Sequence record: DRR378314_799
Length of the DNA: 64,000 nucleotides
Reading direction: 5' to 3' (one strand)
The position numbers and the translations under genes are program-made. The notes beneath the pieces are model-generated. The model was not told the DNA's origin, ran no database searches, and saw only the letters and a list, made by a program, of their open reading frames with translations. This document shows, one piece after another, positions 1 to 64,000 of the stretch. Numbering within the stretch: the stretch's first letter is position 1; each line of letters begins with the position of its first letter.

Positions 1-124
1 CCCACCTGATGCAAGAGCATCAGGCTACTACATTCTATTAATTAGATGTTAATCTACTAATAATACGTATTTTCATTCTATAAATATGAACTAATATGAA
101 ACTTAGACAAATCAGGAAAACTTT

Positions 125-676
125 ATGTGGAAAAACACATCAGATAAATACGGTTTGACAGCAGTATTAATTCACTGGCTGTCGGCCTTAATAATATTTG
201 GTTTATTTGCTTTAGGCTGGTGGATGCTAACTCTGACCTACTACGACGAGTGGTATCGTCTTGGCCCCTGGTGGCATAAATCGTTTGGCATTACCTTACT
301 TATTGTAACGGTTTTACGAGTGTTCTGGACTTTAACCAATACTAAGCCTAAACCTTTAGGTAGCAAGTTCGAGCGGTTAGGAGCAAAAGCAGGCCACTTT
401 TTACTTTATTTACTGCTATTCACAGTAATGATTAGCGGTTTTTTGATTTCAACAGCAGATGGTAGTTCTATCAGCGTATTTGACTGGTTCTCGGTACCAG
501 CAGTAATAACCGATTTACCAAAGCAAGAAGATATTGCTGGTGACATACATTGGTATTCAGCGTTGTCTTTAGTGATCCTGGCTGGTGGGCATGGGTTAGC
601 AGCGCTGAAACATCATTTTATTAATAGAGACAGCATACTTATTCGAATGTTTGGAAAAACTAAGAGGAAATCATAA
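125..676 (+). CDS. Cytochrome b561 (YceJ/CybB family)
   Basis: Four hydrophobic segments with heme-ligand His motifs (LIHW, HKSFG, HFLLY, HW..A, H..AALKHH); coupled to yceI through a TAATG overlap. Confidence 0.9.
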
Positions 677-1257
677 TGAAAAAGACATTAATTGCAGCCG
701 CTGTAGCGGGTAGTGCGTTATTTACGTCGGCAGCTATAGCTGAAGACTATAAAATTGATACTGAAGGTCAACACGCCTTTATTGAGTTTAAAATTAGTCA
801 CTTAGGCTACAGTTGGTTATACGGCCGTTTTAACGACTTCGAAGGCTCCTTTAGCTATGACGAGAATGCACCGGAGAGTGCCTCTGTTAACGTCACAATC
901 GATACCTCCAGCGTTGATACTAACCACGCTGAGCGTGACAAACACTTACGTGGCGATGACTTCTTGAGTGTTTCTGATCACCCTACTGCTACGTTCAAAA
1001 GTACTAAATATGTTCCGGACGATGACGACGAAGGTGAAGGCACTATGTATGGTGAATTCACTCTTAATGGTGTAACCAAAGAGATAGCTATCGAAGTTGA
1101 GCATGTTGGTGCAGGTAAAGATCCATGGGGCGGATTCCGTCGTGGCTTCGAAGGTGAAGTAGACCTAACCTTGGCTGATTACGGAATTGACTATAACTTA
1201 GGCCCAACGGCTAAAGAAGTTGAGCTGACGCTGTCAATTGAAGGTATACGTCAATAA
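676..1257 (+). CDS. yceI: YceI family periplasmic polyisoprenoid-binding protein
   Basis: Signal peptide; motifs [38 protein letters not shown]. Confidence 0.93.
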
Positions 1258-1276
1258 TTACAGCGCCAACGTTTAA

Positions 1277-2440
1277 CTAGTGAGCTAACGCCTCTTTATA
1301 GGCGTTAGCAGCTAGCTGACTATCACCAAGAGCATGATAAGCATTGCCCAATAAGCGGTAGACGTGACTGCTGGGTTCAATTTCTACTAACTTTTTCAAA
1401 GCACGTTGCGCTAACGAAAAGTCCTGATTATCCATAGCGATTTGTGCAAGAGCATAGAGGTAATCTCTATTTTCCGGATCTTGTTTCAACTGAGCTTGAA
1501 CAAACTCCAGCAACTTTTCCGATTTCGCATTAAATAAATGCAAAGAGTTAACGGCAGCTGGTTGCAACTCCCCTCTTTTTAATCCTTTTAAAATCACTCT
1601 GGCAGAGACTTCGTAATCACCTAAATGTTTCAACGCGGCGGCATAACTTAACCTGATAGTTGCGTCGCTGCGTTGTTTGCTGGGAAGGCTGCGCCATTCG
1701 TTGTACAGCATCTCGTTACTTTTGCGACCCTCAGCAACAAAGCGTTCAAAATAGACTTGATATTCAAGACGGTCAAATTCGGCTGGAGCTAGGTCGGTTA
1801 CACGGCGCAACTCAGGTAATAGCTCTTTCAGTTGCTGCCAGTTTCCGGACGCTTTAAAGACCCGATAAGCTAACTTAAGTACATTGGCAGAGTGTGGCTT
1901 AGCTTCTAATAAGCTTCGCATCTCTTTATCCGCTTCTGTCGGGTCTTTTTTTACTGACTGTTCAATGGAAACAAGCTGAAGCAGTGTATCTGCATTATCA
2001 TAAAATGCCCCTGCTTCATCGTGCCAGTAAGTTGCCTTTCCGGCGTCTTTATTGAGGCAGGCGGCAATTGCAGTTAACGCGGCAATGTTGTTATCAGGAG
2101 ATTTTTTGTAAGCCTTAGACAGGCTCTCAGTTGCTTTTTCGGGATTGTCATCGAGCAGCTCGCGTATGCCCTGCTGAAAAATGTTCTGAGCTTTACGTTC
2201 GCTTCGATTTGCCAACCACTTCCGACCCTGGCGGGTTTTGCTAAGCAGCCGGCGCAGTAATGACACCACAACACTGAGTACGGCAATTGCCACAATAGTA
2301 ACGACAAACAGGCCGACTACGGTTGTCTCAATCGCTACTCCGGCAAACTGAACTAAAACATAGCCCGCGTTACCCGACGCGAGTGGTCCAATAATGGCCC
2401 CCAATATAATGATGACAACCAGAGCTATGATCCATTTCAT
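1277..2440 (-). CDS. hemY: HemY-type heme biosynthesis-associated membrane/TPR protein
   Basis: Two N-terminal TM helices around GYVLV, helical TPR-like C-terminus, last gene of hemC-hemD-hemX. Confidence 0.8.
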   Translation of the reverse strand: MKWIIALVVIIILGAIIGPLASGNAGYVLVQFAGVAIETTVVGLFVVTIVAIAVLSVVVSLLRRLLSKTRQGRKWLANRSERKAQNIFQQGIRELLDDNPEKATESLSKAYKKSPDNNIAALTAIAACLNKDAGKATYWHDEAGAFYDNADTLLQLVSIEQSVKKDPTEADKEMRSLLEAKPHSANVLKLAYRVFKASGNWQQLKELLPELRRVTDLAPAEFDRLEYQVYFERFVAEGRKSNEMLYNEWRSLPSKQRSDATIRLSYAAALKHLGDYEVSARVILKGLKRGELQPAAVNSLHLFNAKSEKLLEFVQAQLKQDPENRDYLYALAQIAMDNQDFSLAQRALKKLVEIEPSSHVYRLLGNAYHALGDSQLAANAYKEALAH

Positions 2441-3564
2441 GAGGCATCTCCCTGCTCAATAGCCTGAGCGATGAAGTCCAGCGATTCAAGCTGCTCTATA
2501 CTCTGCTGTTCAAAGTCTTCCTGGCCTAGTGACTGAATACGCGAAATAATATCCTGTGAAGCTGCACCATCGCCTTTTACTTGCGCAATTAGCTTAGATA
2601 ATTGGTCCAGGTAGCGCTGCCACAATTCATCATTGTTCTTTACAGCCGCCTGTTGAGCCAGAGTAAATAGTAGTTGAATGCGTTCGTTTATTGCTGTGCG
2701 CTGGGTCGCACTCAGCAGAGGTTTAGGATCGCTGTCTACGGGTTGAATGCGGATAAAGTTATCAAGGAAGGACTGCCAGTTAGCACTCAGGTTCGTTTGC
2801 CAGTCATTAACATCGCCACTGACATTTTGAGTATTGGAACTTAAGCGCTGTTGATTACTGTTTACTTCGTCGGGCAGGTCTGACACGCGTTGTTGCAGAC
2901 CCACGAGTTGCATTGCCAGGTCAGTATTGTCTGCTTTAACTGCGGCATTCACTCGTTCAATATCACCCGCCAGCTTCTCGCGGGTACGAATTGCGTTACG
3001 ACTGTCGATACCCGACAGCTGCTGGTCGGCTAACTTCAAAAGTTGCAGCGCCGCTTTGTAGTCGTCCTGACTCCACATCATTCGTGCAGCCGCTGATAAG
3101 GTTTGTTTTATTTCCAGTAGACGCCAGTAAGCCGCTTTTTCGGCAGGCGTTTTGCGCATGTCGTCACGAAGATCTTCGAGGCTCTGACGCAAACTCGTCA
3201 GTTCCCGCTGCAGTTGTTGGTCGGTGTTACTCAACCTATCCAGTTCGCGGGACTGCACGGTGTTCTGTAGTTGTTGTTCCAGATTTCCAACGGAACGTTC
3301 CAGTTGTTTAAAGCGCGTTTCAACCGGATCTTCCTGCGGTTGCTCACTAACCTGCTCAGAGTCTGTGTTAAATAAACCAGGGAAACGCGTATAGCCCCAG
3401 TATGCGGCGGCGACAATAGCGATTAAAACAATAAGCCAGACTAAGCGTTTGAAGAAACGCCCGCTACTTTTCTCGGCGGTTATGGTTTCTTCTTCTGTGC
3501 TCTTCTCGCTACTTTGTTCATTATTCTGAACTTCTTCGTTCTCAATTTTATTCTCTTCAGTCAT
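2437..3564 (-). CDS. hemX: HemX family membrane-anchored coiled-coil protein
   Basis: Single TM, long coiled coil, W..NL...W..F...FIRI and PLL motifs; position in the hem operon. Start could be 3564 or 3576. Confidence 0.8.
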   Translation of the reverse strand: MTEENKIENEEVQNNEQSSEKSTEEETITAEKSSGRFFKRLVWLIVLIAIVAAAYWGYTRFPGLFNTDSEQVSEQPQEDPVETRFKQLERSVGNLEQQLQNTVQSRELDRLSNTDQQLQRELTSLRQSLEDLRDDMRKTPAEKAAYWRLLEIKQTLSAAARMMWSQDDYKAALQLLKLADQQLSGIDSRNAIRTREKLAGDIERVNAAVKADNTDLAMQLVGLQQRVSDLPDEVNSNQQRLSSNTQNVSGDVNDWQTNLSANWQSFLDNFIRIQPVDSDPKPLLSATQRTAINERIQLLFTLAQQAAVKNNDELWQRYLDQLSKLIAQVKGDGAASQDIISRIQSLGQEDFEQQSIEQLESLDFIAQAIEQGDAS

Positions 3565-4318
3565 GAGTTTTTCCATCCGCTATTAGCGCATTCATTAATA
3601 TGGCGTCCGCTGCACTGCCTGTCACTTTGATATTGTCTGATTGTCCGAAAGGAATCAAACCTTTCAGGCGATGACTTGGAACTATCCACTGACAGCTATC
3701 CAGCCAGCTTTGGGCAGAGTTTGGCATAGACGACAAAAAGTATCCCAGTTGTTCAGCGCTGGTAACAACAATAGTACCAACTGAGCTTATCCACTGCTGA
3801 ATCAGTTCAGGGTCGTTCAATGTGAGTTGTTTTCGGCGATACACTTCCCAGTAATCGACAGAAGCTCCGCGAGCTCGTATGGCATCCGCCAATAATTCAC
3901 GACCGCCTTCTCCGCGAATGATCAACCAGTTCTGTTGCTGCAGTTTTTGTAATTCAGACAACTCCAGCAACCCTTCCGACTGATGTATGAAGGCCGGACA
4001 GCTCACGGCAGTGTTTAAATGTTTGCACGCAAAAGAAGCGGTTCCCGGACCGACTGCATAATATTTAGAAGGAACCCCGCTAAAACCAGCCCGGGAGGCA
4101 TAATGAGCTGCATTTTTACTGACAATAACAATGCCGTCCCAATGCTTTTGTTTAATCTGGGTCAGCTGCTCTTTATTCACAGGTAAAGACTCTATCTCAA
4201 TAAAACTGTGAACAAAGCATTTTCTGCCAGTTTCGCGCAGCTGTTGGGTAAAGTCGTCCGGACTCTTGCCCGGACGCAGCAGTAAAACCGCTTTATGAGA
4301 GACTGGATTCACTGTCAT
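3557..4318 (-). CDS. hemD: Uroporphyrinogen-III synthase
   Basis: Motifs [40 protein letters not shown]. Confidence 0.92.
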
Positions 4319-5234
4319 AGACTGCGCTCAGAATTTCAGCTGCACCTTGTTTAAGTAACCGCTCAGCAAGTTCTGAACCTAACTCTTCGGCTTTAGACGC
4401 CGGGCCGCGCACTTCATCACGAAGCACTTTTCCGCCATCAGGTTCACCAACCAGGCCGCGTAAATAGACTTCATCACCTTCCAGCTCTGCATAAGCACCA
4501 ATAGGCACCTGACAGCCGCCATCCAGCCCGCGGTTCATTGCCCGTTCAGCTAACACCCGGGTACGGGTTTCCTGACATTGCAGCGGTGCAAGTAAGGCTT
4601 TCATTTCGTCGTCATCGCTGCGGCACTCAATACCCAGTGCGCCTTGTCCATTAGCCGGTAATGACTGCTCCACCGGAATAAAGGAGGTAATGCGGTCGCC
4701 CAGCTCCAGTCGAATGAGACCCGATGCCGCCAGGATAATGGCATCAAATTCACCTTCATCCAGTTTGCGTAAACGTGTTTGAACGTTGCCGCGTAAATCT
4801 TTTATGACTAAATGTGGAAACTGCTCTTTTACCTGGCAGCGGCGACGTAAACTACAGGTTCCGACTACTGCGCCTTCCGGCAGCTCATTAAGGTTTTTGT
4901 AGTTGTTGGATACAAAAGCATCGCGCGGATCTTCGCGTTCGCAAATGGTGTGAAGCTCCAGCCCCGGCGGGAACTCAACCGGTAAGTCTTTCATGCTGTG
5001 TACGGCAATATCAGCACGGCCTTCCAGCATCGCCACTTCCAGTTCTTTTACGAACAAGCCTTTACCGCCAATTTTTGCCAGCGGAGTATCCAGAATGACA
5101 TCGCCCTTGGTAGACATAGGAACCAGCTCTACCGACAGGCCCGGATGCAGCTTTTCAAGGCGTTGTTGAATGTGTTCAGCCTGCCATAAAGCCAGCTTGC
5201 TTTTGCGTGTTGCAATTCTAACGCTTTGGGTCAT
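4293..5234 (-). CDS. hemC: Porphobilinogen deaminase (hydroxymethylbilane synthase)
   Basis: [45 protein letters not shown]. Confidence 0.98.
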
Positions 5235-5326
5235 TCGTTTTCCTTTACGACGATTAATGACTTTTTAGGTATCTGGTGCGATGATAGGCATCATAGAAAC
5301 CCAAACGGAATACCTATAGTTTAGCG

Positions 5327-5473
5327 ATGTTTAGTCGAATTGTAATCAAGACGCTGGTGCTATCAGCCATTTTAATGACTTTAGTCGGTTGTGGTCAGAA
5401 AGGACCACTGACGCCTGAGCCTATGCCAGAGCAAAATACACCTGCAGAGCCGCCGGCGGAAGACACCAAATGA
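5327..5473 (+). CDS. lptM: Small lipoprotein of the LptM/YifL (LppL) family, 48 aa; absent from the ORF track
   Basis: Hand translation [48 protein letters not shown]; lipobox LVGC followed by GQKGPL; stop overlaps the lysA start (ATGA). Confidence 0.88.
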   Translation: MFSRIVIKTLVLSAILMTLVGCGQKGPLTPEPMPEQNTPAEPPAEDTK

Positions 5474-6732
5474 GCGAATTAATTGACTATAAAAATGGTC
5501 AGTTTCATATTGAAAACTGCGACGTCGAGAGTCTTATTGAGCGCTTTAGCTCGCCTTTGTATGTTTATTCCAAAGGTCAGATTCTAAAAAATTGGCGTGA
5601 GTTTCAGCAATACTGGCCCGCACCTCATAAGCTGTGTTATGCAGTAAAAGCCAATAGCAATTTAGCTATTTTGCAGTTACTGGCTGAGCATGGCGCAGGT
5701 TTCGATATTGTTTCCGGTGGCGAGCTTCAGCGCGTACTCATGGCTGGTGGTAAAGCTGGCGACGTGGTCTTTTCCGGTGTAGCGAAGTCAAAAGACGAAA
5801 TCATTATGGCGCTGGAAGCGGGCATTGGCTGCTTTAACGTAGAGTCTGAGGCGGAGCTTGAGCGTATTCAGGACATTGCTGCCGCCATGGACAAACAGGC
5901 TCCGGTGTCGTTAAGAGTGAACCCCGACGTTGATGCCAAAACGCATCCGTACATTGCCACAGGCATGAAAGCCAACAAGTTTGGCATTAGCATGTCACTG
6001 GCCAAGCCGGTTTTTCTGAAGGCGCATAGCCTACCTAATATTAATTTAATTGGTGCGGACTGCCATATTGGCTCACAAATAATGACAGCTGAGCCTTTCC
6101 TCGATGCCGCGCAGCGCATGTTTAACCTGGTTTCGGAACTGGAAAAAGACGGTGTCCAGCTGACACACCTGGATTTAGGTGGCGGTTTTGGTGTGGCGTA
6201 TCAGCCGGAAGAGCCGTTGGATAAGTCCTTTTATTTAAAGGAACTGGTCAAGTTAGCCGAGAATTACCCGCAAATTACTTTGGTACTGGAACCCGGTCGT
6301 GCTATTACCGCAGACGCGGGGGTTTTGCTGACCACAGTGGAATACATTAAACCCTCAGAAGATAAGAACTTTGTGTTGGTTGACGCCGGCATGAACGATT
6401 TAATACGTCCGTCTTTGTACCAGGCCTGGCACGACATTTTACCCGCGCACGAAAATAAGCGCGGCGGCGACCAGTTGAATGATATTGTCGGCCCGGTGTG
6501 TGAAACCGGCGACTTTTTCGGACACGCACGGCATTTAAATGTGCAACAGGGCGACGTACTGGCCATTAAACATGCCGGTGCCTATGGTTTTACTATGGCG
6601 TCTAACTATAACAGTCGTGGCCGCCCGCCCGAGGTTTTGGTCTCAGGTGATAATGCTACACTGATCCGCGAACGTGAAAGCTTTAACGATCTCGTCCGGG
6701 GCGAGCACTTGTTACACCAGGAAGGCCAATAA
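5470..6732 (+). CDS. lysA: Diaminopimelate decarboxylase
   Basis: YAVKAN (PLP lysine), [32 protein letters not shown]. Confidence 0.97.
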
Positions 6733-6734
6733 AA

Positions 6735-7562
6735 ATGTTATTACATTTTTCAAAAATGCACGGGCTCGGCAACGACTTTATGGTGGTGGATAACGTCACT
6801 CAGAATTTATATGTGAACCCAGACCAAATACGTCGCTGGGCAGACCGGCACACGGGCATTGGTTTTGATCAGATGCTGTTAGTTGAGCCGCCCTATGACC
6901 CTGATTTGGATTTTCACTACCGCATTTTTAATGCCGATGGCAGCGAAGTTGCTCAATGTGGTAATGGTGCCCGCTGCTTTGCGAAGTTTGTAAAAGCTAA
7001 AAACTTAAGCAATAAGAATCACCTTAAAGTCAGTACCAAGGCCGGAAAAATGGTTCTGCACTTAGAGAAAGACGGTCAGGTGACGGTGGATATGGGCGAA
7101 CCCTTATTCGAACCGGCGGCGGTGCCTTTTAAAGCGCAAAAAGCAGAACAGACCTATGTTTTAAGAGTAAAAGAAGAAACGGTTCTTTGTGGTGTTCTGG
7201 GGTTAGGCAATCCACATTGTGTTATTGCCGTGGATAACGTCGACACGGCGCCCGTGGAAACTCTGGGAGCGGCTCTGGCAGCGCATGAACGTTTTCCGGA
7301 AAGCGTGAATGTAGGTTTTATGCAGAAAGTATCGGCTGATGAAATTAAACTGCGCGTGTTTGAGCGTGGTGTTGGTGAAACTCGGGCGTGCGGCAGTGGC
7401 GCCTGCGCCGCAGCTGTAGCCGGCATTCAGCAAGGCTTATTAAATGAGCGAGTAAAAGTCAGCTTGCCTGGCGGGGACTTAATTATCCGTTGGCAGCAGG
7501 GGCAGCCTGTAAAAATGACCGGCCCCGCAGAATTAGTTTACGATGGACAAATGGTGTTATGA
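6735..7562 (+). CDS. dapF: Diaminopimelate epimerase
   Basis: [36 protein letters not shown]. Confidence 0.98.
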
Positions 7563-8254
7563 GTAGCGAATCGAAAATGATTGCAAATGAACGTTTAGAC
7601 GACAGCCTTATAAGAGAATACTTACAAGAGAACCCTGATTTTTTCACGAGAAACGATGACTTACTGGCTCAGTTACAGTTTCAACACAGTGAAAAAGGCG
7701 CCGTCTCGTTAATTGAACGGCAGCAGCAAAAGCTGCGTTTGCGCGTACAGCAGCTGGAAGAAGAAATTACCGAGCTGATGATAAACGCGCGCCGCAATGA
7801 AGCTATTTTCTCGGCTTACAGCAACTTATACGTCAGTCTGTTGCGCTGTCAGAGCCTGAGTCAGGTTCTGGATGAACTGCAAAACACCTTTGAGAATGAG
7901 CTGGAAATGCCGGCCTTGTCCTTGAAGTTTTTCGACAGCCCGGTGGATTTAGGCGAGCAATACAGCTTTGCTTCCGACACTCACAAAAAGCTACTAAGCA
8001 AACGTTTCAATGAAAGTTCTATTTATCTCGGTCGCTTAACGGAGCAAGAGCATAAGCTGTTGTTTCAAGACGAAGAAATAGCCTCAGTGGCACTGCTGTT
8101 GTTGGGTGACAATGGCGAACTGGGGATGCTGGCGGTTGGTAATACTAACGCCAGTCACTTTGAGCCGGCAATGGACAAGTTACTGATCAATCAGCTACAG
8201 GCCTTGCTCAGCGCATTGTTACCGGGGCTACTGCAAAACCATGAAGCTGCATGA
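7559..8254 (+). CDS. yigA: DUF484 (YigA) family protein
   Basis: YL..NPDFF, H...GAVSLIERQ...LR; lies between dapF and xerC; ATG at 7559 overlaps the dapF stop. Confidence 0.88.
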
Positions 8255-9143
8255 CTGGCAGCAAAAATGGATGCAAAAACTGCAGGGAGAGCGGGGCTTA
8301 GCGGAGCTAACGCTAAAGAATTACCAGCGCCTTATCGCCGCTGATCTGACTGCTCTTGAACTGCAAAAAATAACGGAACCTAAAGCGCTGCGTGTCCCTG
8401 TTATTGAACGGCTTTTAGTCGGTTGGCGGCGCAATGGGCTGGGTGAACGCAGTATCGCTTTAAAACTATCGGCATGGCGCACTTTCTGTCAGTTCATGGT
8501 GGAATCTAACGCTATGGATGACAACCCGGCCATGTCAGTATCGGCACCTAAAATTCCCAAACGCTTACCCAAAAACCTCGATGTGGACAGTATCTCTCAT
8601 TTGCTAGATTTACCCACAGATGATGACTTAGCCATTCGAGACGCCGCCATGATGGAGCTGCTCTATGCCAGTGGTATTCGTCTGGCGGAGCTGGTGAGTC
8701 TTGATCTAGACCACATTGACCACCGTATGTTGCAATTACGGGTGACCGGTAAAGGTAGCAAAACGCGTATTGTGCCCTTTGGTCGTTGTGCTGAAAAAGC
8801 CTTAAAAAAATGGTTGTCAGTGCGTCAGGCCTGGTTAAATCAAAAGCCTGAGCTGGCGCTCTTTGTGAGCAAAAGGCTACAGCGTATTAGCCCCCGTACT
8901 GTGCAGCAGCGGCTGAATTACTGGGGCAAACAACAAGGTGTGGTGGGTGACTTGCACCCGCATAAGTTACGGCATTCGTTTGCCTCTCATATGCTGGAAT
9001 CTAGTGGTGATTTGCGCGCTGTGCAGGAAATGCTTGGACATGCCAACTTATCCACAACTCAGGTGTATACTCATCTGGACTTTAAACGTTTAGCCAGTGT
9101 TTATGACAGCGCCCACCCGCGCGCCCGGAAAAAATCGACTTAA
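8241..9143 (+). CDS. xerC: Chromosomal tyrosine recombinase XerC
   Basis: LPKNLDVD, RDAAMMELLYASGIRLAEL, GKGSKTR, HPHKLRHSFASH, LGHANLSTTQVYTH, AHPRA; conserved dapF-yigA-xerC-yigB context. Confidence 0.96.
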   Translation: MKLHDWQQKWMQKLQGERGLAELTLKNYQRLIAADLTALELQKITEPKALRVPVIERLLVGWRRNGLGERSIALKLSAWRTFCQFMVESNAMDDNPAMSVSAPKIPKRLPKNLDVDSISHLLDLPTDDDLAIRDAAMMELLYASGIRLAELVSLDLDHIDHRMLQLRVTGKGSKTRIVPFGRCAEKALKKWLSVRQAWLNQKPELALFVSKRLQRISPRTVQQRLNYWGKQQGVVGDLHPHKLRHSFASHMLESSGDLRAVQEMLGHANLSTTQVYTHLDFKRLASVYDSAHPRARKKST

Positions 9144-9169
9144 CTTTTATCAAATAAGAGTAACGCGTT

Positions 9170-9880
9170 ATGCAGTTCCACCGCCGTTGGCATTTACCCA
9201 AAGTTATCAGTTTTGATTTAGACGACACGCTTTATGACAACGTGCCGGTTATGCAGCGTACGGAAGAAGTCGCTCACAGCTATATTGCGGAACAATACCC
9301 GCAAACTGCTGAGTGGGACATGCACCACTGGCGCCGCTTCCGTGATGAGGTTAGCCGTACTGACGAAACTCTTGCCAGCGATATGACCAAACTGCGCCTG
9401 AAGACCCTGGAGCTGGGGTTAGAGAAGTTCGGTGTTGATGATTCGGCACGGGCCGCGAATACCATTATGGATGTGTTTCTGTCCGAGCGCAGTAACTTTG
9501 AAGTGCCACAAGACAGTATAAAATTATTGGAGGCTCTGTCGCAGCGTTACAAATTAATTGCGCTGAGTAATGGCAATGTTAATGCGGATAAAATTGGTCT
9601 GGCTAAGTACTTCGAGCTGGTGATTCAGCCCGGAGACGGCATTCGCGGCAAACCCCTGCCCGATATGTTCGCCGCCGCTGAACGAAAGTTACCTGAGTTG
9701 CAACCGCATGAGTTCTTACATGTGGGAGATCATCCATATTCCGATATTCTTGGCGCGCAGCGTCATGGTTGGCAGTCGGCCTGGCTAACCTCGGGGCTGG
9801 GAACCACTGCGCACTTATCGGTGTTGCCAACCGTTACTTTGCATAACCTGAATCAGCTACAACGGCTTTTATTGGATTAA
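9170..9880 (+). CDS. yigB: HAD-superfamily hydrolase (YigB-like)
   Basis: FDLDDTLYDN, SNGN, KP, HVGD...DI.GA. Confidence 0.88.
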   Translation: MQFHRRWHLPKVISFDLDDTLYDNVPVMQRTEEVAHSYIAEQYPQTAEWDMHHWRRFRDEVSRTDETLASDMTKLRLKTLELGLEKFGVDDSARAANTIMDVFLSERSNFEVPQDSIKLLEALSQRYKLIALSNGNVNADKIGLAKYFELVIQPGDGIRGKPLPDMFAAAERKLPELQPHEFLHVGDHPYSDILGAQRHGWQSAWLTSGLGTTAHLSVLPTVTLHNLNQLQRLLLD

Positions 9881-9894
9881 AGCCGGCGAACAAC

Positions 9895-9914
9895 TACTGG
9901 TTGCTTATACAGTG
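9895..9914. promoter_or_regulatory. LexA (SOS) box upstream of uvrD
   Basis: TACTGGTTGCTTATACAGTG contains CTG-N10-CAG (9897-9912), about 65 bp before the uvrD start; uvrD is an established SOS gene in E. coli. Confidence 0.82.
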
Positions 9915-9977
9915 ATGCACTATTACACTGACGGCATAACGTAATACAGTTCTCAATAATGATTTAGGTGACCGCTA

Positions 9978-12149
9978 ATGAGTACACACCCGCTTCTGGC
10001 AGATTTAAACGAACGACAGCAGCAGGCCGTATCTGCAACCGACGGTCACATGCTGGTTCTGGCCGGAGCCGGTAGTGGTAAAACCCGTGTGTTGGTGCAC
10101 CGCATTGCCTGGCTTATTCAGGAGCGGCAGTATTCGCCCTTTAGTATTCTGGCTGTTACCTTTACCAATAAAGCGGCAGCCGAAATGCGCGGGCGGGTTG
10201 AGCAACTGGTAGGCAGCTCGGTACGTGGTATGTGGATTGGTACCTTCCATGGTCTGGCGCATCGCTTATTACGTGCGCATTATATGGACGTTGGTCTGCC
10301 GCAAAACTTTCAGATAATTGACAGTGATGATCAGCAACGGCTCATTAAACGTTTAATTAAAAGCTTAAACCTGGATGATAAACGCTGGCCGGCAAAGCAG
10401 GCGCAGTGGTACATCAATGGTAAAAAAGACGAAGGTCTGCGCCCGCAGCACATTGAAACCTACGACCCTACAGAGCAAACCTTAAAAGAAATCTACACTT
10501 TGTATCAGGAAAGCTGTGACCGTGCAGGCCTGGTGGATTTTGCCGAATTGCTGCTGCGCGCGCACGAGTTACTGCGCAATAACCGCATTGTCCGCGAGCA
10601 TTATCAAAACCGCTTCCGCCATATTCTGGTCGACGAGTTTCAGGACACCAACTCCATTCAGTACGCCTGGATCCGCTTATTGGCTGGCAGCCAGAACAGT
10701 GTGACCATTGTCGGTGACGATGACCAGTCCATTTATGGCTGGCGCGGTGCTAAAGTCGAGAATATTCACCAGTTTTTATCGGACTTTGAAGGCTCTGAGA
10801 CTATCCGGCTGGAGCAGAACTATCGCTCTACAAGCACCATTTTGCGCGCCGCAAACTCAGTTATTTCCAATAACTCGGGGCGTCTGGGTAAAGACTTATG
10901 GACCGACGGTAACGACGGCGAGCCGATAAGCCTGTATGCCGGCTTCAATGAAATGGATGAAGCTCGCTATATTGTGGCACGAATTGAAGAATGGCGTGAT
11001 CAGGGTGGTTCGCTGCAGGATTCCGCTATTTTATACCGAAGTAACGCACAATCACGTATTTTAGAGGAAGCGTTGCTGCATGCGCGCGTTCCGTATCGTA
11101 TTTATGGCGGCTTGCGCTTTTTCGACCGTCAGGAAATAAAAGACGCTCTGGCCTACCTGCGAATTTTGGGTAATCGCGACGATGACGCCGCTATCGAGCG
11201 GGTGATCAATACGCCGACGCGGGGTATTGGTAACCGGACTATGGATATGATCCGCCAGGCTGCCCGAGAACGTGAAGAGTCTTTGTGGCAGGCGGCAAAA
11301 TATATGGTCAATGAAAAGCAACTGGCCGGGCGAGCGCGTAACGCCGTAGGTTCGTTTCTGGATTTTATCGGGAACTTAGACGACGAAACCGAAGAGTTTT
11401 CATTAGGCCGCCTGAGTGACGAAGTCATTAAGAAAAGCGGTCTGATGGCCATGTACGAGGCCGAAAAAGGCGAAAAAGCGGAAACCCGGGTCGAAAACTT
11501 AAAAGAACTGGTGACTGCCTGCGAAAACTTCACTCTGGATGACGCCGAAGAAGACATGACCCCGCTGAATGCGTTTCTGGCACACGCCTCGCTTGAAGCT
11601 GGCGAAGAGCAGGCCGATGAATATCAGGATGCCGTACAGCTCATGACACTGCATAGTGCTAAAGGTCTGGAATTTCCTTTGGTATTTATGACCGGTGTGG
11701 AAGAAGGCCTGTTCCCGTCTCAGCAGTCGATGGATGAGCCCGGAAGGCTGGAAGAAGAGCGCCGTCTTTGCTACGTAGGTATGACCCGCGCAATGGAAAA
11801 GTTAGTGCTTACTTATGCAGAGCAGCGCCGTATTTACGGTCAGGAGCTGTTCCATAAAGTCAGTCGCTTTATCAGTGAAATACCGGCGGATACTCTGCAT
11901 GAAGTGCGGCTGCAAACTAAAGTTGAAAAGCCTAACAGTTACGGTCGTTTCAACAATGCCGCCAGCCACGAAAGCTTTGAGAAAACCGGTTATTCATTAG
12001 GCCAGCGGGTACGTCATCCTAAGTTTGGCGAGGGTACTGTGCTGAACTATGAAGGTACCGGTCCGCAATCCAGAATTCAGATTAACTTCGACAATGTCGG
12101 CAGCAAGTGGCTGGTTGTTGCTTATGCACGACTGGATCCGGTTTTCTAA
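9978..12149 (+). CDS. uvrD: DNA helicase II
   Basis: AGAGSGKT, TFTNKAA, VDEFQD, GDDDQSIYGWRGA, LEQNYRS, MTLHSAKGLEF, EEERRLCYVGMTRA, C-terminal Tudor-like HPKFGEG. Confidence 0.98.
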   Translation: MSTHPLLADLNERQQQAVSATDGHMLVLAGAGSGKTRVLVHRIAWLIQERQYSPFSILAVTFTNKAAAEMRGRVEQLVGSSVRGMWIGTFHGLAHRLLRAHYMDVGLPQNFQIIDSDDQQRLIKRLIKSLNLDDKRWPAKQAQWYINGKKDEGLRPQHIETYDPTEQTLKEIYTLYQESCDRAGLVDFAELLLRAHELLRNNRIVREHYQNRFRHILVDEFQDTNSIQYAWIRLLAGSQNSVTIVGDDDQSIYGWRGAKVENIHQFLSDFEGSETIRLEQNYRSTSTILRAANSVISNNSGRLGKDLWTDGNDGEPISLYAGFNEMDEARYIVARIEEWRDQGGSLQDSAILYRSNAQSRILEEALLHARVPYRIYGGLRFFDRQEIKDALAYLRILGNRDDDAAIERVINTPTRGIGNRTMDMIRQAAREREESLWQAAKYMVNEKQLAGRARNAVGSFLDFIGNLDDETEEFSLGRLSDEVIKKSGLMAMYEAEKGEKAETRVENLKELVTACENFTLDDAEEDMTPLNAFLAHASLEAGEEQADEYQDAVQLMTLHSAKGLEFPLVFMTGVEEGLFPSQQSMDEPGRLEEERRLCYVGMTRAMEKLVLTYAEQRRIYGQELFHKVSRFISEIPADTLHEVRLQTKVEKPNSYGRFNNAASHESFEKTGYSLGQRVRHPKFGEGTVLNYEGTGPQSRIQINFDNVGSKWLVVAYARLDPVF

Positions 12150-12224
12150 AGTGTAAAGAGGTGATCAAAAACCGCATTCTTCGACTACCTTTAAGGTACA
12201 TACATACAATGTCGGAGGCATTTT

Positions 12225-12647
12225 ATGAAACGCTCTGCAAATGCACAGTGGAAAGGTAGTATAAAAGAAGGTTCAGGCGTTGTTTCAACGCAAAGTGGTG
12301 TTTTAGACAGTACCCAATACTCATTTAAGAGCCGCTTTGAAGAAGGCAAAGGCACCAACCCGGAAGAGCTTCTGGGTGCGGCGCACGCAGGCTGTTATGC
12401 CATGGCGTTTTCGTTAATGCTGGGTGAATCTGGCTATGAGCCGGACAGTATTGATGCTAAAGCCGAAGTGTCGTTAGAAGAAGATGGTGACGGCTTCAGT
12501 ATCGCTAAAATTCATCTGAAGGTGAAAGCCAGTATTCCGGATATTGACGAAGACAAATTCCAGAAACTGGCTGAAAAAGCGAAAGAAGGCTGTCCTGTCA
12601 GCAAAGTGCTGAAGGCTGAGATCTCAATGGATGCCAGCCTCAGCTGA
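12225..12647 (+). CDS. osmC: OsmC peroxiredoxin
   Basis: GTNPEELLGAAHAGC, AKEGCPVSK. Confidence 0.95.
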   Translation: MKRSANAQWKGSIKEGSGVVSTQSGVLDSTQYSFKSRFEEGKGTNPEELLGAAHAGCYAMAFSLMLGESGYEPDSIDAKAEVSLEEDGDGFSIAKIHLKVKASIPDIDEDKFQKLAEKAKEGCPVSKVLKAEISMDASLS

Positions 12648-13559
12648 AGCTAACTTCTTCTTCGCTTTACGATCACGCTGGCGCTGTATAATAGAATCGA
12701 AACTGTACAGTGCCAGCGCACTCCAGATAATAATGAAAGTGACCAGCTTACTTTCTTCTAAAGGCTCACCGTAAACCACTACCGCCAAAGCAAACATTAA
12801 TGTTGGAGCTATATACTGGAAAAAACCCAGTGTGGCATAACGCAGGCGCTGTGCCGCTGCGGTAAAACACAGTAGTGGAATGGTTGTGACCAGCCCAGCG
12901 GCAACGAGTAACAGGTTTAACGTCCACGGATTAGCGGTTAAATCACTACTGGCTGATTCGGCAAACACAAATAGATAAATAAGCATTACCGGGAATAGAA
13001 TCGCGGTTTCCAGCCAAAGTCCGCTAATAGAATCGACCGGCAGGCGTTTGCGAATGGCGCCGTAAATGGCAAAACTAGACGCTAAAGCCAGAGCCACCCA
13101 GGGTACCGAGCCAAAGGTAATAATCTGGATGGTAACGCCCACCACGGCCATACCAATGGCAACTAATTGCAGGCGACGCATACGTTCGGCAAAAAACACC
13201 ATTCCGATAGCCACATTCAATAGTGGGTTAATGTAGTAGCCGAGGCTGGCATCTAACATATGGTTACTGTTGACGGCCCAAATAAATAAAAACCAGTTAC
13301 CACCCAGCAGACAGGTTGCCAAGGTTAAGCGTAGTACTAATTTGCGGCTTTTCAGAATAGGGCGAATGCGATCCAGTCGCTTCATGGCAACGATCAGCAC
13401 AAACACCATCAAAAATGCCCAGATAATTCGATGGGAGAGTATTTCTAGTGCAGGTACTTGTTTCACCAGCTTGAAATAAACCGGTGCTATGCCCCAAAAA
13501 GTATAGGCAGCAAGTGCGAAAAAAACGCCTTGCCGCGCCCGAACGGCGTCATCGGACAT
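12624..13559 (-). CDS. rarD: RarD (EamA/DMT) transporter
   Basis: ASLGYYINPL, LGFFQYIAPT, about 10 TM segments; synteny with yigI and recQ. Confidence 0.93.
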   Translation of the reverse strand: MSDDAVRARQGVFFALAAYTFWGIAPVYFKLVKQVPALEILSHRIIWAFLMVFVLIVAMKRLDRIRPILKSRKLVLRLTLATCLLGGNWFLFIWAVNSNHMLDASLGYYINPLLNVAIGMVFFAERMRRLQLVAIGMAVVGVTIQIITFGSVPWVALALASSFAIYGAIRKRLPVDSISGLWLETAILFPVMLIYLFVFAESASSDLTANPWTLNLLLVAAGLVTTIPLLCFTAAAQRLRYATLGFFQYIAPTLMFALAVVVYGEPLEESKLVTFIIIWSALALYSFDSIIQRQRDRKAKKKLASAEAGIH

Positions 13560-13585
13560 GTCGATAGAATCCTTTTTTATCAGCG

Positions 13586-14050
13586 TTAGCCGACCAGATA
13601 AGTCCCGGTTCCGAACGCTATGTGCGTGCCTTCTTCGTTGTGCAACTCCATCCGTGCCACCGCTACTTTATTACCTGAGCGGATAATGGTTGCGCTGGCT
13701 ATGAACTCGGTACCGCGTCCCGGACGAAGATAATCAACCCGAAGGTCAATAGTACCACAACGGCTCAGACGCTCCATTAAATAAGCTTCAGTAGGAGACT
13801 CCAGTCTGTCGACCATGCCGGCAATAGCGACCAGCCCTCCGGCGGTGTCCAGGGCTGTTGCGGTAACCCCGCCGTGCAGCATACGCTGTGGCACATTACC
13901 CATAAGTTGTTCCTGCCATTTAAATCGAATTTCACCACGCGCAGGGTTAAACTCCGTAATTTCCAGGCCAAGCAGTGCCTGGAACGGAACCTGAGTGTTC
14001 ATAAACTCGGAAACTTTTGTCAGTATTGTTTGTGTATTCATTTTCGGCAT
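13586..14050 (-). CDS. yigI: Hotdog-fold acyl-CoA thioesterase (YigI-like)
   Basis: LHGGV.AT.LD..GG, TIDLRVDYLRPGRG, GTYLVG. Confidence 0.88.
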   Translation of the reverse strand: MPKMNTQTILTKVSEFMNTQVPFQALLGLEITEFNPARGEIRFKWQEQLMGNVPQRMLHGGVTATALDTAGGLVAIAGMVDRLESPTEAYLMERLSRCGTIDLRVDYLRPGRGTEFIASATIIRSGNKVAVARMELHNEEGTHIAFGTGTYLVG

Positions 14051-14110
14051 GGTGATTAGCGGACAGGACGCTTACAATAAGAGCATGTTACTCGGGAAGT
14101 CAATATAACC

Positions 14111-15955
14111 ATGCACAGCAGTACCGCCGAAAAAGCACAATTTGATCCGCTTAAGCAGCAGCTTGAATCTACCTTTGGCTATCATCAGTTTCGTGATGGC
14201 CAGCAGGATATTATGCAGGCCGCTATGCAAGGGCGTGACTCTCTGGTGCTGATGCCAACCGGCGGCGGTAAGTCGCTGTGCTACCAGTTGCCGGCTATTT
14301 GTGGTGACGGCCTTACCCTGGTTATTTCACCGTTACTGTCGTTAATGCAGGATCAGGTCGAGGCACTTAAAGCTCTGGATATTTCCGCGGCGACGCTGCA
14401 TTCCGGGGTGTCATCGCAAGAATCTATGGCAACCATGCAAGGGCTTCAGAGCGGTGACATTAAGCTGCTTTATGTAAGTCCAGAGCGGGTTTTACAACCA
14501 ACCTTTATTGAACGCCTGCAAACCTTAAAGCTGAATTTTATTGCGGTGGATGAAGCCCACTGTATCAGCCAATGGGGACATGACTTCCGGCCTGAATACG
14601 GCAAACTTGGAGTGCTGCGTAATTACCTGCCCAATGTGCCTTTTATGGCATTAACGGCAACCGCAGACTCTGCCACCCAGCACGATATTATTGAACGGCT
14701 GTGTCTGCGCGAACCTCTGGTGCATCGCAGCTCGTTCGACCGCCCCAATATTCGTTACGTGGTGCAGGAAAAGTACAAGCCGCTGAAGCAGGTTCGTGAC
14801 TACGTTAAAAAGCAAAAAGGCGCCGCCGGAATTATTTACTGCGGCAGCCGCAAAAAAACCGAAGAGCTGTCGGAAAGTCTGCAGCAAGCCGGGGTGCGCG
14901 CTGCACCCTACCATGCCGGTATTGAGCACCAGATAAAGGAAAGCACCCTGCGCCAGTTTCTGCGTGACGACATAGATGTTGTTGTTGCGACGGTGGCCTT
15001 TGGTATGGGTATTAATAAGCCCAACATTCGTTTTGTCATTCATTTTGATATTCCCCGCAGCGTTGAATCTTACTATCAGGAAACCGGGCGTGCTGGCCGA
15101 GATGGTCTGCCAGCCGAGGCTGTCATGCTTTATGACCCACGTGACGCGCAGTGGATACGACGCATGATAGAAGATCAGGAGAATGAGCAGCGGCGCTTGG
15201 TCGAGGCGCAAAAGTTTTCAGCTATGCAGGCTATGGCAGAAGCGCAGACCTGCCGGCGGCTGGTGGTGTTGAATTATTTTAATGAATACTCGGATAAGGA
15301 ATGCGGAAACTGCGATTTGTGTCTGGATCCGCCCCAGCGCTACGACGGTCTGGAAGACGCTCAAAAAGCACTGAGCTGTGTATACCGAGTCGGTCAGCAG
15401 TTTGGTATTAACCATGTAGTTGAGGTTTTGCGTGGTTCAAAAGCCCAACGTGTTCTCGAGCTGGGACACGACCAGTTGAGCACGTACGGCTTAGGCAAGT
15501 CGGAAACTCAGGAGCACTGGTTTTCGGTGTTACGGCAGCTCATTCACCGAGGGCTTATTCTGCAGGACATTCGGCGTTTTGCAGCACTTCAGCTCACTGA
15601 TGCAGCCCGCCCTGTGTTAAAAGGCGAAGTTCCGCTGGAACTGGCTAAGCCGCGAATAGAATTAACTGCAACCAAAACCCGAATTACCGACCGGGGTGAC
15701 TATAATAAAATTTTGTTCCGGCGTTTGCGTAAGTTGCGTAAAGACATTGCTGACCGTGATCAGGTGCCGCCTTTTGTGGTGTTCAGTGATGCGGCACTGG
15801 TGGAAATGTGCGTACACTATCCCACAACAGCCAAAGATATGTTAGAAATCAATGGTGTTGGAGAAGTTAAACTGGCACGTTATGGCAATGAGTTTATGCA
15901 GGCCGTGGAAGCTTTCTTGTCCGGAGCCAGCGAGCGGCAATTATTTAACGGGTAA
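14111..15955 (+). CDS. recQ: ATP-dependent DNA helicase RecQ
   Basis: MPTGGGKSLCYQLP, DEAHCISQWGHDFRPEY, QETGRAGRDG, Zn-binding Cys cluster, RQC and HRDC regions. Confidence 0.98.
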   Translation: MHSSTAEKAQFDPLKQQLESTFGYHQFRDGQQDIMQAAMQGRDSLVLMPTGGGKSLCYQLPAICGDGLTLVISPLLSLMQDQVEALKALDISAATLHSGVSSQESMATMQGLQSGDIKLLYVSPERVLQPTFIERLQTLKLNFIAVDEAHCISQWGHDFRPEYGKLGVLRNYLPNVPFMALTATADSATQHDIIERLCLREPLVHRSSFDRPNIRYVVQEKYKPLKQVRDYVKKQKGAAGIIYCGSRKKTEELSESLQQAGVRAAPYHAGIEHQIKESTLRQFLRDDIDVVVATVAFGMGINKPNIRFVIHFDIPRSVESYYQETGRAGRDGLPAEAVMLYDPRDAQWIRRMIEDQENEQRRLVEAQKFSAMQAMAEAQTCRRLVVLNYFNEYSDKECGNCDLCLDPPQRYDGLEDAQKALSCVYRVGQQFGINHVVEVLRGSKAQRVLELGHDQLSTYGLGKSETQEHWFSVLRQLIHRGLILQDIRRFAALQLTDAARPVLKGEVPLELAKPRIELTATKTRITDRGDYNKILFRRLRKLRKDIADRDQVPPFVVFSDAALVEMCVHYPTTAKDMLEINGVGEVKLARYGNEFMQAVEAFLSGASERQLFNG

Positions 15956-15964
15956 AGAGTAACA

Positions 15965-16225
15965 ATGGAAGACAACGTCATTACGCTAAAAAGTACGCCA
16001 CCGGAAGCTGACCATGAGCTTTGGGTGAACGAACTTTGTGAGCGTATTGGTGCTACCATCCGTGAAAAAGAATGGGCTGCGGACCAGTTTTGCTGGCGTT
16101 TGAGTATTAACCAGCGGCACTGGCTGCTGTTCTACTCGGAAATTTGTGATGCTGTCTGGTTACAAGCTCTGGAAGAACCTGAAGCGACAGTAAAAGCACG
16201 CCTGGTGGAGCATGGTTATGTTTAA
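15965..16225 (+). CDS. Small conserved protein, DUF3630-like
   Basis: 86 aa with E..W.AD...W and Y.E...A.W pattern; sits between recQ and the GGDEF/EAL gene. Confidence 0.55.
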   Translation: MEDNVITLKSTPPEADHELWVNELCERIGATIREKEWAADQFCWRLSINQRHWLLFYSEICDAVWLQALEEPEATVKARLVEHGYV

Positions 16226-19010
16226 CTACTTGTTTGCTGCACTACTGTTAGCGTTAACTCTGATACCACTGGCTTTTGCTCAGGATCCTCTAACCGTTTC
16301 CCCGCAAAGCTCGCGCTTAATGCTGAATGAACACTTCAATTACCGGGTGGTCAATGCCAACCTGCAAGTTGAGAGCATTGCTATTAATGAACCGCAGCGC
16401 TGGTTAAGCCCTGAGGAGTTACAGGATCATAACTACGCAGGTGAACGACCCAATGTCTGGGGCGTGGTTCCTTTGTTTAATCGAAGTAACGCGCCGCTTA
16501 CTCTTCACCTGCATTTCGGCGACCCTTACCTGGAACAAGTTGGGGTTTATTTACTGGATAAAAATGGGCAAATAGAAAGCAGCAGCATCAGCCGGTTTTC
16601 CACCCCGCTATTACAGCGAAATTATTTGTCTCATGAGCAAATTCTTCCGGTAACCTTACCCGCTAACAAAATTGTCTGGTTGGCTGTGTCGGTGCAGCAA
16701 TGGCCGGAACAAATGCCGTCTATAGGTCTGTGGCAGCCGGGCGACTTACAGTTACGCCTTCAGCAGCAACAAACAGCTTTGGGGGTTAACGCCGGTATTC
16801 TTATTCTGCTGGCTTTAGCAGCGGCTGTTTCAGCGCGGTTGTTCGGTAGCCGCCTGTTAATTTCCTTTGGCGGTCTGACATTAACCTTTACTCTTTCGCT
16901 GCTATCACACAGTGGCATCTGGATTACCTATTTTACACCATACTCACCGGACATTGCTGCGGAGTTGAAGGTGTATATCAGCCAGCTCCTGATCCTGGCT
17001 CTTAGTTGGTTTATATGGGAATGGTCGCGTTTTCGCTTCAAGTTCTCCCGTTTCAACCGTATTGGTTATGCAGTAATGATGGTGGCAATTGCGTTGACCA
17101 TTTTGTTGCCGTGGCTGTCGGAGCCCTGGCGGTTGGCTTCTGTATCCTGGCAAATTAATGCGTTATTGCTCTGGGGCGGAGTGGTTATTGGCCGTAGCCT
17201 GCAGAAGCAACCTGTGGCGGGTCATAAATGGCAAACGGTATTGATGGTTCTGACCATTATATCCGCCTGGCTGCTGGTTTCACCGCGCTATAACCCAATA
17301 TGGGAAGGGCTTTCCGGGTTATTGTTGTACAGCGGCCTGACTTTAGTCACAACTATGTTTTTGCTGGCGCTTGAGCGCTACCGATTTAGTCGCCTGGTAC
17401 AGCGTATTAGCAATTTAAAACGTAACCGCAAAATTTTAAGGCGGCGTTTATGGCGTATTTTAAAACGAACCGGAGAAGGTTGGTTCAGAGTTAACCCCGA
17501 CGGCAGTATTAAACAGGTTAACCGGCAAATGATAAAAATTCTGGCGGCTCACTCTCTGAAACAAATTCAGATGCACTGGCCAAAAGGTTTTAGCATTGAA
17601 GGCCAACGGCAACTGGTTTCTATTGAGCGGCTTGATGGTCGTAAAGTGTGGCTCGATATTGAATTGTTTCCTGACAATACCGGGCGTATGGCCGATGTAA
17701 CAAAACGTATGGAAGCAGAAGTTCATCTTAACTTTTTGGCACATCACGACGCCGTAACGGGCTTATTAAATGTGCGCGAGTTTCGGCGCCTGCTGCAATC
17801 CCGTCTGGATAGAAAAAAGACAACCAGCGTTACCATTATTCGTCTTAATGGTTTGCAGGTTATTGCGGATCAAGCGGGTGCTGACGGCCGTGATCAGGCC
17901 ATACTACAGCTGACATTATCCTTACAGCAAAAAGCACCTAAAAGCGCACGTGTCGCACGCATAAGTGAAGCAGAAATTGCGCTGCTGACGAACGAAGATG
18001 AACAAGCGGCGTTTGCTCAGGCGCATCGTTTACTGCAAGTTTGCAGAGAGTTTCGTTTTAGTAGTGAAAAACGTATTTTTCAGCTGACAGGTCACGCCGG
18101 TATTGTTTACAGTCATGACGAAAGTCTGGCCGCCAGCACTATCATGAGGCAAGCCCGGGAAGCCGTGCAGCTGGCAATGCAGCAGGGTGACTACAGAGTA
18201 CACACGCACAGCGAAGCTGATCAGATACGTTTAATTGGGCAAGCTGAGGAAGAGTGGGAAGCGCGGCTGAAAAAAGCACTGCGGGAAGAGAACTGGCAGT
18301 TGTTTGCGCAGCCACTGGTCAGTGCCGCAAAAAGCGAAGATAAGCATTGCTTCGAGTTGTTATTGCGACTGCCGGGTAACGAGCGTGACGAGGCTATTGC
18401 TCCGCAGCAGTTTTTACGAGCCGCTCTTAATGCAGGCGTTATGGGTAAAGCTGACCGCTGGCTGGTCAGGGAAGTTATTGAGCATTTTAATGAACAACCC
18501 TTTGAAGCTAATCGCACCTGGCGCTGTCATATTAATTTGTCCGCGCAAAGCCTCGAAGATGTCGACTTTATTCGCTTTATAGAGCAAATCCTGAAGCATT
18601 CTATATTACAGCCGGAGCAGTTGGTCTTTGAGGTGGCAGAACCTGATGCCAATGAGTATTTTGATGAAACTTACCGTCTGTTCAGAGAGCTTAAGGACTT
18701 AGGTATTGGTACTGCTTTAGATCAGTTTGGTACCGGCTTTAATTCGTTCCGGCTTATGCGGCAATTACCGTTAACGCAAATTAAGGTTAACAGGTTTTGG
18801 GTGCAGGACATGCTGGTAGATGCGGTTGATGCGGAGCTGGTCGCCAGCTGTGTGCGCATTGCTAAGGTTCTCGATATTGAGGTATGTGCAGTAGGTGTGG
18901 AAAGTGATGAAGCACGTATTAAGCTCACTCAGCTGGGCGTAGACTATATCCAGGGGTTCGTCTGTGGGCACCCAGTAGAGTGGCAACGTCAGGAAAAACA
19001 GGGCGGCTAA
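16212..19010 (+). CDS. Membrane sensor: periplasmic 7TMR-DISM-like domain, multi-TM region, PAS-like linker, degenerate GGDEF and EAL domains
   Basis: Signal-like N-terminus, about 7 hydrophobic helices, HDAVTGLLN, RISEAEI in place of GGDEF, then FELLLR / INLS / DQFGTG / IQGF. Confidence 0.85.
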   Translation: MVMFNYLFAALLLALTLIPLAFAQDPLTVSPQSSRLMLNEHFNYRVVNANLQVESIAINEPQRWLSPEELQDHNYAGERPNVWGVVPLFNRSNAPLTLHLHFGDPYLEQVGVYLLDKNGQIESSSISRFSTPLLQRNYLSHEQILPVTLPANKIVWLAVSVQQWPEQMPSIGLWQPGDLQLRLQQQQTALGVNAGILILLALAAAVSARLFGSRLLISFGGLTLTFTLSLLSHSGIWITYFTPYSPDIAAELKVYISQLLILALSWFIWEWSRFRFKFSRFNRIGYAVMMVAIALTILLPWLSEPWRLASVSWQINALLLWGGVVIGRSLQKQPVAGHKWQTVLMVLTIISAWLLVSPRYNPIWEGLSGLLLYSGLTLVTTMFLLALERYRFSRLVQRISNLKRNRKILRRRLWRILKRTGEGWFRVNPDGSIKQVNRQMIKILAAHSLKQIQMHWPKGFSIEGQRQLVSIERLDGRKVWLDIELFPDNTGRMADVTKRMEAEVHLNFLAHHDAVTGLLNVREFRRLLQSRLDRKKTTSVTIIRLNGLQVIADQAGADGRDQAILQLTLSLQQKAPKSARVARISEAEIALLTNEDEQAAFAQAHRLLQVCREFRFSSEKRIFQLTGHAGIVYSHDESLAASTIMRQAREAVQLAMQQGDYRVHTHSEADQIRLIGQAEEEWEARLKKALREENWQLFAQPLVSAAKSEDKHCFELLLRLPGNERDEAIAPQQFLRAALNAGVMGKADRWLVREVIEHFNEQPFEANRTWRCHINLSAQSLEDVDFIRFIEQILKHSILQPEQLVFEVAEPDANEYFDETYRLFRELKDLGIGTALDQFGTGFNSFRLMRQLPLTQIKVNRFWVQDMLVDAVDAELVASCVRIAKVLDIEVCAVGVESDEARIKLTQLGVDYIQGFVCGHPVEWQRQEKQGG

Positions 19011-19020
19011 TTGCCGCCCC
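18994..19020 (-). terminator. Probable intrinsic terminator for the Hsp20 gene, overlapping the stop of the convergent gene
   Basis: Minus strand reads GGGGCGGC-AATTA-GCCGCCC-TGTTTTT. Confidence 0.6.
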
Positions 19021-19037
19021 TCATCCAGTGCTTAAGT

Positions 19038-19511
19038 TTAAGCAGCACTTTCCTTACTTTTGGAACGATCTTGCAGCAGGTCTTTAGTTGAACTGCTAAT
19101 GTCGATACGTTTCGGTTTCTTGGCTTCAGGAATATTCTTCACCAGGCCGACCGTTAACAGACCGTTCTTTAAGGCTGCGCCGGTGACTTCAATGTGCTCA
19201 GCCAGGCTGAACTTACGTTCGAAGGCACGGTTTGCAATGCCGCGGTGCAGATATTCGCGTTTTTCGTTTTCTTCGGCTTTTTTGCCGGTCACACGAAGTA
19301 CGCCGTTCTCTACTTCAATTTCCAGATCATCCTCTTCAAAACCTGCAACCGCCAGTGTAACGGCGTACTGGTTTTCTGCTACCAGTTCAATGTTGTAGGG
19401 AGGATATCCGGTTGCACCAGTATCTGAGCGTAGTGCCGAATCCAGCAAAGATGCCATGCGGTCAAAACCTACACTGCTACGATATAGAGGGCTTAAGTCG
19501 ATAGTTGCCAT
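19038..19511 (-). CDS. ibpA: Small heat shock protein, Hsp20/IbpA family
   Basis: DLSPLYRSSVGFDR, YPPYNIE, LAVAGF, YLHRGIANRAFERKF, NGLL, PEAKKP..I.I; AGGAG RBS spaced for the ATG at 19511. Confidence 0.93.
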   Translation of the reverse strand: MATIDLSPLYRSSVGFDRMASLLDSALRSDTGATGYPPYNIELVAENQYAVTLAVAGFEEDDLEIEVENGVLRVTGKKAEENEKREYLHRGIANRAFERKFSLAEHIEVTGAALKNGLLTVGLVKNIPEAKKPKRIDISSSTKDLLQDRSKSKESAA

Positions 19512-19608
19512 AGTCATTCTCCTTTGAAGCAATAACTTTAAAATGTTTAATTAAGTGACACACCATGTGTCGGTTAAGGCGGCTCTCTCAGAGACACCTG
19601 CCTTAACT
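19512..19608 (-). promoter_or_regulatory. ROSE-like RNA thermometer in the Hsp20 5' UTR
   Basis: Hairpins GTTAAGGC...GCCTTAAC and GACACA-TGG-TGTGTC, then UUGCU just 5' of the AGGAG RBS (TTATTGCTTCAAAGGAGAATG). Confidence 0.65.
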
Positions 19609-19611
19609 TCT

Positions 19612-19640
19612 ATATGTGTACTGCTCAATTTGGTTTCAAG
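19612..19640 (-). promoter_or_regulatory. Sigma32 (RpoH)-like promoter for Hsp20
   Basis: Minus strand CTTGAA-N15-ACACATAT versus consensus CTTGAA-N13-17-CCCCATnT. Confidence 0.6.
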
Positions 19641-19735
19641 AGTCGGGTTGCAAAATTTTCATTGGACTCTGCTTCAAGGCACTCTATTATCGGGGCTAAG
19701 CAATACTTTATTTATTTGTGAAAAGGACTCTCAGG

Positions 19736-20740
19736 ATGGCCGAAGAGCCAGAAAAAACGTGGCAATGGGTAACAGTCGATGACTATGAAAAACCTGCCGT
19801 GCCCACCACGATAAAGATAAAAAAGTGGTGGAAAAAATTTGTTCGCTGGGTCACGCCTGAGCAAGAGCATGAAGGTGAGGAAGAGCAATCGCAAGTACTA
19901 GAACTGAGTTTTGATACCGCTGCAGAGACCCTGGATGATTGCTTTTCTGACTGGTTAAATGACGATGACGATAGCAGCTTACGCTGGATTATTGCGCCAC
20001 CTCACTCTGGTGTTGAGGAAGCGGTGCAAAAGTGGGCTGAGAAGCATAGTCTAGCGGAAGTGAGCCTGCCCGACAGAGAGTCACTTTGCGACCCTGATGA
20101 TTCTCCTATGCCGGAGTTTTCGCCTAAGTCCGATGATAATAACCCCTGGATAATGCCGCAGTTAGCACACAGCTTTCTGCGCCAGACGAACGGTTTGCGC
20201 TGGGTGCGGGAATTCTTCTCTCAGGTACTGTCCGGTGAAGCGGGTAAAGGCGTTATTGTCTGTGACAGCTGGGCCTGGGCTTTTCTGGAAAAAGTCTGGC
20301 CGGTGCCGGTAAATCAGTTATGGACATTGCAGGGGCTGGATCAAAACGCCCTTGAGCGGCTTGGATTAGCTCGCGGAGATGGTCGTTTACGGGCTTTAGC
20401 CGCATTAAGCCGGGGTAATGCTGGTGTCGCTGCGGCCTATTCTGACCGTTATCAACGTGGCAGCGAAAAGGCCTTTGACACACCGGCGCTACCCTCGGAG
20501 ATAAATGATGCCACTGCTTTTGTCTGTTATGCCCTGTTGCTTCACCGGGGCATGAGTAAAACGCAGTTAGTGCAGGCGTTGCCGATAGTTTCAGGCAGCC
20601 AGCTTGAAATTCAGTTACAGGTGCTTAAACAACGTGGCTTGATTGAGCTAGAGCAAGAGCTTTGGTATGTCACTGCACGCGGCTATCCTGTTGTCAGGGA
20701 TTTGCTCATGTCCCGTGGTTTTTGGTTAGACCGGTTTTAA
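19736..20740 (+). CDS. Hypothetical protein with a degenerate P-loop-like region and a C-terminal winged-helix-like region
   Basis: WIIAPPHSGV resembles a decayed Walker A; C-terminal L..L.QRGLI...YVTARGY; apparently co-transcribed with mscS. Confidence 0.55.
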   Translation: MAEEPEKTWQWVTVDDYEKPAVPTTIKIKKWWKKFVRWVTPEQEHEGEEEQSQVLELSFDTAAETLDDCFSDWLNDDDDSSLRWIIAPPHSGVEEAVQKWAEKHSLAEVSLPDRESLCDPDDSPMPEFSPKSDDNNPWIMPQLAHSFLRQTNGLRWVREFFSQVLSGEAGKGVIVCDSWAWAFLEKVWPVPVNQLWTLQGLDQNALERLGLARGDGRLRALAALSRGNAGVAAAYSDRYQRGSEKAFDTPALPSEINDATAFVCYALLLHRGMSKTQLVQALPIVSGSQLEIQLQVLKQRGLIELEQELWYVTARGYPVVRDLLMSRGFWLDRF

Positions 20741-20763
20741 CGCTGCGGGTTTAGGAGAAAGTA

Positions 20764-21588
20764 ATGGAAACTGGTTCAGTAAAAGACGTGACCGGGCTAT
20801 TTAAGTCATTAGACGGCTTTGCCATTTTTGAAATTGCTGTGATTTTTGCCCTGGCACTGGCCGTCGTTTGGCTTACCCAGCGCGTTTTACCCTGGGTAGC
20901 GGCGCATTTGCACGGCAAAAGGCGGTTATACATTCTGGCAATGGTGCCAATGATCCGCATAGTGGTTCTGGTTATTGCGCTGGTTATGATTATTCCGCGT
21001 ATTATTGAGCCTACGTTGCAAAATATGGTGGCGACACTGGGTGCTGCCGGTCTGGCGATAGGTTTTGCCTTAAAAGATTACGTCAGCAGCTTAATTGCTG
21101 GCGTGGTAGCCATTCACGAAATGCCCTACCGTCCGGGTGACTGGATAGAAGTTGACGGTAGTTATGGCGAAGTTACCCATATAGGCATGCGTACGGTCGA
21201 ATTGGTAACCAATGATGACACCGTTATTTGGGTGCCGCACTTAAAGCTTTGGGATAACCTCATCCATAATGCCAATAACGGTGGCCCGAGCTTAATGTGC
21301 ATTGCTGAGTTTTATACTCAGCCGGAAGCCGACGCCTATCAAATTCGCGACGCGCTGGAAGAAGTAGCGTTGACCAGCCCTTATCTGCAACTGGGTAAGC
21401 CAATAGCGGTTACTGCAGCAGAACAACCCTGGGGCACAAAGTATCGCTTAAAAGCCTACCCGATAGACCCCAGACAGCAGTTTCAGTTTATTACCGACAT
21501 GACCGCCCGGGGTAAAAAGCGGCTAATGGAACTGGGCGTACGCTTCGCCAAGGTTGAATCGGACGAAGCGTACGAGCTCACTCATTAA
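20764..21588 (+). CDS. Small-conductance mechanosensitive channel (MscS family)
   Basis: GAAGLAIGFALKD..S..IAG, PYRPGDWIEVDG.YGEV..IGMR; AGGAG RBS. Confidence 0.9.
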   Translation: METGSVKDVTGLFKSLDGFAIFEIAVIFALALAVVWLTQRVLPWVAAHLHGKRRLYILAMVPMIRIVVLVIALVMIIPRIIEPTLQNMVATLGAAGLAIGFALKDYVSSLIAGVVAIHEMPYRPGDWIEVDGSYGEVTHIGMRTVELVTNDDTVIWVPHLKLWDNLIHNANNGGPSLMCIAEFYTQPEADAYQIRDALEEVALTSPYLQLGKPIAVTAAEQPWGTKYRLKAYPIDPRQQFQFITDMTARGKKRLMELGVRFAKVESDEAYELTH

Positions 21589-23417
21589 GCTTCTTCCGCT
21601 AAAAAGCCACCGGACTGGTGGCGCCATAATTTGGCGTAGAGTCCATCCTGAGCAAGCAGCTGTTCGTGGCTGCCCTGCTCAATAATTTCCCCCTGATCCA
21701 TTACTACCAGCTTGTCCATAGCTGCAATAGTGGATAAGCGGTGGGCAATAGCAATAACCGTTTTACCCTGCATGAGTTTATACAGGTTTTCCTGAATGGC
21801 GTTTTCTACTTCCGAATCCAGCGCTGAGGTTGCTTCGTCCAGAATCAGAATGGGTGCATCTTTTAGCATGACTCGGGCAATAGCAATTCGCTGGCGTTGA
21901 CCACCTGAGAGTTTCACGCCGCGCTCGCCGACATGGGCATCCAGACCCGTACGACCTTTGCTGTCGCTTAAGTCCGCAATAAACTCCTCGCAATGCGCCT
22001 GTCGTATTGCCTTCATTAAGTCCTCTTCACTGGCATCGGGGCGCCCGTACAAAATATTGTCGCGTACTGAGCGGTGCAGCAAAGAAGTGTCCTGAGTCAC
22101 CATGCCAATGTTCGCGCGCAAACTGTCCTGCTGCACTTTATGGATGGGTTTATCATCAATACGAACTTCACCGCCCTCAACGTCGTAGAAACGTAACAAC
22201 AAATTCACCAGCGTGGACTTACCCGCCCCTGAGCGTCCGACAATACCGACTTTTTCACCCGGTTTAATGTGCAGATTAAAGTCATCCATAACGCCATGAC
22301 CTTTGCCATAATGGAAGCGAACATGGTCAAAATTAATGTCGCCGGAAGTCACATTCAAAGCGGGCGCATTGGGTTCATCGACAATGCGCTGTGGCACCGC
22401 AATAGAGCCAATACCGTCCTGAACGGTACCAATGCTTTCAAACAGGGTCGACATTTGCCACATGACCATTTGCGACATACCAAACAAGCGCAGAACCAGA
22501 CCAATAACGACAGCAACAGCGCCTAAAGTCACAGCATTATCCATCCACAGCACAATGGCGGTGGCTGCAGAGCCGAACAACAGTGCGCAGTTTATAAAGT
22601 AGAGAAAGCCGTAAAGCTGGGTAACCAGGCGCATTTGCTTATGCACTGTCCCCAAAAAGGTGTCCATACCCTCGTGCGCAAACTCAGCCTCGCGCAGCGA
22701 GTGTGAAAACAACTTAACGGTTTGAATGTTGGTATAGGAGTCGACAATGCGTCCGGTCATATTAGAGCGGGCATCGGCCTGTTCAGCTGATATTTTACCC
22801 AGTTTAGGCACAAAGAAGCGTAACAACAGGGCGTACAGAATAAGCCAGCAAGCCAGCGGCAGCATCATTCGCCAGTCGGCACTACCAATAATGACAAACA
22901 TCCCCAGGAAGTAGACAGCGACGTAGTTCACGACCTCAATAAAGGTCATGATGCACTGCCGCAGCGCGAGCGAGGTTTGCATTAATTTGGTGGCAACCCG
23001 GCCGGCAAACTCATCCTGATAGTAACTCATGGACTGTTTCATCAGGTAGCGGTGCCCCAGCCAGCGAATGCGCATGGGGAAGTTACCCAACAACGTCTGG
23101 TGGGTTAGCATAGAATGAAACCAGACCAGTAAGGGAAGACCGATTAAAACCATCGCGCTCATTCCAAGCAATGGCCAGAACTGATCGTTTAATAAGGTTT
23201 CTTTGTCCTGTGCTGACAGCCAGTCAACAATTTGCCCTAAAAAGCCAAATAACCAGACTTCAGCAATGGCAATAGCGGCCATAAGCAGCGCGGTTACTGC
23301 AATAAAAGGGGTCGCCCCTTTGGTAAAATGCCAGCAGAATGCAAAAAATCCGGTAGGAGCCTGAGTCGGTTCCTCCGTAGGAAAAGGGTTTAATCGGCGC
23401 TCAAACCAGGAAAACAT
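21585..23417 (-). CDS. ABC exporter with fused TMD and NBD
   Basis: Walker A GRSGAGKST, signature LSGGQRQR, Walker B LILDEATSALD, AHRLST. Confidence 0.93.
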   Translation of the reverse strand: MFSWFERRLNPFPTEEPTQAPTGFFAFCWHFTKGATPFIAVTALLMAAIAIAEVWLFGFLGQIVDWLSAQDKETLLNDQFWPLLGMSAMVLIGLPLLVWFHSMLTHQTLLGNFPMRIRWLGHRYLMKQSMSYYQDEFAGRVATKLMQTSLALRQCIMTFIEVVNYVAVYFLGMFVIIGSADWRMMLPLACWLILYALLLRFFVPKLGKISAEQADARSNMTGRIVDSYTNIQTVKLFSHSLREAEFAHEGMDTFLGTVHKQMRLVTQLYGFLYFINCALLFGSAATAIVLWMDNAVTLGAVAVVIGLVLRLFGMSQMVMWQMSTLFESIGTVQDGIGSIAVPQRIVDEPNAPALNVTSGDINFDHVRFHYGKGHGVMDDFNLHIKPGEKVGIVGRSGAGKSTLVNLLLRFYDVEGGEVRIDDKPIHKVQQDSLRANIGMVTQDTSLLHRSVRDNILYGRPDASEEDLMKAIRQAHCEEFIADLSDSKGRTGLDAHVGERGVKLSGGQRQRIAIARVMLKDAPILILDEATSALDSEVENAIQENLYKLMQGKTVIAIAHRLSTIAAMDKLVVMDQGEIIEQGSHEQLLAQDGLYAKLWRHQSGGFLAEEA

Positions 23418-23497
23418 TGCTTCACTCCTTGAGATACATCAAGCTAAAGGATATCAGGTTCACCGCCGTTCATCTTGTAAAAAACGGACACATGAAC

Positions 23498-23516
23498 AAT
23501 AATGATAACTATTAAC
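23498..23516. promoter_or_regulatory. Fur box
   Basis: AATAATGATAACTATTAAC matches GATAATGATAATCATTATC at 15 of 19 positions, ending 16 bp before the ATG at 23533. Confidence 0.65.
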
Positions 23517-23532
23517 AATAAATGAGGTTTTT

Positions 23533-23952
23533 ATGAAACTTTTGTCCATGATGGCTGCAGGCGCGGCACTGCTTTTTAACGTAGCGGCAATGGCCGACGA
23601 CGATGATCAGCGATACGAACATTTTAAACCAGAGCCAGCCGAGAATCTGGAACAGGCTATTATGAACCTGAACGAGTATAACGCGAAACTGCAGAAAATC
23701 GTGAATGGCGATTTAACTGCACAGGACATGGCTAAAGTTCATGAACTGACCTACACATTGGAAGTGGCGCTGGCACGTTTAAGCAAAGAGCTGGATATTG
23801 CAGCGAATTCGCTGGAAGAAGTTCATCTGGGTTCTGAACAAATGAATAAACAGCGCGTTAAAGGCTTTGGTAAAAGCTACTTAGACACGCTGAACCATGT
23901 GTTGGGCGAGCATCGCAAACACCACAAGGGCGACCGCAAAAAGCAGCATTAA
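23533..23952 (+). CDS. Exported helical protein (DUF6746-like) with a His/Lys-rich tail
   Basis: Signal peptide, HF...AE.LE.A..NL.EYN, HELTYTLE.AL, LEEVHL.SE; GAGG RBS. Confidence 0.65.
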   Translation: MKLLSMMAAGAALLFNVAAMADDDDQRYEHFKPEPAENLEQAIMNLNEYNAKLQKIVNGDLTAQDMAKVHELTYTLEVALARLSKELDIAANSLEEVHLGSEQMNKQRVKGFGKSYLDTLNHVLGEHRKHHKGDRKKQH

Positions 23953-23956
23953 TAAC

Positions 23957-25063
23957 TTAGAGTGTTTCCAAAAACGCCTTAAAGTGTCGTAGCCAAAAGC
24001 TTTGTGGCTGCGACATGGCGTTTCTGCCAATTGAAACTTCGCAAATAGCTTCGTCGTTTATTTCAGCTCTTGGTAGCGGTAATAATACGACTCCGGTATT
24101 GCTGGCGTAATCCGTTATTTTTTCACTGAGTTCATCGGCTGTTAAAGCAAAATGCAGATGAAACATGGCCACTTGCGGTGTTTCTGGGTTAACTCGTACA
24201 CCACTCAGTGTGTTAAGTGCCTCTCCAAGTGCCCGGGCGTAATTTACGGCTTCCGGCATAATTGGCAGGTTTTCCTTTAGGCCGCGACGGGCAGACAACA
24301 CCTGAGGGTATTGAGTAATAATATTGCCGCCAGCACGGCGAGCCCAGACTTTGGTTTGCTCGATGAAACCCTCTGAGCCAGCAAGTATCGCTCCTGAAAT
24401 GCCGCCTAAATCTTTATAAAAGCTGACATAAACTGAGTCAAATAATTCACAGACCTCGGGCAGTGAACAGTCATAAGCGCTCGGCACCTGCCATAAGCGC
24501 GCCCCGTCCAGATGCATCGCAATATTGTGTTGTCGGGCCCACTGCGACTGCATGACTAAATCATCCCAATTCGGCAGTTGCCCGCCAATTTCGCGCATGG
24601 GCAGTTCCAGTAGCACGCTCGCCAAATCATCCATTTGCACGGATTTGAGGTCGTTAAGCGTTATGGGTTTATCGGCAAAACCCGTGGTGGTGCCATTGAG
24701 CTTCCATAAAGCTTCAAATCCCATTTGTTCATGCAGCATTAGATGTGAGGTTGGGTGCAACGCGACGCCGTTGCGTTGGCGCTCATCGGCATGCACGCGC
24801 AAAGCCAGGGGCTGTGCCAGAGTACCGGTTGGCAGAAATAACGCCGCGGGTTTGCCTAATAACTCCGCCACTTCGTCTTCAAAGTCATTAATAAGCGAGC
24901 CGCTGCCATAAACGTCTTTTTTCTCATTCGGTTGCAGTTGCTCCGCAAGCAGCCTCAGTTCATCGGCCATTGAGTTCTGCGGTTGCCGCAAAAGCGACGC
25001 GCTGGCCTGTTCAACGGCGTGTTGGTAAGCCTGTTTGGTTTTTTCACTAATTGAGACTGACAT
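23957..25063 (-). CDS. Low-specificity threonine aldolase family PLP enzyme
   Basis: DVYG, E..VAELLGKPAALFLPTGT.AQ, HLDGARLW, SVYVSFYKDLGG; AGGTG RBS before the ATG at 25063. Confidence 0.85.
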   Translation of the reverse strand: MSVSISEKTKQAYQHAVEQASASLLRQPQNSMADELRLLAEQLQPNEKKDVYGSGSLINDFEDEVAELLGKPAALFLPTGTLAQPLALRVHADERQRNGVALHPTSHLMLHEQMGFEALWKLNGTTTGFADKPITLNDLKSVQMDDLASVLLELPMREIGGQLPNWDDLVMQSQWARQHNIAMHLDGARLWQVPSAYDCSLPEVCELFDSVYVSFYKDLGGISGAILAGSEGFIEQTKVWARRAGGNIITQYPQVLSARRGLKENLPIMPEAVNYARALGEALNTLSGVRVNPETPQVAMFHLHFALTADELSEKITDYASNTGVVLLPLPRAEINDEAICEVSIGRNAMSQPQSFWLRHFKAFLETL

Positions 25064-25070
25064 GCTGCAC

Positions 25071-25322
25071 CTATTTTGAATGGACTTTACCGCCAATAAT
25101 TTTGTAAGCAGGGGTGCCGCGTATCATGGTTTCGCGCGCAAACTCCTGCCCACATCCCGGGCAGTGACATGGTGTGGTCGTGTGGTCTTCAACAATCCGC
25201 TCAATAAAGCATTTTACTAAAGCGCCTTTGCCACCTTTGCGATATTTAAATATGGGCGTTTTGCACTGCAGACAAGAAATCTGCACGGTGCGTACCGGCC
25301 CTTTCTTGTTCGGTTTCGCCAT
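25071..25322 (-). CDS. Small basic zinc-ribbon-like hypothetical protein
   Basis: CLQC, YRKGGKGALVKCF, CHCPGCG; ends 7 bp before the aldolase start. Confidence 0.7.
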   Translation of the reverse strand: MAKPNKKGPVRTVQISCLQCKTPIFKYRKGGKGALVKCFIERIVEDHTTTPCHCPGCGQEFARETMIRGTPAYKIIGGKVHSK

Positions 25323-25416
25323 AAACTCTTCGGTTATAATTTAAGCATTTCCATTAGTGTAACAAGCACGCTATAGTTTTTCTTCCTGTATCAAAAGAAG
25401 AATAAAGGACACTGCT

Positions 25417-27288
25417 ATGCGTTATTCCATTGTCGCCCTGGCTGTTTTGGGCTTATTAACGGCTTGTGGGCAACCGCAAGAGAACAATTCTGGCCAAAAT
25501 TCTCAAACGGCTGCTGAGCAACCTAAACAGACTGAGCAAAGCTCGCAATCTGAAACCGAACGTCTGAATCAGTGGTTTGAGGAAAAGTACGAAGAACAAC
25601 TTCAGCAAAGCCCTATTCAAATGACCTTCCTGGGCCGCAAAGATCGCTACGGCGACATTGACGATATGACCGTAGCCGCAGAGAAAAAGCAGTTAGAGTG
25701 GTTAGAAGGAACCGTTGAAGAGCTGAAAGCTAACTTTGACTACGACAAGCTAAACCTGGAAGCTCAGACGTCTTACGACGTTTGGGTTTACCAGTACGAA
25801 CAAGCCAAGCGTAATGCCGAATTCCGCGGCATGGACTACGTATTTGACCAAATGCGCGGCGCGCACACCTTCCTACCGCAGTTTTTAATCAACTTCCACC
25901 GGGTTGATAATGCCGAAGACATGGAAGCTTATATTTCCCGGTTGGAAGGCGGTGCAACGGCCATTGAGCAGCTATTGCAACGCGCTGAGCAGCAAGTAAA
26001 AAATGGAGTTCGCGCGCCGCGTTTTGCGTATGAGCAAATTATTAAAGAAGCTAAAGGGCTGACCTCCGGCGCGCCGTTTGACGAGGAAGGCGACTCAAGC
26101 TTGCTTGAAGATGCTAAGAACAAGCTTAGCTCGCTTCAGGAAAATGATGTGATCTCCGCAGAACAAGCCGACAAATACGAGAAAGAAGTGCGCAAAGTGC
26201 TACTAGAGCGTTTCCAGCCAAGTTACGAAGCACTTATTAGCTTCCTGGAAAGCGATATTAAAAACACCGACGAAGTCGCAACCGGTGTGCATCGTCTGGA
26301 AAACGGCGAAGCTTATTACAATGCGTTGCTGAAAAACTATACGACCACAGATTTAACGGCTGAGGAAATTCATCAAATAGGCCTTGATGAAGTCGAGCGT
26401 CTGACCAATGACATGATAGCCATTAAAGAGAAAGTCGACTTTGACGGTGATTTGCAGGACTTCTTTGATTATATCCGTACTGATGAGCGCTTCTTCTATC
26501 CGAATAACGACGAAGGCGCAGAGATGTATCTGGAAGATTCGCGTGAGTACCTAGCTTACATTAATGAAAAGCTGCCGGAATATTTTGGAATTTTGCCAAA
26601 AGCCGACTTAGTTGTGAAACGCGTTGAAGCCTTCCGTGAACAAGACGGTGCAGCCCAGCACTATTACCCCGGTTCGCCTGACGGTGAGCGTCCAGGCATT
26701 TACTATGCGCATTTGTCGGACATGAGCTCTATGCCGAAAAATGAGATGGAAGCCATTGCCTATCACGAAGGTAACCCGGGTCACCATATGCAAATTTCCA
26801 TTGCGCAGGAGCTGGAGTCCGTACCGGAATTCCGTACTCAGGCCGGCTTTACGGTTTACACCGAAGGTTGGGGCTTATATGCAGAGCAATTAGCCAAGGA
26901 AATGGGTGCCTATGAAGACCCTTATTCTGATTTTGGTCGCTTAACCACGGAAATGTGGCGTGCGGTACGTCTGGTTGTGGATACCGGTATGCACGCTAAG
27001 GGCTGGACCGAAGAGGAAGCGGTTAAGTACTTTCAGGAACATACGCCGATTGCTGAAGGTGCTGTGCGTTCAGAAGTTCGTCGCTATCTGGTTATGCCGG
27101 GTCAGGCGACGGCTTATAAAATTGGCATGATCCGCATTTTGGAACTGCGTGAAGAAGCCAGAGATGCTCTGGGTGACAAGTTCGATATTCGCGGCTTCCA
27201 TGACACCGTTCTGGGTGGTGGTGCACTACCACTGCACATCCTGGAGCGCCGTGTTGAACAGTGGGTTAAAGAGCAGAAAAAAGCCTAA
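25417..27288 (+). CDS. DUF885 family lipoprotein (probable zinc metallopeptidase)
   Basis: Lipobox LTAC; YHEGNPGHHMQ, EGWGLYAE, RLVVDTG.H, PGQATAYKIG. Confidence 0.9.
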   Translation: MRYSIVALAVLGLLTACGQPQENNSGQNSQTAAEQPKQTEQSSQSETERLNQWFEEKYEEQLQQSPIQMTFLGRKDRYGDIDDMTVAAEKKQLEWLEGTVEELKANFDYDKLNLEAQTSYDVWVYQYEQAKRNAEFRGMDYVFDQMRGAHTFLPQFLINFHRVDNAEDMEAYISRLEGGATAIEQLLQRAEQQVKNGVRAPRFAYEQIIKEAKGLTSGAPFDEEGDSSLLEDAKNKLSSLQENDVISAEQADKYEKEVRKVLLERFQPSYEALISFLESDIKNTDEVATGVHRLENGEAYYNALLKNYTTTDLTAEEIHQIGLDEVERLTNDMIAIKEKVDFDGDLQDFFDYIRTDERFFYPNNDEGAEMYLEDSREYLAYINEKLPEYFGILPKADLVVKRVEAFREQDGAAQHYYPGSPDGERPGIYYAHLSDMSSMPKNEMEAIAYHEGNPGHHMQISIAQELESVPEFRTQAGFTVYTEGWGLYAEQLAKEMGAYEDPYSDFGRLTTEMWRAVRLVVDTGMHAKGWTEEEAVKYFQEHTPIAEGAVRSEVRRYLVMPGQATAYKIGMIRILELREEARDALGDKFDIRGFHDTVLGGGALPLHILERRVEQWVKEQKKA

Positions 27289-27303
27289 CTAAGGAGAGTT
27301 ATT

Positions 27304-28170
27304 GTGAAATGGCTAGTATTGGTGCTGACTGCTGCTTTATTTCTCCCCGGCGCTTATGCCGGGGAGTCAACTAAGCAAATTATTCAAAATCATTTGTCCG
27401 AACAGCGGCTGGATGACGCCGAAGATACCGTGGAAGACTGGGTCAAGAATGAACCGGAAAATGCTGAAGCCTGGCATATACGCGGCATTGTTATGGCCCA
27501 GCAGGCACAGGACTCTTTTTTCAGTGCGCTCAGTTATGCTGGCAAGTCTGTCGACTCTTTTGAAAAAGCCGTAGAGCTTGAGCCTGGTTCGCTGGAATAT
27601 CGCACTGCGTTACTGCAGTTTTATATGATGGCACCTTCAATAGCCGGTGGCGATGATGAAAAAGCACTGGCGCAAATTGAGGCCATTAAGGAAATAGATA
27701 CGGTGGAAGGCGCATTTGCCCGAGTTAAATACCTGCAGCATCATGAAAAAGAAGAGCAGGCGCGGACGCTAGTGAATGAAATTTTAGCTGAGCATCCGAA
27801 TAACGCCGACGTTCTGGTTTATCTTGGCTTTCAGGAACAAAAAGACGGGAACTATGAAAAAGCGTTCTCTCTTTTTGAACAAGCGGCAGAGGGTGAATCA
27901 AGAAAAGGCGAAGCTCCGGTAATGGCTTTGTACCAATTTGGTAAAACCTCTGTTTTGGCGGAAGAACAGCTAGATAAAGGTATTGAGGCACTGCAACAGT
28001 ATTTGGACGCTGAGTTACCGGACAGCGCGCCAAAAGCTCACTGGGCAAACTTTCGGTTAGCTCAATTGCTTGCCTTGAAAGGGAATGACGAGGAATCTCA
28101 GCAGCTTATCGCCAGCCTGAAAAAGGTTGACGATAAAGAGCTTCAGAAGCAACTGTCCAGCTGGAACTAA
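27304..28170 (+). CDS. Exported TPR-repeat protein
   Basis: GTG start after AAGGAG, signal peptide, TPR-like helices, AP.IAGG motif. Confidence 0.75.
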   Translation: MKWLVLVLTAALFLPGAYAGESTKQIIQNHLSEQRLDDAEDTVEDWVKNEPENAEAWHIRGIVMAQQAQDSFFSALSYAGKSVDSFEKAVELEPGSLEYRTALLQFYMMAPSIAGGDDEKALAQIEAIKEIDTVEGAFARVKYLQHHEKEEQARTLVNEILAEHPNNADVLVYLGFQEQKDGNYEKAFSLFEQAAEGESRKGEAPVMALYQFGKTSVLAEEQLDKGIEALQQYLDAELPDSAPKAHWANFRLAQLLALKGNDEESQQLIASLKKVDDKELQKQLSSWN

Positions 28171-29276
28171 GTGTCTAAGTAAGCCCGGTTGCGACCATCA
28201 GACTTAGCGCGATACAGCGCTGAGTCTGCTTTAGATATCATGCGGGTAATTAATTTTTCTGTATCCTCGTCAGCTCTTGGGCTATGGATATAGCCTCCAA
28301 TGCTTACTGTCAGGTAAGGGGCGACGTCTGAACGCTCGTGCTCAAGATCTAAGCTCCTAACTGCCTCGAGTAATTGATTCATACTTTCTTTTGTTTTTTC
28401 TTTATTGGTCGCTGAAATAACCGCAATGAATTCTTCGCCACCATAGCGTGCGATAAAATCCGTACTGCGTTGTAACTGATCAAACATAGCATCAGCAACA
28501 GATTTCAGAGCCTGATCACCCTGTAAATGTCCGTAATAGTCGTTGTAGGGTTTAAAGTGGTCGATATCGATAATAAGCAGAGCTAGCGGAGTCTTGTGCC
28601 GTGATGCTCGCTGAATCTCATTATTTATTCGTTCGTCGAAAGCGCGGCGGTTAGCTATACCGGTTAAACCGTCCTGAGCAACTTGCGCCTGCAGCATACG
28701 GTTAGCTTTTTCCAGTGCTCGCTGAGTATGGATTAGCTCAGAGTAAGTTCGTTGGCGCTCGAGGGTATTCGCAATCATATCGGCAACAAGGCGTAAACGA
28801 CGAATTTCTTCCGGCGTCCATTGCCGTTCTTGCCGCACCATGTCGCAACCGACAAAGCCCAACAGGTGTTGATTTGCAACCAGAGCCACACAAATGACTG
28901 ACTTGATTTGTTCTCGTTCAAATTCCGCTTTCTCGGCTGTTGCTTCCGGAGGTAAAAAATCAATATTATCCACAATACACTTATGGTGGGTTTTTATCTG
29001 CTCAAAAAACCAGGGAAAGTCTTTTGTTTCAATTGCTTGCAAATCGATTATGTGGGCTTGTTGGTCCGCACGAACCCACTCGTGAGTGTTGGTCATGTGC
29101 TCGGTACTGTCATTAAACTCAAAAACATAACAGCGGTCAGCGTCGGCATAGTCGCCGATGGCAGCAATAACCTCTTCTATGCATTCGTAAGTTTCAGCCG
29201 GCTCGCTGTTAATAAGGCGGGTTGATAGTTCAGAGATAAGCTGATCAAAAGATATTTGCTCAGTTTTTAGATCCAT
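28167..29276 (-). CDS. GAF-GGDEF diguanylate cyclase
   Basis: N-terminal GAF-like region; DGLTGIANRR, DIDHFK.YND.YGH..GD, RSTD I-site, RYGGEEF, ADSALYRAK..GRN. Confidence 0.93.
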   Translation of the reverse strand: MDLKTEQISFDQLISELSTRLINSEPAETYECIEEVIAAIGDYADADRCYVFEFNDSTEHMTNTHEWVRADQQAHIIDLQAIETKDFPWFFEQIKTHHKCIVDNIDFLPPEATAEKAEFEREQIKSVICVALVANQHLLGFVGCDMVRQERQWTPEEIRRLRLVADMIANTLERQRTYSELIHTQRALEKANRMLQAQVAQDGLTGIANRRAFDERINNEIQRASRHKTPLALLIIDIDHFKPYNDYYGHLQGDQALKSVADAMFDQLQRSTDFIARYGGEEFIAVISATNKEKTKESMNQLLEAVRSLDLEHERSDVAPYLTVSIGGYIHSPRADEDTEKLITRMISKADSALYRAKSDGRNRAYLDT

Positions 29277-29362
29277 AGCTCACCCCTGTGCTGTTTTAAC
29301 CTTTAGGTAACCATTAACGAGTTTAGTCTAGGTTGTTATTTTTATGTTAACCCAATAAAGGT

Positions 29363-29977
29363 TTAAGCAAAATAAAATTGTAATATATCCTCTACGACAG
29401 GAAGCACAGAAAAGACCAGTAGTAAGGCCATGGAAATATTAAAAATTCTTTGCGCGGTGTGGTTAGTCAGCAATTGACGCAGTCCGGCGCCTGCAATGAG
29501 CCAAATTCCCACACAAGGGAAAGCTACAGCCAAAAAGGCGGCTGTTATCTCTATTACCTCGGACCAAAGTGTGCCAGCTACGGTGGTAAATGCTGCAACC
29601 GCGCCGGTCGCCATAACCCAGGCTTTACCGTTAACCCATTGAAACAGCACCGCCTGCCAGAAAGTCAGGGGATTGCGGTCGCCTTTTTCAATGGTTTTCG
29701 GTGTTTGTGAGCCAATAACCCAGGCCAGCCAGAGCAAATAAAGCGTGCCGGCAATCTTTATCAGTTGGTGCAGCAGTGGAAACTGTTCCAATATGGAACC
29801 GAAACCCATACCAACGACTAGTACCATAGCCGGAAAGCCAAAACAGATGCCCAGAAAGTGCGGCAGGCTGGCTTTAATACCGTAGTTCACCCCCGACGAC
29901 ATGATCATAATGTTATTAGGGCCCGGTGTTATGGTGGTTGAGAAAGCGAAGAAAAATACGGCGATAAAGATTTCCAT
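29363..29977 (-). CDS. LysE/RhtB family amino-acid exporter
   Basis: TPGPNN, G..YLLWLAW, FQWVN.KAW. Confidence 0.9.
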   Translation of the reverse strand: MEIFIAVFFFAFSTTITPGPNNIMIMSSGVNYGIKASLPHFLGICFGFPAMVLVVGMGFGSILEQFPLLHQLIKIAGTLYLLWLAWVIGSQTPKTIEKGDRNPLTFWQAVLFQWVNGKAWVMATGAVAAFTTVAGTLWSEVIEITAAFLAVAFPCVGIWLIAGAGLRQLLTNHTAQRIFNISMALLLVFSVLPVVEDILQFYFA

Positions 29978-30158
29978 AAGCAGGCCCTGTTGACTTCTTA
30001 GCGGATATGAAGCGACGTTAAGGTTAACTTTCGTAATAAATAGTTAACAATTTAAAGCTACATTAATAATACCAAGGTTACAAAGTGAACTAATGTTCTG
30101 TAACCTGTGTCGAAAATATCACATTCTTTTTAAAAAACGAAAACGGGGCAATAACTTA

Positions 30159-31055
30159 ATGGCGACACAGCATTGGCTACAGCAGAGTAAAGAATTCGTT
30201 TTACGATTTGCAGTTTCCAGCCCTTTTCCTGCCAGTTGGTTTTACGATGTCCCCCAGTCTACAGAAATTGATGATATAACCAGTCCCCCAGAGCATATCG
30301 AAATAGTCAGTCATTGCTGGAACTACTCGCATTTATTCGTGTACCAGTTGAAGTCGTTGGTTGACCACGCACCCAAAGACTTTAAAGTGACCATAACCGG
30401 CTTCTACTGCCCTGAAGACAAAGACACCGTTGCTTTAATTGAAGAATATTCCAGTAAGAAAATTGATAATATTGAGTGGAACTTTGTTGCGCTTAACAAG
30501 AACGATTTAATGCGACGCGCTATTGGCCGTAATAAAGCCGCTAAAGAAACCAAAGCTGACTGGATATGGTTTACCGATTGCGATTTGATGTTTGGCGAAA
30601 ATACCTTTCCTAGTTTGAAAGAGGCACTCAGTAATGAGTCCTGTATTCTGGTGTTCCCTGAAAAAGTGGCGCGTACTGCGTTACTGAGCAAAGAGCACGA
30701 TGTTCTGTGTAACGGCAGTGAAATTTCGGCTGATGAATGCCTGAAAAAAGCCGGTTATAACTACCACACCTTCAGCAAAGCAACGGGTCCCGTACAAATT
30801 ACTCACGGTGATACCGCTCGCCGTTATGGTTATTGTGAACAGACAAGTTGCTACCAGGAACCGAAAGACCATTGGGCGAAAGCCTATGAAGATCGCGCTT
30901 TTCGCTGGTTACTGGGCACGCACGGAAAGCCGCTGGATATTGAAGATGTATCCATTATCCGCCATGTAGAAAAAGGCCGTTACAGAAAAGACTCGGCCTT
31001 TTCCGAAATGCGCAAGGCCAACCGGCAGGCCAAGGACAAGTTACTGACCAAATAA
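30159..31055 (+). CDS. GT-A fold (family 2-like) glycosyltransferase
   Basis: RAIGRN.AA, DWIWFTDCD (DxD motif), ED..F; ATG at 30159 follows GGGG. Confidence 0.7.
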   Translation: MATQHWLQQSKEFVLRFAVSSPFPASWFYDVPQSTEIDDITSPPEHIEIVSHCWNYSHLFVYQLKSLVDHAPKDFKVTITGFYCPEDKDTVALIEEYSSKKIDNIEWNFVALNKNDLMRRAIGRNKAAKETKADWIWFTDCDLMFGENTFPSLKEALSNESCILVFPEKVARTALLSKEHDVLCNGSEISADECLKKAGYNYHTFSKATGPVQITHGDTARRYGYCEQTSCYQEPKDHWAKAYEDRAFRWLLGTHGKPLDIEDVSIIRHVEKGRYRKDSAFSEMRKANRQAKDKLLTK

Positions 31056-31145
31056 GCGCGTCGATAAGTTGCTCTATAACTAGTAAGATAATTCGCTATT
31101 GATTAGGATGAATGTCTTACAGTAACCCTACACGGAGAGCAGCGA

Positions 31146-34100
31146 GTGAGTGAATTGACCCCCGGCTTTATTGTCGCGCATGGACATCGGCTGGAAGACC
31201 TAACCGATGTGGCGGTTACATTCACCCAAAACTACCCGCTGGCGCCGCTGGAGCAGGAAACCGTACTGGTGCAAAGTAACGGCATTGCTCAGTGGCTGAA
31301 AATTAATTTAGCCCAGGCCAGTGGCATTGCCGCCATGATAGATGTCACGCTGCCGGCACGGTTTCAGTGGAAAGCATACAGAGCCGTGCTCGGTGATGAC
31401 ATACCCAAAACCTCTCCCTTTGATAAAGACCGCTTAACCTGGCGGTTAATGCGCTTATTACCCGAGCTTATTGAGCACAACCCGCACTTTGCACCGCTTA
31501 AGCACTATACCTCCGACGACAACGACGGCCGCAAGCTGTATCAGCTAAGCGGGCGATTGGCCGATTTGTTCGATCAGTACGCGGTGTATCGTGCCGACTG
31601 GCTGGACAACTGGGTGCGTGGTCAGGATGTACTGGAGCAGGAGCTGCCCGTTGAAGCCGAACAGTTGTGGCAGCCGGAATTGTGGCGCGCTGTTAGCAAC
31701 GACATTGGCATAGACGACTACTGGAATAACCGGGCCGAACTGCATCAGCGTTTTATTGATACGGCGCAGGCGTTAACTGAGCGTCCGGCAGGTTTGCCGC
31801 CACGGGTGGTGGTGTTTGGTATTTCCTCGCTGCCGCAGCAAATGCTGCAGGTGCTGGATGCCATTAAAGGCTATACCCAAATTCTGTTGTGTGTGCATAA
31901 CCCATCGCAGTACCACTGGGCAGATATTGTCGATGGTAAAGAAGCTTTGCGGCAGGCGGTAAAGGCTTCTTCCCGCTTAAAGCACAAGCCAGAACTGCCC
32001 GACGACCCGAACGACGACGAACTGCATCAGCTGGCGCATCCATTGCTGGCGTCCTGGGGTAAGCAGGGCCGCGACTACATTCGCCTGCTGGACTTATACG
32101 ACGAAACCCTGGCCAAACAGGAAGCGTTTAACACCATTAAACTGGAGCTGTTTGAGCCCCATAGCACGGATCATTTACTCGCCCAGCTGCAGGACGACAT
32201 TTTAAACCTGCGCCCAGTTCAGGAAACCCGCGAGCTTTGGCCTGTGCCGAAGACTACCGACAAGTCACTGCAGTTTCACGTTTGCCACAGTCCGCAGCGC
32301 GAGCTGGAAGTGCTGCACGACCAGCTACTGGATGCCTTTGCAAAAGATCCGGACTTAAAACCGCGCGACGTTATGGTGATGCTGCCTGATGTGAACACCT
32401 ACGCGCCTTATATTGACGCCGTATTTGGCAGATACCACAACCGTTTTGGTGAACGCGACTCGCGTGCCATTCCTTACACCATTGCTGACCAGGGTGAGCG
32501 TCATCAGCGGCCGTTAATGATAGCGCTGGAGCTATTACTGCAAGTTGATCAACTGCGCTTTACTCAGACCGATTTATTCAACTTACTGTCGGTACCGGCG
32601 GTGCAGCAACGCTTTGGTATTGGCGACGACGACCTGCCGCAGTTGAAGCGCTGGGTAAAAGAAGCCGGGGCACGTTGGGGGCTTAACGCCGAGCAGCGCG
32701 GGCAGTTTTATATGCCGGCAGCGGAAGAAACCAACAGCTGGTGGTTTGGCTTAAAGCGCATGATAGCCGGTTACGCCATGGGCGATTTGGCAGAAGTTGG
32801 TTTAGGAGATGACTCGCCCTGGGCCAATGTAGAACCTTATACCGAAGTGGCCGGGCTAAGCGCCGCATTAGTGGGTTGTCTGGCAGACGTGGTGCGCACG
32901 CTGGAACAATGGTGGCAGCGCGCGCAGGGTGAACACAGCTTACCGGAGTGGGTAACTCAGGGCGAGTGGCTGCTGGAACAGTTTTTCGAGGCCGAAGAAG
33001 ACAGTGACCGCTTACTGTTAGCCAAACTGAGTGACGAGCTGTATCAGCTGCGGGACATTTGCGTCGAGGCGGATAACGAATCCCAATTGCGCCTGCCCAT
33101 ATTTAAAGACGCCTGGTTAGAGCGTGTTGACCAGCAGAACCTGAACCAACGTTTTTTGGCGGGCGCGGTAAACTTTGCCACGCTAATGCCCATGCGGGCC
33201 ATTCCGTTTAAGTACGTGTGTGTGCTGGGCATGAACGAAAGTGATTACCCGCGTTCAACGCCGCGTGTCGATTTTGATTTAATGACCGACCGTTACCGCC
33301 CGGGCGACCGTTCCCGTCGTGACGATGACCGCTATTTGTTTCTGGAGGCCATGCTCTCAGCCCGCGACTGTTTTTACTTGAGCTGGGTAGGCTACAGCGC
33401 CAAAGACAATAGCGAGCGTACGCCGTCGGTGCTGGTGGCGCAATTGCGTGATCACCTGCAACAGGGTTGGGAAGTGGACATTAATAGCCTGACCGTTGAG
33501 CACAAATTACAGCCGTTTAACCCGTATTACTTTAACCAGGAAGACCCGGACTATTTTACCTATGCCAGTGAATGGGCGCAGGCGCATCGGGGGGCGGTGG
33601 CTTCTACAAGCCGCACGGCTTCGGGAACTTCGCCGGACGACGAGCTGGAACGCACCCTGAGCATTAATGATATTAAACGTTTTATTGAAGAGCCCGCCCG
33701 CCTGTACTTTAACTGGCGGCTGGATACTTACTTTAGCCGCAACAGCGAAGATCTGGACGACAGCGAAGCCTTTGTGATGGATAACCTGCAAAGCTGGTCA
33801 CTGACTACGCGTTTGGTAGATGCGGGAAAAAAAGCATTGCTGAATGGCGCTGGCATTGAAGCCTCTTTATTAAAAGAGCTGAACCGAATTAAACGCGAAG
33901 GGGCTTTGGGCATTGGTGCGATAGCCGAGCAAAATGGGTTTCTGTTGTTGGAGCAGTCGCAGGAGATACTGGAAACCTATCAGCAGAGCATTGCCGGTTA
34001 CTCGGGTGTGAATGAATTTCCTGTCGAGGTGTTTTTTGAGCACAGCGGGCTGACTATTGATGACACCCTAACCGGGCTGCATACCAATGAAAGCGGCGAG

Positions 34101-34613
34101 CGCCTATGGGTGGTCACCTCGGCCAGCAACATTGCGGCGAAAAATGGCAAGGGCATTAACAGCGGTGGCTGGAAGCATGCCAGCGCCTATTACCTTGGTC
34201 TGTTGCTGTTGAATTTACAAAAACCGACACGGCTTTTAATTGTATCCAAAGGTGGCTGCCAGCTGCAGGCGGCACCGGTGCCCGCTGAGCTTGCGGTGCA
34301 ACAACTGGAGCAAATACTGGATTTGGTAGCACTGTCAGCGCAGCAGCCGGAGCCTATGCATCTGGACGTAGCCATGACCTGGCTAAGCGCAATGGACAAG
34401 AATGACCAGGACGAAACGCTGGCGCATGAAGCCGCGCGACAGAAGTACGAAGAGGAAGGCTTTCAAGACCCGGCGCTGGTCACCAAAAGCGATTATTGCG
34501 GGCGCGTTGCCGAAAGCTACCAGGCCATTCAGGCATCACCACACTTCCGCCGCTTTATGGACGAACTCTATGACCCCATGCGCTTAACCCTGGTGCCGGA
34601 GGACAAATCATGA
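31146..34613 (+). CDS. recC: Exodeoxyribonuclease V gamma subunit
   Basis: VLVQSNGIAQWLK, LADLFDQY.VYR.DWL, HPLLASWGKQGRD, HSPQRELEVLHD, TLMPMRAIPF, DRYLFLEA. Confidence 0.97.
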   Translation: MSELTPGFIVAHGHRLEDLTDVAVTFTQNYPLAPLEQETVLVQSNGIAQWLKINLAQASGIAAMIDVTLPARFQWKAYRAVLGDDIPKTSPFDKDRLTWRLMRLLPELIEHNPHFAPLKHYTSDDNDGRKLYQLSGRLADLFDQYAVYRADWLDNWVRGQDVLEQELPVEAEQLWQPELWRAVSNDIGIDDYWNNRAELHQRFIDTAQALTERPAGLPPRVVVFGISSLPQQMLQVLDAIKGYTQILLCVHNPSQYHWADIVDGKEALRQAVKASSRLKHKPELPDDPNDDELHQLAHPLLASWGKQGRDYIRLLDLYDETLAKQEAFNTIKLELFEPHSTDHLLAQLQDDILNLRPVQETRELWPVPKTTDKSLQFHVCHSPQRELEVLHDQLLDAFAKDPDLKPRDVMVMLPDVNTYAPYIDAVFGRYHNRFGERDSRAIPYTIADQGERHQRPLMIALELLLQVDQLRFTQTDLFNLLSVPAVQQRFGIGDDDLPQLKRWVKEAGARWGLNAEQRGQFYMPAAEETNSWWFGLKRMIAGYAMGDLAEVGLGDDSPWANVEPYTEVAGLSAALVGCLADVVRTLEQWWQRAQGEHSLPEWVTQGEWLLEQFFEAEEDSDRLLLAKLSDELYQLRDICVEADNESQLRLPIFKDAWLERVDQQNLNQRFLAGAVNFATLMPMRAIPFKYVCVLGMNESDYPRSTPRVDFDLMTDRYRPGDRSRRDDDRYLFLEAMLSARDCFYLSWVGYSAKDNSERTPSVLVAQLRDHLQQGWEVDINSLTVEHKLQPFNPYYFNQEDPDYFTYASEWAQAHRGAVASTSRTASGTSPDDELERTLSINDIKRFIEEPARLYFNWRLDTYFSRNSEDLDDSEAFVMDNLQSWSLTTRLVDAGKKALLNGAGIEASLLKELNRIKREGALGIGAIAEQNGFLLLEQSQEILETYQQSIAGYSGVNEFPVEVFFEHSGLTIDDTLTGLHTNESGERLWVVTSASNIAAKNGKGINSGGWKHASAYYLGLLLLNLQKPTRLLIVSKGGCQLQAAPVPAELAVQQLEQILDLVALSAQQPEPMHLDVAMTWLSAMDKNDQDETLAHEAARQKYEEEGFQDPALVTKSDYCGRVAESYQAIQASPHFRRFMDELYDPMRLTLVPEDKS

Positions 34614-37600
34614 GTCAGTTACCGTCACATACCTCAGGGCATAAGTTAGAGAACCCGCTCGACTTTCCGCTGAACAGCAGCCGCTTAATTGAGGCCAGCG
34701 CCGGTACCGGTAAAACCTACACTATTGCAGCGCTTTATGTGCGTTTGGTTATTGGTCATGGCTCGCATAACGGTACGGAAGAAACTGCGTTTGAACGTGA
34801 ACTGGTGCCGAAAAACATTCTGGTCATGACCTTTACCAAAGCCGCCACCGAAGAGTTGAGTGATCGTATCCGCGCACGCTTAGCCGAAGCCGCAGCTTAC
34901 TTCCGTGATCCGGAAGCCGTAGAAGGTGACCCTTTCTTAGCCAGCCTGCGCGACGACTGTGCAGCGCAGGGGCAGAACCTGATGCACTTGGCGCGGCTGT
35001 TGGATTTAGCCTCGCAGTCGATGGACGAAGCGGCGGTGAAAACCATTCACGGCTGGTGCCAGTCCATGCTGAAAGAGCACGCCTTTGCCAGCGGCAGCTT
35101 GTTCAGTCAGGACGTTGAAACCGACAACGAAGAGCTGCGCCTGCAGGCCGCTGAAGATTATTTCCGACGCTTTATTTACCCGGCCGATGCCGAACTCAGC
35201 GCCCGGTTGCTGGAAGACTTTAAATCACCCGAAGCCTTGTTAGGGCTCACTTACAGCTTAAGCAAAAGCGGACGGGCGCCGATCAATGGGGACTTGCACA
35301 GCCTGCTGAAAGAAGCTGAAAGTGCGCATCAGCAGCGAGTGGCTGCTATAAAGCAGGAAGTTGCACCTATTGTGCAGGAAATGGTTGATAAAACCTCGCA
35401 AGCCAAGGGCGCGGCAACCAAACTCAAACAATTTCAGAAATTTGCGGACTGGTGCGGAGATCCTGACCTAGTTGAGCCCGAAGCCACCGCGGCTAACTGG
35501 AAAAACATCAGGACCGACGAGTTACAGACGTTCGCTGAGGCCAAACTCGGTGGTATGCCCGAAAGCTGGGCAGTTTTAGGTGAGCTGCAGGAGCGCATTA
35601 AGCGCAGCAAAGTACAGCAGCAGGAAGAGCTGGCTAAAGTAAAACAACACGCGGCTTTCTGGGTAAGTAGCCGCTTTGCCGAACTGCAAAACCAGCGTGC
35701 CGAAATGGGTCACGACGACATGCTGACGCGTTTACGTGACGCGTTGAAAGGCCCCAGCGGTGAAGCCTTAGCTGCCGCTATTCGTAAGCAGTATCCGGTG
35801 GCTATGGTGGACGAGTTTCAGGACACCGACCCGGTGCAGTACGAGATTTTTAACCGCATTTATAATCTGGCGGAGCCGCACCCTGGCACCGGAATTTTCT
35901 TAATTGGTGACCCTAAACAGGCCATTTACAGCTTCCGTAACGCCGATATTTACACCTATTTGAAAGCCCGGCGCGATACCGAAGGCCGGCATTATAATCT
36001 GGCGAGGAACTTCCGTTCGTCACAGGCCATGGTGGACGGCGTGAATGCTCTGTTTGAGCGTGCTGAAGAGCTGCCGCGCGGTGCGTTTCTGTTTAAAACC
36101 GAAGCAGAAAATCAACTGCCCTTTAACCCGGTAGGTGCAAACGGGCTAAAACGCACTTTCAAACATTGCCTGTTATCCAGCAATTTAAAAACTGCACCGG
36201 CGCTCTTGTGGTCAGTATCCGGCGAAGAAAAACGCAATAAAAATGACTTTTTCCGGGCTGCCGCGAACCATCAGGCTAACTTGATTGCCTCCCTGCTTAA
36301 TGACCCGCAGGCCGGGTATTACAACGGCGACGACAAGTTCGAACAGCGCGTAAAAACCAGTGACATTGCGGTGCTGGTAAACAACTTTAACGAAGCCAAC
36401 GCCATTAAAAAGGCGCTGAGCGACCGCGGACTGAAAAGCGTTTATTTGTCGGACAGAGAATCGGTATTTGCACAGCGCGTAGCGAAAGATTTGCTGGCGC
36501 TGGTGAGTGCCTGTGCCGAACCGCGCGATCCGTCACTGATACGCAGTGCTTTAGCCACGCAGTTGCTTGGTCTGCCGCTGAGTGAGCTGGAACATATTCA
36601 CAGCCACGAGCGCGAGTGGGAAGAGCGGGTAGAACAGTTTTTAAGTTACCACGACCAGTGGCAGCGACAGGGCGTACTGGCCATGTTGCACAGCCTGTTG
36701 CACGACCATCAGGTGCCGGCTAAGCTACTGGAAGACCGCATTCACGGTGAACGCCAGCTGTCCGACGTGCTGCACATTGCCGAGCTGCTGCAACAACAGA
36801 GTCTGGTACTGGACGGAATTCCGGCACTGGTGAATCATTTTGCCGAGCAGGTGAACGAACGCCACGGCTTTGGCAGCAACAGCCGCACCCAGAGTGACGA
36901 GCAGCAGCTGCGCTTGGAAAGCGACGACGAACTGATAAAAATCATCACCATTCATAAGTCAAAAGGCCTGCAGTACCCGCTGGTGTTTATGCCCTTTGTG
37001 GCGTACACCCAGGCGGAAGCCTACCGGATAAAACCGCCGGCGGTGTATCACGATGAAAACGGTGAGCTACAGGTATTGTGGTCAAAAGACGACGACAACA
37101 AACAGCGTTTGAGTAATGAGATCCTCGCCGAAGACTTACGTAAAATGTACGTGGCCGTTACCCGCGCGCAATACGCCACTTTTATTGCGCTGGAAGCGGT
37201 GAAAGAGCATCGCAATAACCCGCTGTTTTATTTGCTGAACGGCGGTGAGTCGTTAACCGATGAGCTGTACAACGAAGTTAGCGAGCGCTGGCAACGGGCG
37301 CCGCATACGCAGTTAACGCGACTGGAAGACGACGAACCTTTAGTCCGTGCGCTGGAGCAGGAACAAACAACGCCTAAACTCACACCGCGCAGCATGCCCG
37401 CAGACCGTAAGCTGGAGCGCTGGTGGGTAGCCAGTTACAGTGCGCTGAAGTACGAAGGTGCCGTGACAAAAAGCGTGCAGGCACCGCAGTCGCCCGACGA
37501 AATGAACCTGTTGGACGAGCGCGATGATGACGAAGCGGAAGTCGCCAGTGCCGCCGAGCCAAGCCCGGACAGTATTCATCATTTACCCAAAGGCGCGGGG

Positions 37601-38323
37601 CCGGGTACGTTTTTGCATAACTTGCTGGAAGAGTCCGCCAATATCGGCTTTGCGCAAATAGCAGGTGACGCTGCCGAGCGTACCGAGCTGGTAGAGGGCT
37701 TTTGTGTCAGCCCGTATTGGCAGGAACACCAAAACAGCCTGGGGCACTGGCTGGACGCCTATTTGCACAACCAATTCCCCATTAATGACAGTGGTGACCG
37801 CATTAGCTTAAGCGCTCTGGAACAATACAAAGCCGAGCCGGAATTTTGGTTTGGTGCCAGCGAGGTTAACGCACAAAGGCTGGATGCTCTGGTTCGTGAA
37901 CACATTCTGCCGGGGCACGAACGCCCTGCACTGGAACCTAATGTGCTGAACGGCATGCTAAAAGGCTTTATCGATTTAGTGTTTGAGCAAAACGGCAAAT
38001 ACTACGTGGCGGATTATAAGTCCAACTGGCTGGGCGAAGACGACCACGCATACACAGAGCAGGCCATGCGCGAGAAAATTCTGCACAGCCGTTACGACCT
38101 GCAATACGTCATTTACACCCTGGCTTTGCATCGCCTGTTAAAAGCGCGGCTAGGCAGTGACTACGACTATGACACTCACGTAGGTGGTGCCGTGTATCTG
38201 TTCTTGCGCGGGCACCGGGCGGAAACCGGCGGGGCATTTTGTGACCGGCCTGCAAGGGAACTGATAGAACAGTTGGACGCACTTTTTGCGGGTAAGAACC
38301 TTTCAGATAAGGAGCCGGTATGA
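34610..38323 (+). CDS. recB: Exodeoxyribonuclease V beta subunit
   Basis: IEASAGTGKT, VDEFQDTD, IGDPKQAIYSFR, TIHKSKGL, YVAVTRA, nuclease motif GFIDLVF...DYKSN. Confidence 0.97.
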   Translation: MSQLPSHTSGHKLENPLDFPLNSSRLIEASAGTGKTYTIAALYVRLVIGHGSHNGTEETAFERELVPKNILVMTFTKAATEELSDRIRARLAEAAAYFRDPEAVEGDPFLASLRDDCAAQGQNLMHLARLLDLASQSMDEAAVKTIHGWCQSMLKEHAFASGSLFSQDVETDNEELRLQAAEDYFRRFIYPADAELSARLLEDFKSPEALLGLTYSLSKSGRAPINGDLHSLLKEAESAHQQRVAAIKQEVAPIVQEMVDKTSQAKGAATKLKQFQKFADWCGDPDLVEPEATAANWKNIRTDELQTFAEAKLGGMPESWAVLGELQERIKRSKVQQQEELAKVKQHAAFWVSSRFAELQNQRAEMGHDDMLTRLRDALKGPSGEALAAAIRKQYPVAMVDEFQDTDPVQYEIFNRIYNLAEPHPGTGIFLIGDPKQAIYSFRNADIYTYLKARRDTEGRHYNLARNFRSSQAMVDGVNALFERAEELPRGAFLFKTEAENQLPFNPVGANGLKRTFKHCLLSSNLKTAPALLWSVSGEEKRNKNDFFRAAANHQANLIASLLNDPQAGYYNGDDKFEQRVKTSDIAVLVNNFNEANAIKKALSDRGLKSVYLSDRESVFAQRVAKDLLALVSACAEPRDPSLIRSALATQLLGLPLSELEHIHSHEREWEERVEQFLSYHDQWQRQGVLAMLHSLLHDHQVPAKLLEDRIHGERQLSDVLHIAELLQQQSLVLDGIPALVNHFAEQVNERHGFGSNSRTQSDEQQLRLESDDELIKIITIHKSKGLQYPLVFMPFVAYTQAEAYRIKPPAVYHDENGELQVLWSKDDDNKQRLSNEILAEDLRKMYVAVTRAQYATFIALEAVKEHRNNPLFYLLNGGESLTDELYNEVSERWQRAPHTQLTRLEDDEPLVRALEQEQTTPKLTPRSMPADRKLERWWVASYSALKYEGAVTKSVQAPQSPDEMNLLDERDDDEAEVASAAEPSPDSIHHLPKGAGPGTFLHNLLEESANIGFAQIAGDAAERTELVEGFCVSPYWQEHQNSLGHWLDAYLHNQFPINDSGDRISLSALEQYKAEPEFWFGASEVNAQRLDALVREHILPGHERPALEPNVLNGMLKGFIDLVFEQNGKYYVADYKSNWLGEDDHAYTEQAMREKILHSRYDLQYVIYTLALHRLLKARLGSDYDYDTHVGGAVYLFLRGHRAETGGAFCDRPARELIEQLDALFAGKNLSDKEPV

Positions 38324-40224
38324 CAGAAGTAACCTCAAACACCTTATTTGATGCCCTGCGTGAGTGGCGCGACGCCGGCTGGATACGGTCAATAGACCTG
38401 GCCTTTGTGGAGTTTTTGCAGCAAGCCGGCGAAACGCGCAGTGAGGTATTACTGGCCGCCCTGTGCGCCTCGCACGAAGCCGGCCGCGGGCATACCAGCA
38501 TTGACATAAAAGCTCTGCAGAATGAACCTGAAACTGTACTGAACTTACCACCCGAAAACCGCTATTCACCAAACTGCGATACTCCCAGCGAGTTGTTCCG
38601 TCAGTTTGGTGCCGATGTTGAAGCCGCATTAAGCCAAAGCCATTGCGTAGACACCGACGGAAAAGGCAATCAGCCATTGGTGTTTAGTGGCAGCAAACTG
38701 TATTTGCGTCGTTACTGGCAATACGAAGCCTTTATAGAGAGTGACTTACAGGCGCGCATGAGCGACCGGCCAGTAACGAATGACGACTTGCTGAAAAGCA
38801 CGCTGGCTAAGTTGTTTGCTCAAGCTGGGGATGAAAAGACGGACGACATTAACTGGCAGCGCGTGGCCTGCGCTAATACCGTGCGAAACCGCTTTAGCGT
38901 CATAACCGGAGGGCCCGGCACCGGTAAAACCTACACCGTGGTGCGCCTGTTAACTGCGTTGCAGCATCAGACCTTATTCCTGGGCTTGCCGCCGCTGCGC
39001 GTATCGCTGGCAGCACCTACCGGTAAGGCCGCCGCGCGACTGACCGAATCGATAGAAAGCGAGCTGAATAGGCTACGGGGTGATGCAAAGCTCGCCACCT
39101 TAAAAGACGCCTTAGACTCCATAAAGCCCGAAGGTAAAACCCTGCACCGACTGCTGGGCGTAAAGCCGAATTCGCGCGCCTTTAAACACCACGCCGACAA
39201 CCCACTGCGCACCGACGTTGTAATAGTCGACGAAGCCTCTATGATAGACATTGAAATGATGACCGCGCTGTTAAAAGCCACACCCAAAAATGCGCGGCTG
39301 GTGCTGATAGGTGATAAAGATCAGCTTGCCTCCGTAGAAGCCGGCGCCGTGCTGGGTAACTTGTGCGAAGGCGCTGATGAAGGCCATTACCACAACGACA
39401 CCGCTCAGTGGTTACAACAAGTAGCCGATACACCCACGTTCCCAGGCGACTTAATTCACGATAACGGCGAGCAACGCCTGCAACACGTCGTGAAATTCCG
39501 CAAAAGCTACCGCTTCACAGGCCCTATTGCCGATCTGGCTAACGCCATTAACCAACAAGACAACGCCGCAACAAAACAGGAACTCGAAAAAGCCAAAAAC
39601 GCTGATGAAGATTACCCCGTCAGCCTGTACGAAGTCAGCAGCTTAGACGACCCAGCCTTCGAAGCTTTGATTAAACGTAACCTGACCTCCGGTAGCCTGA
39701 CGTTCCACGTCAGGACCAATGCCAACAACATCAACGATATCGCCCAGGAAGCCCTGCAAAACCTAAGCAACTTCCAAATCCTGACCGCCCTGCGCGAAGG
39801 CCCCTGGGGCGTAAAAGCCGTTAACCAAAAAGTGGGCGATATACTCGGCGTAAACGCCAACACCTGGTACGAAGGCCGCCCCGTTATGGTCACCAAAAAC
39901 GACTATGGCCTGAAGCTGAACAACGGCGACATCGGCCTAACCTTCAAAGACCCAGAACACGGCCACCTGCGCGTCGCCTTTCCCGACCAGACCAACAAGT
40001 CTGAAAATAAAGGCGTGCGCTGGGTACTGCCCAGCCGCCTCACCCACATCGAAACCGTGTACGCCATGACGGTACATAAATCTCAGGGCTCCGAATTCAA
40101 ACACACCGTGATGGTTTTGCCTGATCACGATAGCCCGGTGCTAAGTAAAGAGCTGCTTTATACCGGAATTACCCGGGCTAAAGAGCGGTTGAGTTTGGTG
40201 GGACAAAGATTTGAAAAGCTTTAA
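38320..40224 (+). CDS. recD: Exodeoxyribonuclease V alpha subunit
   Basis: LYLRRYW.YE, TGGPGTGKT, APTGKAAARL, VDEASMID, GDKDQLASVEAG, AMTVHKSQGSEF, LLYTGITRAK. Confidence 0.97.
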   Translation: MTEVTSNTLFDALREWRDAGWIRSIDLAFVEFLQQAGETRSEVLLAALCASHEAGRGHTSIDIKALQNEPETVLNLPPENRYSPNCDTPSELFRQFGADVEAALSQSHCVDTDGKGNQPLVFSGSKLYLRRYWQYEAFIESDLQARMSDRPVTNDDLLKSTLAKLFAQAGDEKTDDINWQRVACANTVRNRFSVITGGPGTGKTYTVVRLLTALQHQTLFLGLPPLRVSLAAPTGKAAARLTESIESELNRLRGDAKLATLKDALDSIKPEGKTLHRLLGVKPNSRAFKHHADNPLRTDVVIVDEASMIDIEMMTALLKATPKNARLVLIGDKDQLASVEAGAVLGNLCEGADEGHYHNDTAQWLQQVADTPTFPGDLIHDNGEQRLQHVVKFRKSYRFTGPIADLANAINQQDNAATKQELEKAKNADEDYPVSLYEVSSLDDPAFEALIKRNLTSGSLTFHVRTNANNINDIAQEALQNLSNFQILTALREGPWGVKAVNQKVGDILGVNANTWYEGRPVMVTKNDYGLKLNNGDIGLTFKDPEHGHLRVAFPDQTNKSENKGVRWVLPSRLTHIETVYAMTVHKSQGSEFKHTVMVLPDHDSPVLSKELLYTGITRAKERLSLVGQRFEKL

Positions 40225-40230
40225 GCGTTT

Positions 40231-42534
40231 TTAAATGAGTTCAGACAAAGACTGAAACTTAAAATTATGGTGCTCCTGATCAAAGTCAGTTGGCGGGCTC
40301 GTCAGTGCCTGCGGCTGACTGAGTTTGAATAGCCAATATTTTTCATCACGTTTTTTGCTACGCGTTCCGGTGATCTCAGCTGTTAAGTCATGTCCTGATA
40401 CTTCATCAACAGATTCGACATGCCAAACATAATTGGCTTTTAATTTGCTACCTTGCTCAATATCTGGGGCAGCAATAACAATAAACTGCATTTCTCTTAT
40501 CTTGTGGTCGATAATATATTTTCGGGTAGATGCCTTTTTCTTCATGTGAAAAACCTCGGCTGAACCATTTAAAAATGACTCGTAATATCCAGGTTTACGC
40601 GGATCAGCTGCCGTTGAGGTAATTAGGGCTAAATCTGAGTGGCGGATACTCTTTAGCCCTGTCTGACTTATCCTTGCAGACTCTTGGAAAAAGTATCTAT
40701 CAATATCCCTTTCGCTTTCTGCTTCTAGTAAGTTGGCTAATTGGTCAGTTAGAAAAGCTTTCAGCCAAGCATTTCCAGACTCATTCGATGCGCCGGGCAA
40801 TAACGGAAATGCACCGATCCCAACTTCGTTAATAGCGTCCCAGTATGGGTTAGCAGATATGTCCTCAGATGTTTGTGCGTAAAAACCTGGGTACAGTGCA
40901 AAAGCCCCAAAGACCGGCCTAGTCCTGTTGGTGCCTAAGCTATCGCTTTTAAGATAAATCAATGCGTCTCGGTATCTGTGCATTTGGTTAAGCGCATCAG
41001 TAGGAACACAATCCTTATCTGGTACTGTACTGTCGATGCGATATTTTGCATCAAACACCCAAACAAGGCGTTCTCGGTCACCAATGGATACCTCAAGGAA
41101 AATGTCGGGTTTTTGCATTGATGTCCAAGCCTTGTAAGGATCGCTTTGCAGGGAGATGCGAGGTTCATGGGCCACTCTTATGCTTACATCACCTTTTTTA
41201 AAGGATTGTGAAGAGCTTAATCCATCCTCGAATTCAACCTTGAGCCCTTTACGTTTTAGTTTGGGTTGCTCTGTATCACTAACCTTTTCGAAGCCTAGTT
41301 CTTCAACGATCTGGGTCACTTGTAAATAACACCAAACTTCATATAAGTCAGCGATAGAGCGCACGGATACCGAAGCATCAACACCAAACAAATCCAGATA
41401 CAGTTTAAGTTCTTGCCAGGCACGGTAAACTTTGGCGTATCCAGACTTCTGTTGCAGTACTAACGAGTCAGTATTTAATCCTCTAAAACGCCCGACTTCC
41501 TTAAAGAAAGGAGCGTTCAGGGCTTTGTTTAGAGGTTCGCACCACATCTCTAGCTTATTGAAAAAGTGATCCGACAAAATTTCTTTTTCTGGATCAACCA
41601 ACTCGGCATCGAGACTGACTTGCTTGAGCTTAGCTACCAAGGTTTGAATGGCGAACTTTATAAATCTATTTTCAGGCGTGTCGACCTTTAACTTTTTTTG
41701 TTCGACCGCGTATCGCTTATCATAGCGCTTTTGCGCTAAACTCTCTTTAACTTGCTGCTCTAGTTTAGCTGATAATTTACCTTTAAGACGGTCTGCTTTT
41801 AAGTGCTTTGTCGAATTCAGTAGCCTGGCGTGTGGCGAATGAGAAATACGCTTGATGCCATCATAAAACTGATTTCTTAAATGCTCAAAATGATTAAGCC
41901 ACATGACGGGGAAATGGCTGCGTTCAGTATTGTTTTGTGCGTCGTGGCTGGTCTTTTCCGTTAAGGTAAAACACCAGTCGCGGTATGGGTGTCGTAGTTG
42001 TTTTATAATGGATGTTAAGTCATCCCGGATATCCATTTTGGTGGGGAAAACTTCAAAGCTGACAGTATCAGTTTGTGCCGGCTGCCCTGGCAATTGATAA
42101 CTGAGCGGTAGCTTTAACCAGCCCAAGCTATTACCTGTGTTCAGTGTGCCCCACAACACGTGTGTGTCACCGAACATCGAGTGATTAAACGATTCTGATA
42201 CCGACTTTAAGTCATGCGTAATACGTGGTGGAAATTCATGAGCATTGGCTTTAAACGAAAATTCGAACCCATAGGTCGAGTTTTCGAACAGCATAGGGTG
42301 ACTCAGTAAAAAGCTCGCGTCGAGCTTTTGCGAGCCATGAGCAAGGCTTTCCGTGTTATTACAGAAAACGGAGAACTCGCCAGCTTGTTCGGATAATATC
42401 TTTACCGAAGAGACAGGTATATCCTTTCCCCTGGCGGTTAATGCCTGCTTGAGCTGTCGGTATCGACTTTCGGTATGGTTAGATTTTACTGCCAAATCCC
42501 AAGTCGGTGTTTTTACCTTAATAAGTGTCTGCAT
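40231..42534 (-). CDS. McrC-like PD-(D/E)xK nuclease with a DUF2357-type N-terminal region and a C-terminal extension
   Basis: DTPENRFIK, LQQKSGY..VY, LYEVWC, KPDI...FDAKYR, QMHRYRDAL, ALYP, IGAFPLLP; starts 3 bp after the McrB-like gene. Confidence 0.85.
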   Translation of the reverse strand: MQTLIKVKTPTWDLAVKSNHTESRYRQLKQALTARGKDIPVSSVKILSEQAGEFSVFCNNTESLAHGSQKLDASFLLSHPMLFENSTYGFEFSFKANAHEFPPRITHDLKSVSESFNHSMFGDTHVLWGTLNTGNSLGWLKLPLSYQLPGQPAQTDTVSFEVFPTKMDIRDDLTSIIKQLRHPYRDWCFTLTEKTSHDAQNNTERSHFPVMWLNHFEHLRNQFYDGIKRISHSPHARLLNSTKHLKADRLKGKLSAKLEQQVKESLAQKRYDKRYAVEQKKLKVDTPENRFIKFAIQTLVAKLKQVSLDAELVDPEKEILSDHFFNKLEMWCEPLNKALNAPFFKEVGRFRGLNTDSLVLQQKSGYAKVYRAWQELKLYLDLFGVDASVSVRSIADLYEVWCYLQVTQIVEELGFEKVSDTEQPKLKRKGLKVEFEDGLSSSQSFKKGDVSIRVAHEPRISLQSDPYKAWTSMQKPDIFLEVSIGDRERLVWVFDAKYRIDSTVPDKDCVPTDALNQMHRYRDALIYLKSDSLGTNRTRPVFGAFALYPGFYAQTSEDISANPYWDAINEVGIGAFPLLPGASNESGNAWLKAFLTDQLANLLEAESERDIDRYFFQESARISQTGLKSIRHSDLALITSTAADPRKPGYYESFLNGSAEVFHMKKKASTRKYIIDHKIREMQFIVIAAPDIEQGSKLKANYVWHVESVDEVSGHDLTAEITGTRSKKRDEKYWLFKLSQPQALTSPPTDFDQEHHNFKFQSLSELI

Positions 42535-42537
42535 GGA

Positions 42538-44376
42538 CTAAGGCCAGAAGCTGGTGTATCCGTTAGTTCCCAGGCGACGTTGCATCCTCTCTAGTGTGCT
42601 AATACTCCGGCATCGTATCCTTTTAGCCTGTCCATCCCTGTCTTTCCTGAAAAAGTCTGTACGCTCAGTATCTACTATCTGTCGAAAGTTGGGGTGTTGC
42701 TTCAAAATAAGCTCTAAACCCGATAAAACGTTATCTGTACCGTTACCGGAGAGCGATAACTTGTCGCTGTCACCTTCAATACGAGGTAGCACTTTTGTCA
42801 TTAAAAAATCATCCCAAACGGCTGTGAGTTCTTTTTCAGTCTTCGGATTAAAGCAATATACTGATACCAACAGTTCATTTAATGCCCTGAACGCTAGCTC
42901 GAAAGGGGTTCCTTTTAATACGCTATTCACTTCATCAAGAAACGAAACAGATTGATCTCGAAAAGCTTCGTTGTCATCAAATAAGCCCGGCGCACGCGCA
43001 TCAGAAACCGTCGAATAAGTTAGCGATTGAATAGTTGGTTGCCCCTCAAAGAACTCATCAAAACGGTTCTCGAAAAAAAGCCCAAAGTCTATAGTGAATG
43101 CTCTGTCTATGACCTTGCGTGAGAATCCATGTGTGGTTTCATCCATGTTTACAGTGCCGGCAATAATTAAATTAAACGGTAGTGGAATGCCGTGTTCTTT
43201 AAATTGCTCAAATAATTGGTCAGACACACCAAGCGCTTCTTTTAAGCTGCCTTCAGCTTTGTCTCCAAGTCCTTTGATGAGCTCAGACGATACGAGAGCA
43301 TCAGAGCGATACCTAAGCGTTTCAGAGCTATGATCAAACTCACGTGTTTCCAGAACAGATAAATAGTCAGCAAAGTACTGTTCGACAGGTGCTAAATTCA
43401 TCTCGTCAAGGCATAGCCAATAAGGGTTAACGACTTCCTTGGTTTGTGGGATCCACCACGCTCGACCTGACTCGTCCAACTCTATGGTTGGATTTAAATT
43501 AGCCCAGGCCTGAGCAATAAACGCGAGTACCTTGGTTGGCACGTATTCAGGTCGCTCGCCAAGCCGAGAAATATAACCCAGTAAATCTGAAGGCTCGTGC
43601 CAATCAGGGCGAACCGGAACAATCTCATAATTGTTTGTCCCTTGTCTGCTCGCTTTAGCTTGCTCGCGAACGAAGCGGGTTTTACCTGTGCCTGAAATAC
43701 CGGCTAGGAGAAGAAAAGGTTTAGGTAGTGCTACCGAATGGCTAGTTGGCAAGGTGCTTTCCCCATCTTCTGAGCCCGGCAAAATGATGTCACCTGACAG
43801 AATGCTATCGACAAGCCTTTTATAAATTGATGTAAGTTCTTTTAAATCACTTTCAATGTGGTCATTGTTTTTCAGATCAGCTTGCGAGTAATACTTAGCT
43901 CCGGCAGTAGCCCAATTATAATTGGCACCGTTACGACCAGGCTCGTTTACATAAACGTCTGAATTCCAGCGTGATAAGCCCGGGAGTGCCTTTCTAATTG
44001 TTTCTTTCCAACCCTTAGCAACTACTTTGGCTTCATTTAATCCATAAGTACGGATTAAAGTTGTTGCGCCAAAACCTAGTGATAGATATACCCCAGAACC
44101 ATCAGCTTTGAACAAAAAGACCGGGTATATCCCGTTTTGTGCTGTTTCTGTGTACCGCCGATCAAAGATAGCGGACCACGGTACAGTCGCCCAATTGCCT
44201 TGGCCCGGGCTGCCAAAAAATTTTAAATTGACTATTTCACTCTCAGAGAAGGTTCCTTCTATTGAATTAGGTAAATCGTTTCTAATGCAATTAGCTATGT
44301 CATGGCCGGCAAAGGGTTGGCTTCGAGCTTCCGGCCAGGCATCTAGAATAGTAGAGAGGTTTTTACTTAATGACAT
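42538..44376 (-). CDS. mcrB: McrB-family AAA+ GTPase with an N-terminal DUF3578-like DNA-recognition domain
   Basis: GQGNWATVPW...TAQNGIYPVFLF..DGSGVYLSL; Walker A GISGTGKT; VPVRPDW; Walker B LDEMNLA; GTVNMDETT; FSRKVIDRA; KVLPRIEG. Confidence 0.88.
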   Translation of the reverse strand: MSLSKNLSTILDAWPEARSQPFAGHDIANCIRNDLPNSIEGTFSESEIVNLKFFGSPGQGNWATVPWSAIFDRRYTETAQNGIYPVFLFKADGSGVYLSLGFGATTLIRTYGLNEAKVVAKGWKETIRKALPGLSRWNSDVYVNEPGRNGANYNWATAGAKYYSQADLKNNDHIESDLKELTSIYKRLVDSILSGDIILPGSEDGESTLPTSHSVALPKPFLLLAGISGTGKTRFVREQAKASRQGTNNYEIVPVRPDWHEPSDLLGYISRLGERPEYVPTKVLAFIAQAWANLNPTIELDESGRAWWIPQTKEVVNPYWLCLDEMNLAPVEQYFADYLSVLETREFDHSSETLRYRSDALVSSELIKGLGDKAEGSLKEALGVSDQLFEQFKEHGIPLPFNLIIAGTVNMDETTHGFSRKVIDRAFTIDFGLFFENRFDEFFEGQPTIQSLTYSTVSDARAPGLFDDNEAFRDQSVSFLDEVNSVLKGTPFELAFRALNELLVSVYCFNPKTEKELTAVWDDFLMTKVLPRIEGDSDKLSLSGNGTDNVLSGLELILKQHPNFRQIVDTERTDFFRKDRDGQAKRIRCRSISTLERMQRRLGTNGYTSFWP

Positions 44377-44585
44377 GTAGTTACCTTTAACCACTTCCTG
44401 TGGATTTTTATCATTTTGATTACGATAACCTTTATCGCATTGTAGGAAAAGGATTACGACTCTTTACTACCAAATGCCAGATTTTACTCTGATTTAATTA
44501 ATGTTAGGAATTCAAGTCAGCCTAAGTTGCTGCAAATCATTATTAGTTCTAATATACCCCCACTACCCAGTAACTTACTGATCTA

Positions 44586-45740
44586 ATGACTCTTTCCTTT
44601 AAAAGCTTAACCCGTTCATTTGCCTGTCTATTTGTTCTCGTCACCGCTGCCAGCGCGCACACCGCTGAAATCTTCACTATGGAATCTAAGCTCCTTGATG
44701 AAGGGATCACGGCGCGGGTCGCGTTGCCGGAAAGTTATGAGCATTCAGACAGTTTTCAGTATCCGGTGCTGCTGGTTATGGACGGTTCAACGCAGTTTGA
44801 GCACATAGCGGGCAACGTTAATTTTTTAAGCACGTTTTCTATTGTGCCGGAAATGATTGTTGTCGGGGTCAGTGCAAGGAACCGCTTAAAGCGCTTTACT
44901 CACACAAAAATGGAAGCCTACGCTGACCGCTCTGGCGGTGCCGAGCAGTACACCCAGTTTTTGCAAGATGAGCTGATGCCAGCGTTGCAGAAAAAGTATA
45001 GAGTGTCGCCTTATACGGTGGTTACCGGGCACTCGTTGTCGGGGCTCTATACTAGCTATCTGGCGACTCACCACTCAGATTTTATCAATGCTGCAATATC
45101 GGTGAGCCCAAGCCTTTGGTGGGATGATTTTGCGCTTATCAATGACATAAAAGCGGCAGAGCAAGAGGCAGAAAAGCCGGCGGTACGTTGGTTTGTCAGT
45201 ATGGCGAATGAGCCTAATGAAATGGCCGAGAGCTATGAGCGTTTATTGAACGTGCTGGAAGCGAAGCCGGAATCGGCTTTTAACTGGGAGTCAAAGCAGT
45301 TTCCCAACGAAACCCATGACAGCACGCCGCTAATTGGCAATGTCGAGGGACTTAAATCCGTTTTTCGTGGGTTTAACGCGGTGCCGAACATCGAAATTAA
45401 GTCGCTGGAGCAGTTGCAGGCATTCTACGCTGATTACGAAAAAGCGGTGGGTTACGACTTTCCTATGTCGGTTCAGCAATACAATGTTTATGGCTTAAAG
45501 GCCGCTTATGAAGGCAAAGTTGACTGGGGACAGGCTATTCTGGAGAAAGGCGTTGAGGTATTCGGCGAGTCCGAAATTTTATGGGACAGCCTGGCAACGG
45601 TTTATTCAATGAATGACAACAACGAGAGTGCGCTAAAGGCCTCGAATAAAGCGGTGAAACTCGCACGCGAGCATCAGTCAAAGTACATCAGTGAAATTGA
45701 AGCGCAGAATAGTGATTTGAAAAAACAGACAGAAAATTAA
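44586..45740 (+). CDS. Exported alpha/beta hydrolase (IroE/Fes-like putative esterase) with a TPR-like C-terminus
   Basis: Signal peptide, LP.SY...YPVL..MDG, nucleophile motif GHSLSG, SPSLWW, ETH. Confidence 0.8.
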   Translation: MTLSFKSLTRSFACLFVLVTAASAHTAEIFTMESKLLDEGITARVALPESYEHSDSFQYPVLLVMDGSTQFEHIAGNVNFLSTFSIVPEMIVVGVSARNRLKRFTHTKMEAYADRSGGAEQYTQFLQDELMPALQKKYRVSPYTVVTGHSLSGLYTSYLATHHSDFINAAISVSPSLWWDDFALINDIKAAEQEAEKPAVRWFVSMANEPNEMAESYERLLNVLEAKPESAFNWESKQFPNETHDSTPLIGNVEGLKSVFRGFNAVPNIEIKSLEQLQAFYADYEKAVGYDFPMSVQQYNVYGLKAAYEGKVDWGQAILEKGVEVFGESEILWDSLATVYSMNDNNESALKASNKAVKLAREHQSKYISEIEAQNSDLKKQTEN

Positions 45741-45744
45741 ATTG

Positions 45745-45758
45745 TACATATTTATGTA
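45745..45758. promoter_or_regulatory. Palindromic operator candidate upstream of the YafN/YafO-like pair
   Basis: TACATA-TT-TATGTA, upstream of a TATAAT -10 hexamer. Confidence 0.35.
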
Positions 45759-45833
45759 TATTATTTTGTTTGTAATTTCGTATGTTTTGTGGCTATAATT
45801 TAGTCAATAGGTATAAAAGTGGTGAGGTAAAGT

Positions 45834-46127
45834 ATGAACACACAAACTATATTGGCTGAAAAAACGGTATCTGCCAGTGACGTGCGCAAGCACCCCTGCC
45901 AGTATTTTGAAGCTGAGCCTGTGGCGGTACTTTCCCACAATAAAACCGCTGGTTATATGGTGGGTGCCGAGTTATTTGAAGCCATGGTGCGCCAGTTGGA
46001 AGCCTGTAACCCTAAAGTAGAGTCCCTTTTTAGGCCGACAGCAGCGCGGCTAAAGGCTATTAGCGCCGACGCAGAGAAGCTTTTAGCTGAAGCGAAAAAG
46101 TCTGATCTGGATGACTTTGAAGAGTGA
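45834..46127 (+). CDS. Phd/YefM-family antitoxin (YafN-like)
   Basis: TILAEKTVS.SD.RK.P, PVAVL.HNK.AGY; acidic tail; stop overlaps the toxin start. Confidence 0.78.
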   Translation: MNTQTILAEKTVSASDVRKHPCQYFEAEPVAVLSHNKTAGYMVGAELFEAMVRQLEACNPKVESLFRPTAARLKAISADAEKLLAEAKKSDLDDFEE

Positions 46128-46522
46128 TTCGGGTTTTTAAGAGCAAACAGATTCGTCAGCAATTAACTGATATTGAACTGGATGCATTAGTAAAAGACTT
46201 TAAGCGCTATAAAAGTGGCGAGGGCGTGCCTGACCTGTTCGGGCGCGATGAACGCTATGATCATCCAGATACCTTCCCGGTTCTTCGTGACAATGAAGTA
46301 ATGCATTTGCATCTACAAGATCCCGATGAGCCTTGGCCTTTGCATTGCATTCAGTTTGCTAAGAAAAGTGATACGCACTTAGTCTATTGTCCGGCAGCTA
46401 TGACGCCCAACTGCTATTTGCTTATGATAATTCTTGATCCTCCTGCTCACAACAAAGCATGGAGCAGTGCGGTTATGCTACCCCTAGGAATAATGGCAGA
46501 AAAATTCCGTAATCGGTATTAG
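46124..46522 (+). CDS. YafO-family toxin
   Basis: L..DFK.YK, P..FGRD..Y, HLHL, SD.HLVYC, L.P.AH. Confidence 0.8.
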   Translation: MIRVFKSKQIRQQLTDIELDALVKDFKRYKSGEGVPDLFGRDERYDHPDTFPVLRDNEVMHLHLQDPDEPWPLHCIQFAKKSDTHLVYCPAAMTPNCYLLMIILDPPAHNKAWSSAVMLPLGIMAEKFRNRY

Positions 46523-47187
46523 ACTTGCCGCAAAACGTCCAATACACCCTGGGCTAACGCCTTTTCCTGTGGTGACGCGTCGAAGTGTTCGTTGGCTTTG
46601 ACGCGATCCTGCCAATGCTTCACAAAGTTCATGGGTTCATCCGGGTCAATTTGCTCTGGTTCTGACATTAAGGTGTTTTGCTGATCGGTTTTAGCTGTGT
46701 GAAAATCCATGCGATTGCGTTGCTGCGAGCTAATTGCACCGGCCTCAAACAACTGATTTGCAAGCTTACTCATGTCGTTAGGTGATATGTCCCGTGGGTT
46801 AAAGTCCTCGGTTATAATTTTTTGAATATCGCCAGGACTAACGGGTTGTTTACCGTCATTGCCGCCTTCAGCCTGGCGGCGCATAGCATCTTCAAAAAGC
46901 TGGTCTCGGGCTGACATTAAGCTTTCAAGTTTGTCCTTTTCTTCTTTGTTCAGGTTTTCTTTACTTTCCAGCTCTTCTATTTTCTGCTCAATTTCTTCGA
47001 GCTTTTCGGTATCAACACCCATGCGGTTCAGCAGCATGCTGCGATAAGCTTTGTCTATTAATGTCTCTTTCTCTTCTTGTGTTTTTTTCTGTTCAGCCTT
47101 GTTATCAAGTGGTTCTTGATTCGTTTCACTCTTAGTCATTGCAGGTGTTGACTGGCTTACGCTGTTGATTAATGAGTTAATGTTCAT
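46519..47187 (-). CDS. Hypothetical protein (coiled coil plus a C-terminal PRDISP...LA..L..AG.IS domain)
   Basis: 222-aa ORF with a strong GGAGGA RBS and an upstream sigma54 site. Confidence 0.7.
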   Translation of the reverse strand: MNINSLINSVSQSTPAMTKSETNQEPLDNKAEQKKTQEEKETLIDKAYRSMLLNRMGVDTEKLEEIEQKIEELESKENLNKEEKDKLESLMSARDQLFEDAMRRQAEGGNDGKQPVSPGDIQKIITEDFNPRDISPNDMSKLANQLFEAGAISSQQRNRMDFHTAKTDQQNTLMSEPEQIDPDEPMNFVKHWQDRVKANEHFDASPQEKALAQGVLDVLRQV

Positions 47188-47280
47188 GATTCCTCCATAC
47201 CAAAAGTTGCCTGCCGGGTGGCAAAAGCTTGCCTGTTTAGCGCATTATTTATGCGTTAACGGTGCTTTTGGATAAGAAAC

Positions 47281-47296
47281 AGCAAGAGGTGTGCCA
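47281..47296 (-). promoter_or_regulatory. Sigma54 (-24/-12) promoter
   Basis: Minus strand TGGCAC-ACCTC-TTGCT, an exact fit to TGGCAC-N5-TTGCW, oriented toward 46519..47187. Confidence 0.78.
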
Positions 47297-47303
47297 TTAA
47301 ACT

Positions 47304-47344
47304 TATGGTTGTCAATTGACAACCATAGGGTTGAGCTCTATTCT
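47304..47344 (+). promoter_or_regulatory. Perfect 24-bp palindrome overlapping a sigma70 promoter
   Basis: TATGGTTGTCAATTGACAACCATA (47304-47327); TTGACA-N17-TATTCT (47316-47344). Confidence 0.75.
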
Positions 47345-47369
47345 TCTGTTACTGAGATGATTAAAGGAG

Positions 47370-47867
47370 ATGACGACAATGAATGAATATGACTTTACGT
47401 TGAAGTTTGTCATCCCTAAAGACTTGAAAACCGATGATCTTAGCAGCCAGATTTTTGCCGGCGGATGTGATGATGCAATTATTGGCGTGGGAGTTGCGGG
47501 TCGATTGGCGTTAAATTTTGTACGTGAATCAAGTAATGCAACAGAGGCAATTCGCTCTGCGTTATCTGATATTCGAAAAGTAATCCCTCAGGCTAAGCTG
47601 GTTGAAATAGGTCCGGATTTGGTTGGCTTGTCAGACGCTGGCGAGCAACTCAATATGAGCCGGCAATATCTGAGAAAAGTACGGGATCAGGAATTGGAAA
47701 CGTTTCCTCTACCGGTGCATGAGGGCAACCCGTCACTTTGGCATTTATGCCACCTGCTTGAATATTTCCGTCAGGAAAAGCTACGCGATATTCCAGAATG
47801 TAAAATTGAACTAGCGAAAGCCGCTATGACACTTAATTACGAACAACAGAAGCAGCGGGTTTATTGA
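47370..47867 (+). CDS. DNA-binding protein with a C-terminal HTH (antitoxin/regulator-like)
   Basis: YDFTLKF, GCDDA, AL.F.RE, then PDLVGLSD.GE.LNMSRQYLRK and FP.PVH.G...WHL; AAGGAG RBS (start 47370 or 47379). Confidence 0.7.
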   Translation: MTTMNEYDFTLKFVIPKDLKTDDLSSQIFAGGCDDAIIGVGVAGRLALNFVRESSNATEAIRSALSDIRKVIPQAKLVEIGPDLVGLSDAGEQLNMSRQYLRKVRDQELETFPLPVHEGNPSLWHLCHLLEYFRQEKLRDIPECKIELAKAAMTLNYEQQKQRVY

Positions 47868-47888
47868 GGTTTTAAAGCCGCCGACCCC

Positions 47889-48212
47889 TCAAGCCTGCTG
47901 ATAAGGCTTAGCGTGAGGTTTCAAGCGCTTTACGTTTTCAGCTTCTTGTTCGTATGCCCGGTGGCGTACGTCCCAGATTTCGACGGCGTGCTGAATGTTC
48001 AACCAGAACTCCGGGGTGTTACCCAAAGCGGCAGCTAATTTAATAGCCATAGGTGCGGTCAAGGCTCCTTTGTCATGAACAATTCGGCTGAGCGTGTTTC
48101 TGTGTACTCTCATGGCATCAGCGAGCTCTTTTATTTCAATGTTCATCGGTTCAAGAAACTCGGTTATTAGCATCTGGCCAACGGATACCGGGCGACGTTT
48201 TGTATCTCTCAT
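47889..48212 (-). CDS. higA: HigA antitoxin (XRE HTH)
   Basis: P.SVGQML..EFLEPM, LA.AM.V.R.TLS.I, MA.KLA.ALG.TPEFWLN.Q. Confidence 0.9.
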   Translation of the reverse strand: MRDTKRRPVSVGQMLITEFLEPMNIEIKELADAMRVHRNTLSRIVHDKGALTAPMAIKLAAALGNTPEFWLNIQHAVEIWDVRHRAYEQEAENVKRLKPHAKPYQQA

Positions 48213-48223
48213 AATTATCCTTT

Positions 48224-48517
48224 TTAACTTTGGTAAACGTGTGGATCCAGGTATGTATCTTGGGCGATACCGTCTTCCCAGTGGAAAATAAGTCGATACT
48301 GTTTGTTAACCCGGATAGAACAATACCCCGAAAGTTTTCCTTTTAAATATTCGAAGCGATTACCTGGGGGAACCCTTAAATCTGACTCCTGCGTTGCAGC
48401 ATCCAAAATTTCGAGCTTCCTGAAGAGCGCTCCTTTGATGATCTTCGGTATTTTCTTGTGGCTGATATCATCTTCGTAGAATCGTTCTAGCCAATCGTCC
48501 CTGAATGTAACGGCCAT
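48224..48517 (-). CDS. higB: HigB toxin (RelE superfamily, plasmid-killer type)
   Basis: FRD..LE.FY, DLRVPPGNR.E.LKG, SIRVNKQYRLIF.W, YLDPH; toxin-first gene order. Confidence 0.9.
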   Translation of the reverse strand: MAVTFRDDWLERFYEDDISHKKIPKIIKGALFRKLEILDAATQESDLRVPPGNRFEYLKGKLSGYCSIRVNKQYRLIFHWEDGIAQDTYLDPHVYQS

Positions 48518-48540
48518 GGTTTACTGATCACTTTGTATTC

Positions 48541-48569
48541 ATTCTATGCACAACAGTGTTGTGCGTCAA
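48541..48569 (-). promoter_or_regulatory. higBA sigma70 promoter with a palindromic operator filling the spacer
   Basis: Minus strand TTGACG-N17-TAGAAT; GCACAACA-G-TGTTGTGC at 48548-48564. Confidence 0.8.
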
Positions 48570-48719
48570 GTTGGTGTATTTATACTAAATTTGAGTTCTT
48601 AAACTATCAATTGGTAAGGCATTGATATAAATGTCTTACATTGGCGGTATTAAAACTGGGCAAACCCGCAAAAATTTGTTTTGCTGTGGTTATAGGAAAC
48701 CAAAAACGAATGGACTGAT

Positions 48720-50000
48720 ATGCACCAACGCCGCTCAGGGAAAACCACGACCTTTAATGCCGCTACGCCAGACAGCGATGCCCAGCGCGACAGGGCGCGT
48801 ATTATTCACTCGTCGGCGTTTCGTCGCTTGCAGGCAAAAACTCAGGTGCTGGGTGTGGGCGAGAGTGACTTTTACCGCACACGCTTAACGCATTCTATGG
48901 AAGTGGCTCAGATTGGTTCGGGCATTTGTGAGAAGTTAAAGCAAAAGTATGCAGAGAACGACGCTACTTCGACGCATATCCCGTCTTATTTTCAAATTGA
49001 GGCCATTTGTCTGGCGCATGATATTGGTCACCCGCCGTTCGGGCACGGTGGCGAAGTGGCGCTGAACTACCACATGCACAGCAGCGGTGGTTTTGAAGGT
49101 AATGGGCAGACCCTGCGTATTATCTCAAAGCTGGGTGAGTATTCCGACCACGACGGTTTGGATTTAACTCGTCGCACTTTACTCGGTGTGCTTAAGTATC
49201 CGGTGCTGCATAGCGAAGTTAGTACTCCCTCACTGTCTGATGAAAAGCACTTAAGTGCTTTTAAACCGCCCAAATCTATTCATGACGACGAACAGGATGT
49301 GCTGGACTGGATACTGGAACCGCTGACTCCCAACGACAAAGCGACCTTTCGCTCCACTAAAATGAAAGAGGGTAAAACCAAAGCACAGTACAAAGCTTTT
49401 GATACCTCCATTATGGAGCTGGCCGACGACATATCGTACGGCGTGCACGATTTGGAAGACTCGCTGGCACTGAACCTGGTAACTGAAAAGCAGTGGCGCG
49501 AAGACGTACTCGCTGTTTTGGACGACAACAGCGTTATTATGCTGGAAGAGCGGTTTTATACCGAGGCGCTTTTTTCAGGCCAAAGCCGTGCGCGTAAGCA
49601 CGCAATTAGTAAGCTTGTCGGGCATTTTGTGGATGCCATTGAAGTGAAAGAGCAGAACCGGTTTGAATCGCTCTGGTTAGATCTGCAGGCAAGCCTTCCT
49701 GAGAACATTGAACATACTCTGCAAGTGTTGAAGGACTTTGTGTTTAAGCATGTTATTCGCAGCTCTTCGGTGCAGGTTCTGGAGTACAAAGGCCAGATGA
49801 TGATCTTGAAGCTGTTTCAGGTACTGAGCGAAAACCCAGAGCAACTGCTGCCTGGCTCTACTTTGCAAAAATATAAAAACGCAGAAAACCCCAAGCGTGT
49901 TATTTGTGACTATATTTCGGGCATGACGGACAACTACGCGACCAAGCTTTACAGTAAACTGTTCAGCCCAGACACCGGCTCTGTATTTGATAAGGTTTAG
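48720..50000 (+). CDS. HD-superfamily dGTP triphosphohydrolase (candidate antiphage dGTPase)
   Basis: RDRARIIHSSAFRRLQAKTQV, RTRLTHSMEVAQ, AHDIGHPPFGHGGE, FEGNGQTLR, MELADDISY, DYISGMTD. Confidence 0.9.
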   Translation: MHQRRSGKTTTFNAATPDSDAQRDRARIIHSSAFRRLQAKTQVLGVGESDFYRTRLTHSMEVAQIGSGICEKLKQKYAENDATSTHIPSYFQIEAICLAHDIGHPPFGHGGEVALNYHMHSSGGFEGNGQTLRIISKLGEYSDHDGLDLTRRTLLGVLKYPVLHSEVSTPSLSDEKHLSAFKPPKSIHDDEQDVLDWILEPLTPNDKATFRSTKMKEGKTKAQYKAFDTSIMELADDISYGVHDLEDSLALNLVTEKQWREDVLAVLDDNSVIMLEERFYTEALFSGQSRARKHAISKLVGHFVDAIEVKEQNRFESLWLDLQASLPENIEHTLQVLKDFVFKHVIRSSSVQVLEYKGQMMILKLFQVLSENPEQLLPGSTLQKYKNAENPKRVICDYISGMTDNYATKLYSKLFSPDTGSVFDKV

Positions 50001-50002
50001 TT

Positions 50003-50710
50003 ATGAATGTTTACATGATGCTGTTACTGGCCTGGGGGGCGGGGCTTTCCGCCTTTTTAGGTGGTGTATTTGCCCGTTACGAAGGCATGCCCAAAACTAC
50101 CGGAAAGCGTGAGTTTATTCACGGCATTACCGCCTTTGGCGGTGGCATTTTAGTGTCCGCAGTCGCTTTTGCTCTGGTTCCTGAGGGAATGAAAGAATTG
50201 AATGCCTGGTCTCTCACTTTGTTGTTTGCCAGCGGCGGTATTGTTTTTTGCTGCATTGATGCGTGGTTGGCTAAACAGGGTGGAAATGCCTCTCAATTTC
50301 TTGCCATGCTAATGGACTTTGTTCCCGAGGCTTTATCGTTAGGTGCCGTTTTTGCCATCAGTCCAAATACAGGGCTGTTATTGGCCGTTTTCATTGGCGC
50401 GCAAAACTTTCCCGAGGGCTTTAATGCCTACCGTGAACTGAAGGCGGCGGGGCTCACCAAAAAAATGGCACTGGGCGGGCTATTTGCAGCCTCATTCTTC
50501 GGCCCTCTTGCAGCAATTTCGGGCTATTTATGGTTGAGCGACACCCCGGCAATTACGGCTATGATCATGAGTTTCGCCGCTGGCGGTATCCTTTACTTAG
50601 TATTTCAGGATATTGCCCCACAAGCGAGAATGCGACGTCACTGGACGCCCTCACTCGGAGCTGTATTGGGCTTTATTATTGGCATGCTGAGTAAGCAGTT
50701 GCTGGGTTAG
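50003..50710 (+). CDS. ZIP/ZupT-like metal transporter
   Basis: About 8 TM segments; AFGGGIL, LVPEG, DFVPEA, QNFPEG, FAAGGILY..F.DI.P. Confidence 0.78.
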   Translation: MNVYMMLLLAWGAGLSAFLGGVFARYEGMPKTTGKREFIHGITAFGGGILVSAVAFALVPEGMKELNAWSLTLLFASGGIVFCCIDAWLAKQGGNASQFLAMLMDFVPEALSLGAVFAISPNTGLLLAVFIGAQNFPEGFNAYRELKAAGLTKKMALGGLFAASFFGPLAAISGYLWLSDTPAITAMIMSFAAGGILYLVFQDIAPQARMRRHWTPSLGAVLGFIIGMLSKQLLG

Positions 50711-51312
50711 TCGTCCTGCTTGTAAGCAATAACATAAAAACTAACGGCTCCGTCGCTTAAAATTTTAGTTCCATAATGTTGCCCATAAAACTGAAGTTCA
50801 TTGTTAGCTTTCATAAAGGAACGAAACTGTTCTTGGCTTGTAAATATACCCGTAACAACACACATCGTCAGCCGACATTCAGATTCTGCGTGTAACAGCC
50901 CTTTCTGGTTAGAAAGCAGGCTGGATAGCTTTTTTTCGCGGCTGATTCCCCACGAACTGATGCCATTTTGCGGTGCGAATCTCTCAACGCCACGGAGGTA
51001 ATTACTGTTATCGGTAAAGTGCTTATTCTGTCCCTCAAAAAAACTCGGGTTTTCTGCAATAAGTTGCTCGCGTTTGAGCTCGTCTTCATTTGAAGTGTCG
51101 CCTGCAGGCTGAGGTGACTCAACTGACTCGGCAGCTTGTTCGGCACTGGTCTCACTGTTGGATGTATCCAGTTGCGCGCTGGTTTTTGCTTTTGGAGCAT
51201 CGGCATTTGCTGGTGCGGTTGGTGTTTTTAAGCCGTCCGTTGACTGGCGGCCAAGCCAAAAAGAGAAAGCAGCAACCAAAACAAATGCGCATGCTAATAA
51301 AATCCTTTTCAT
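50707..51312 (-). CDS. Hypothetical membrane-anchored protein
   Basis: N-terminal TM, low-complexity linker, C-terminal domain with W...RE and ECRLTMC; GAGGT RBS. Confidence 0.6.
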   Translation of the reverse strand: MKRILLACAFVLVAAFSFWLGRQSTDGLKTPTAPANADAPKAKTSAQLDTSNSETSAEQAAESVESPQPAGDTSNEDELKREQLIAENPSFFEGQNKHFTDNSNYLRGVERFAPQNGISSWGISREKKLSSLLSNQKGLLHAESECRLTMCVVTGIFTSQEQFRSFMKANNELQFYGQHYGTKILSDGAVSFYVIAYKQDD

Positions 51313-51334
51313 AGTTACCTCTAAAGTATTCATG

Positions 51335-51348
51335 GACTAAATTTGGTC
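51335..51348. promoter_or_regulatory. Near-palindromic operator candidate upstream of the Phd-RelE/ParE pair
   Basis: GACTAAATTTGGTC (one mismatched pair), followed by a further TTTGGAC half-site and TATAAT. Confidence 0.4.
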
Positions 51349-51414
51349 TTTATTTGGACTTCTGTTGGTTTTCACCTATAATTTTAAAAGTAACCTAGTC
51401 TAGGGGGTCAGACA

Positions 51415-51687
51415 ATGTATCAAACTAAACAGTCACGCATCACAACGGTTTCAGCATTTAAGAAAGAACTTTCCTCAATGAATGTTGAGGAGCCTGTTGT
51501 TGTTACCCAAAATGGGGAGCCACTCTATGTGGTTCAGGATCCAGCCCAGTATGAAATGCAGCAAGAACAAATGGCTTTTATGAAGCTAATGTCATTCGCG
51601 GAAAAAGATTTAAAAGCTGGACGTACCTTATCTTCAAATCAGCTTCGTTCTAATCTTGAGGAAGTGCTGACGAATGACGGCAATTAG
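51415..51687 (+). CDS. Phd/YefM-family antitoxin
   Basis: TVS.FKK, EPVVVTQNGEP.YVV, AE.D.KAGR. Confidence 0.82.
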   Translation: MYQTKQSRITTVSAFKKELSSMNVEEPVVVTQNGEPLYVVQDPAQYEMQQEQMAFMKLMSFAEKDLKAGRTLSSNQLRSNLEEVLTNDGN

Positions 51688-52015
51688 CATTGAATATACC
51701 GAAACATTTGAACGTCAAGTTAGTGCATATAGCCAATATCTGGCGAGGTATATTGGTCAATCACAGGCAAGGGGGCTGATATTTAATTTTATAGATATGC
51801 TTGAGCAGAGGGTAATACGCTATCCCGAGAGCAGCCCGCTTTGTGAAGAAGCGGCCAGCTTAGGTTTTACGAATTATCGTGACTTTATTCTCCCTGATCA
51901 GCAATTGAGAGCCATTTATCGACTTGAAGAAGATAAAGCATATATGATGCTTTTTCTAAAATCCCGCCAGAGTATCAGAGAAGCGCTCCTGCAATATTGT
52001 TTGCGGGTTGAGTAA
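51674..52015 (+). CDS. RelE/ParE-family toxin
   Basis: IEYT.TF, I..YL, PES.P.C, YR, RAIYR, RQS; overlaps the antitoxin 3' end. Confidence 0.72.
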   Translation: MTAISIEYTETFERQVSAYSQYLARYIGQSQARGLIFNFIDMLEQRVIRYPESSPLCEEAASLGFTNYRDFILPDQQLRAIYRLEEDKAYMMLFLKSRQSIREALLQYCLRVE

Positions 52016-52038
52016 TTACCTGAGAATAGATATTTCGG

Positions 52039-52488
52039 TCAACGATAGGCCGGAGTTGGCTCATTGATTGATGATTGCGGTGGTTGTTGCAGCCAGTTTT
52101 CGGTAATAAGCCCGGGAACTCGCTCAAATTCTCCGGTGTTATTGGTAACAACCGTGAGTCCATGGCATCTGGCATGGCCAGCTATCATCTGATCATAGGG
52201 GCCAATAGGTGTGCCCTGCTGTTTCAGTTTGTGACGAATAAGTGCTGTGTGATAAGTCGCGTCAGTATCGTAATTTAGTATTTTTAAACGAGCCAAAAAG
52301 CTGTCGAGTTTGTCGGCATTAGTTGTACGTTGCTGCGAGTTTTCGACACCATATTGAAGCTCCATTACGGTTACTGAACTGATGCAGAGCTCGCGCGAGT
52401 GTTCATCAAAAATAGGAGCTAAATATGCTGGTCTATTCTTCATGATATAGATGCAAATATTCGTATCGAGCATATAGCGCAAGTTCAT
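52039..52488 (-). CDS. vapC: VapC PIN-domain toxin (resembles the tRNA-fMet-cleaving group)
   Basis: YMLDTNICIY, SSVT.MEL.YG, G.PIGPYD.MIAGHA, VVTNN..EF.RVPGL..ENW. Confidence 0.93.
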   Translation of the reverse strand: MNLRYMLDTNICIYIMKNRPAYLAPIFDEHSRELCISSVTVMELQYGVENSQQRTTNADKLDSFLARLKILNYDTDATYHTALIRHKLKQQGTPIGPYDQMIAGHARCHGLTVVTNNTGEFERVPGLITENWLQQPPQSSINEPTPAYR

Positions 52489-52715
52489 AGCGAGTCGCGC
52501 TCCTGCTCCTCAGGCTGCTCGCGTTCAACCATAAAGTCATCGCTTGCGGGTTCGCCGTTAAACCAGGATGCCCAGCTTGTTTTGGCCGGGGTAATAATTC
52601 GGCTTTCACCAACCACTAAAACTTCCACCTCTTTAACGTCTTCGGAAAAGGCAACGTCTTTGGGTAATCGGACAGCTTGAGTTTTGTTACTTTTAAATAA
52701 GCTTGTTTTAGTCAT
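52485..52715 (-). CDS. vapB: VapB antitoxin (AbrB-type)
   Basis: TSLFKSNKTQAVRLPK.VAF, W..WF, DFM.ER.QP..QER. Confidence 0.92.
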   Translation of the reverse strand: MTKTSLFKSNKTQAVRLPKDVAFSEDVKEVEVLVVGESRIITPAKTSWASWFNGEPASDDFMVEREQPEEQERDSL

Positions 52716-52725
52716 TGGTCTTCCT

Positions 52726-52776
52726 GTATATCCAAAATGGATATACCTATTTTAGTCTAAATTTTAATCTTGTCAA
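52726..52776 (-). promoter_or_regulatory. vapBC promoter and operator
   Basis: GTATATCCA-AAA-TGGATATAC perfect inverted repeat (52726-52746); minus strand TTGACA-N16-TAAAAT. Confidence 0.75.
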
Positions 52777-52841
52777 AACCGTGATCACCCCCGCCTGTTT
52801 GAGTTATAATTCGCACAAATTTCAGCCGCGAAGAGAGAGTT

Positions 52842-53498
52842 ATGGCTAGAAACAAGAAAGAATCCATTGTTTTGGAAACTCCGACGGGGTCCGATCACGT
52901 GCTGCTGCATTCGTGCTGCGCGCCATGTTCAGGCGAGGTTATGGAGCGCATGGCGGAAGCTGGCATTAAATTTACCATTTTCTTCTATAACCCGAATATT
53001 CATCCGGAAAAAGAGTATTTGCTGCGTAAAGAAGAGAACATCCGCTTTGCTGAGAAGCTGGGTGTGGACTTTATTGACTGCGATTACGACTCTAAAAACT
53101 GGTTCGAACGGGTTAAAGGCCTGGAGTGGGAGCCGGAGCGCGGTGAACGTTGCACCGAATGTTTTGATATGCGCTTTGAGCGTACAGCGTTGTATGCCCA
53201 TGAAAACGGCTTTGACACCATTACCAGTTGCTTAGGTATTTCACGCTGGAAAAACATGGATCAGATAAACGACTGTGGTCAGCGCGCGGTAGCGCCATAC
53301 CCTGGCCTGCACTACTGGACCTTTAACTGGCGTAAACAAGGCGGCGCGGCGCGTATGGTGGAAATTGCCAAACGTGAGCGTTTTTATCAGCAAGAATACT
53401 GCGGCTGCGTTTATTCATTACGAGACATGAACCGCTGGCGCCTGAAAAATGGCCGTGACCGTATAGAGATAGGCGTTCAGTACTACACCAACGAATAA
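52842..53498 (+). CDS. queH: Epoxyqueuosine reductase QueH
   Basis: [41 protein letters not shown]. Confidence 0.93.
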
Positions 53499-53507
53499 CT
53501 CACACCT

Positions 53508-53548
53508 AAAAAAAGCCCCGGACGCTGGGAAGAGAGACGCCCGGGGCT
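53508..53548 (-). terminator. Intrinsic terminator of the TonB-dependent receptor gene
   Basis: Minus strand AGCCCCGGGCG-loop-CGTCCGGGGC followed by T7. Confidence 0.75.
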
Positions 53549-53572
53549 ACACGTGAAAGCTAATAAGTATTA

Positions 53573-55732
53573 TTAAAACTGGTAACTTAGCGACGCTGAG
53601 TAATTTGCTGGCGCGCCGTAATAACCTTGCGCCCAATATAAACTATTGAGGTACTTTTCATCGGTTACGTTATAGCCGTTAACTCGTACTGATAAAGCAT
53701 CCGTAATTTGCCAACTAGCCATTAAGCCTAACCGTCCGTATGCGGGCTGGCGAGTTATAATCGTCTCTCCTGCATTGCTATACATAGATCCGACAGTACC
53801 CTGTACTCGACTCGTTTCGTCCTGCCACTGATAAGTCGCGCCCAATTTTAACTGTGGTAGTTGTGGGAATTGATAAGTCAATGACGTCCGGAATAGTTTT
53901 TCCGCTGTATAGTTCTCAACTAACTCATCGCCGTCGACATCAAATACTGTTGCGGACATTTGACCTTGTAAGCCTGGGATAATTTCTCCGGCCAGTTCCA
54001 TCTCCAGCCCTTCGCTGCTGATACCGTCGGCAGCGCGATAAACCGGTTCGGGTAGTCCTGTTTCCGGATTAATGGCATCCCCGTCACCGACAGCTAAGTT
54101 TTCTTGATCGATATGGAAGTAAGAAAGACTCAGTAGCGCGCGTCGATTAAAGAGATCTGCTTTTAATCCGATTTCAGAGTTCTTACCGGTCAACGGTTCC
54201 AGGCGTTCAAAGTTCTGGTCGCGCTCAGTTTGAGCAAGGAATGTCTCAGTGTAAGATGCGTAGGTCGTTAAGGCATCATTGATAGCATAGGTCACCCCAA
54301 CATAAGGAATGAATTTTGCGTCATCGCGCGATTGATCGACACCATAACCGACGCCCTCGGTTGTGAAGTCGTTGTAGCGTCCTCCGAGTAGAACTTTTAA
54401 ATTATCGCTAAGTGCTAATCGAGTTTGTGCGTAAACGGCTTTTTGTGTGTTATCAACAACACTTCCAGCCCGCGAATCGGTGAATTCAGGTAAAGGAGTA
54501 TCTCCATCCCAGTCTCTAAGAGACGGCATAGCGGGGAAACCATTTCCGGTATGGTAGTCATAAAGGGAATAATCGACATAGTCTAGACGCGAGTAGTTAG
54601 CACCCACGACGACCTCATGTAATTGACCCCAGGCTGCAAATGAACCGCTAGCGTACAGGTCGAGGGTATCTTGTTTATTATCCAGATCGTATTCGCTGCC
54701 ATAGCCAATAAGTCCCAGTCCTGTTTCAGGATCGAGACCGACTTCTGAGTCAGCTAAATAAGTATAAAATAATAAGCTGTCCTCGTCAGTACGCACTCTG
54801 TTGTAGGCTGCGCGTAATGTCCAGCTGTCGGATAGTGCAGTCTCAATATCGACAAAACTGCGGCTCTCGCTAACTTCCCACTCTGACCAATCCGCTGCGA
54901 CATTGGTTGATTCGTCGAAGTCAGTTGGGGTGCCGTCGCCATAATATAGAGTTAAGGCGCCCCACATATTGCCATCGGTGTGACTTTTGTGTTCGCTGTG
55001 CCCCACCGTTAGAAGGGTATTGTCAGACAATGCGAAGTCAGCAACGCCATAGAACAATTTAGTATCGTTTTCATAACGATCTAAGTAGGACTCACCGCTA
55101 TCAGTTGCACCGACAAAGCGAGCTCGGATGCGATCATTGATTTTGCCTGATGCGTCTACTTCCAACCGCTTGTTATCCCAAGAGCCAAGACTACCTTCAA
55201 GACGAACCTGAGTGTCTGATGTCGGGCGTTTGCGAACCATATTGACTGTGGCTGCGGGGCTACCGACACCAGTCATAATACCGTTGGCACCGTGAATTAC
55301 CTCTACACGCTCATACAATGCTGTATCAACTCGTCCATGCGTATTGCTATTGATCAGCGGAAGACCAAGCCCGTCAATTTGAAAGTTGTTGAGTTCAAAT
55401 CCTCTTGAGGTGTAATAAACGCGGTCAGTTTCTACGTTTTCTACATTAACTGCAGCTGCGCTTTCCAGCACAGAGTTAATGTCATTGAGACCAAAGTCTT
55501 CGATTTGTTGACGTGTTATGACGGTAACCGCTTGTGGAGTTTCTTTAATGGTAAGACCTAGCTTTGTTGCACCATCTGCATCAGAGCTTCGGTATCCATC
55601 TTGTTCCTGCCCGGTGACTTTCAAACGCTCTATGACTTTATCTGTTTGTTGTGGCTCTTCGGCTGCAGCCTTTACGGGTAAGCCGATAGCGGCCAGAATG
55701 CTAGCCGCCAGAACAGTCTTTTTAATCTTCAT
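53573..55732 (-). CDS. TonB-dependent siderophore receptor (FhuE/FpvA/FpvB-like, no N-terminal signalling domain)
   Basis: Signal peptide, TonB box-like ERLKVTG, ETPQAVTVI, YERVEVI.GA.G, N.VRKRP, C-terminal N..DEKY...YG.PAN...SYQF. Confidence 0.92.
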   Translation of the reverse strand: MKIKKTVLAASILAAIGLPVKAAAEEPQQTDKVIERLKVTGQEQDGYRSSDADGATKLGLTIKETPQAVTVITRQQIEDFGLNDINSVLESAAAVNVENVETDRVYYTSRGFELNNFQIDGLGLPLINSNTHGRVDTALYERVEVIHGANGIMTGVGSPAATVNMVRKRPTSDTQVRLEGSLGSWDNKRLEVDASGKINDRIRARFVGATDSGESYLDRYENDTKLFYGVADFALSDNTLLTVGHSEHKSHTDGNMWGALTLYYGDGTPTDFDESTNVAADWSEWEVSESRSFVDIETALSDSWTLRAAYNRVRTDEDSLLFYTYLADSEVGLDPETGLGLIGYGSEYDLDNKQDTLDLYASGSFAAWGQLHEVVVGANYSRLDYVDYSLYDYHTGNGFPAMPSLRDWDGDTPLPEFTDSRAGSVVDNTQKAVYAQTRLALSDNLKVLLGGRYNDFTTEGVGYGVDQSRDDAKFIPYVGVTYAINDALTTYASYTETFLAQTERDQNFERLEPLTGKNSEIGLKADLFNRRALLSLSYFHIDQENLAVGDGDAINPETGLPEPVYRAADGISSEGLEMELAGEIIPGLQGQMSATVFDVDGDELVENYTAEKLFRTSLTYQFPQLPQLKLGATYQWQDETSRVQGTVGSMYSNAGETIITRQPAYGRLGLMASWQITDALSVRVNGYNVTDEKYLNSLYWAQGYYGAPANYSASLSYQF

Positions 55733-55778
55733 TATTCCCCTCGAATCTTAGATTTGGTCTAAATCGAGGTGGATCCTA

Positions 55779-55791
55779 AATGAAAACGATT
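55779..55791. promoter_or_regulatory. Weak Fur box-like site
   Basis: AATGAAAACGATT fits the AATGAnAAnnATT core, about 50 bp upstream of the receptor start. Confidence 0.4.
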
Positions 55792-55804
55792 CGTGTTTAA
55801 AGTT

Positions 55805-56275
55805 TTATTTCACCCAAGTCTCAGGAAGTTCCCAATGAGCTTGATGAACGTCACCATTCCAGGTTTGCAGAGTGACCCAAACGCGTTGCTGCGGTTCAAG
55901 CTTTTGTGGTGCTATGGCATGAACATGCTGCAATAACTCACTGCCATGTAAAATGCCGACATCATCTTGTTGCAGTTCTTCAATAGCAATTGGCTCCTCG
56001 CCAATGCTCACGTAACCCTGACGAATATCACTGACTTTCCCTTCGTTAACGTAGGCTGAAAAGTCTTTCACCCAGTCTTCGTGGTGCGCGTAAGGCGCTT
56101 CATTATTTGCTGGTTGTAAGGCTACTTTAAACGGGCCTACGGCTTTTTCATCCCAGACGGGAGGCAGCTCTGGTAGCTGCAGTTGCTGGTACAGAAAGTA
56201 AAAGGGCAGAATAAGAATTAAGCCGCTGAGCTTAAATTTATTGCGGTTCCAGAAGGTATTTTTACGGCGCGCCAT
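55805..56275 (-). CDS. Single-pass membrane protein, FpvH-like
   Basis: FW...KF.L..LIL.LP, VGP, W.T...W.G..HQA pattern recalled from Pseudomonas FpvH; coupled to the PepSY gene. Confidence 0.6.
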   Translation of the reverse strand: MARRKNTFWNRNKFKLSGLILILPFYFLYQQLQLPELPPVWDEKAVGPFKVALQPANNEAPYAHHEDWVKDFSAYVNEGKVSDIRQGYVSIGEEPIAIEELQQDDVGILHGSELLQHVHAIAPQKLEPQQRVWVTLQTWNGDVHQAHWELPETWVK

Positions 56276-57420
56276 TAATGAGCTCCTTCATTCTGTAACG
56301 ACTCTTGCAGCGGTGTGCGTTTGGCTTTTGCCGCTTTCACCGTGCGAGAACCCCAAATCAAAAATCCGGTAATGGACATAGCCGATAAAATAAGACCAAA
56401 AATAAACCAAATGGCTTTAGTCCAGATACCGCCAATGGTGCCGTAGTGCAGAGGGTCAACAATATGCTGAATGGTCTGCAGGGTATTCATGTTGTCGGGC
56501 GAAACGGCTCGCGCTATTTCACCGTTCCAGGGGTTAATATCCAGCCTGTAGGAGTACTGATCGTAGAAGATAAAGTCGCCACCGCCCATAATTTTGAACA
56601 TGTCACGGTTATGCTCAGGCATCATAATGAAGCTGGGGCGGATATCGGGGAAGCGCTGCTCCGCTATAAGCAAGGCGTTTTCAAAAGACACCGGAGCTTG
56701 TGCTTTTTCTCCCATAGGAATGTCAGATACTTCAACCAGCGGAGCGTGTTCTTCAATATCAATGTCTGCGTGCCAGAGCACTTGCTGAGTAAAATACCAG
56801 AGGCCAGTTAAACTCATAACAATGAGGAACCAGATGGACCAGGCGCCGCCGTGCTTATGTAAGTCGGTTAAAAGGGTTTTTTTGCCTTGCTTGGCACGAA
56901 TTTTAGGTTGCGAGTAGGCACGCCAGAACCTTTTATAAATGACCAGGCCGGTAACCAGAGCGCCAATCATGACAAAGGACATGCCCGAAACCAGGTAATA
57001 ACCCACGCTGTAGCCGTCTTGCCAGGGGAATAGCAACCAGCTATGCAGTGAGCGCATAAAGTTAATAAAAGTAATGCCCTGATTAACTTCCTGAATTTCG
57101 CCGGTGTACTGGTTTACATAGGCAATACCCATCGGGATGTTTTCATCGGAGAAAACGACGGCGTTAATAATATAAGGCTCAAAAGTCATTACCGTCGTAA
57201 CGTTGGCCGTTGGAAACTGATCTTTGACGGTAGCAACTAACTCCGAGATAGGCTGAGCGGGTAAATTGTCTGGGTTAACCGCGCGCGCATTTTCGTTGAA
57301 CAACCAAGTTAGCTCGTGACTGAATACGGCGATGGTACCGGTAATGCAAATAAAGCAAAACAGGATCCATATTGGCAGCGAGCACCACCCATGTAATTTA
57401 AACCATTGCCTTTGCGTCAT
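56275..57420 (-). CDS. PepSY-associated TM helix protein (FpvG-like putative ferri-siderophore reductase)
   Basis: WF.LH.W..LPIW, TGT.AV, LHSWLL, LH...G.W, PLHYG..GG. Confidence 0.85.
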   Translation of the reverse strand: MTQRQWFKLHGWCSLPIWILFCFICITGTIAVFSHELTWLFNENARAVNPDNLPAQPISELVATVKDQFPTANVTTVMTFEPYIINAVVFSDENIPMGIAYVNQYTGEIQEVNQGITFINFMRSLHSWLLFPWQDGYSVGYYLVSGMSFVMIGALVTGLVIYKRFWRAYSQPKIRAKQGKKTLLTDLHKHGGAWSIWFLIVMSLTGLWYFTQQVLWHADIDIEEHAPLVEVSDIPMGEKAQAPVSFENALLIAEQRFPDIRPSFIMMPEHNRDMFKIMGGGDFIFYDQYSYRLDINPWNGEIARAVSPDNMNTLQTIQHIVDPLHYGTIGGIWTKAIWFIFGLILSAMSITGFLIWGSRTVKAAKAKRTPLQESLQNEGAH

Positions 57421-57488
57421 TCCAACTCCCCCGAGAAATTTTCCGAAATGATATTGTAAATACGAACAATTATCAAATACAATGTGTC

Positions 57489-57507
57489 GATAACAATTCT
57501 CATTTAC
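57489..57507. promoter_or_regulatory. Fur box between the divergent iron-uptake genes
   Basis: Minus strand GTAAATGAGAATTGTTATC matches the Fur consensus at 14 of 19 positions. Confidence 0.65.
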
Positions 57508-57530
57508 AAAGTTTGGTCGGGAGACAATTC

Positions 57531-59678
57531 ATGAAGGCATTTGCCAGAAATTTCATAGCCACAGCGGTAGCATCCGCGCTGTTAAGCTCCGCTGCTGTAG
57601 CCGCACAAAACGAAGCTTCTGCTGAAGAAAACAAAGAAAAAGCAGGAACGCAGGAAAAGATTTTTGAACACATTAAAGTTACCGGTAGTTCTTTAGATCA
57701 GGCAACAACAGCTACTGGGTTACCGTTAACTCTGCGCCAGACACCCCAATCTATTTCTATTATTGACCGCACCTTTATAGACAGCTTCTCACTCGATACG
57801 GTTGCCGATGTGATGCAGTTTGCTCCGGGTATTCAGGCGCAACAGGCCGAAACTGACCGATTTTTCTTCCGTGCACGTGGCCGCGATGTGACCAACTTCC
57901 AATTTGACGGTGTGCCTATTGCATACAACAGCTTCTTTAGTGAAGCATTGGCGGACTCCGTTATTTTTGAACGCGTTGAAATTGTGCGTGGCGCGACAGG
58001 CTTGTTAACCGGTGCAGGAGAACCTTCTGCTGCCATTAACCTTATTCGTAAACGACCTAAAGCGGAAGATGGTGGTTATGCGAGCCTGGGGATTGGCTCC
58101 TGGAGTAACTACAGAGTAGAAGCTGACCACTCTCAAACTTTGTCTGAGGATGGAAACGTAAAAGGACGTGTTGCGCTTGCCTATGAAGAAGGTGACAGTT
58201 ACGTCAATTTGTCCGAAAAAGAAAACGCGCAAATTTACGCTGTTGTAACTGCTGATTTGACGACTCAAACACGTTTAACCATGGGCGCTGATTATAGCGA
58301 GCGTAACCCCAAAGGAAGTATGTGGGGTGCATTACCTCTGTTTTATGATGACGGTACGCAGGCTGATGATTTGCCAGTTAGTACGACAACAGCATCACCT
58401 TGGAATAGATGGGATAGAGAGAGTACCAGCGTATTCGTTCAGCTAGAGCATGCTTTTGATAACGGCTGGGATATTCAACTGGATGTTGAACGTCGTGAAG
58501 ATGATATGGACGGGTATCTTTTGTATTTCTCCGGTTTTCCAAACAAAGATACCGGACAAGGCTTAGGAACATCGCCGAATCATTATGTTGCTGAACGCGA
58601 GCAAACTTCCTATCGGTTTTTGGCGTCAGGTCCTTTCGAGCTATTTGGTCGTGAGCATCAATTAACCGCAGGTGCTCTGAGTTCTGAACAAAATGTTGAT
58701 TCCGTATCTTATAGCAGTGCTGATGCCATAGACGTGCCTAGTTTGTTTGACTGGGGGAACGGGGTCGATCCCATTAACTTTAGCGACACTCCAGCTTATG
58801 GAACGTATGAATCATATAAGCAAAAAGGGGTATACGCTGCAGCTCAATTGAGTTTAACGGATGACTTAACTGCTATTTTAGGTAATAGAATTACAACCTA
58901 TGACACTTTTGTAGAGTCACCCTGGTCGCCAAGCGATTATAAAAACTCAGGCGTTAACACCCCTTATTTTGGGCTGGTTTATGATGTCACAGATGTCATT
59001 TCAACTTATGCCAGCTACACGGAAATTTTTAAACCTCAAAGCGCGCGAAATGCAGAAAATGAACTCATCGGCCCGGTGGAAGGTTCAAACGCAGAATTGG
59101 GCGTTAAAGGCGACTTCTTTAATGAAGCTTTAACAGCCAGTGTTGCCGTCTTTAAAGTGAAAGAAGATAACCTAGCGATTAATGACCCCGATAACCCGGA
59201 TTTCCTACCAGGCACTACTATCCAGCCGTCTATCGGAGTTGATGGTGCCGAAAGTGAAGGTTATGAGTTTGAGTTAAATGGTAAGCCAACCGATTCACTG
59301 AATATTTTCTTCAGTTATACGCACAACGAGTCGGAAGATCGTGATGGTTCAGACTATGCGCCTTATTTACCCGAAGACATGGTGAAAGCCAGCGTACTTT
59401 ATACTGCCACAGATGCATTGAAAGTCGGTGTGAACGCTAACTGGCAGAGCAAAATATCGTCTAACCCAAATATCGGTCCAAATGGCGAAACCTTTACTCA
59501 GGACAGCTACACCGTCGTGAATGCCATGGCCAACTATAAGCTAAGCCAAAACTGGGATCTGAGCTTTAACGTCAACAACCTGTTCGATAAAAAGTACTAT
59601 TCCAGCATCGACTTTTATAATCAGGGCTTTTTCGGTGCTCCGCGTAATGTGGAACTGAGTGTTAAATACGCTTGGTAA
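57531..59678 (+). CDS. TonB-dependent siderophore receptor (FhuE/FpvA/FpvB-like)
   Basis: Signal peptide, EHIKVTG, TPQSISII, FERVEIVRGATGLLTG.G.PSA.INL.RKRP, NNLFDKKYY, FG.PRN...YAW; GGGAG RBS before 57531. Confidence 0.93.
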   Translation: MKAFARNFIATAVASALLSSAAVAAQNEASAEENKEKAGTQEKIFEHIKVTGSSLDQATTATGLPLTLRQTPQSISIIDRTFIDSFSLDTVADVMQFAPGIQAQQAETDRFFFRARGRDVTNFQFDGVPIAYNSFFSEALADSVIFERVEIVRGATGLLTGAGEPSAAINLIRKRPKAEDGGYASLGIGSWSNYRVEADHSQTLSEDGNVKGRVALAYEEGDSYVNLSEKENAQIYAVVTADLTTQTRLTMGADYSERNPKGSMWGALPLFYDDGTQADDLPVSTTTASPWNRWDRESTSVFVQLEHAFDNGWDIQLDVERREDDMDGYLLYFSGFPNKDTGQGLGTSPNHYVAEREQTSYRFLASGPFELFGREHQLTAGALSSEQNVDSVSYSSADAIDVPSLFDWGNGVDPINFSDTPAYGTYESYKQKGVYAAAQLSLTDDLTAILGNRITTYDTFVESPWSPSDYKNSGVNTPYFGLVYDVTDVISTYASYTEIFKPQSARNAENELIGPVEGSNAELGVKGDFFNEALTASVAVFKVKEDNLAINDPDNPDFLPGTTIQPSIGVDGAESEGYEFELNGKPTDSLNIFFSYTHNESEDRDGSDYAPYLPEDMVKASVLYTATDALKVGVNANWQSKISSNPNIGPNGETFTQDSYTVVNAMANYKLSQNWDLSFNVNNLFDKKYYSSIDFYNQGFFGAPRNVELSVKYAW

Positions 59679-59701
59679 ACACATAAAACTTGACCTGGAA
59701 G

Positions 59702-59728
59702 AGGCTGTGCTTTTGCACGGCCTTTTTT
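59702..59728 (+). terminator. Intrinsic terminator
   Basis: AGGCTGTGC-TTTT-GCACGGCCT followed by a T run. Confidence 0.8.
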
Positions 59729-59858
59729 GTGCCTAAATTTTGACACTGTTATTTTGTAACATTACTTGTCTGATTATTGACAAGTTTCGGTAAGACTATG
59801 ACTATAGCTTTTATTAGAGGTTATTGTTCCCTCCCTAACAATTAACAGAAGAGACACT

Positions 59859-62024
59859 ATGAAAAAGTTATTGATTGCTTTGTCTGTAGTCAGCTGTTTT
59901 GCTGCAGCCGATGAAGGTATGTGGATGCCTAAACAGTTGCCGGAAATTGCCGATAAGCTGAAGGCGGCAGGTCTGACTATTGACCCTAATGATATTTCTA
60001 AATTAACTGAGTTTCCCGCTGCTGCCATTGTCAGCCTGGGTGGTTGTTCGGCCTCGTTTGTGTCACCAGACGGGTTAGTAGCAACCAACCATCATTGCGC
60101 TTACAACAGCATTGCTCATAACTCGACGCCAGAGAACGACTTGCTCGCTAATGGCTTTTTAGCCAAGGATTTAGATGCAGAAGTACCGGCGGCACCGGGC
60201 AGCCGCATTTTTGTGACTAAAGCGGTCGATGAAGTCACTAATAAGGTGATTGATGCCAAGGTAACCGAGTTAACCGGCAAAGCGCGTCTGGACGCGATAG
60301 AAGATAACCAGAAAGCTTTGGTAGCAGAGTGTGAAGAGGACGAAGGGCATCGTTGCACGGTAGCTGCATACTACGGCAGCCTCGAGTATTACCTTATTAA
60401 GCAACTGGAAATTAAGGATGTTCGCTTAGTCCATGCACCGGCAAGTGGTGTGGGCAAATTTGGCGGCGACACCGATAACTGGATGTGGCCACGTCATACT
60501 GGCGACTACAGCTTTTTACGCGCCTATGTCAGCCCGGAAGGTGAGTCAGCGGATTACAGCGAAGACAACGTACCTTATAAACCGGATTACCACTTAACGA
60601 TAGCCAGTGAAGGCCTGGAAGAAGGTGATTTTGTTATGGCTCTGGGGTATCCGGGCCGCACGAACCGTCACCGCCTGCCGTCTGAAGTAAAAGAAACCTT
60701 TGAATGGAGCTATCCTAAAACAGTTGAACAGTTTCAGGATTCACTGGACATTATTGCCCGGGAAACAGCCGACGATAAAGATGCGGAGCTCAAGTACGCC
60801 AGCCGTGTTGCTGGCCTGAACAATTACCTGAAAAACCGTCAGGGTATGCTGGACAGCTTTGCGAACAGCGACTTGCTGGAACGTAAGCAACAGGAACATA
60901 AAGAGCTGACTGAGTGGGTAAACGGCGACCGTACGAAAAAAGCGTTGTATGCCGATGGGCTTAATACAATTGATACGTTGCTACAGCAGCGCCATAAGAA
61001 AAGTCGTGCTGATTACCAGCTAAATAATGCAACGCCGCGCTTGCTTTCTGTTGCCCGCGCTGTTCACCGTTTGGCTCAGGAAGGCACCAAGCCTGATGCA
61101 GAGCGTAAAGCCGGTTATCAGGAACGTGATGTTCCACGCTTCCAGTCATACCTGGCCGGTATGGACAGAAATTTTGACGCTAAGGTTGAGAAGGCATTAG
61201 ATCTGCACAATCTGAGCAGCTACATGGCACAGCCTAAGTCAGAGCGCGATGCCGCTTTCGATAAAGCTATGGGTCTGCGTGATGGCATGAGCAACGACGA
61301 GTTAAGCGCGTTAATTGATGGTTGGTATGAAAGCACTAGCTTACTTGACCGAGATAACCGTATGGCGTTACTGGAGTTTGACCCGGAACAGTTTGAGCAA
61401 AGCGAAGATCCGTTCGTTAAAGCCGCTGTCGCACTTTATCCTTCCGATTTAGAAGATGAGAAAAAGAGCGAAGAACTTTCCGGTAAAATTCAGCAAGCCT
61501 ACGCTGACTACATGCGCGCAAAAATTGCCTTTATGCAAAGTAAAGGAGAGGCGGTGTACCCTGATGCGAACAGCACGCTGAGAATTACCTATGGTAACGT
61601 TGCAGGCCGCGACCATGGTACCGAAGACGGTAATGCCTGGGCACCTTTTACTACCTTGCGTGGTGTAACAGAAAAAGCCACTGGTGAAGGGGAGTTTAAT
61701 GCGCCGGAAGAACAACTGAAGGCGATTGAAGCGGGTGACTTCGGTCCTTATGAAAAAGCGGATTTAAATTCTGTACCTGTGAACTACCTTGCCACTTTGG
61801 ATATTACCGGTGGTAATTCAGGTTCTGCGGTTTTAAACCATAAAGGCGAGTTTGTCGGCCTGGCTTTTGACGGCACGCTGGATTCCATTATTTCCGATTG
61901 GGATTTCAACCTGGAGAACACCCGTTCTATTCAGGTGGATACTCGCTACATGCTGTGGCAGATGGAATACGTTGACCATGCGGATAATCTGCTGAAAGAG
62001 CTGGGTGTTAGTACAAGCCAGTAG
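59859..62024 (+). CDS. Peptidase family S46 (DPP7/DPP11-like dipeptidyl peptidase)
   Basis: ADEGMW, GCSASFVS..GL..TNHHC, DNWMWPRHTGD, YPDANSTLR.TYG, DITGGNSGS, AFDG. Confidence 0.95.
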   Translation: MKKLLIALSVVSCFAAADEGMWMPKQLPEIADKLKAAGLTIDPNDISKLTEFPAAAIVSLGGCSASFVSPDGLVATNHHCAYNSIAHNSTPENDLLANGFLAKDLDAEVPAAPGSRIFVTKAVDEVTNKVIDAKVTELTGKARLDAIEDNQKALVAECEEDEGHRCTVAAYYGSLEYYLIKQLEIKDVRLVHAPASGVGKFGGDTDNWMWPRHTGDYSFLRAYVSPEGESADYSEDNVPYKPDYHLTIASEGLEEGDFVMALGYPGRTNRHRLPSEVKETFEWSYPKTVEQFQDSLDIIARETADDKDAELKYASRVAGLNNYLKNRQGMLDSFANSDLLERKQQEHKELTEWVNGDRTKKALYADGLNTIDTLLQQRHKKSRADYQLNNATPRLLSVARAVHRLAQEGTKPDAERKAGYQERDVPRFQSYLAGMDRNFDAKVEKALDLHNLSSYMAQPKSERDAAFDKAMGLRDGMSNDELSALIDGWYESTSLLDRDNRMALLEFDPEQFEQSEDPFVKAAVALYPSDLEDEKKSEELSGKIQQAYADYMRAKIAFMQSKGEAVYPDANSTLRITYGNVAGRDHGTEDGNAWAPFTTLRGVTEKATGEGEFNAPEEQLKAIEAGDFGPYEKADLNSVPVNYLATLDITGGNSGSAVLNHKGEFVGLAFDGTLDSIISDWDFNLENTRSIQVDTRYMLWQMEYVDHADNLLKELGVSTSQ

Positions 62025-62050
62025 TTATTATTTAACGTATTAGCTATAGC

Positions 62051-62089
62051 AAAACCACCATCGTTAATTTTTAGCGATGGTGGTTTTTT
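62051..62089. terminator. Intrinsic (possibly bidirectional) terminator
   Basis: AAAACCACCATCGTTAA-TTT-TTAGCGATGGTGGTTTTTT. Confidence 0.8.
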
Positions 62090-62157
62090 GTTGTACTGGC
62101 AGAAGGCGACCAGGAAGAATAAGATGGTCGCAAAATAGCGTTGTAAAAGTTGATGGT

Positions 62158-63021
62158 ATGCCAATAACAAAAATGTCCGCCTTACGTTGCCCGATAGAGC
62201 ACTCACCTTTGCAGTTGGTGGATGGCAGCTGGCGCTGTGAAAATGGTCACAGCTATGATGTGGCTAAACAGGGCTACGTAAATTTGTTGCCGGTGCAGAA
62301 TAAGCGCTCGAAAGACCCGGGCGACAGCAAAGCCATGGTGCAGGCACGGCGGGAGTTTCTGGAACAGGGTTATTATGAACCACTGGCGCAGGTTCTGGCT
62401 GATACTGTGTTAGCACAGGGCGAGCAGGCCGTGCTCGATGCCGGTTGCGGCGAAGGCTACTACCTACGTTACCTGGTTGAGCAGGCGGAACAAAACGGTA
62501 CTGATTTATGCATGGCCGCTCTGGATATTTCAAAATGGGCAGTGCAGGCTGCGGCAAAACGCGATAAACGCCTGAGCTGGATGGTCGCTTCCAATAACTC
62601 TATTCCACTGGACGATAACAGTGTCGATACCATTTTGTGCGTGTTTGGCTTCCCTGTCGAAGCTGAATTTAAGCGAGTTCTAAAGCCCGGCGGGCGGCTA
62701 ATTATGGTAGACCCGGCTGGTGATCACCTAAAAGAGCTAAAAGCCATTATTTATTCTGAGATAAAAAGTAAAAATGAGACCTTACCGATAACCGCCTCCG
62801 AATTTGAACTGATTTCCGAACAACGAGAGACTTTTCCGGTATCACTGACATCGAATGAAGCCATAAAAGATTTACTGACTATGACTCCGCACCTATACCG
62901 AAGTAACGCTGAAGGGCGTGAAGAAGCGAAGAGGCTCGAAGCTCTTGATTTGACGGCGGATATTTGGATACGTGTTTTTAGCTACTCAAGCGAGTATTCG
63001 ATAACTATAAAGGGTAAATGA
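62158..63021 (+). CDS. rlmA: RlmA-like rRNA (guanine-N1)-methyltransferase
   Basis: C.NGHSYD.AKQGYVNLL, PGDSK.MV.ARR.FL..G.Y, LDAGCGEGYY, DISK, RVLKPGG, LL.MTP; start 62158 or 62173. Confidence 0.85.
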   Translation: MPITKMSALRCPIEHSPLQLVDGSWRCENGHSYDVAKQGYVNLLPVQNKRSKDPGDSKAMVQARREFLEQGYYEPLAQVLADTVLAQGEQAVLDAGCGEGYYLRYLVEQAEQNGTDLCMAALDISKWAVQAAAKRDKRLSWMVASNNSIPLDDNSVDTILCVFGFPVEAEFKRVLKPGGRLIMVDPAGDHLKELKAIIYSEIKSKNETLPITASEFELISEQRETFPVSLTSNEAIKDLLTMTPHLYRSNAEGREEAKRLEALDLTADIWIRVFSYSSEYSITIKGK

Positions 63022-63107
63022 CTACGTACGTTTAAGTGATTTGATAAGGCATAATCATTTAGTTCCTCCTAAGCTTTGTTTCTTTGAAAAGTACGGAAAC
63101 TAAAAGC

Positions 63108-63344
63108 ATGCCAACAATACTAAGGATTGGTGCTTATCGTTTTTTCTTTTATAGTAATGAAAGCGGTGAGCCTCCGCACATTCATGTGCAGCGAGATAAT
63201 AAACTGGCAAAGTTTTGGCTGAAGCCTGTTTTAATGAGCAGTTCGGTAGGCTTCTCATCGTTTGAGCTGAGGCGCATAAACAGAATTGTAGTTCAACACA
63301 GAGAAGAGCTTCTGGAGGCTTGGGATGAATACTTTAGAAATTGA
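63108..63344 (+). CDS. DUF4160 family protein (putative TA component)
   Basis: MPTILRIGAYRFFFYSNE..EPPHIHV, AKFWL.P, L.EAW.EYF. Confidence 0.82.
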   Translation: MPTILRIGAYRFFFYSNESGEPPHIHVQRDNKLAKFWLKPVLMSSSVGFSSFELRRINRIVVQHREELLEAWDEYFRN

Positions 63345-63564
63345 TCGCCATCCTGTTGCAGTGAATGTATCTGTTACCGAGGCAACGCTTGAAGTCGAGT
63401 TGGCTGATGGGCGTAAAATTTCTGTACCTATAGTCTGGTTTCCCCGTTTGGAAGCCGCCTCAGAAGAAGAGCGTAGCGATTGGCAACTATTGGGAAATGG
63501 TCAGGGCATCCATTGGCCGCAACTGGATGAAGATATTAGTGTGCGAGGGCTTTTAAGCGCCTAA
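63325..63564 (+). CDS. DUF2442 family protein (putative TA partner)
   Basis: L.V.LADGR.ISVP..WFPRL..AS..ER..W.L.G.G.GIHWP.LDEDISV.GLL. Confidence 0.85.
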   Translation: MNTLEIDRHPVAVNVSVTEATLEVELADGRKISVPIVWFPRLEAASEEERSDWQLLGNGQGIHWPQLDEDISVRGLLSA

Positions 63565-63567
63565 AAC

Positions 63568-64000
63568 ATGCGAGCAGTTATCCATTCGACAATAATCACA
63601 ATATCTAAGGCTGAATGGAACTCTTTATTTGGGAGTGATTACCCTTTTACTTGTTACGATTTTCTGCTGGCACTTGAACAGGGTGGCAGTCTTGGGCTGC
63701 AGCGCGGCTGGTTGCCGCAATATGCTGTTGTTTATGATGATAATGACACCATGGTTGCGGCTATGCCGTGGTTTAAGAAAACGCATTCCTATGGTGAGTA
63801 TCTGTTCGACTGGGCCTTCGCCGAAGCCTTTGAGCGCTATGGTTTTCAATATTACCCCAAGCTGATTAACGCCATACCTTTTACCCCATGTCAGGGACCG
63901 CGTTTGGCTATTAGCGAGGGTGTTAACCGCGGCGAAATGTTGTCCATTATTGAGTCGGAGTTGTTAAAGCAACATGACGTCAGTAACTTGCAGAGTTTGT
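63568..64000 (+). CDS. DUF482/FemAB-like GNAT-family protein, truncated by the window end; absent from the ORF track
   Basis: Hand translation MRAVIHST...WNSL...YPF..YDFL.ALE..G...GWLPQ...AAMPWFKKTHSYGEYLFDWAFAEAF...YYPKL..AIPFTP..GPRL. Confidence 0.85.
   Translation, partial: MRAVIHSTIITISKAEWNSLFGSDYPFTCYDFLLALEQGGSLGLQRGWLPQYAVVYDDNDTMVAAMPWFKKTHSYGEYLFDWAFAEAFERYGFQYYPKLINAIPFTPCQGPRLAISEGVNRGEMLSIIESELLKQHDVSNLQSL

Follow-up and report, generated by a model that had tools for sequence, protein, structure and literature searches.

The 12.5-kb region between recD and queH in the window (the whole 64-kb stretch of DNA analysed) is not one cassette; it is built as a scaffold into which several slots are set independently. 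Its replacement hotspot is a single slot, 40203–44543, which is filled here by an McrBC pair of the NxD type and is bounded on the left by the last essential codons of recD and on the right by the promoter of an esterase gene; the comparison of its alleles shows that it holds interchangeable DNA-restriction cassettes. On balance, the locus is probably an integrase-less restriction hotspot similar to the ICR of E. coli, whose alleles would be spread by host homologous recombination. Integrase-less defence hotspots are already known, and the new aspect is a fixed and unusually conserved border inside recD.

Layout and composition of the interval

The slot and its left border were compared in 48 loci of the clade, 22 genomes of marine Idiomarina (G001 and relatives) and 26 metagenome loci. 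In the 22 genomes the interval consists of a colinear scaffold and patchy toxin–antitoxin modules, several of which overlap at stop codons; module order is strictly colinear, and the comparison shows that the toxin–antitoxin modules were gained and lost singly along this fixed-order scaffold. A preliminary description of this DNA had taken the whole interval for a variable cassette exchanged between recD and queH. The interval is variable, integrase-less, rich in defence genes and exchanged between lineages, as that description held, but only the slot is a replacement hotspot: content varies in the slot and in the toxin–antitoxin modules, while the dGTPase and the genes starting at 44586, 46519 and 50003 are near-core scaffold. 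The ORFs themselves all lie where they had been placed (Table 1), and the McrBC, YafNO, HigBA, VapBC and dGTPase assignments pass Pfam and/or NCBIfam cut-offs. The Phd-RelE/ParE-type pair was also recovered, since the antitoxin at 51415 passes PF02604 and its toxin partner at 51674, which lacks a Pfam match, matches PfiT (PDB 9w3a, E 8e-12).

The GC content of the island is 44.8% (43.7% in mcrBC and 45.6% in the remainder), that of recCBD 54.1%, and that of the rest of the window 46.7–48.1%. The contrast reported earlier is thus seen, but it comes mostly from the GC-rich recCBD genes. No tRNA gene lies within the 64-kb window, a Pfam profile search of the island ORFs recovered neither an integrase nor a transposase, and no meaningful direct repeat of the island occurs among those listed, all of which agrees with the preliminary description. 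Within the slot, integrases and transposases were absent from the 74 of 113 cluster representatives scanned and from 20 metagenome proteins; IS elements occur only in the rearranged G020 locus, past its cargo.

Table 1. Features of the recD-queH interval and of its flanks (fractions are genomes of the clade, unless copies are indicated)
Feature	Position	Strand	Description
recC-recB	31146..38323	+	Left homology flank, GC-rich; Pfam
Chi-candidate octamer GCTGGCGC	31238, 32030, 34418, 36493		In recC-recB; octamer count
recD	38320..40224	+	C-terminally truncated; TIGR01447 above cut-off
Pad CGGGCTAARGAGCGGTTGAGTTTGGTGGG	40174..40202	+	29-bp conserved border element in recD coding sequence; all-allele homology stops at its 3' edge
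RecD tail QRFEKL	40203..40224	+	Cargo-derived; sequence varies with cargo
mcrC-like nuclease	40231..42534	-	DUF2357 and PD-(D/E)xK (PDDEXK_7); slot cargo; Pfam
mcrB-like GTPase	42538..44376	-	PF12102 McrB_N (DUF3578/ADAM) and AAA_5, NxD(E) signature; slot cargo
Slot right border	44544..44585	+	Conserved promoter/leader of esterase gene
Esterase, alpha/beta-hydrolase	44586..45740	+	PF00756; N-terminal hydrophobic segment/signal peptide; scaffold, 18/22
yafN-yafO	45834..46522	+	NF007300, NF007377 above cut-off; yafN 10/22, yafO 6/22
46519, helical hypothetical protein	46519..47187	-	Scaffold, 17/22
Sigma-54 -24/-12 promoter TGGCAC-N5-TTGCT	47281..47296	-	Upstream of 46519 in 17/17 copies
Perfect 22-bp palindrome	47305..47326	.	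Over sigma-70-like -35; operator-like; upstream of PDC-M06 pair in relatives
PDC-M06B	47370..47867	+	Ferredoxin-like (ACT/RAM-type) N-domain, helical HTH-like C-domain
higB-higA	47889..48517	-	Pfam/NCBIfam; higA 7/22, higB 4/22
dGTPase, second copy	48720..50000	+	Anti-phage dGTPase family NF041026, 543.7 bits (cut-off 400); scaffold
ZIP-family metal transporter	50003..50710	+	PF02535; scaffold, 15/22
50707, hypothetical protein	50707..51333	-	N-terminal hydrophobic anchor or signal; patchy, 4/22
Phd-family antitoxin and PfiT-like toxin	51415..52015	+	4/22
vapB-vapC	52039..52715	-	NF040493, NF010285 above cut-off; each 6/22
queH	52842..53498	+	Right flank of interval; 20/22; Pfam

The border inside recD

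The island had been described as starting 6 bp after the recD stop codon. The gap of 6 bp (40224 to 40231) is there, but the variable DNA begins inside recD, at about 40203: homology is lost 22 bp inside the gene (~40202) in all 48 clade loci, where 12 unrelated sequences adjoin the common border. This joint at 40202 was recovered in two independent runs, each with the McrBC allele and another allele. The 12 lineages part within 0–7 nt of one base, despite the availability of a type IV tail of ~36 nt, and column conservation falls from 0.9–1.0 to ~0.5 at +4. The C-terminal helix of RecD is replaced in the clade by cargo-derived tails; the product of the window ends in LSLV and a short tail, without the R-x-G-[GA]-L helix seen in outgroups, and RecD tolerates the loss of this conserved helix, as the clade loci show.

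The element at the border (the pad) contains seven degenerate codons that are nearly fixed, all of them non-preferred, in a 3' third of recD that is C-rich at 4-fold sites. They form the longest fixed degenerate-codon run among six genes tested, with no C-ending codon, and no comparable run exists at the other gene ends of the interval. The alignment indicates that this codon fixation is a constraint at the DNA level. Outside the clade, the order was sampled with 300 genomes, of which 4 have a match to the pad with 3 mismatches. Elsewhere in the genus, the seven two-mismatch copies of the 17-mer that were inspected all lie inside other coding sequences.

Such a constraint could also reflect an RNA-level or regulatory role where the recCBD transcript ends (as a hairpin, in termination or in protein binding), unrelated to exchange, in which case the border would be where selection on RecD halts erosion. 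In a consensus fold, the pad base-pairs with C-rich codons that precede it (-15.4 kcal/mol), a mean z of -1.45 against synonymous shuffles is the lowest of 11 windows, and no terminator-like site is listed at the recD end. However, another recD window reaches -1.36, compensatory changes occur in 0 of 23 pairs, and the TTGAGT hexamer is not followed by a conserved -10 box in the alignment, so that we consider this role quite unlikely.

Several known kinds of site were rejected as identities for the pad. A Chi, which would be over-represented and polarised on the leading strand, was discarded at the border: TTTGGTGG (27:16) shows no enrichment, and polarisation is strongest for the octamer GCTGGCGC (67:13; both counted in 36 of 40 20-kb samples of G001). 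The core consensus of integrons is GTTRRRY, and the pad includes a match to it, but the integron integrase (TIGR02249) is above the cut-off only in G022 among 28 genus genomes, and G022 has no pad. No attC-like repeat family occurs among the repeats listed, and several junctions leave no room for such elements. A phage or plasmid attP or attR was rejected since the pad has no second copy past the cargo and its matches in the phage and plasmid collections searched are at chance level.

Cargo of the slot and its exchange between species

Restriction-type cargo occupies the slot in 46 of the 48 loci; the two exceptions are one of the 22 genomes and one of the 26 metagenome loci. The cargo of the window carries the features of NxD-clade McrBC (excerpt of PMC11090510, where the NxD and NxxD motif classes of McrB are defined): an McrB with the McrB_N/DUF3578 specificity domain and an AAA+ GTPase domain with Walker A/B and NxD(E) motifs and, downstream in the same operon, a partner McrC with DUF2357 and PD-(D/E)xK. 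McrB starts at the ATG at 44376 or, alternatively, at a GTG at 44394. According to the same excerpt no NxD McrB GTPase has been characterised; the predicted activity here is GTP-dependent cleavage of modified DNA, and, judged by the domain, the putative target is methylation. The McrBC of E. coli K-12 differs in being the NxxD prototype.

Comparison of the loci shows identical cassettes in different species and horizontal exchange of alleles. Between the window and G023, the McrBC cargo is 93–98% identical, the flanks 68–94% per 100 nt and recBCD ~80%; cargo this similar between species with flanks of ~80% implies that the cassettes move. G006 has a recD of 65% identity, yet its type IV gene is 95–96% identical to those of G004, G009 and G016. 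Each of the three cargo lineages that are common turns up in separate starred clades of the recD tree, on which cargo types are polyphyletic, and the dGTPase of G013 conflicts with the placement of G013 on that tree.

An alternative that would need no exchange is vertical inheritance of an ancestral superset pruned by deletion. The strict colinearity of the modules, the cleanly deleted toxins and PDC-M06A, and the L127 locus with its almost empty slot would agree with it, and pruning probably describes part of the toxin–antitoxin patchiness. As an account of the locus it is very improbable: the one border leads into 12 sequences that exclude each other, species resemble each other much more in cargo than in flanks, and cargo types are polyphyletic. 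For the restriction slot, the idea is already contradicted.

Proposed mechanism of exchange

The favoured reading, homologous exchange by the host, can be set out as a series of steps. The oldest state would be a type IV gene (a DUF3427 helicase-nuclease) overlapping the recD stop codon by 8 nt, an overlap by which restriction may have been appended to the recCBD operon; outside the genus, a type IV gene beside recD is absent in 18 of 18 loci (1.5-kb flanks). New cargo would first have been attached via rare illegitimate joins, with the LSLV codons as the leftward limit; homology-facilitated illegitimate recombination is a joining mechanism of this kind. Phage pressure would keep several alleles circulating, and their spread would take a RecA/RecBCD double crossover, with one exchange in recD and the other in the esterase gene or a scaffold gene beyond it. 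In same-cargo pairs, recD identity at more than 24 nt from the border (0.85/0.86/0.93) is hardly higher than with unrelated cargo (0.84/0.81/0.90), and mismatches return 13–44 nt left of the border. The co-transferred flank that was expected is nearly absent, so the homologous model needs an argument of erosion: tracts from donors with another cargo would halt at the heterology boundary, and linkage would be eroded to within tens of bases. The least secure step is that the pad would have stayed constant as the last shared segment of perfect homology across species that are 65–85% identical. On phage DNA, restriction and RecBCD would act serially, by cutting and then degradation; lambda DNA cut by restriction is degraded further by RecBCD (10.1101/2021.07.08.451572, excerpt). 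We see no sign of a guarding role of the cargo for RecBCD.

As judged from the alignments, the near fixation of seven non-preferred codons beside a freely diverging tail is more than homologous exchange can account for by itself, and the parting of the 12 lineages within 0–7 nt of one base also counts against this model. The pad could be a dedicated exchange site for unrelated restriction cassettes, used at a fixed base across species. It would act in cis, and a recombinase, relaxase or nuclease from the host or from a visiting element would act on it in trans; the left crossover would be fixed at its 3' edge, and homology at the leader of the esterase gene would resolve the right end. The sharp drop in conservation, the early return of mismatches in same-cargo pairs and the codon run all fit such a site, and for the ICR of E. 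coli site-specific replacement is likewise suspected, though yet to be demonstrated (PMC4498929, excerpt). We nevertheless hold this to be unlikely. The pad is not repeated beyond the cargo, and the integron integrase is confined to the single genome named above; in addition, the nine matches in viral contigs are to the 17-mer only, none extended, and plasmids and phages have no extended match. At least four later events (G001, G020, G002 and L127) did not use the pad and left parts of the earlier cargo in place, and the junctions elsewhere in the interval likewise fall at gene or promoter ends. If the pad were such a site, the kind of cassette replacement that has long been suspected at the ICR would have a defined cis element. 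Synonymous recoding of the pad would leave RecD unaltered, which makes the homologous and the site-directed models separable in principle.

Comparison with known systems

The ICR of E. coli K-12 carries mcrBC. This region, between yjiPRS and yjiAXY, resembles the Idiomarina slot in having variable restriction genes between conserved framework genes and signs of homologous exchange (PMC4498929, excerpt); it differs in flanks and taxon. In Idiomarina, the border on the left falls within an essential gene of recombination, whose product it shortens, and a 29-bp element that is conserved between species marks it. How integrase-less hotspots acquire and swap cargo is the general question that a base-precise border touches. 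In the excerpts available, 27% of HGT hotspots lack integrases and transposases (Oliveira et al. 2017, PMC5635113) and hotspot 37 of E. coli is mostly without detectable mobile elements (PMC10121019, in whose text recD does not appear). These hotspots and the core defence hotspots of P. aeruginosa (PMC10250203) share the high turnover without recognisable mobile elements, but they are defined by gene content, and the excerpts report no base-precise border inside a flanking gene. The replacement flexible genomic islands of Alteromonas (PMC4898812, excerpt) likewise place alternative clusters at one position, with homologous exchange between clonal frames and species; unlike the Idiomarina slot, with its restriction cargo and nearly absent co-transferred flank, they encode surface glycans and leave recombined SNP tracts in neighbour genes. 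Integrons and pdif arrays are alike in their gene-sized modules and many toxin–antitoxin pairs with their own promoters, and unlike in that no IntI is above the cut-off in pad-bearing genomes, no attC-like elements occur among the repeats listed, and several modules here overlap at stop codons. The literature search found no paper on a recD-border defence or restriction hotspot in Idiomarina, and supplementary hotspot tables could list the locus.

Genes outside the slot

The preliminary description had proposed the unknown genes of the interval as new defence components, possibly guarding RecBCD against phage inhibitors. Physical linkage to recCBD, the match of 47370 to a PADLOC candidate and the dGTPase family cut-off speak for this idea, which we regard as extremely improbable. 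Two of the genes called unknown, 44586 and 50003, encode an esterase and a ZIP transporter, and these two, like 46519, belong to the near-core; their features point to the envelope, to transport or, for 46519, to sigma-54. The patchy 50707 recovered only unnamed clusters and has no defence match. The dGTPase is present in 21 of 22 clade genomes and hence lacks a patchy accessory distribution, and a genus-wide paralogue elsewhere scores 562.5 on NF041026, so the family match is not diagnostic. The sensing of RecBCD inhibitors found no backing, as no retron, Gabija or Old-type match occurs among the matches listed for the slot and interval representatives scanned. Better candidates for a defence role are the slot's unannotated cargo genes (e.g., those of L107 and L110).

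By its promoter, which follows the sigma-54 consensus (PMC3439928), 46519 may be a flagellar or RpoN-regulon gene. No protein family was found for it, and its predicted structure is helical and of low confidence (pLDDT 56). CGGCAA-like hexamers lie near all 17 copies and may be downstream FlrC enhancer boxes.

Gene 47370 alone among the proposed genes has a link to defence: it is the second gene (PDC-M06B) of the two-gene PADLOC candidate system PDC-M06, but it is orphaned in the window: its partner PDC-M06A, present in 4 of 22 genomes, is deleted here. A HicB-like fold was considered for its product; the predicted model has a common ferredoxin-like fold (best Z 7.7).

Border and pad in recD

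RecD was detected in 27 of the 28 Idiomarina genomes, and 21 of these form, with the window, a clade of 22 that has a common border inside recD (the close relatives of the window RecD are Idiomarina proteins). A metagenome scan returned 73 loci, 26 of them additional clade loci; the 48 clade loci include duplicates, and 40 are distinct. Homology stops after ...GAGCGGTTGAGTTTGGT(GGG), 22 bp before the recD stop, in 48/48 clade loci, and the border is followed by 12 unrelated sequences, between which the rightward identical run is 0–7 nt. Joints exactly at 40202 into other cargo were found in two sequencing runs of different studies, both of which also cover the McrBC allele. The best 58 RecD matches have LSLV and a short variable tail at the C-terminus, and an R-x-G-[GA]-L C-terminus is kept in 52 of 55 outgroup RecD proteins. 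Seven degenerate codons left of the border use non-preferred forms almost invariably (among them TTG 40/40, AGT 39/40, TTG 40/40 and CGG 36/37); this 29-bp element, the pad, is the longest run of nearly fixed non-preferred codons among six genes tested, and no similar run was found in dGTPase, ZIP, queH or 46519.

Strand skew is inverted in the 3' third of recD, where C at 4-fold sites reaches 0.40–0.60 in 20 of the 22 clade genomes vs 0.20–0.33 in the six other genus genomes; possible causes are a bias linked to recombination and a tract for Rho loading. The recCBD genes are GC-rich overall.

Coordinates of the features discussed (window positions unless a locus is named)
Feature	Position	Strand
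Octamer GCTGGCGC	8852, 10738, 12677, 17363, 31238, 32030, 34418, 36493, 53434, 53607, 62228	+
recD 3' third	39001-40200	
Pad	40174-40202	
Last homologous bases at border	40199-40202	
Slot (mcrBC allele)	40203-44543	
Esterase	44586-45740	
dGTPase	48720-50000	
ZIP transporter	50003-50710	
DRT3 pair and EcoRII-like RM	L114:8831-11898	
Slot genes without a significant family match	L107:5896-6567; L111:8766-9488, 10373-10666	
Integron integrase	G022:C12:110958-111902	

Cargo of the slot

Restriction-type genes lie immediately 3' of recD in 21/22 clade genomes and make up the cargo in 25/26 metagenome clade loci, L127 being nearly empty; the slot of G002 holds a remnant only. Among the 22 genomes the common cargo is a DUF3427 type IV enzyme (10), an HNH nuclease (4) or McrBC (2), with McrBC fragments, accompanied by methylases or SspFGH, in 2 more; MspI-like RM, EcoRII-like RM with HNH and SNF2 genes, and GmrSD/Nsn-like genes also occur. 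The metagenome loci add TdeIII-like, LlaJI-like and BpuJI-like RM, Mza-like genes and DRT3. The window McrBC is, by its sequence, assigned to the NxD clade (described in PMC11090510). Because the type IV gene is found in the deepest branch and has an 8-nt overlap with the recD stop, we infer that it is the oldest occupant; in the sister group within the genus an unrelated kinase-GGDEF gene follows recD.

In locus L114 a DRT3 reverse-transcriptase pair and an EcoRII-like RM system share the slot. Slot genes without a significant family match adjoin methylases or restriction genes in L107 and L111; they are promising candidates for novel nucleases or defence genes.

A scaffold rather than a single cassette

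The preliminary description had treated 40231–52776 as one exchanged cassette, which comparison of the recD–queH interval across the 22 clade genomes contradicts: the interval is a scaffold with a colinear module order (recD, slot, esterase, yafNO, 46519, PDC-M06, higBA, dGTPase, S8 protease, ZIP, 50707, phd pair, vapBC, deaminase, queH). Some genes are frequent (dGTPase 21, queH 20, esterase 18, 46519 17, ZIP 15), others patchier (yafN 10, 47370 8, higA 7, yafO, vapB and vapC 6 each) or rare (higB, phd pair and 50707, 4 each); modules are cut down to promoter plus ORF, and single toxins are frequently missing. All ORF positions were confirmed, as were, by family scans, McrB/McrC, YafNO, HigBA, VapBC, the Phd-family antitoxin (whose toxin partner matches PfiT in the PDB) and the dGTPase. 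The absence of mobile elements also held: no mobility gene was found among the island ORFs by family scan, no tRNA in the window, and no meaningful repeat among those listed. The island is indeed lower in GC (44.8% vs 46.7–48.1% in the rest of the window), but the sampled 60-mers overstated the contrast, recCBD being an outlier at 54.1%.

In the esterase, dGTPase and ZIP transporter genes too, the C-terminal tail varies with the adjoining module. In G005 (L023-L024) the interval has expanded to ~30 kb; besides several genes without annotation it includes methylases, genes for an IetA-like AAA ATPase and an S8 peptidase, and a WYL gene.

Exchange and its probable mechanism

Exchange of variable DNA between lineages, as had been proposed, does apply to the slot, whose cargo is far more alike than its flanks. 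The window and G023 are 93–98% identical in mcrBC, ~80% in recBCD and 79–85% in the esterase, and mismatches restart 18 nt to the left of the border on the recD side and ~70 nt upstream of the esterase start on the other; G006 is 65% identical in recD and 95–96% in the type IV gene to G004, G009 and G016. Cargo lineages are dispersed across well-supported clades of the recD tree, and same-cargo pairs, which are not independent, show hardly any added recD identity >24 nt from the border.

Ordinary homologous double crossover, proposed for integrase-less hotspots (PMC5635113), is the favoured mechanism. New cargo would be attached by rare illegitimate events, with the last essential RecD codons as left limit; tracts from donors with other cargo would end at the heterology boundary, leaving clean borders. 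The pad might persist as the final perfect homology common to different species, the weakest step of the scheme. That the pad is instead a dedicated exchange site used in trans, the main rival, is unlikely: at least four later events (G001, G020, G002, L127) left remnants of earlier cargo instead of using the border point, and other interval junctions likewise fall at gene or promoter limits. An RNA hairpin at the pad is a weak proposal, no covariation being found.

Tests of the pad as Chi, as an integron site and, within the genome, viral, plasmid and phage collections searched, as an integrase-type site (attR and attP) were negative. One genus genome, G022, has an integron integrase above cut-off, and a phage-integrase-family gene downstream of recD. 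Five genomes, sister-group ones included (L096, L099-L102), share an identical 135-nt piece of a membrane-transporter-like gene, suggesting that it was recently transferred between members of the genus.

In its workings the slot parallels the E. coli immigration control region, for which site-specific replacement is suspected in the account of PMC4498929, the mechanism not being shown there, and resembles other defence hotspots without mobile elements (among those treated in PMC10121019 and PMC10250203). What is new in this class of hotspot, itself already known, is that the border inside recD is base-precise, that RecD is truncated and that the pad is conserved. No paper on the recD-border locus was found in the main texts of mostly non-subscription literature.

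Candidate defence genes

Five unknown genes had been put forward as defence components, and a defence link emerged for 47370 but not for the others. This gene is PDC-M06B (E 9e-58), with a predicted ferredoxin-like domain plus helices; in 4 genomes PDC-M06A, deleted in the window, sits between an operator-like palindrome and the 47370 homologue. The product of 44586 is an esterase (PF00756) that has a hydrophobic segment at its N-terminus, 50003 encodes a ZIP transporter, and a family search with 50707 found no family. A sigma-54 promoter fitting the RpoN consensus (as given in PMC3439928) precedes 17/17 copies of 46519, probably a flagellar or RpoN-regulon gene. The window dGTPase, a second copy, scores above the anti-phage family cut-off, as does the genus-wide paralogue.

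Sensing of RecBCD inhibitors, also suggested earlier, found no support, in that no RecBCD-guard system was recognised among the representatives scanned (up to five families listed per protein in most scans). Serial action of cargo and RecBCD on phage DNA is plausible, since RecBCD degrades phage DNA already cut by restriction (reported in 10.1101/2021.07.08.451572).

A candidate Chi octamer

The octamer GCTGGCGC occurs 11 times on the + strand of the window and 0 times on the - strand, with none inside the island, and no other octamer in the G001 sample is as polarised (67:13). Because it is identical to the Chi of Pseudomonas syringae RecBCD (stated in 10.1101/266460), it is a candidate Chi of Idiomarina. 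In G001 (samples L056-L095) only the first ~0.7 Mb have a positive GC skew and most of the other 2.1 Mb a negative one, reflecting either replichores of strongly unequal length or an inversion in the assembly.
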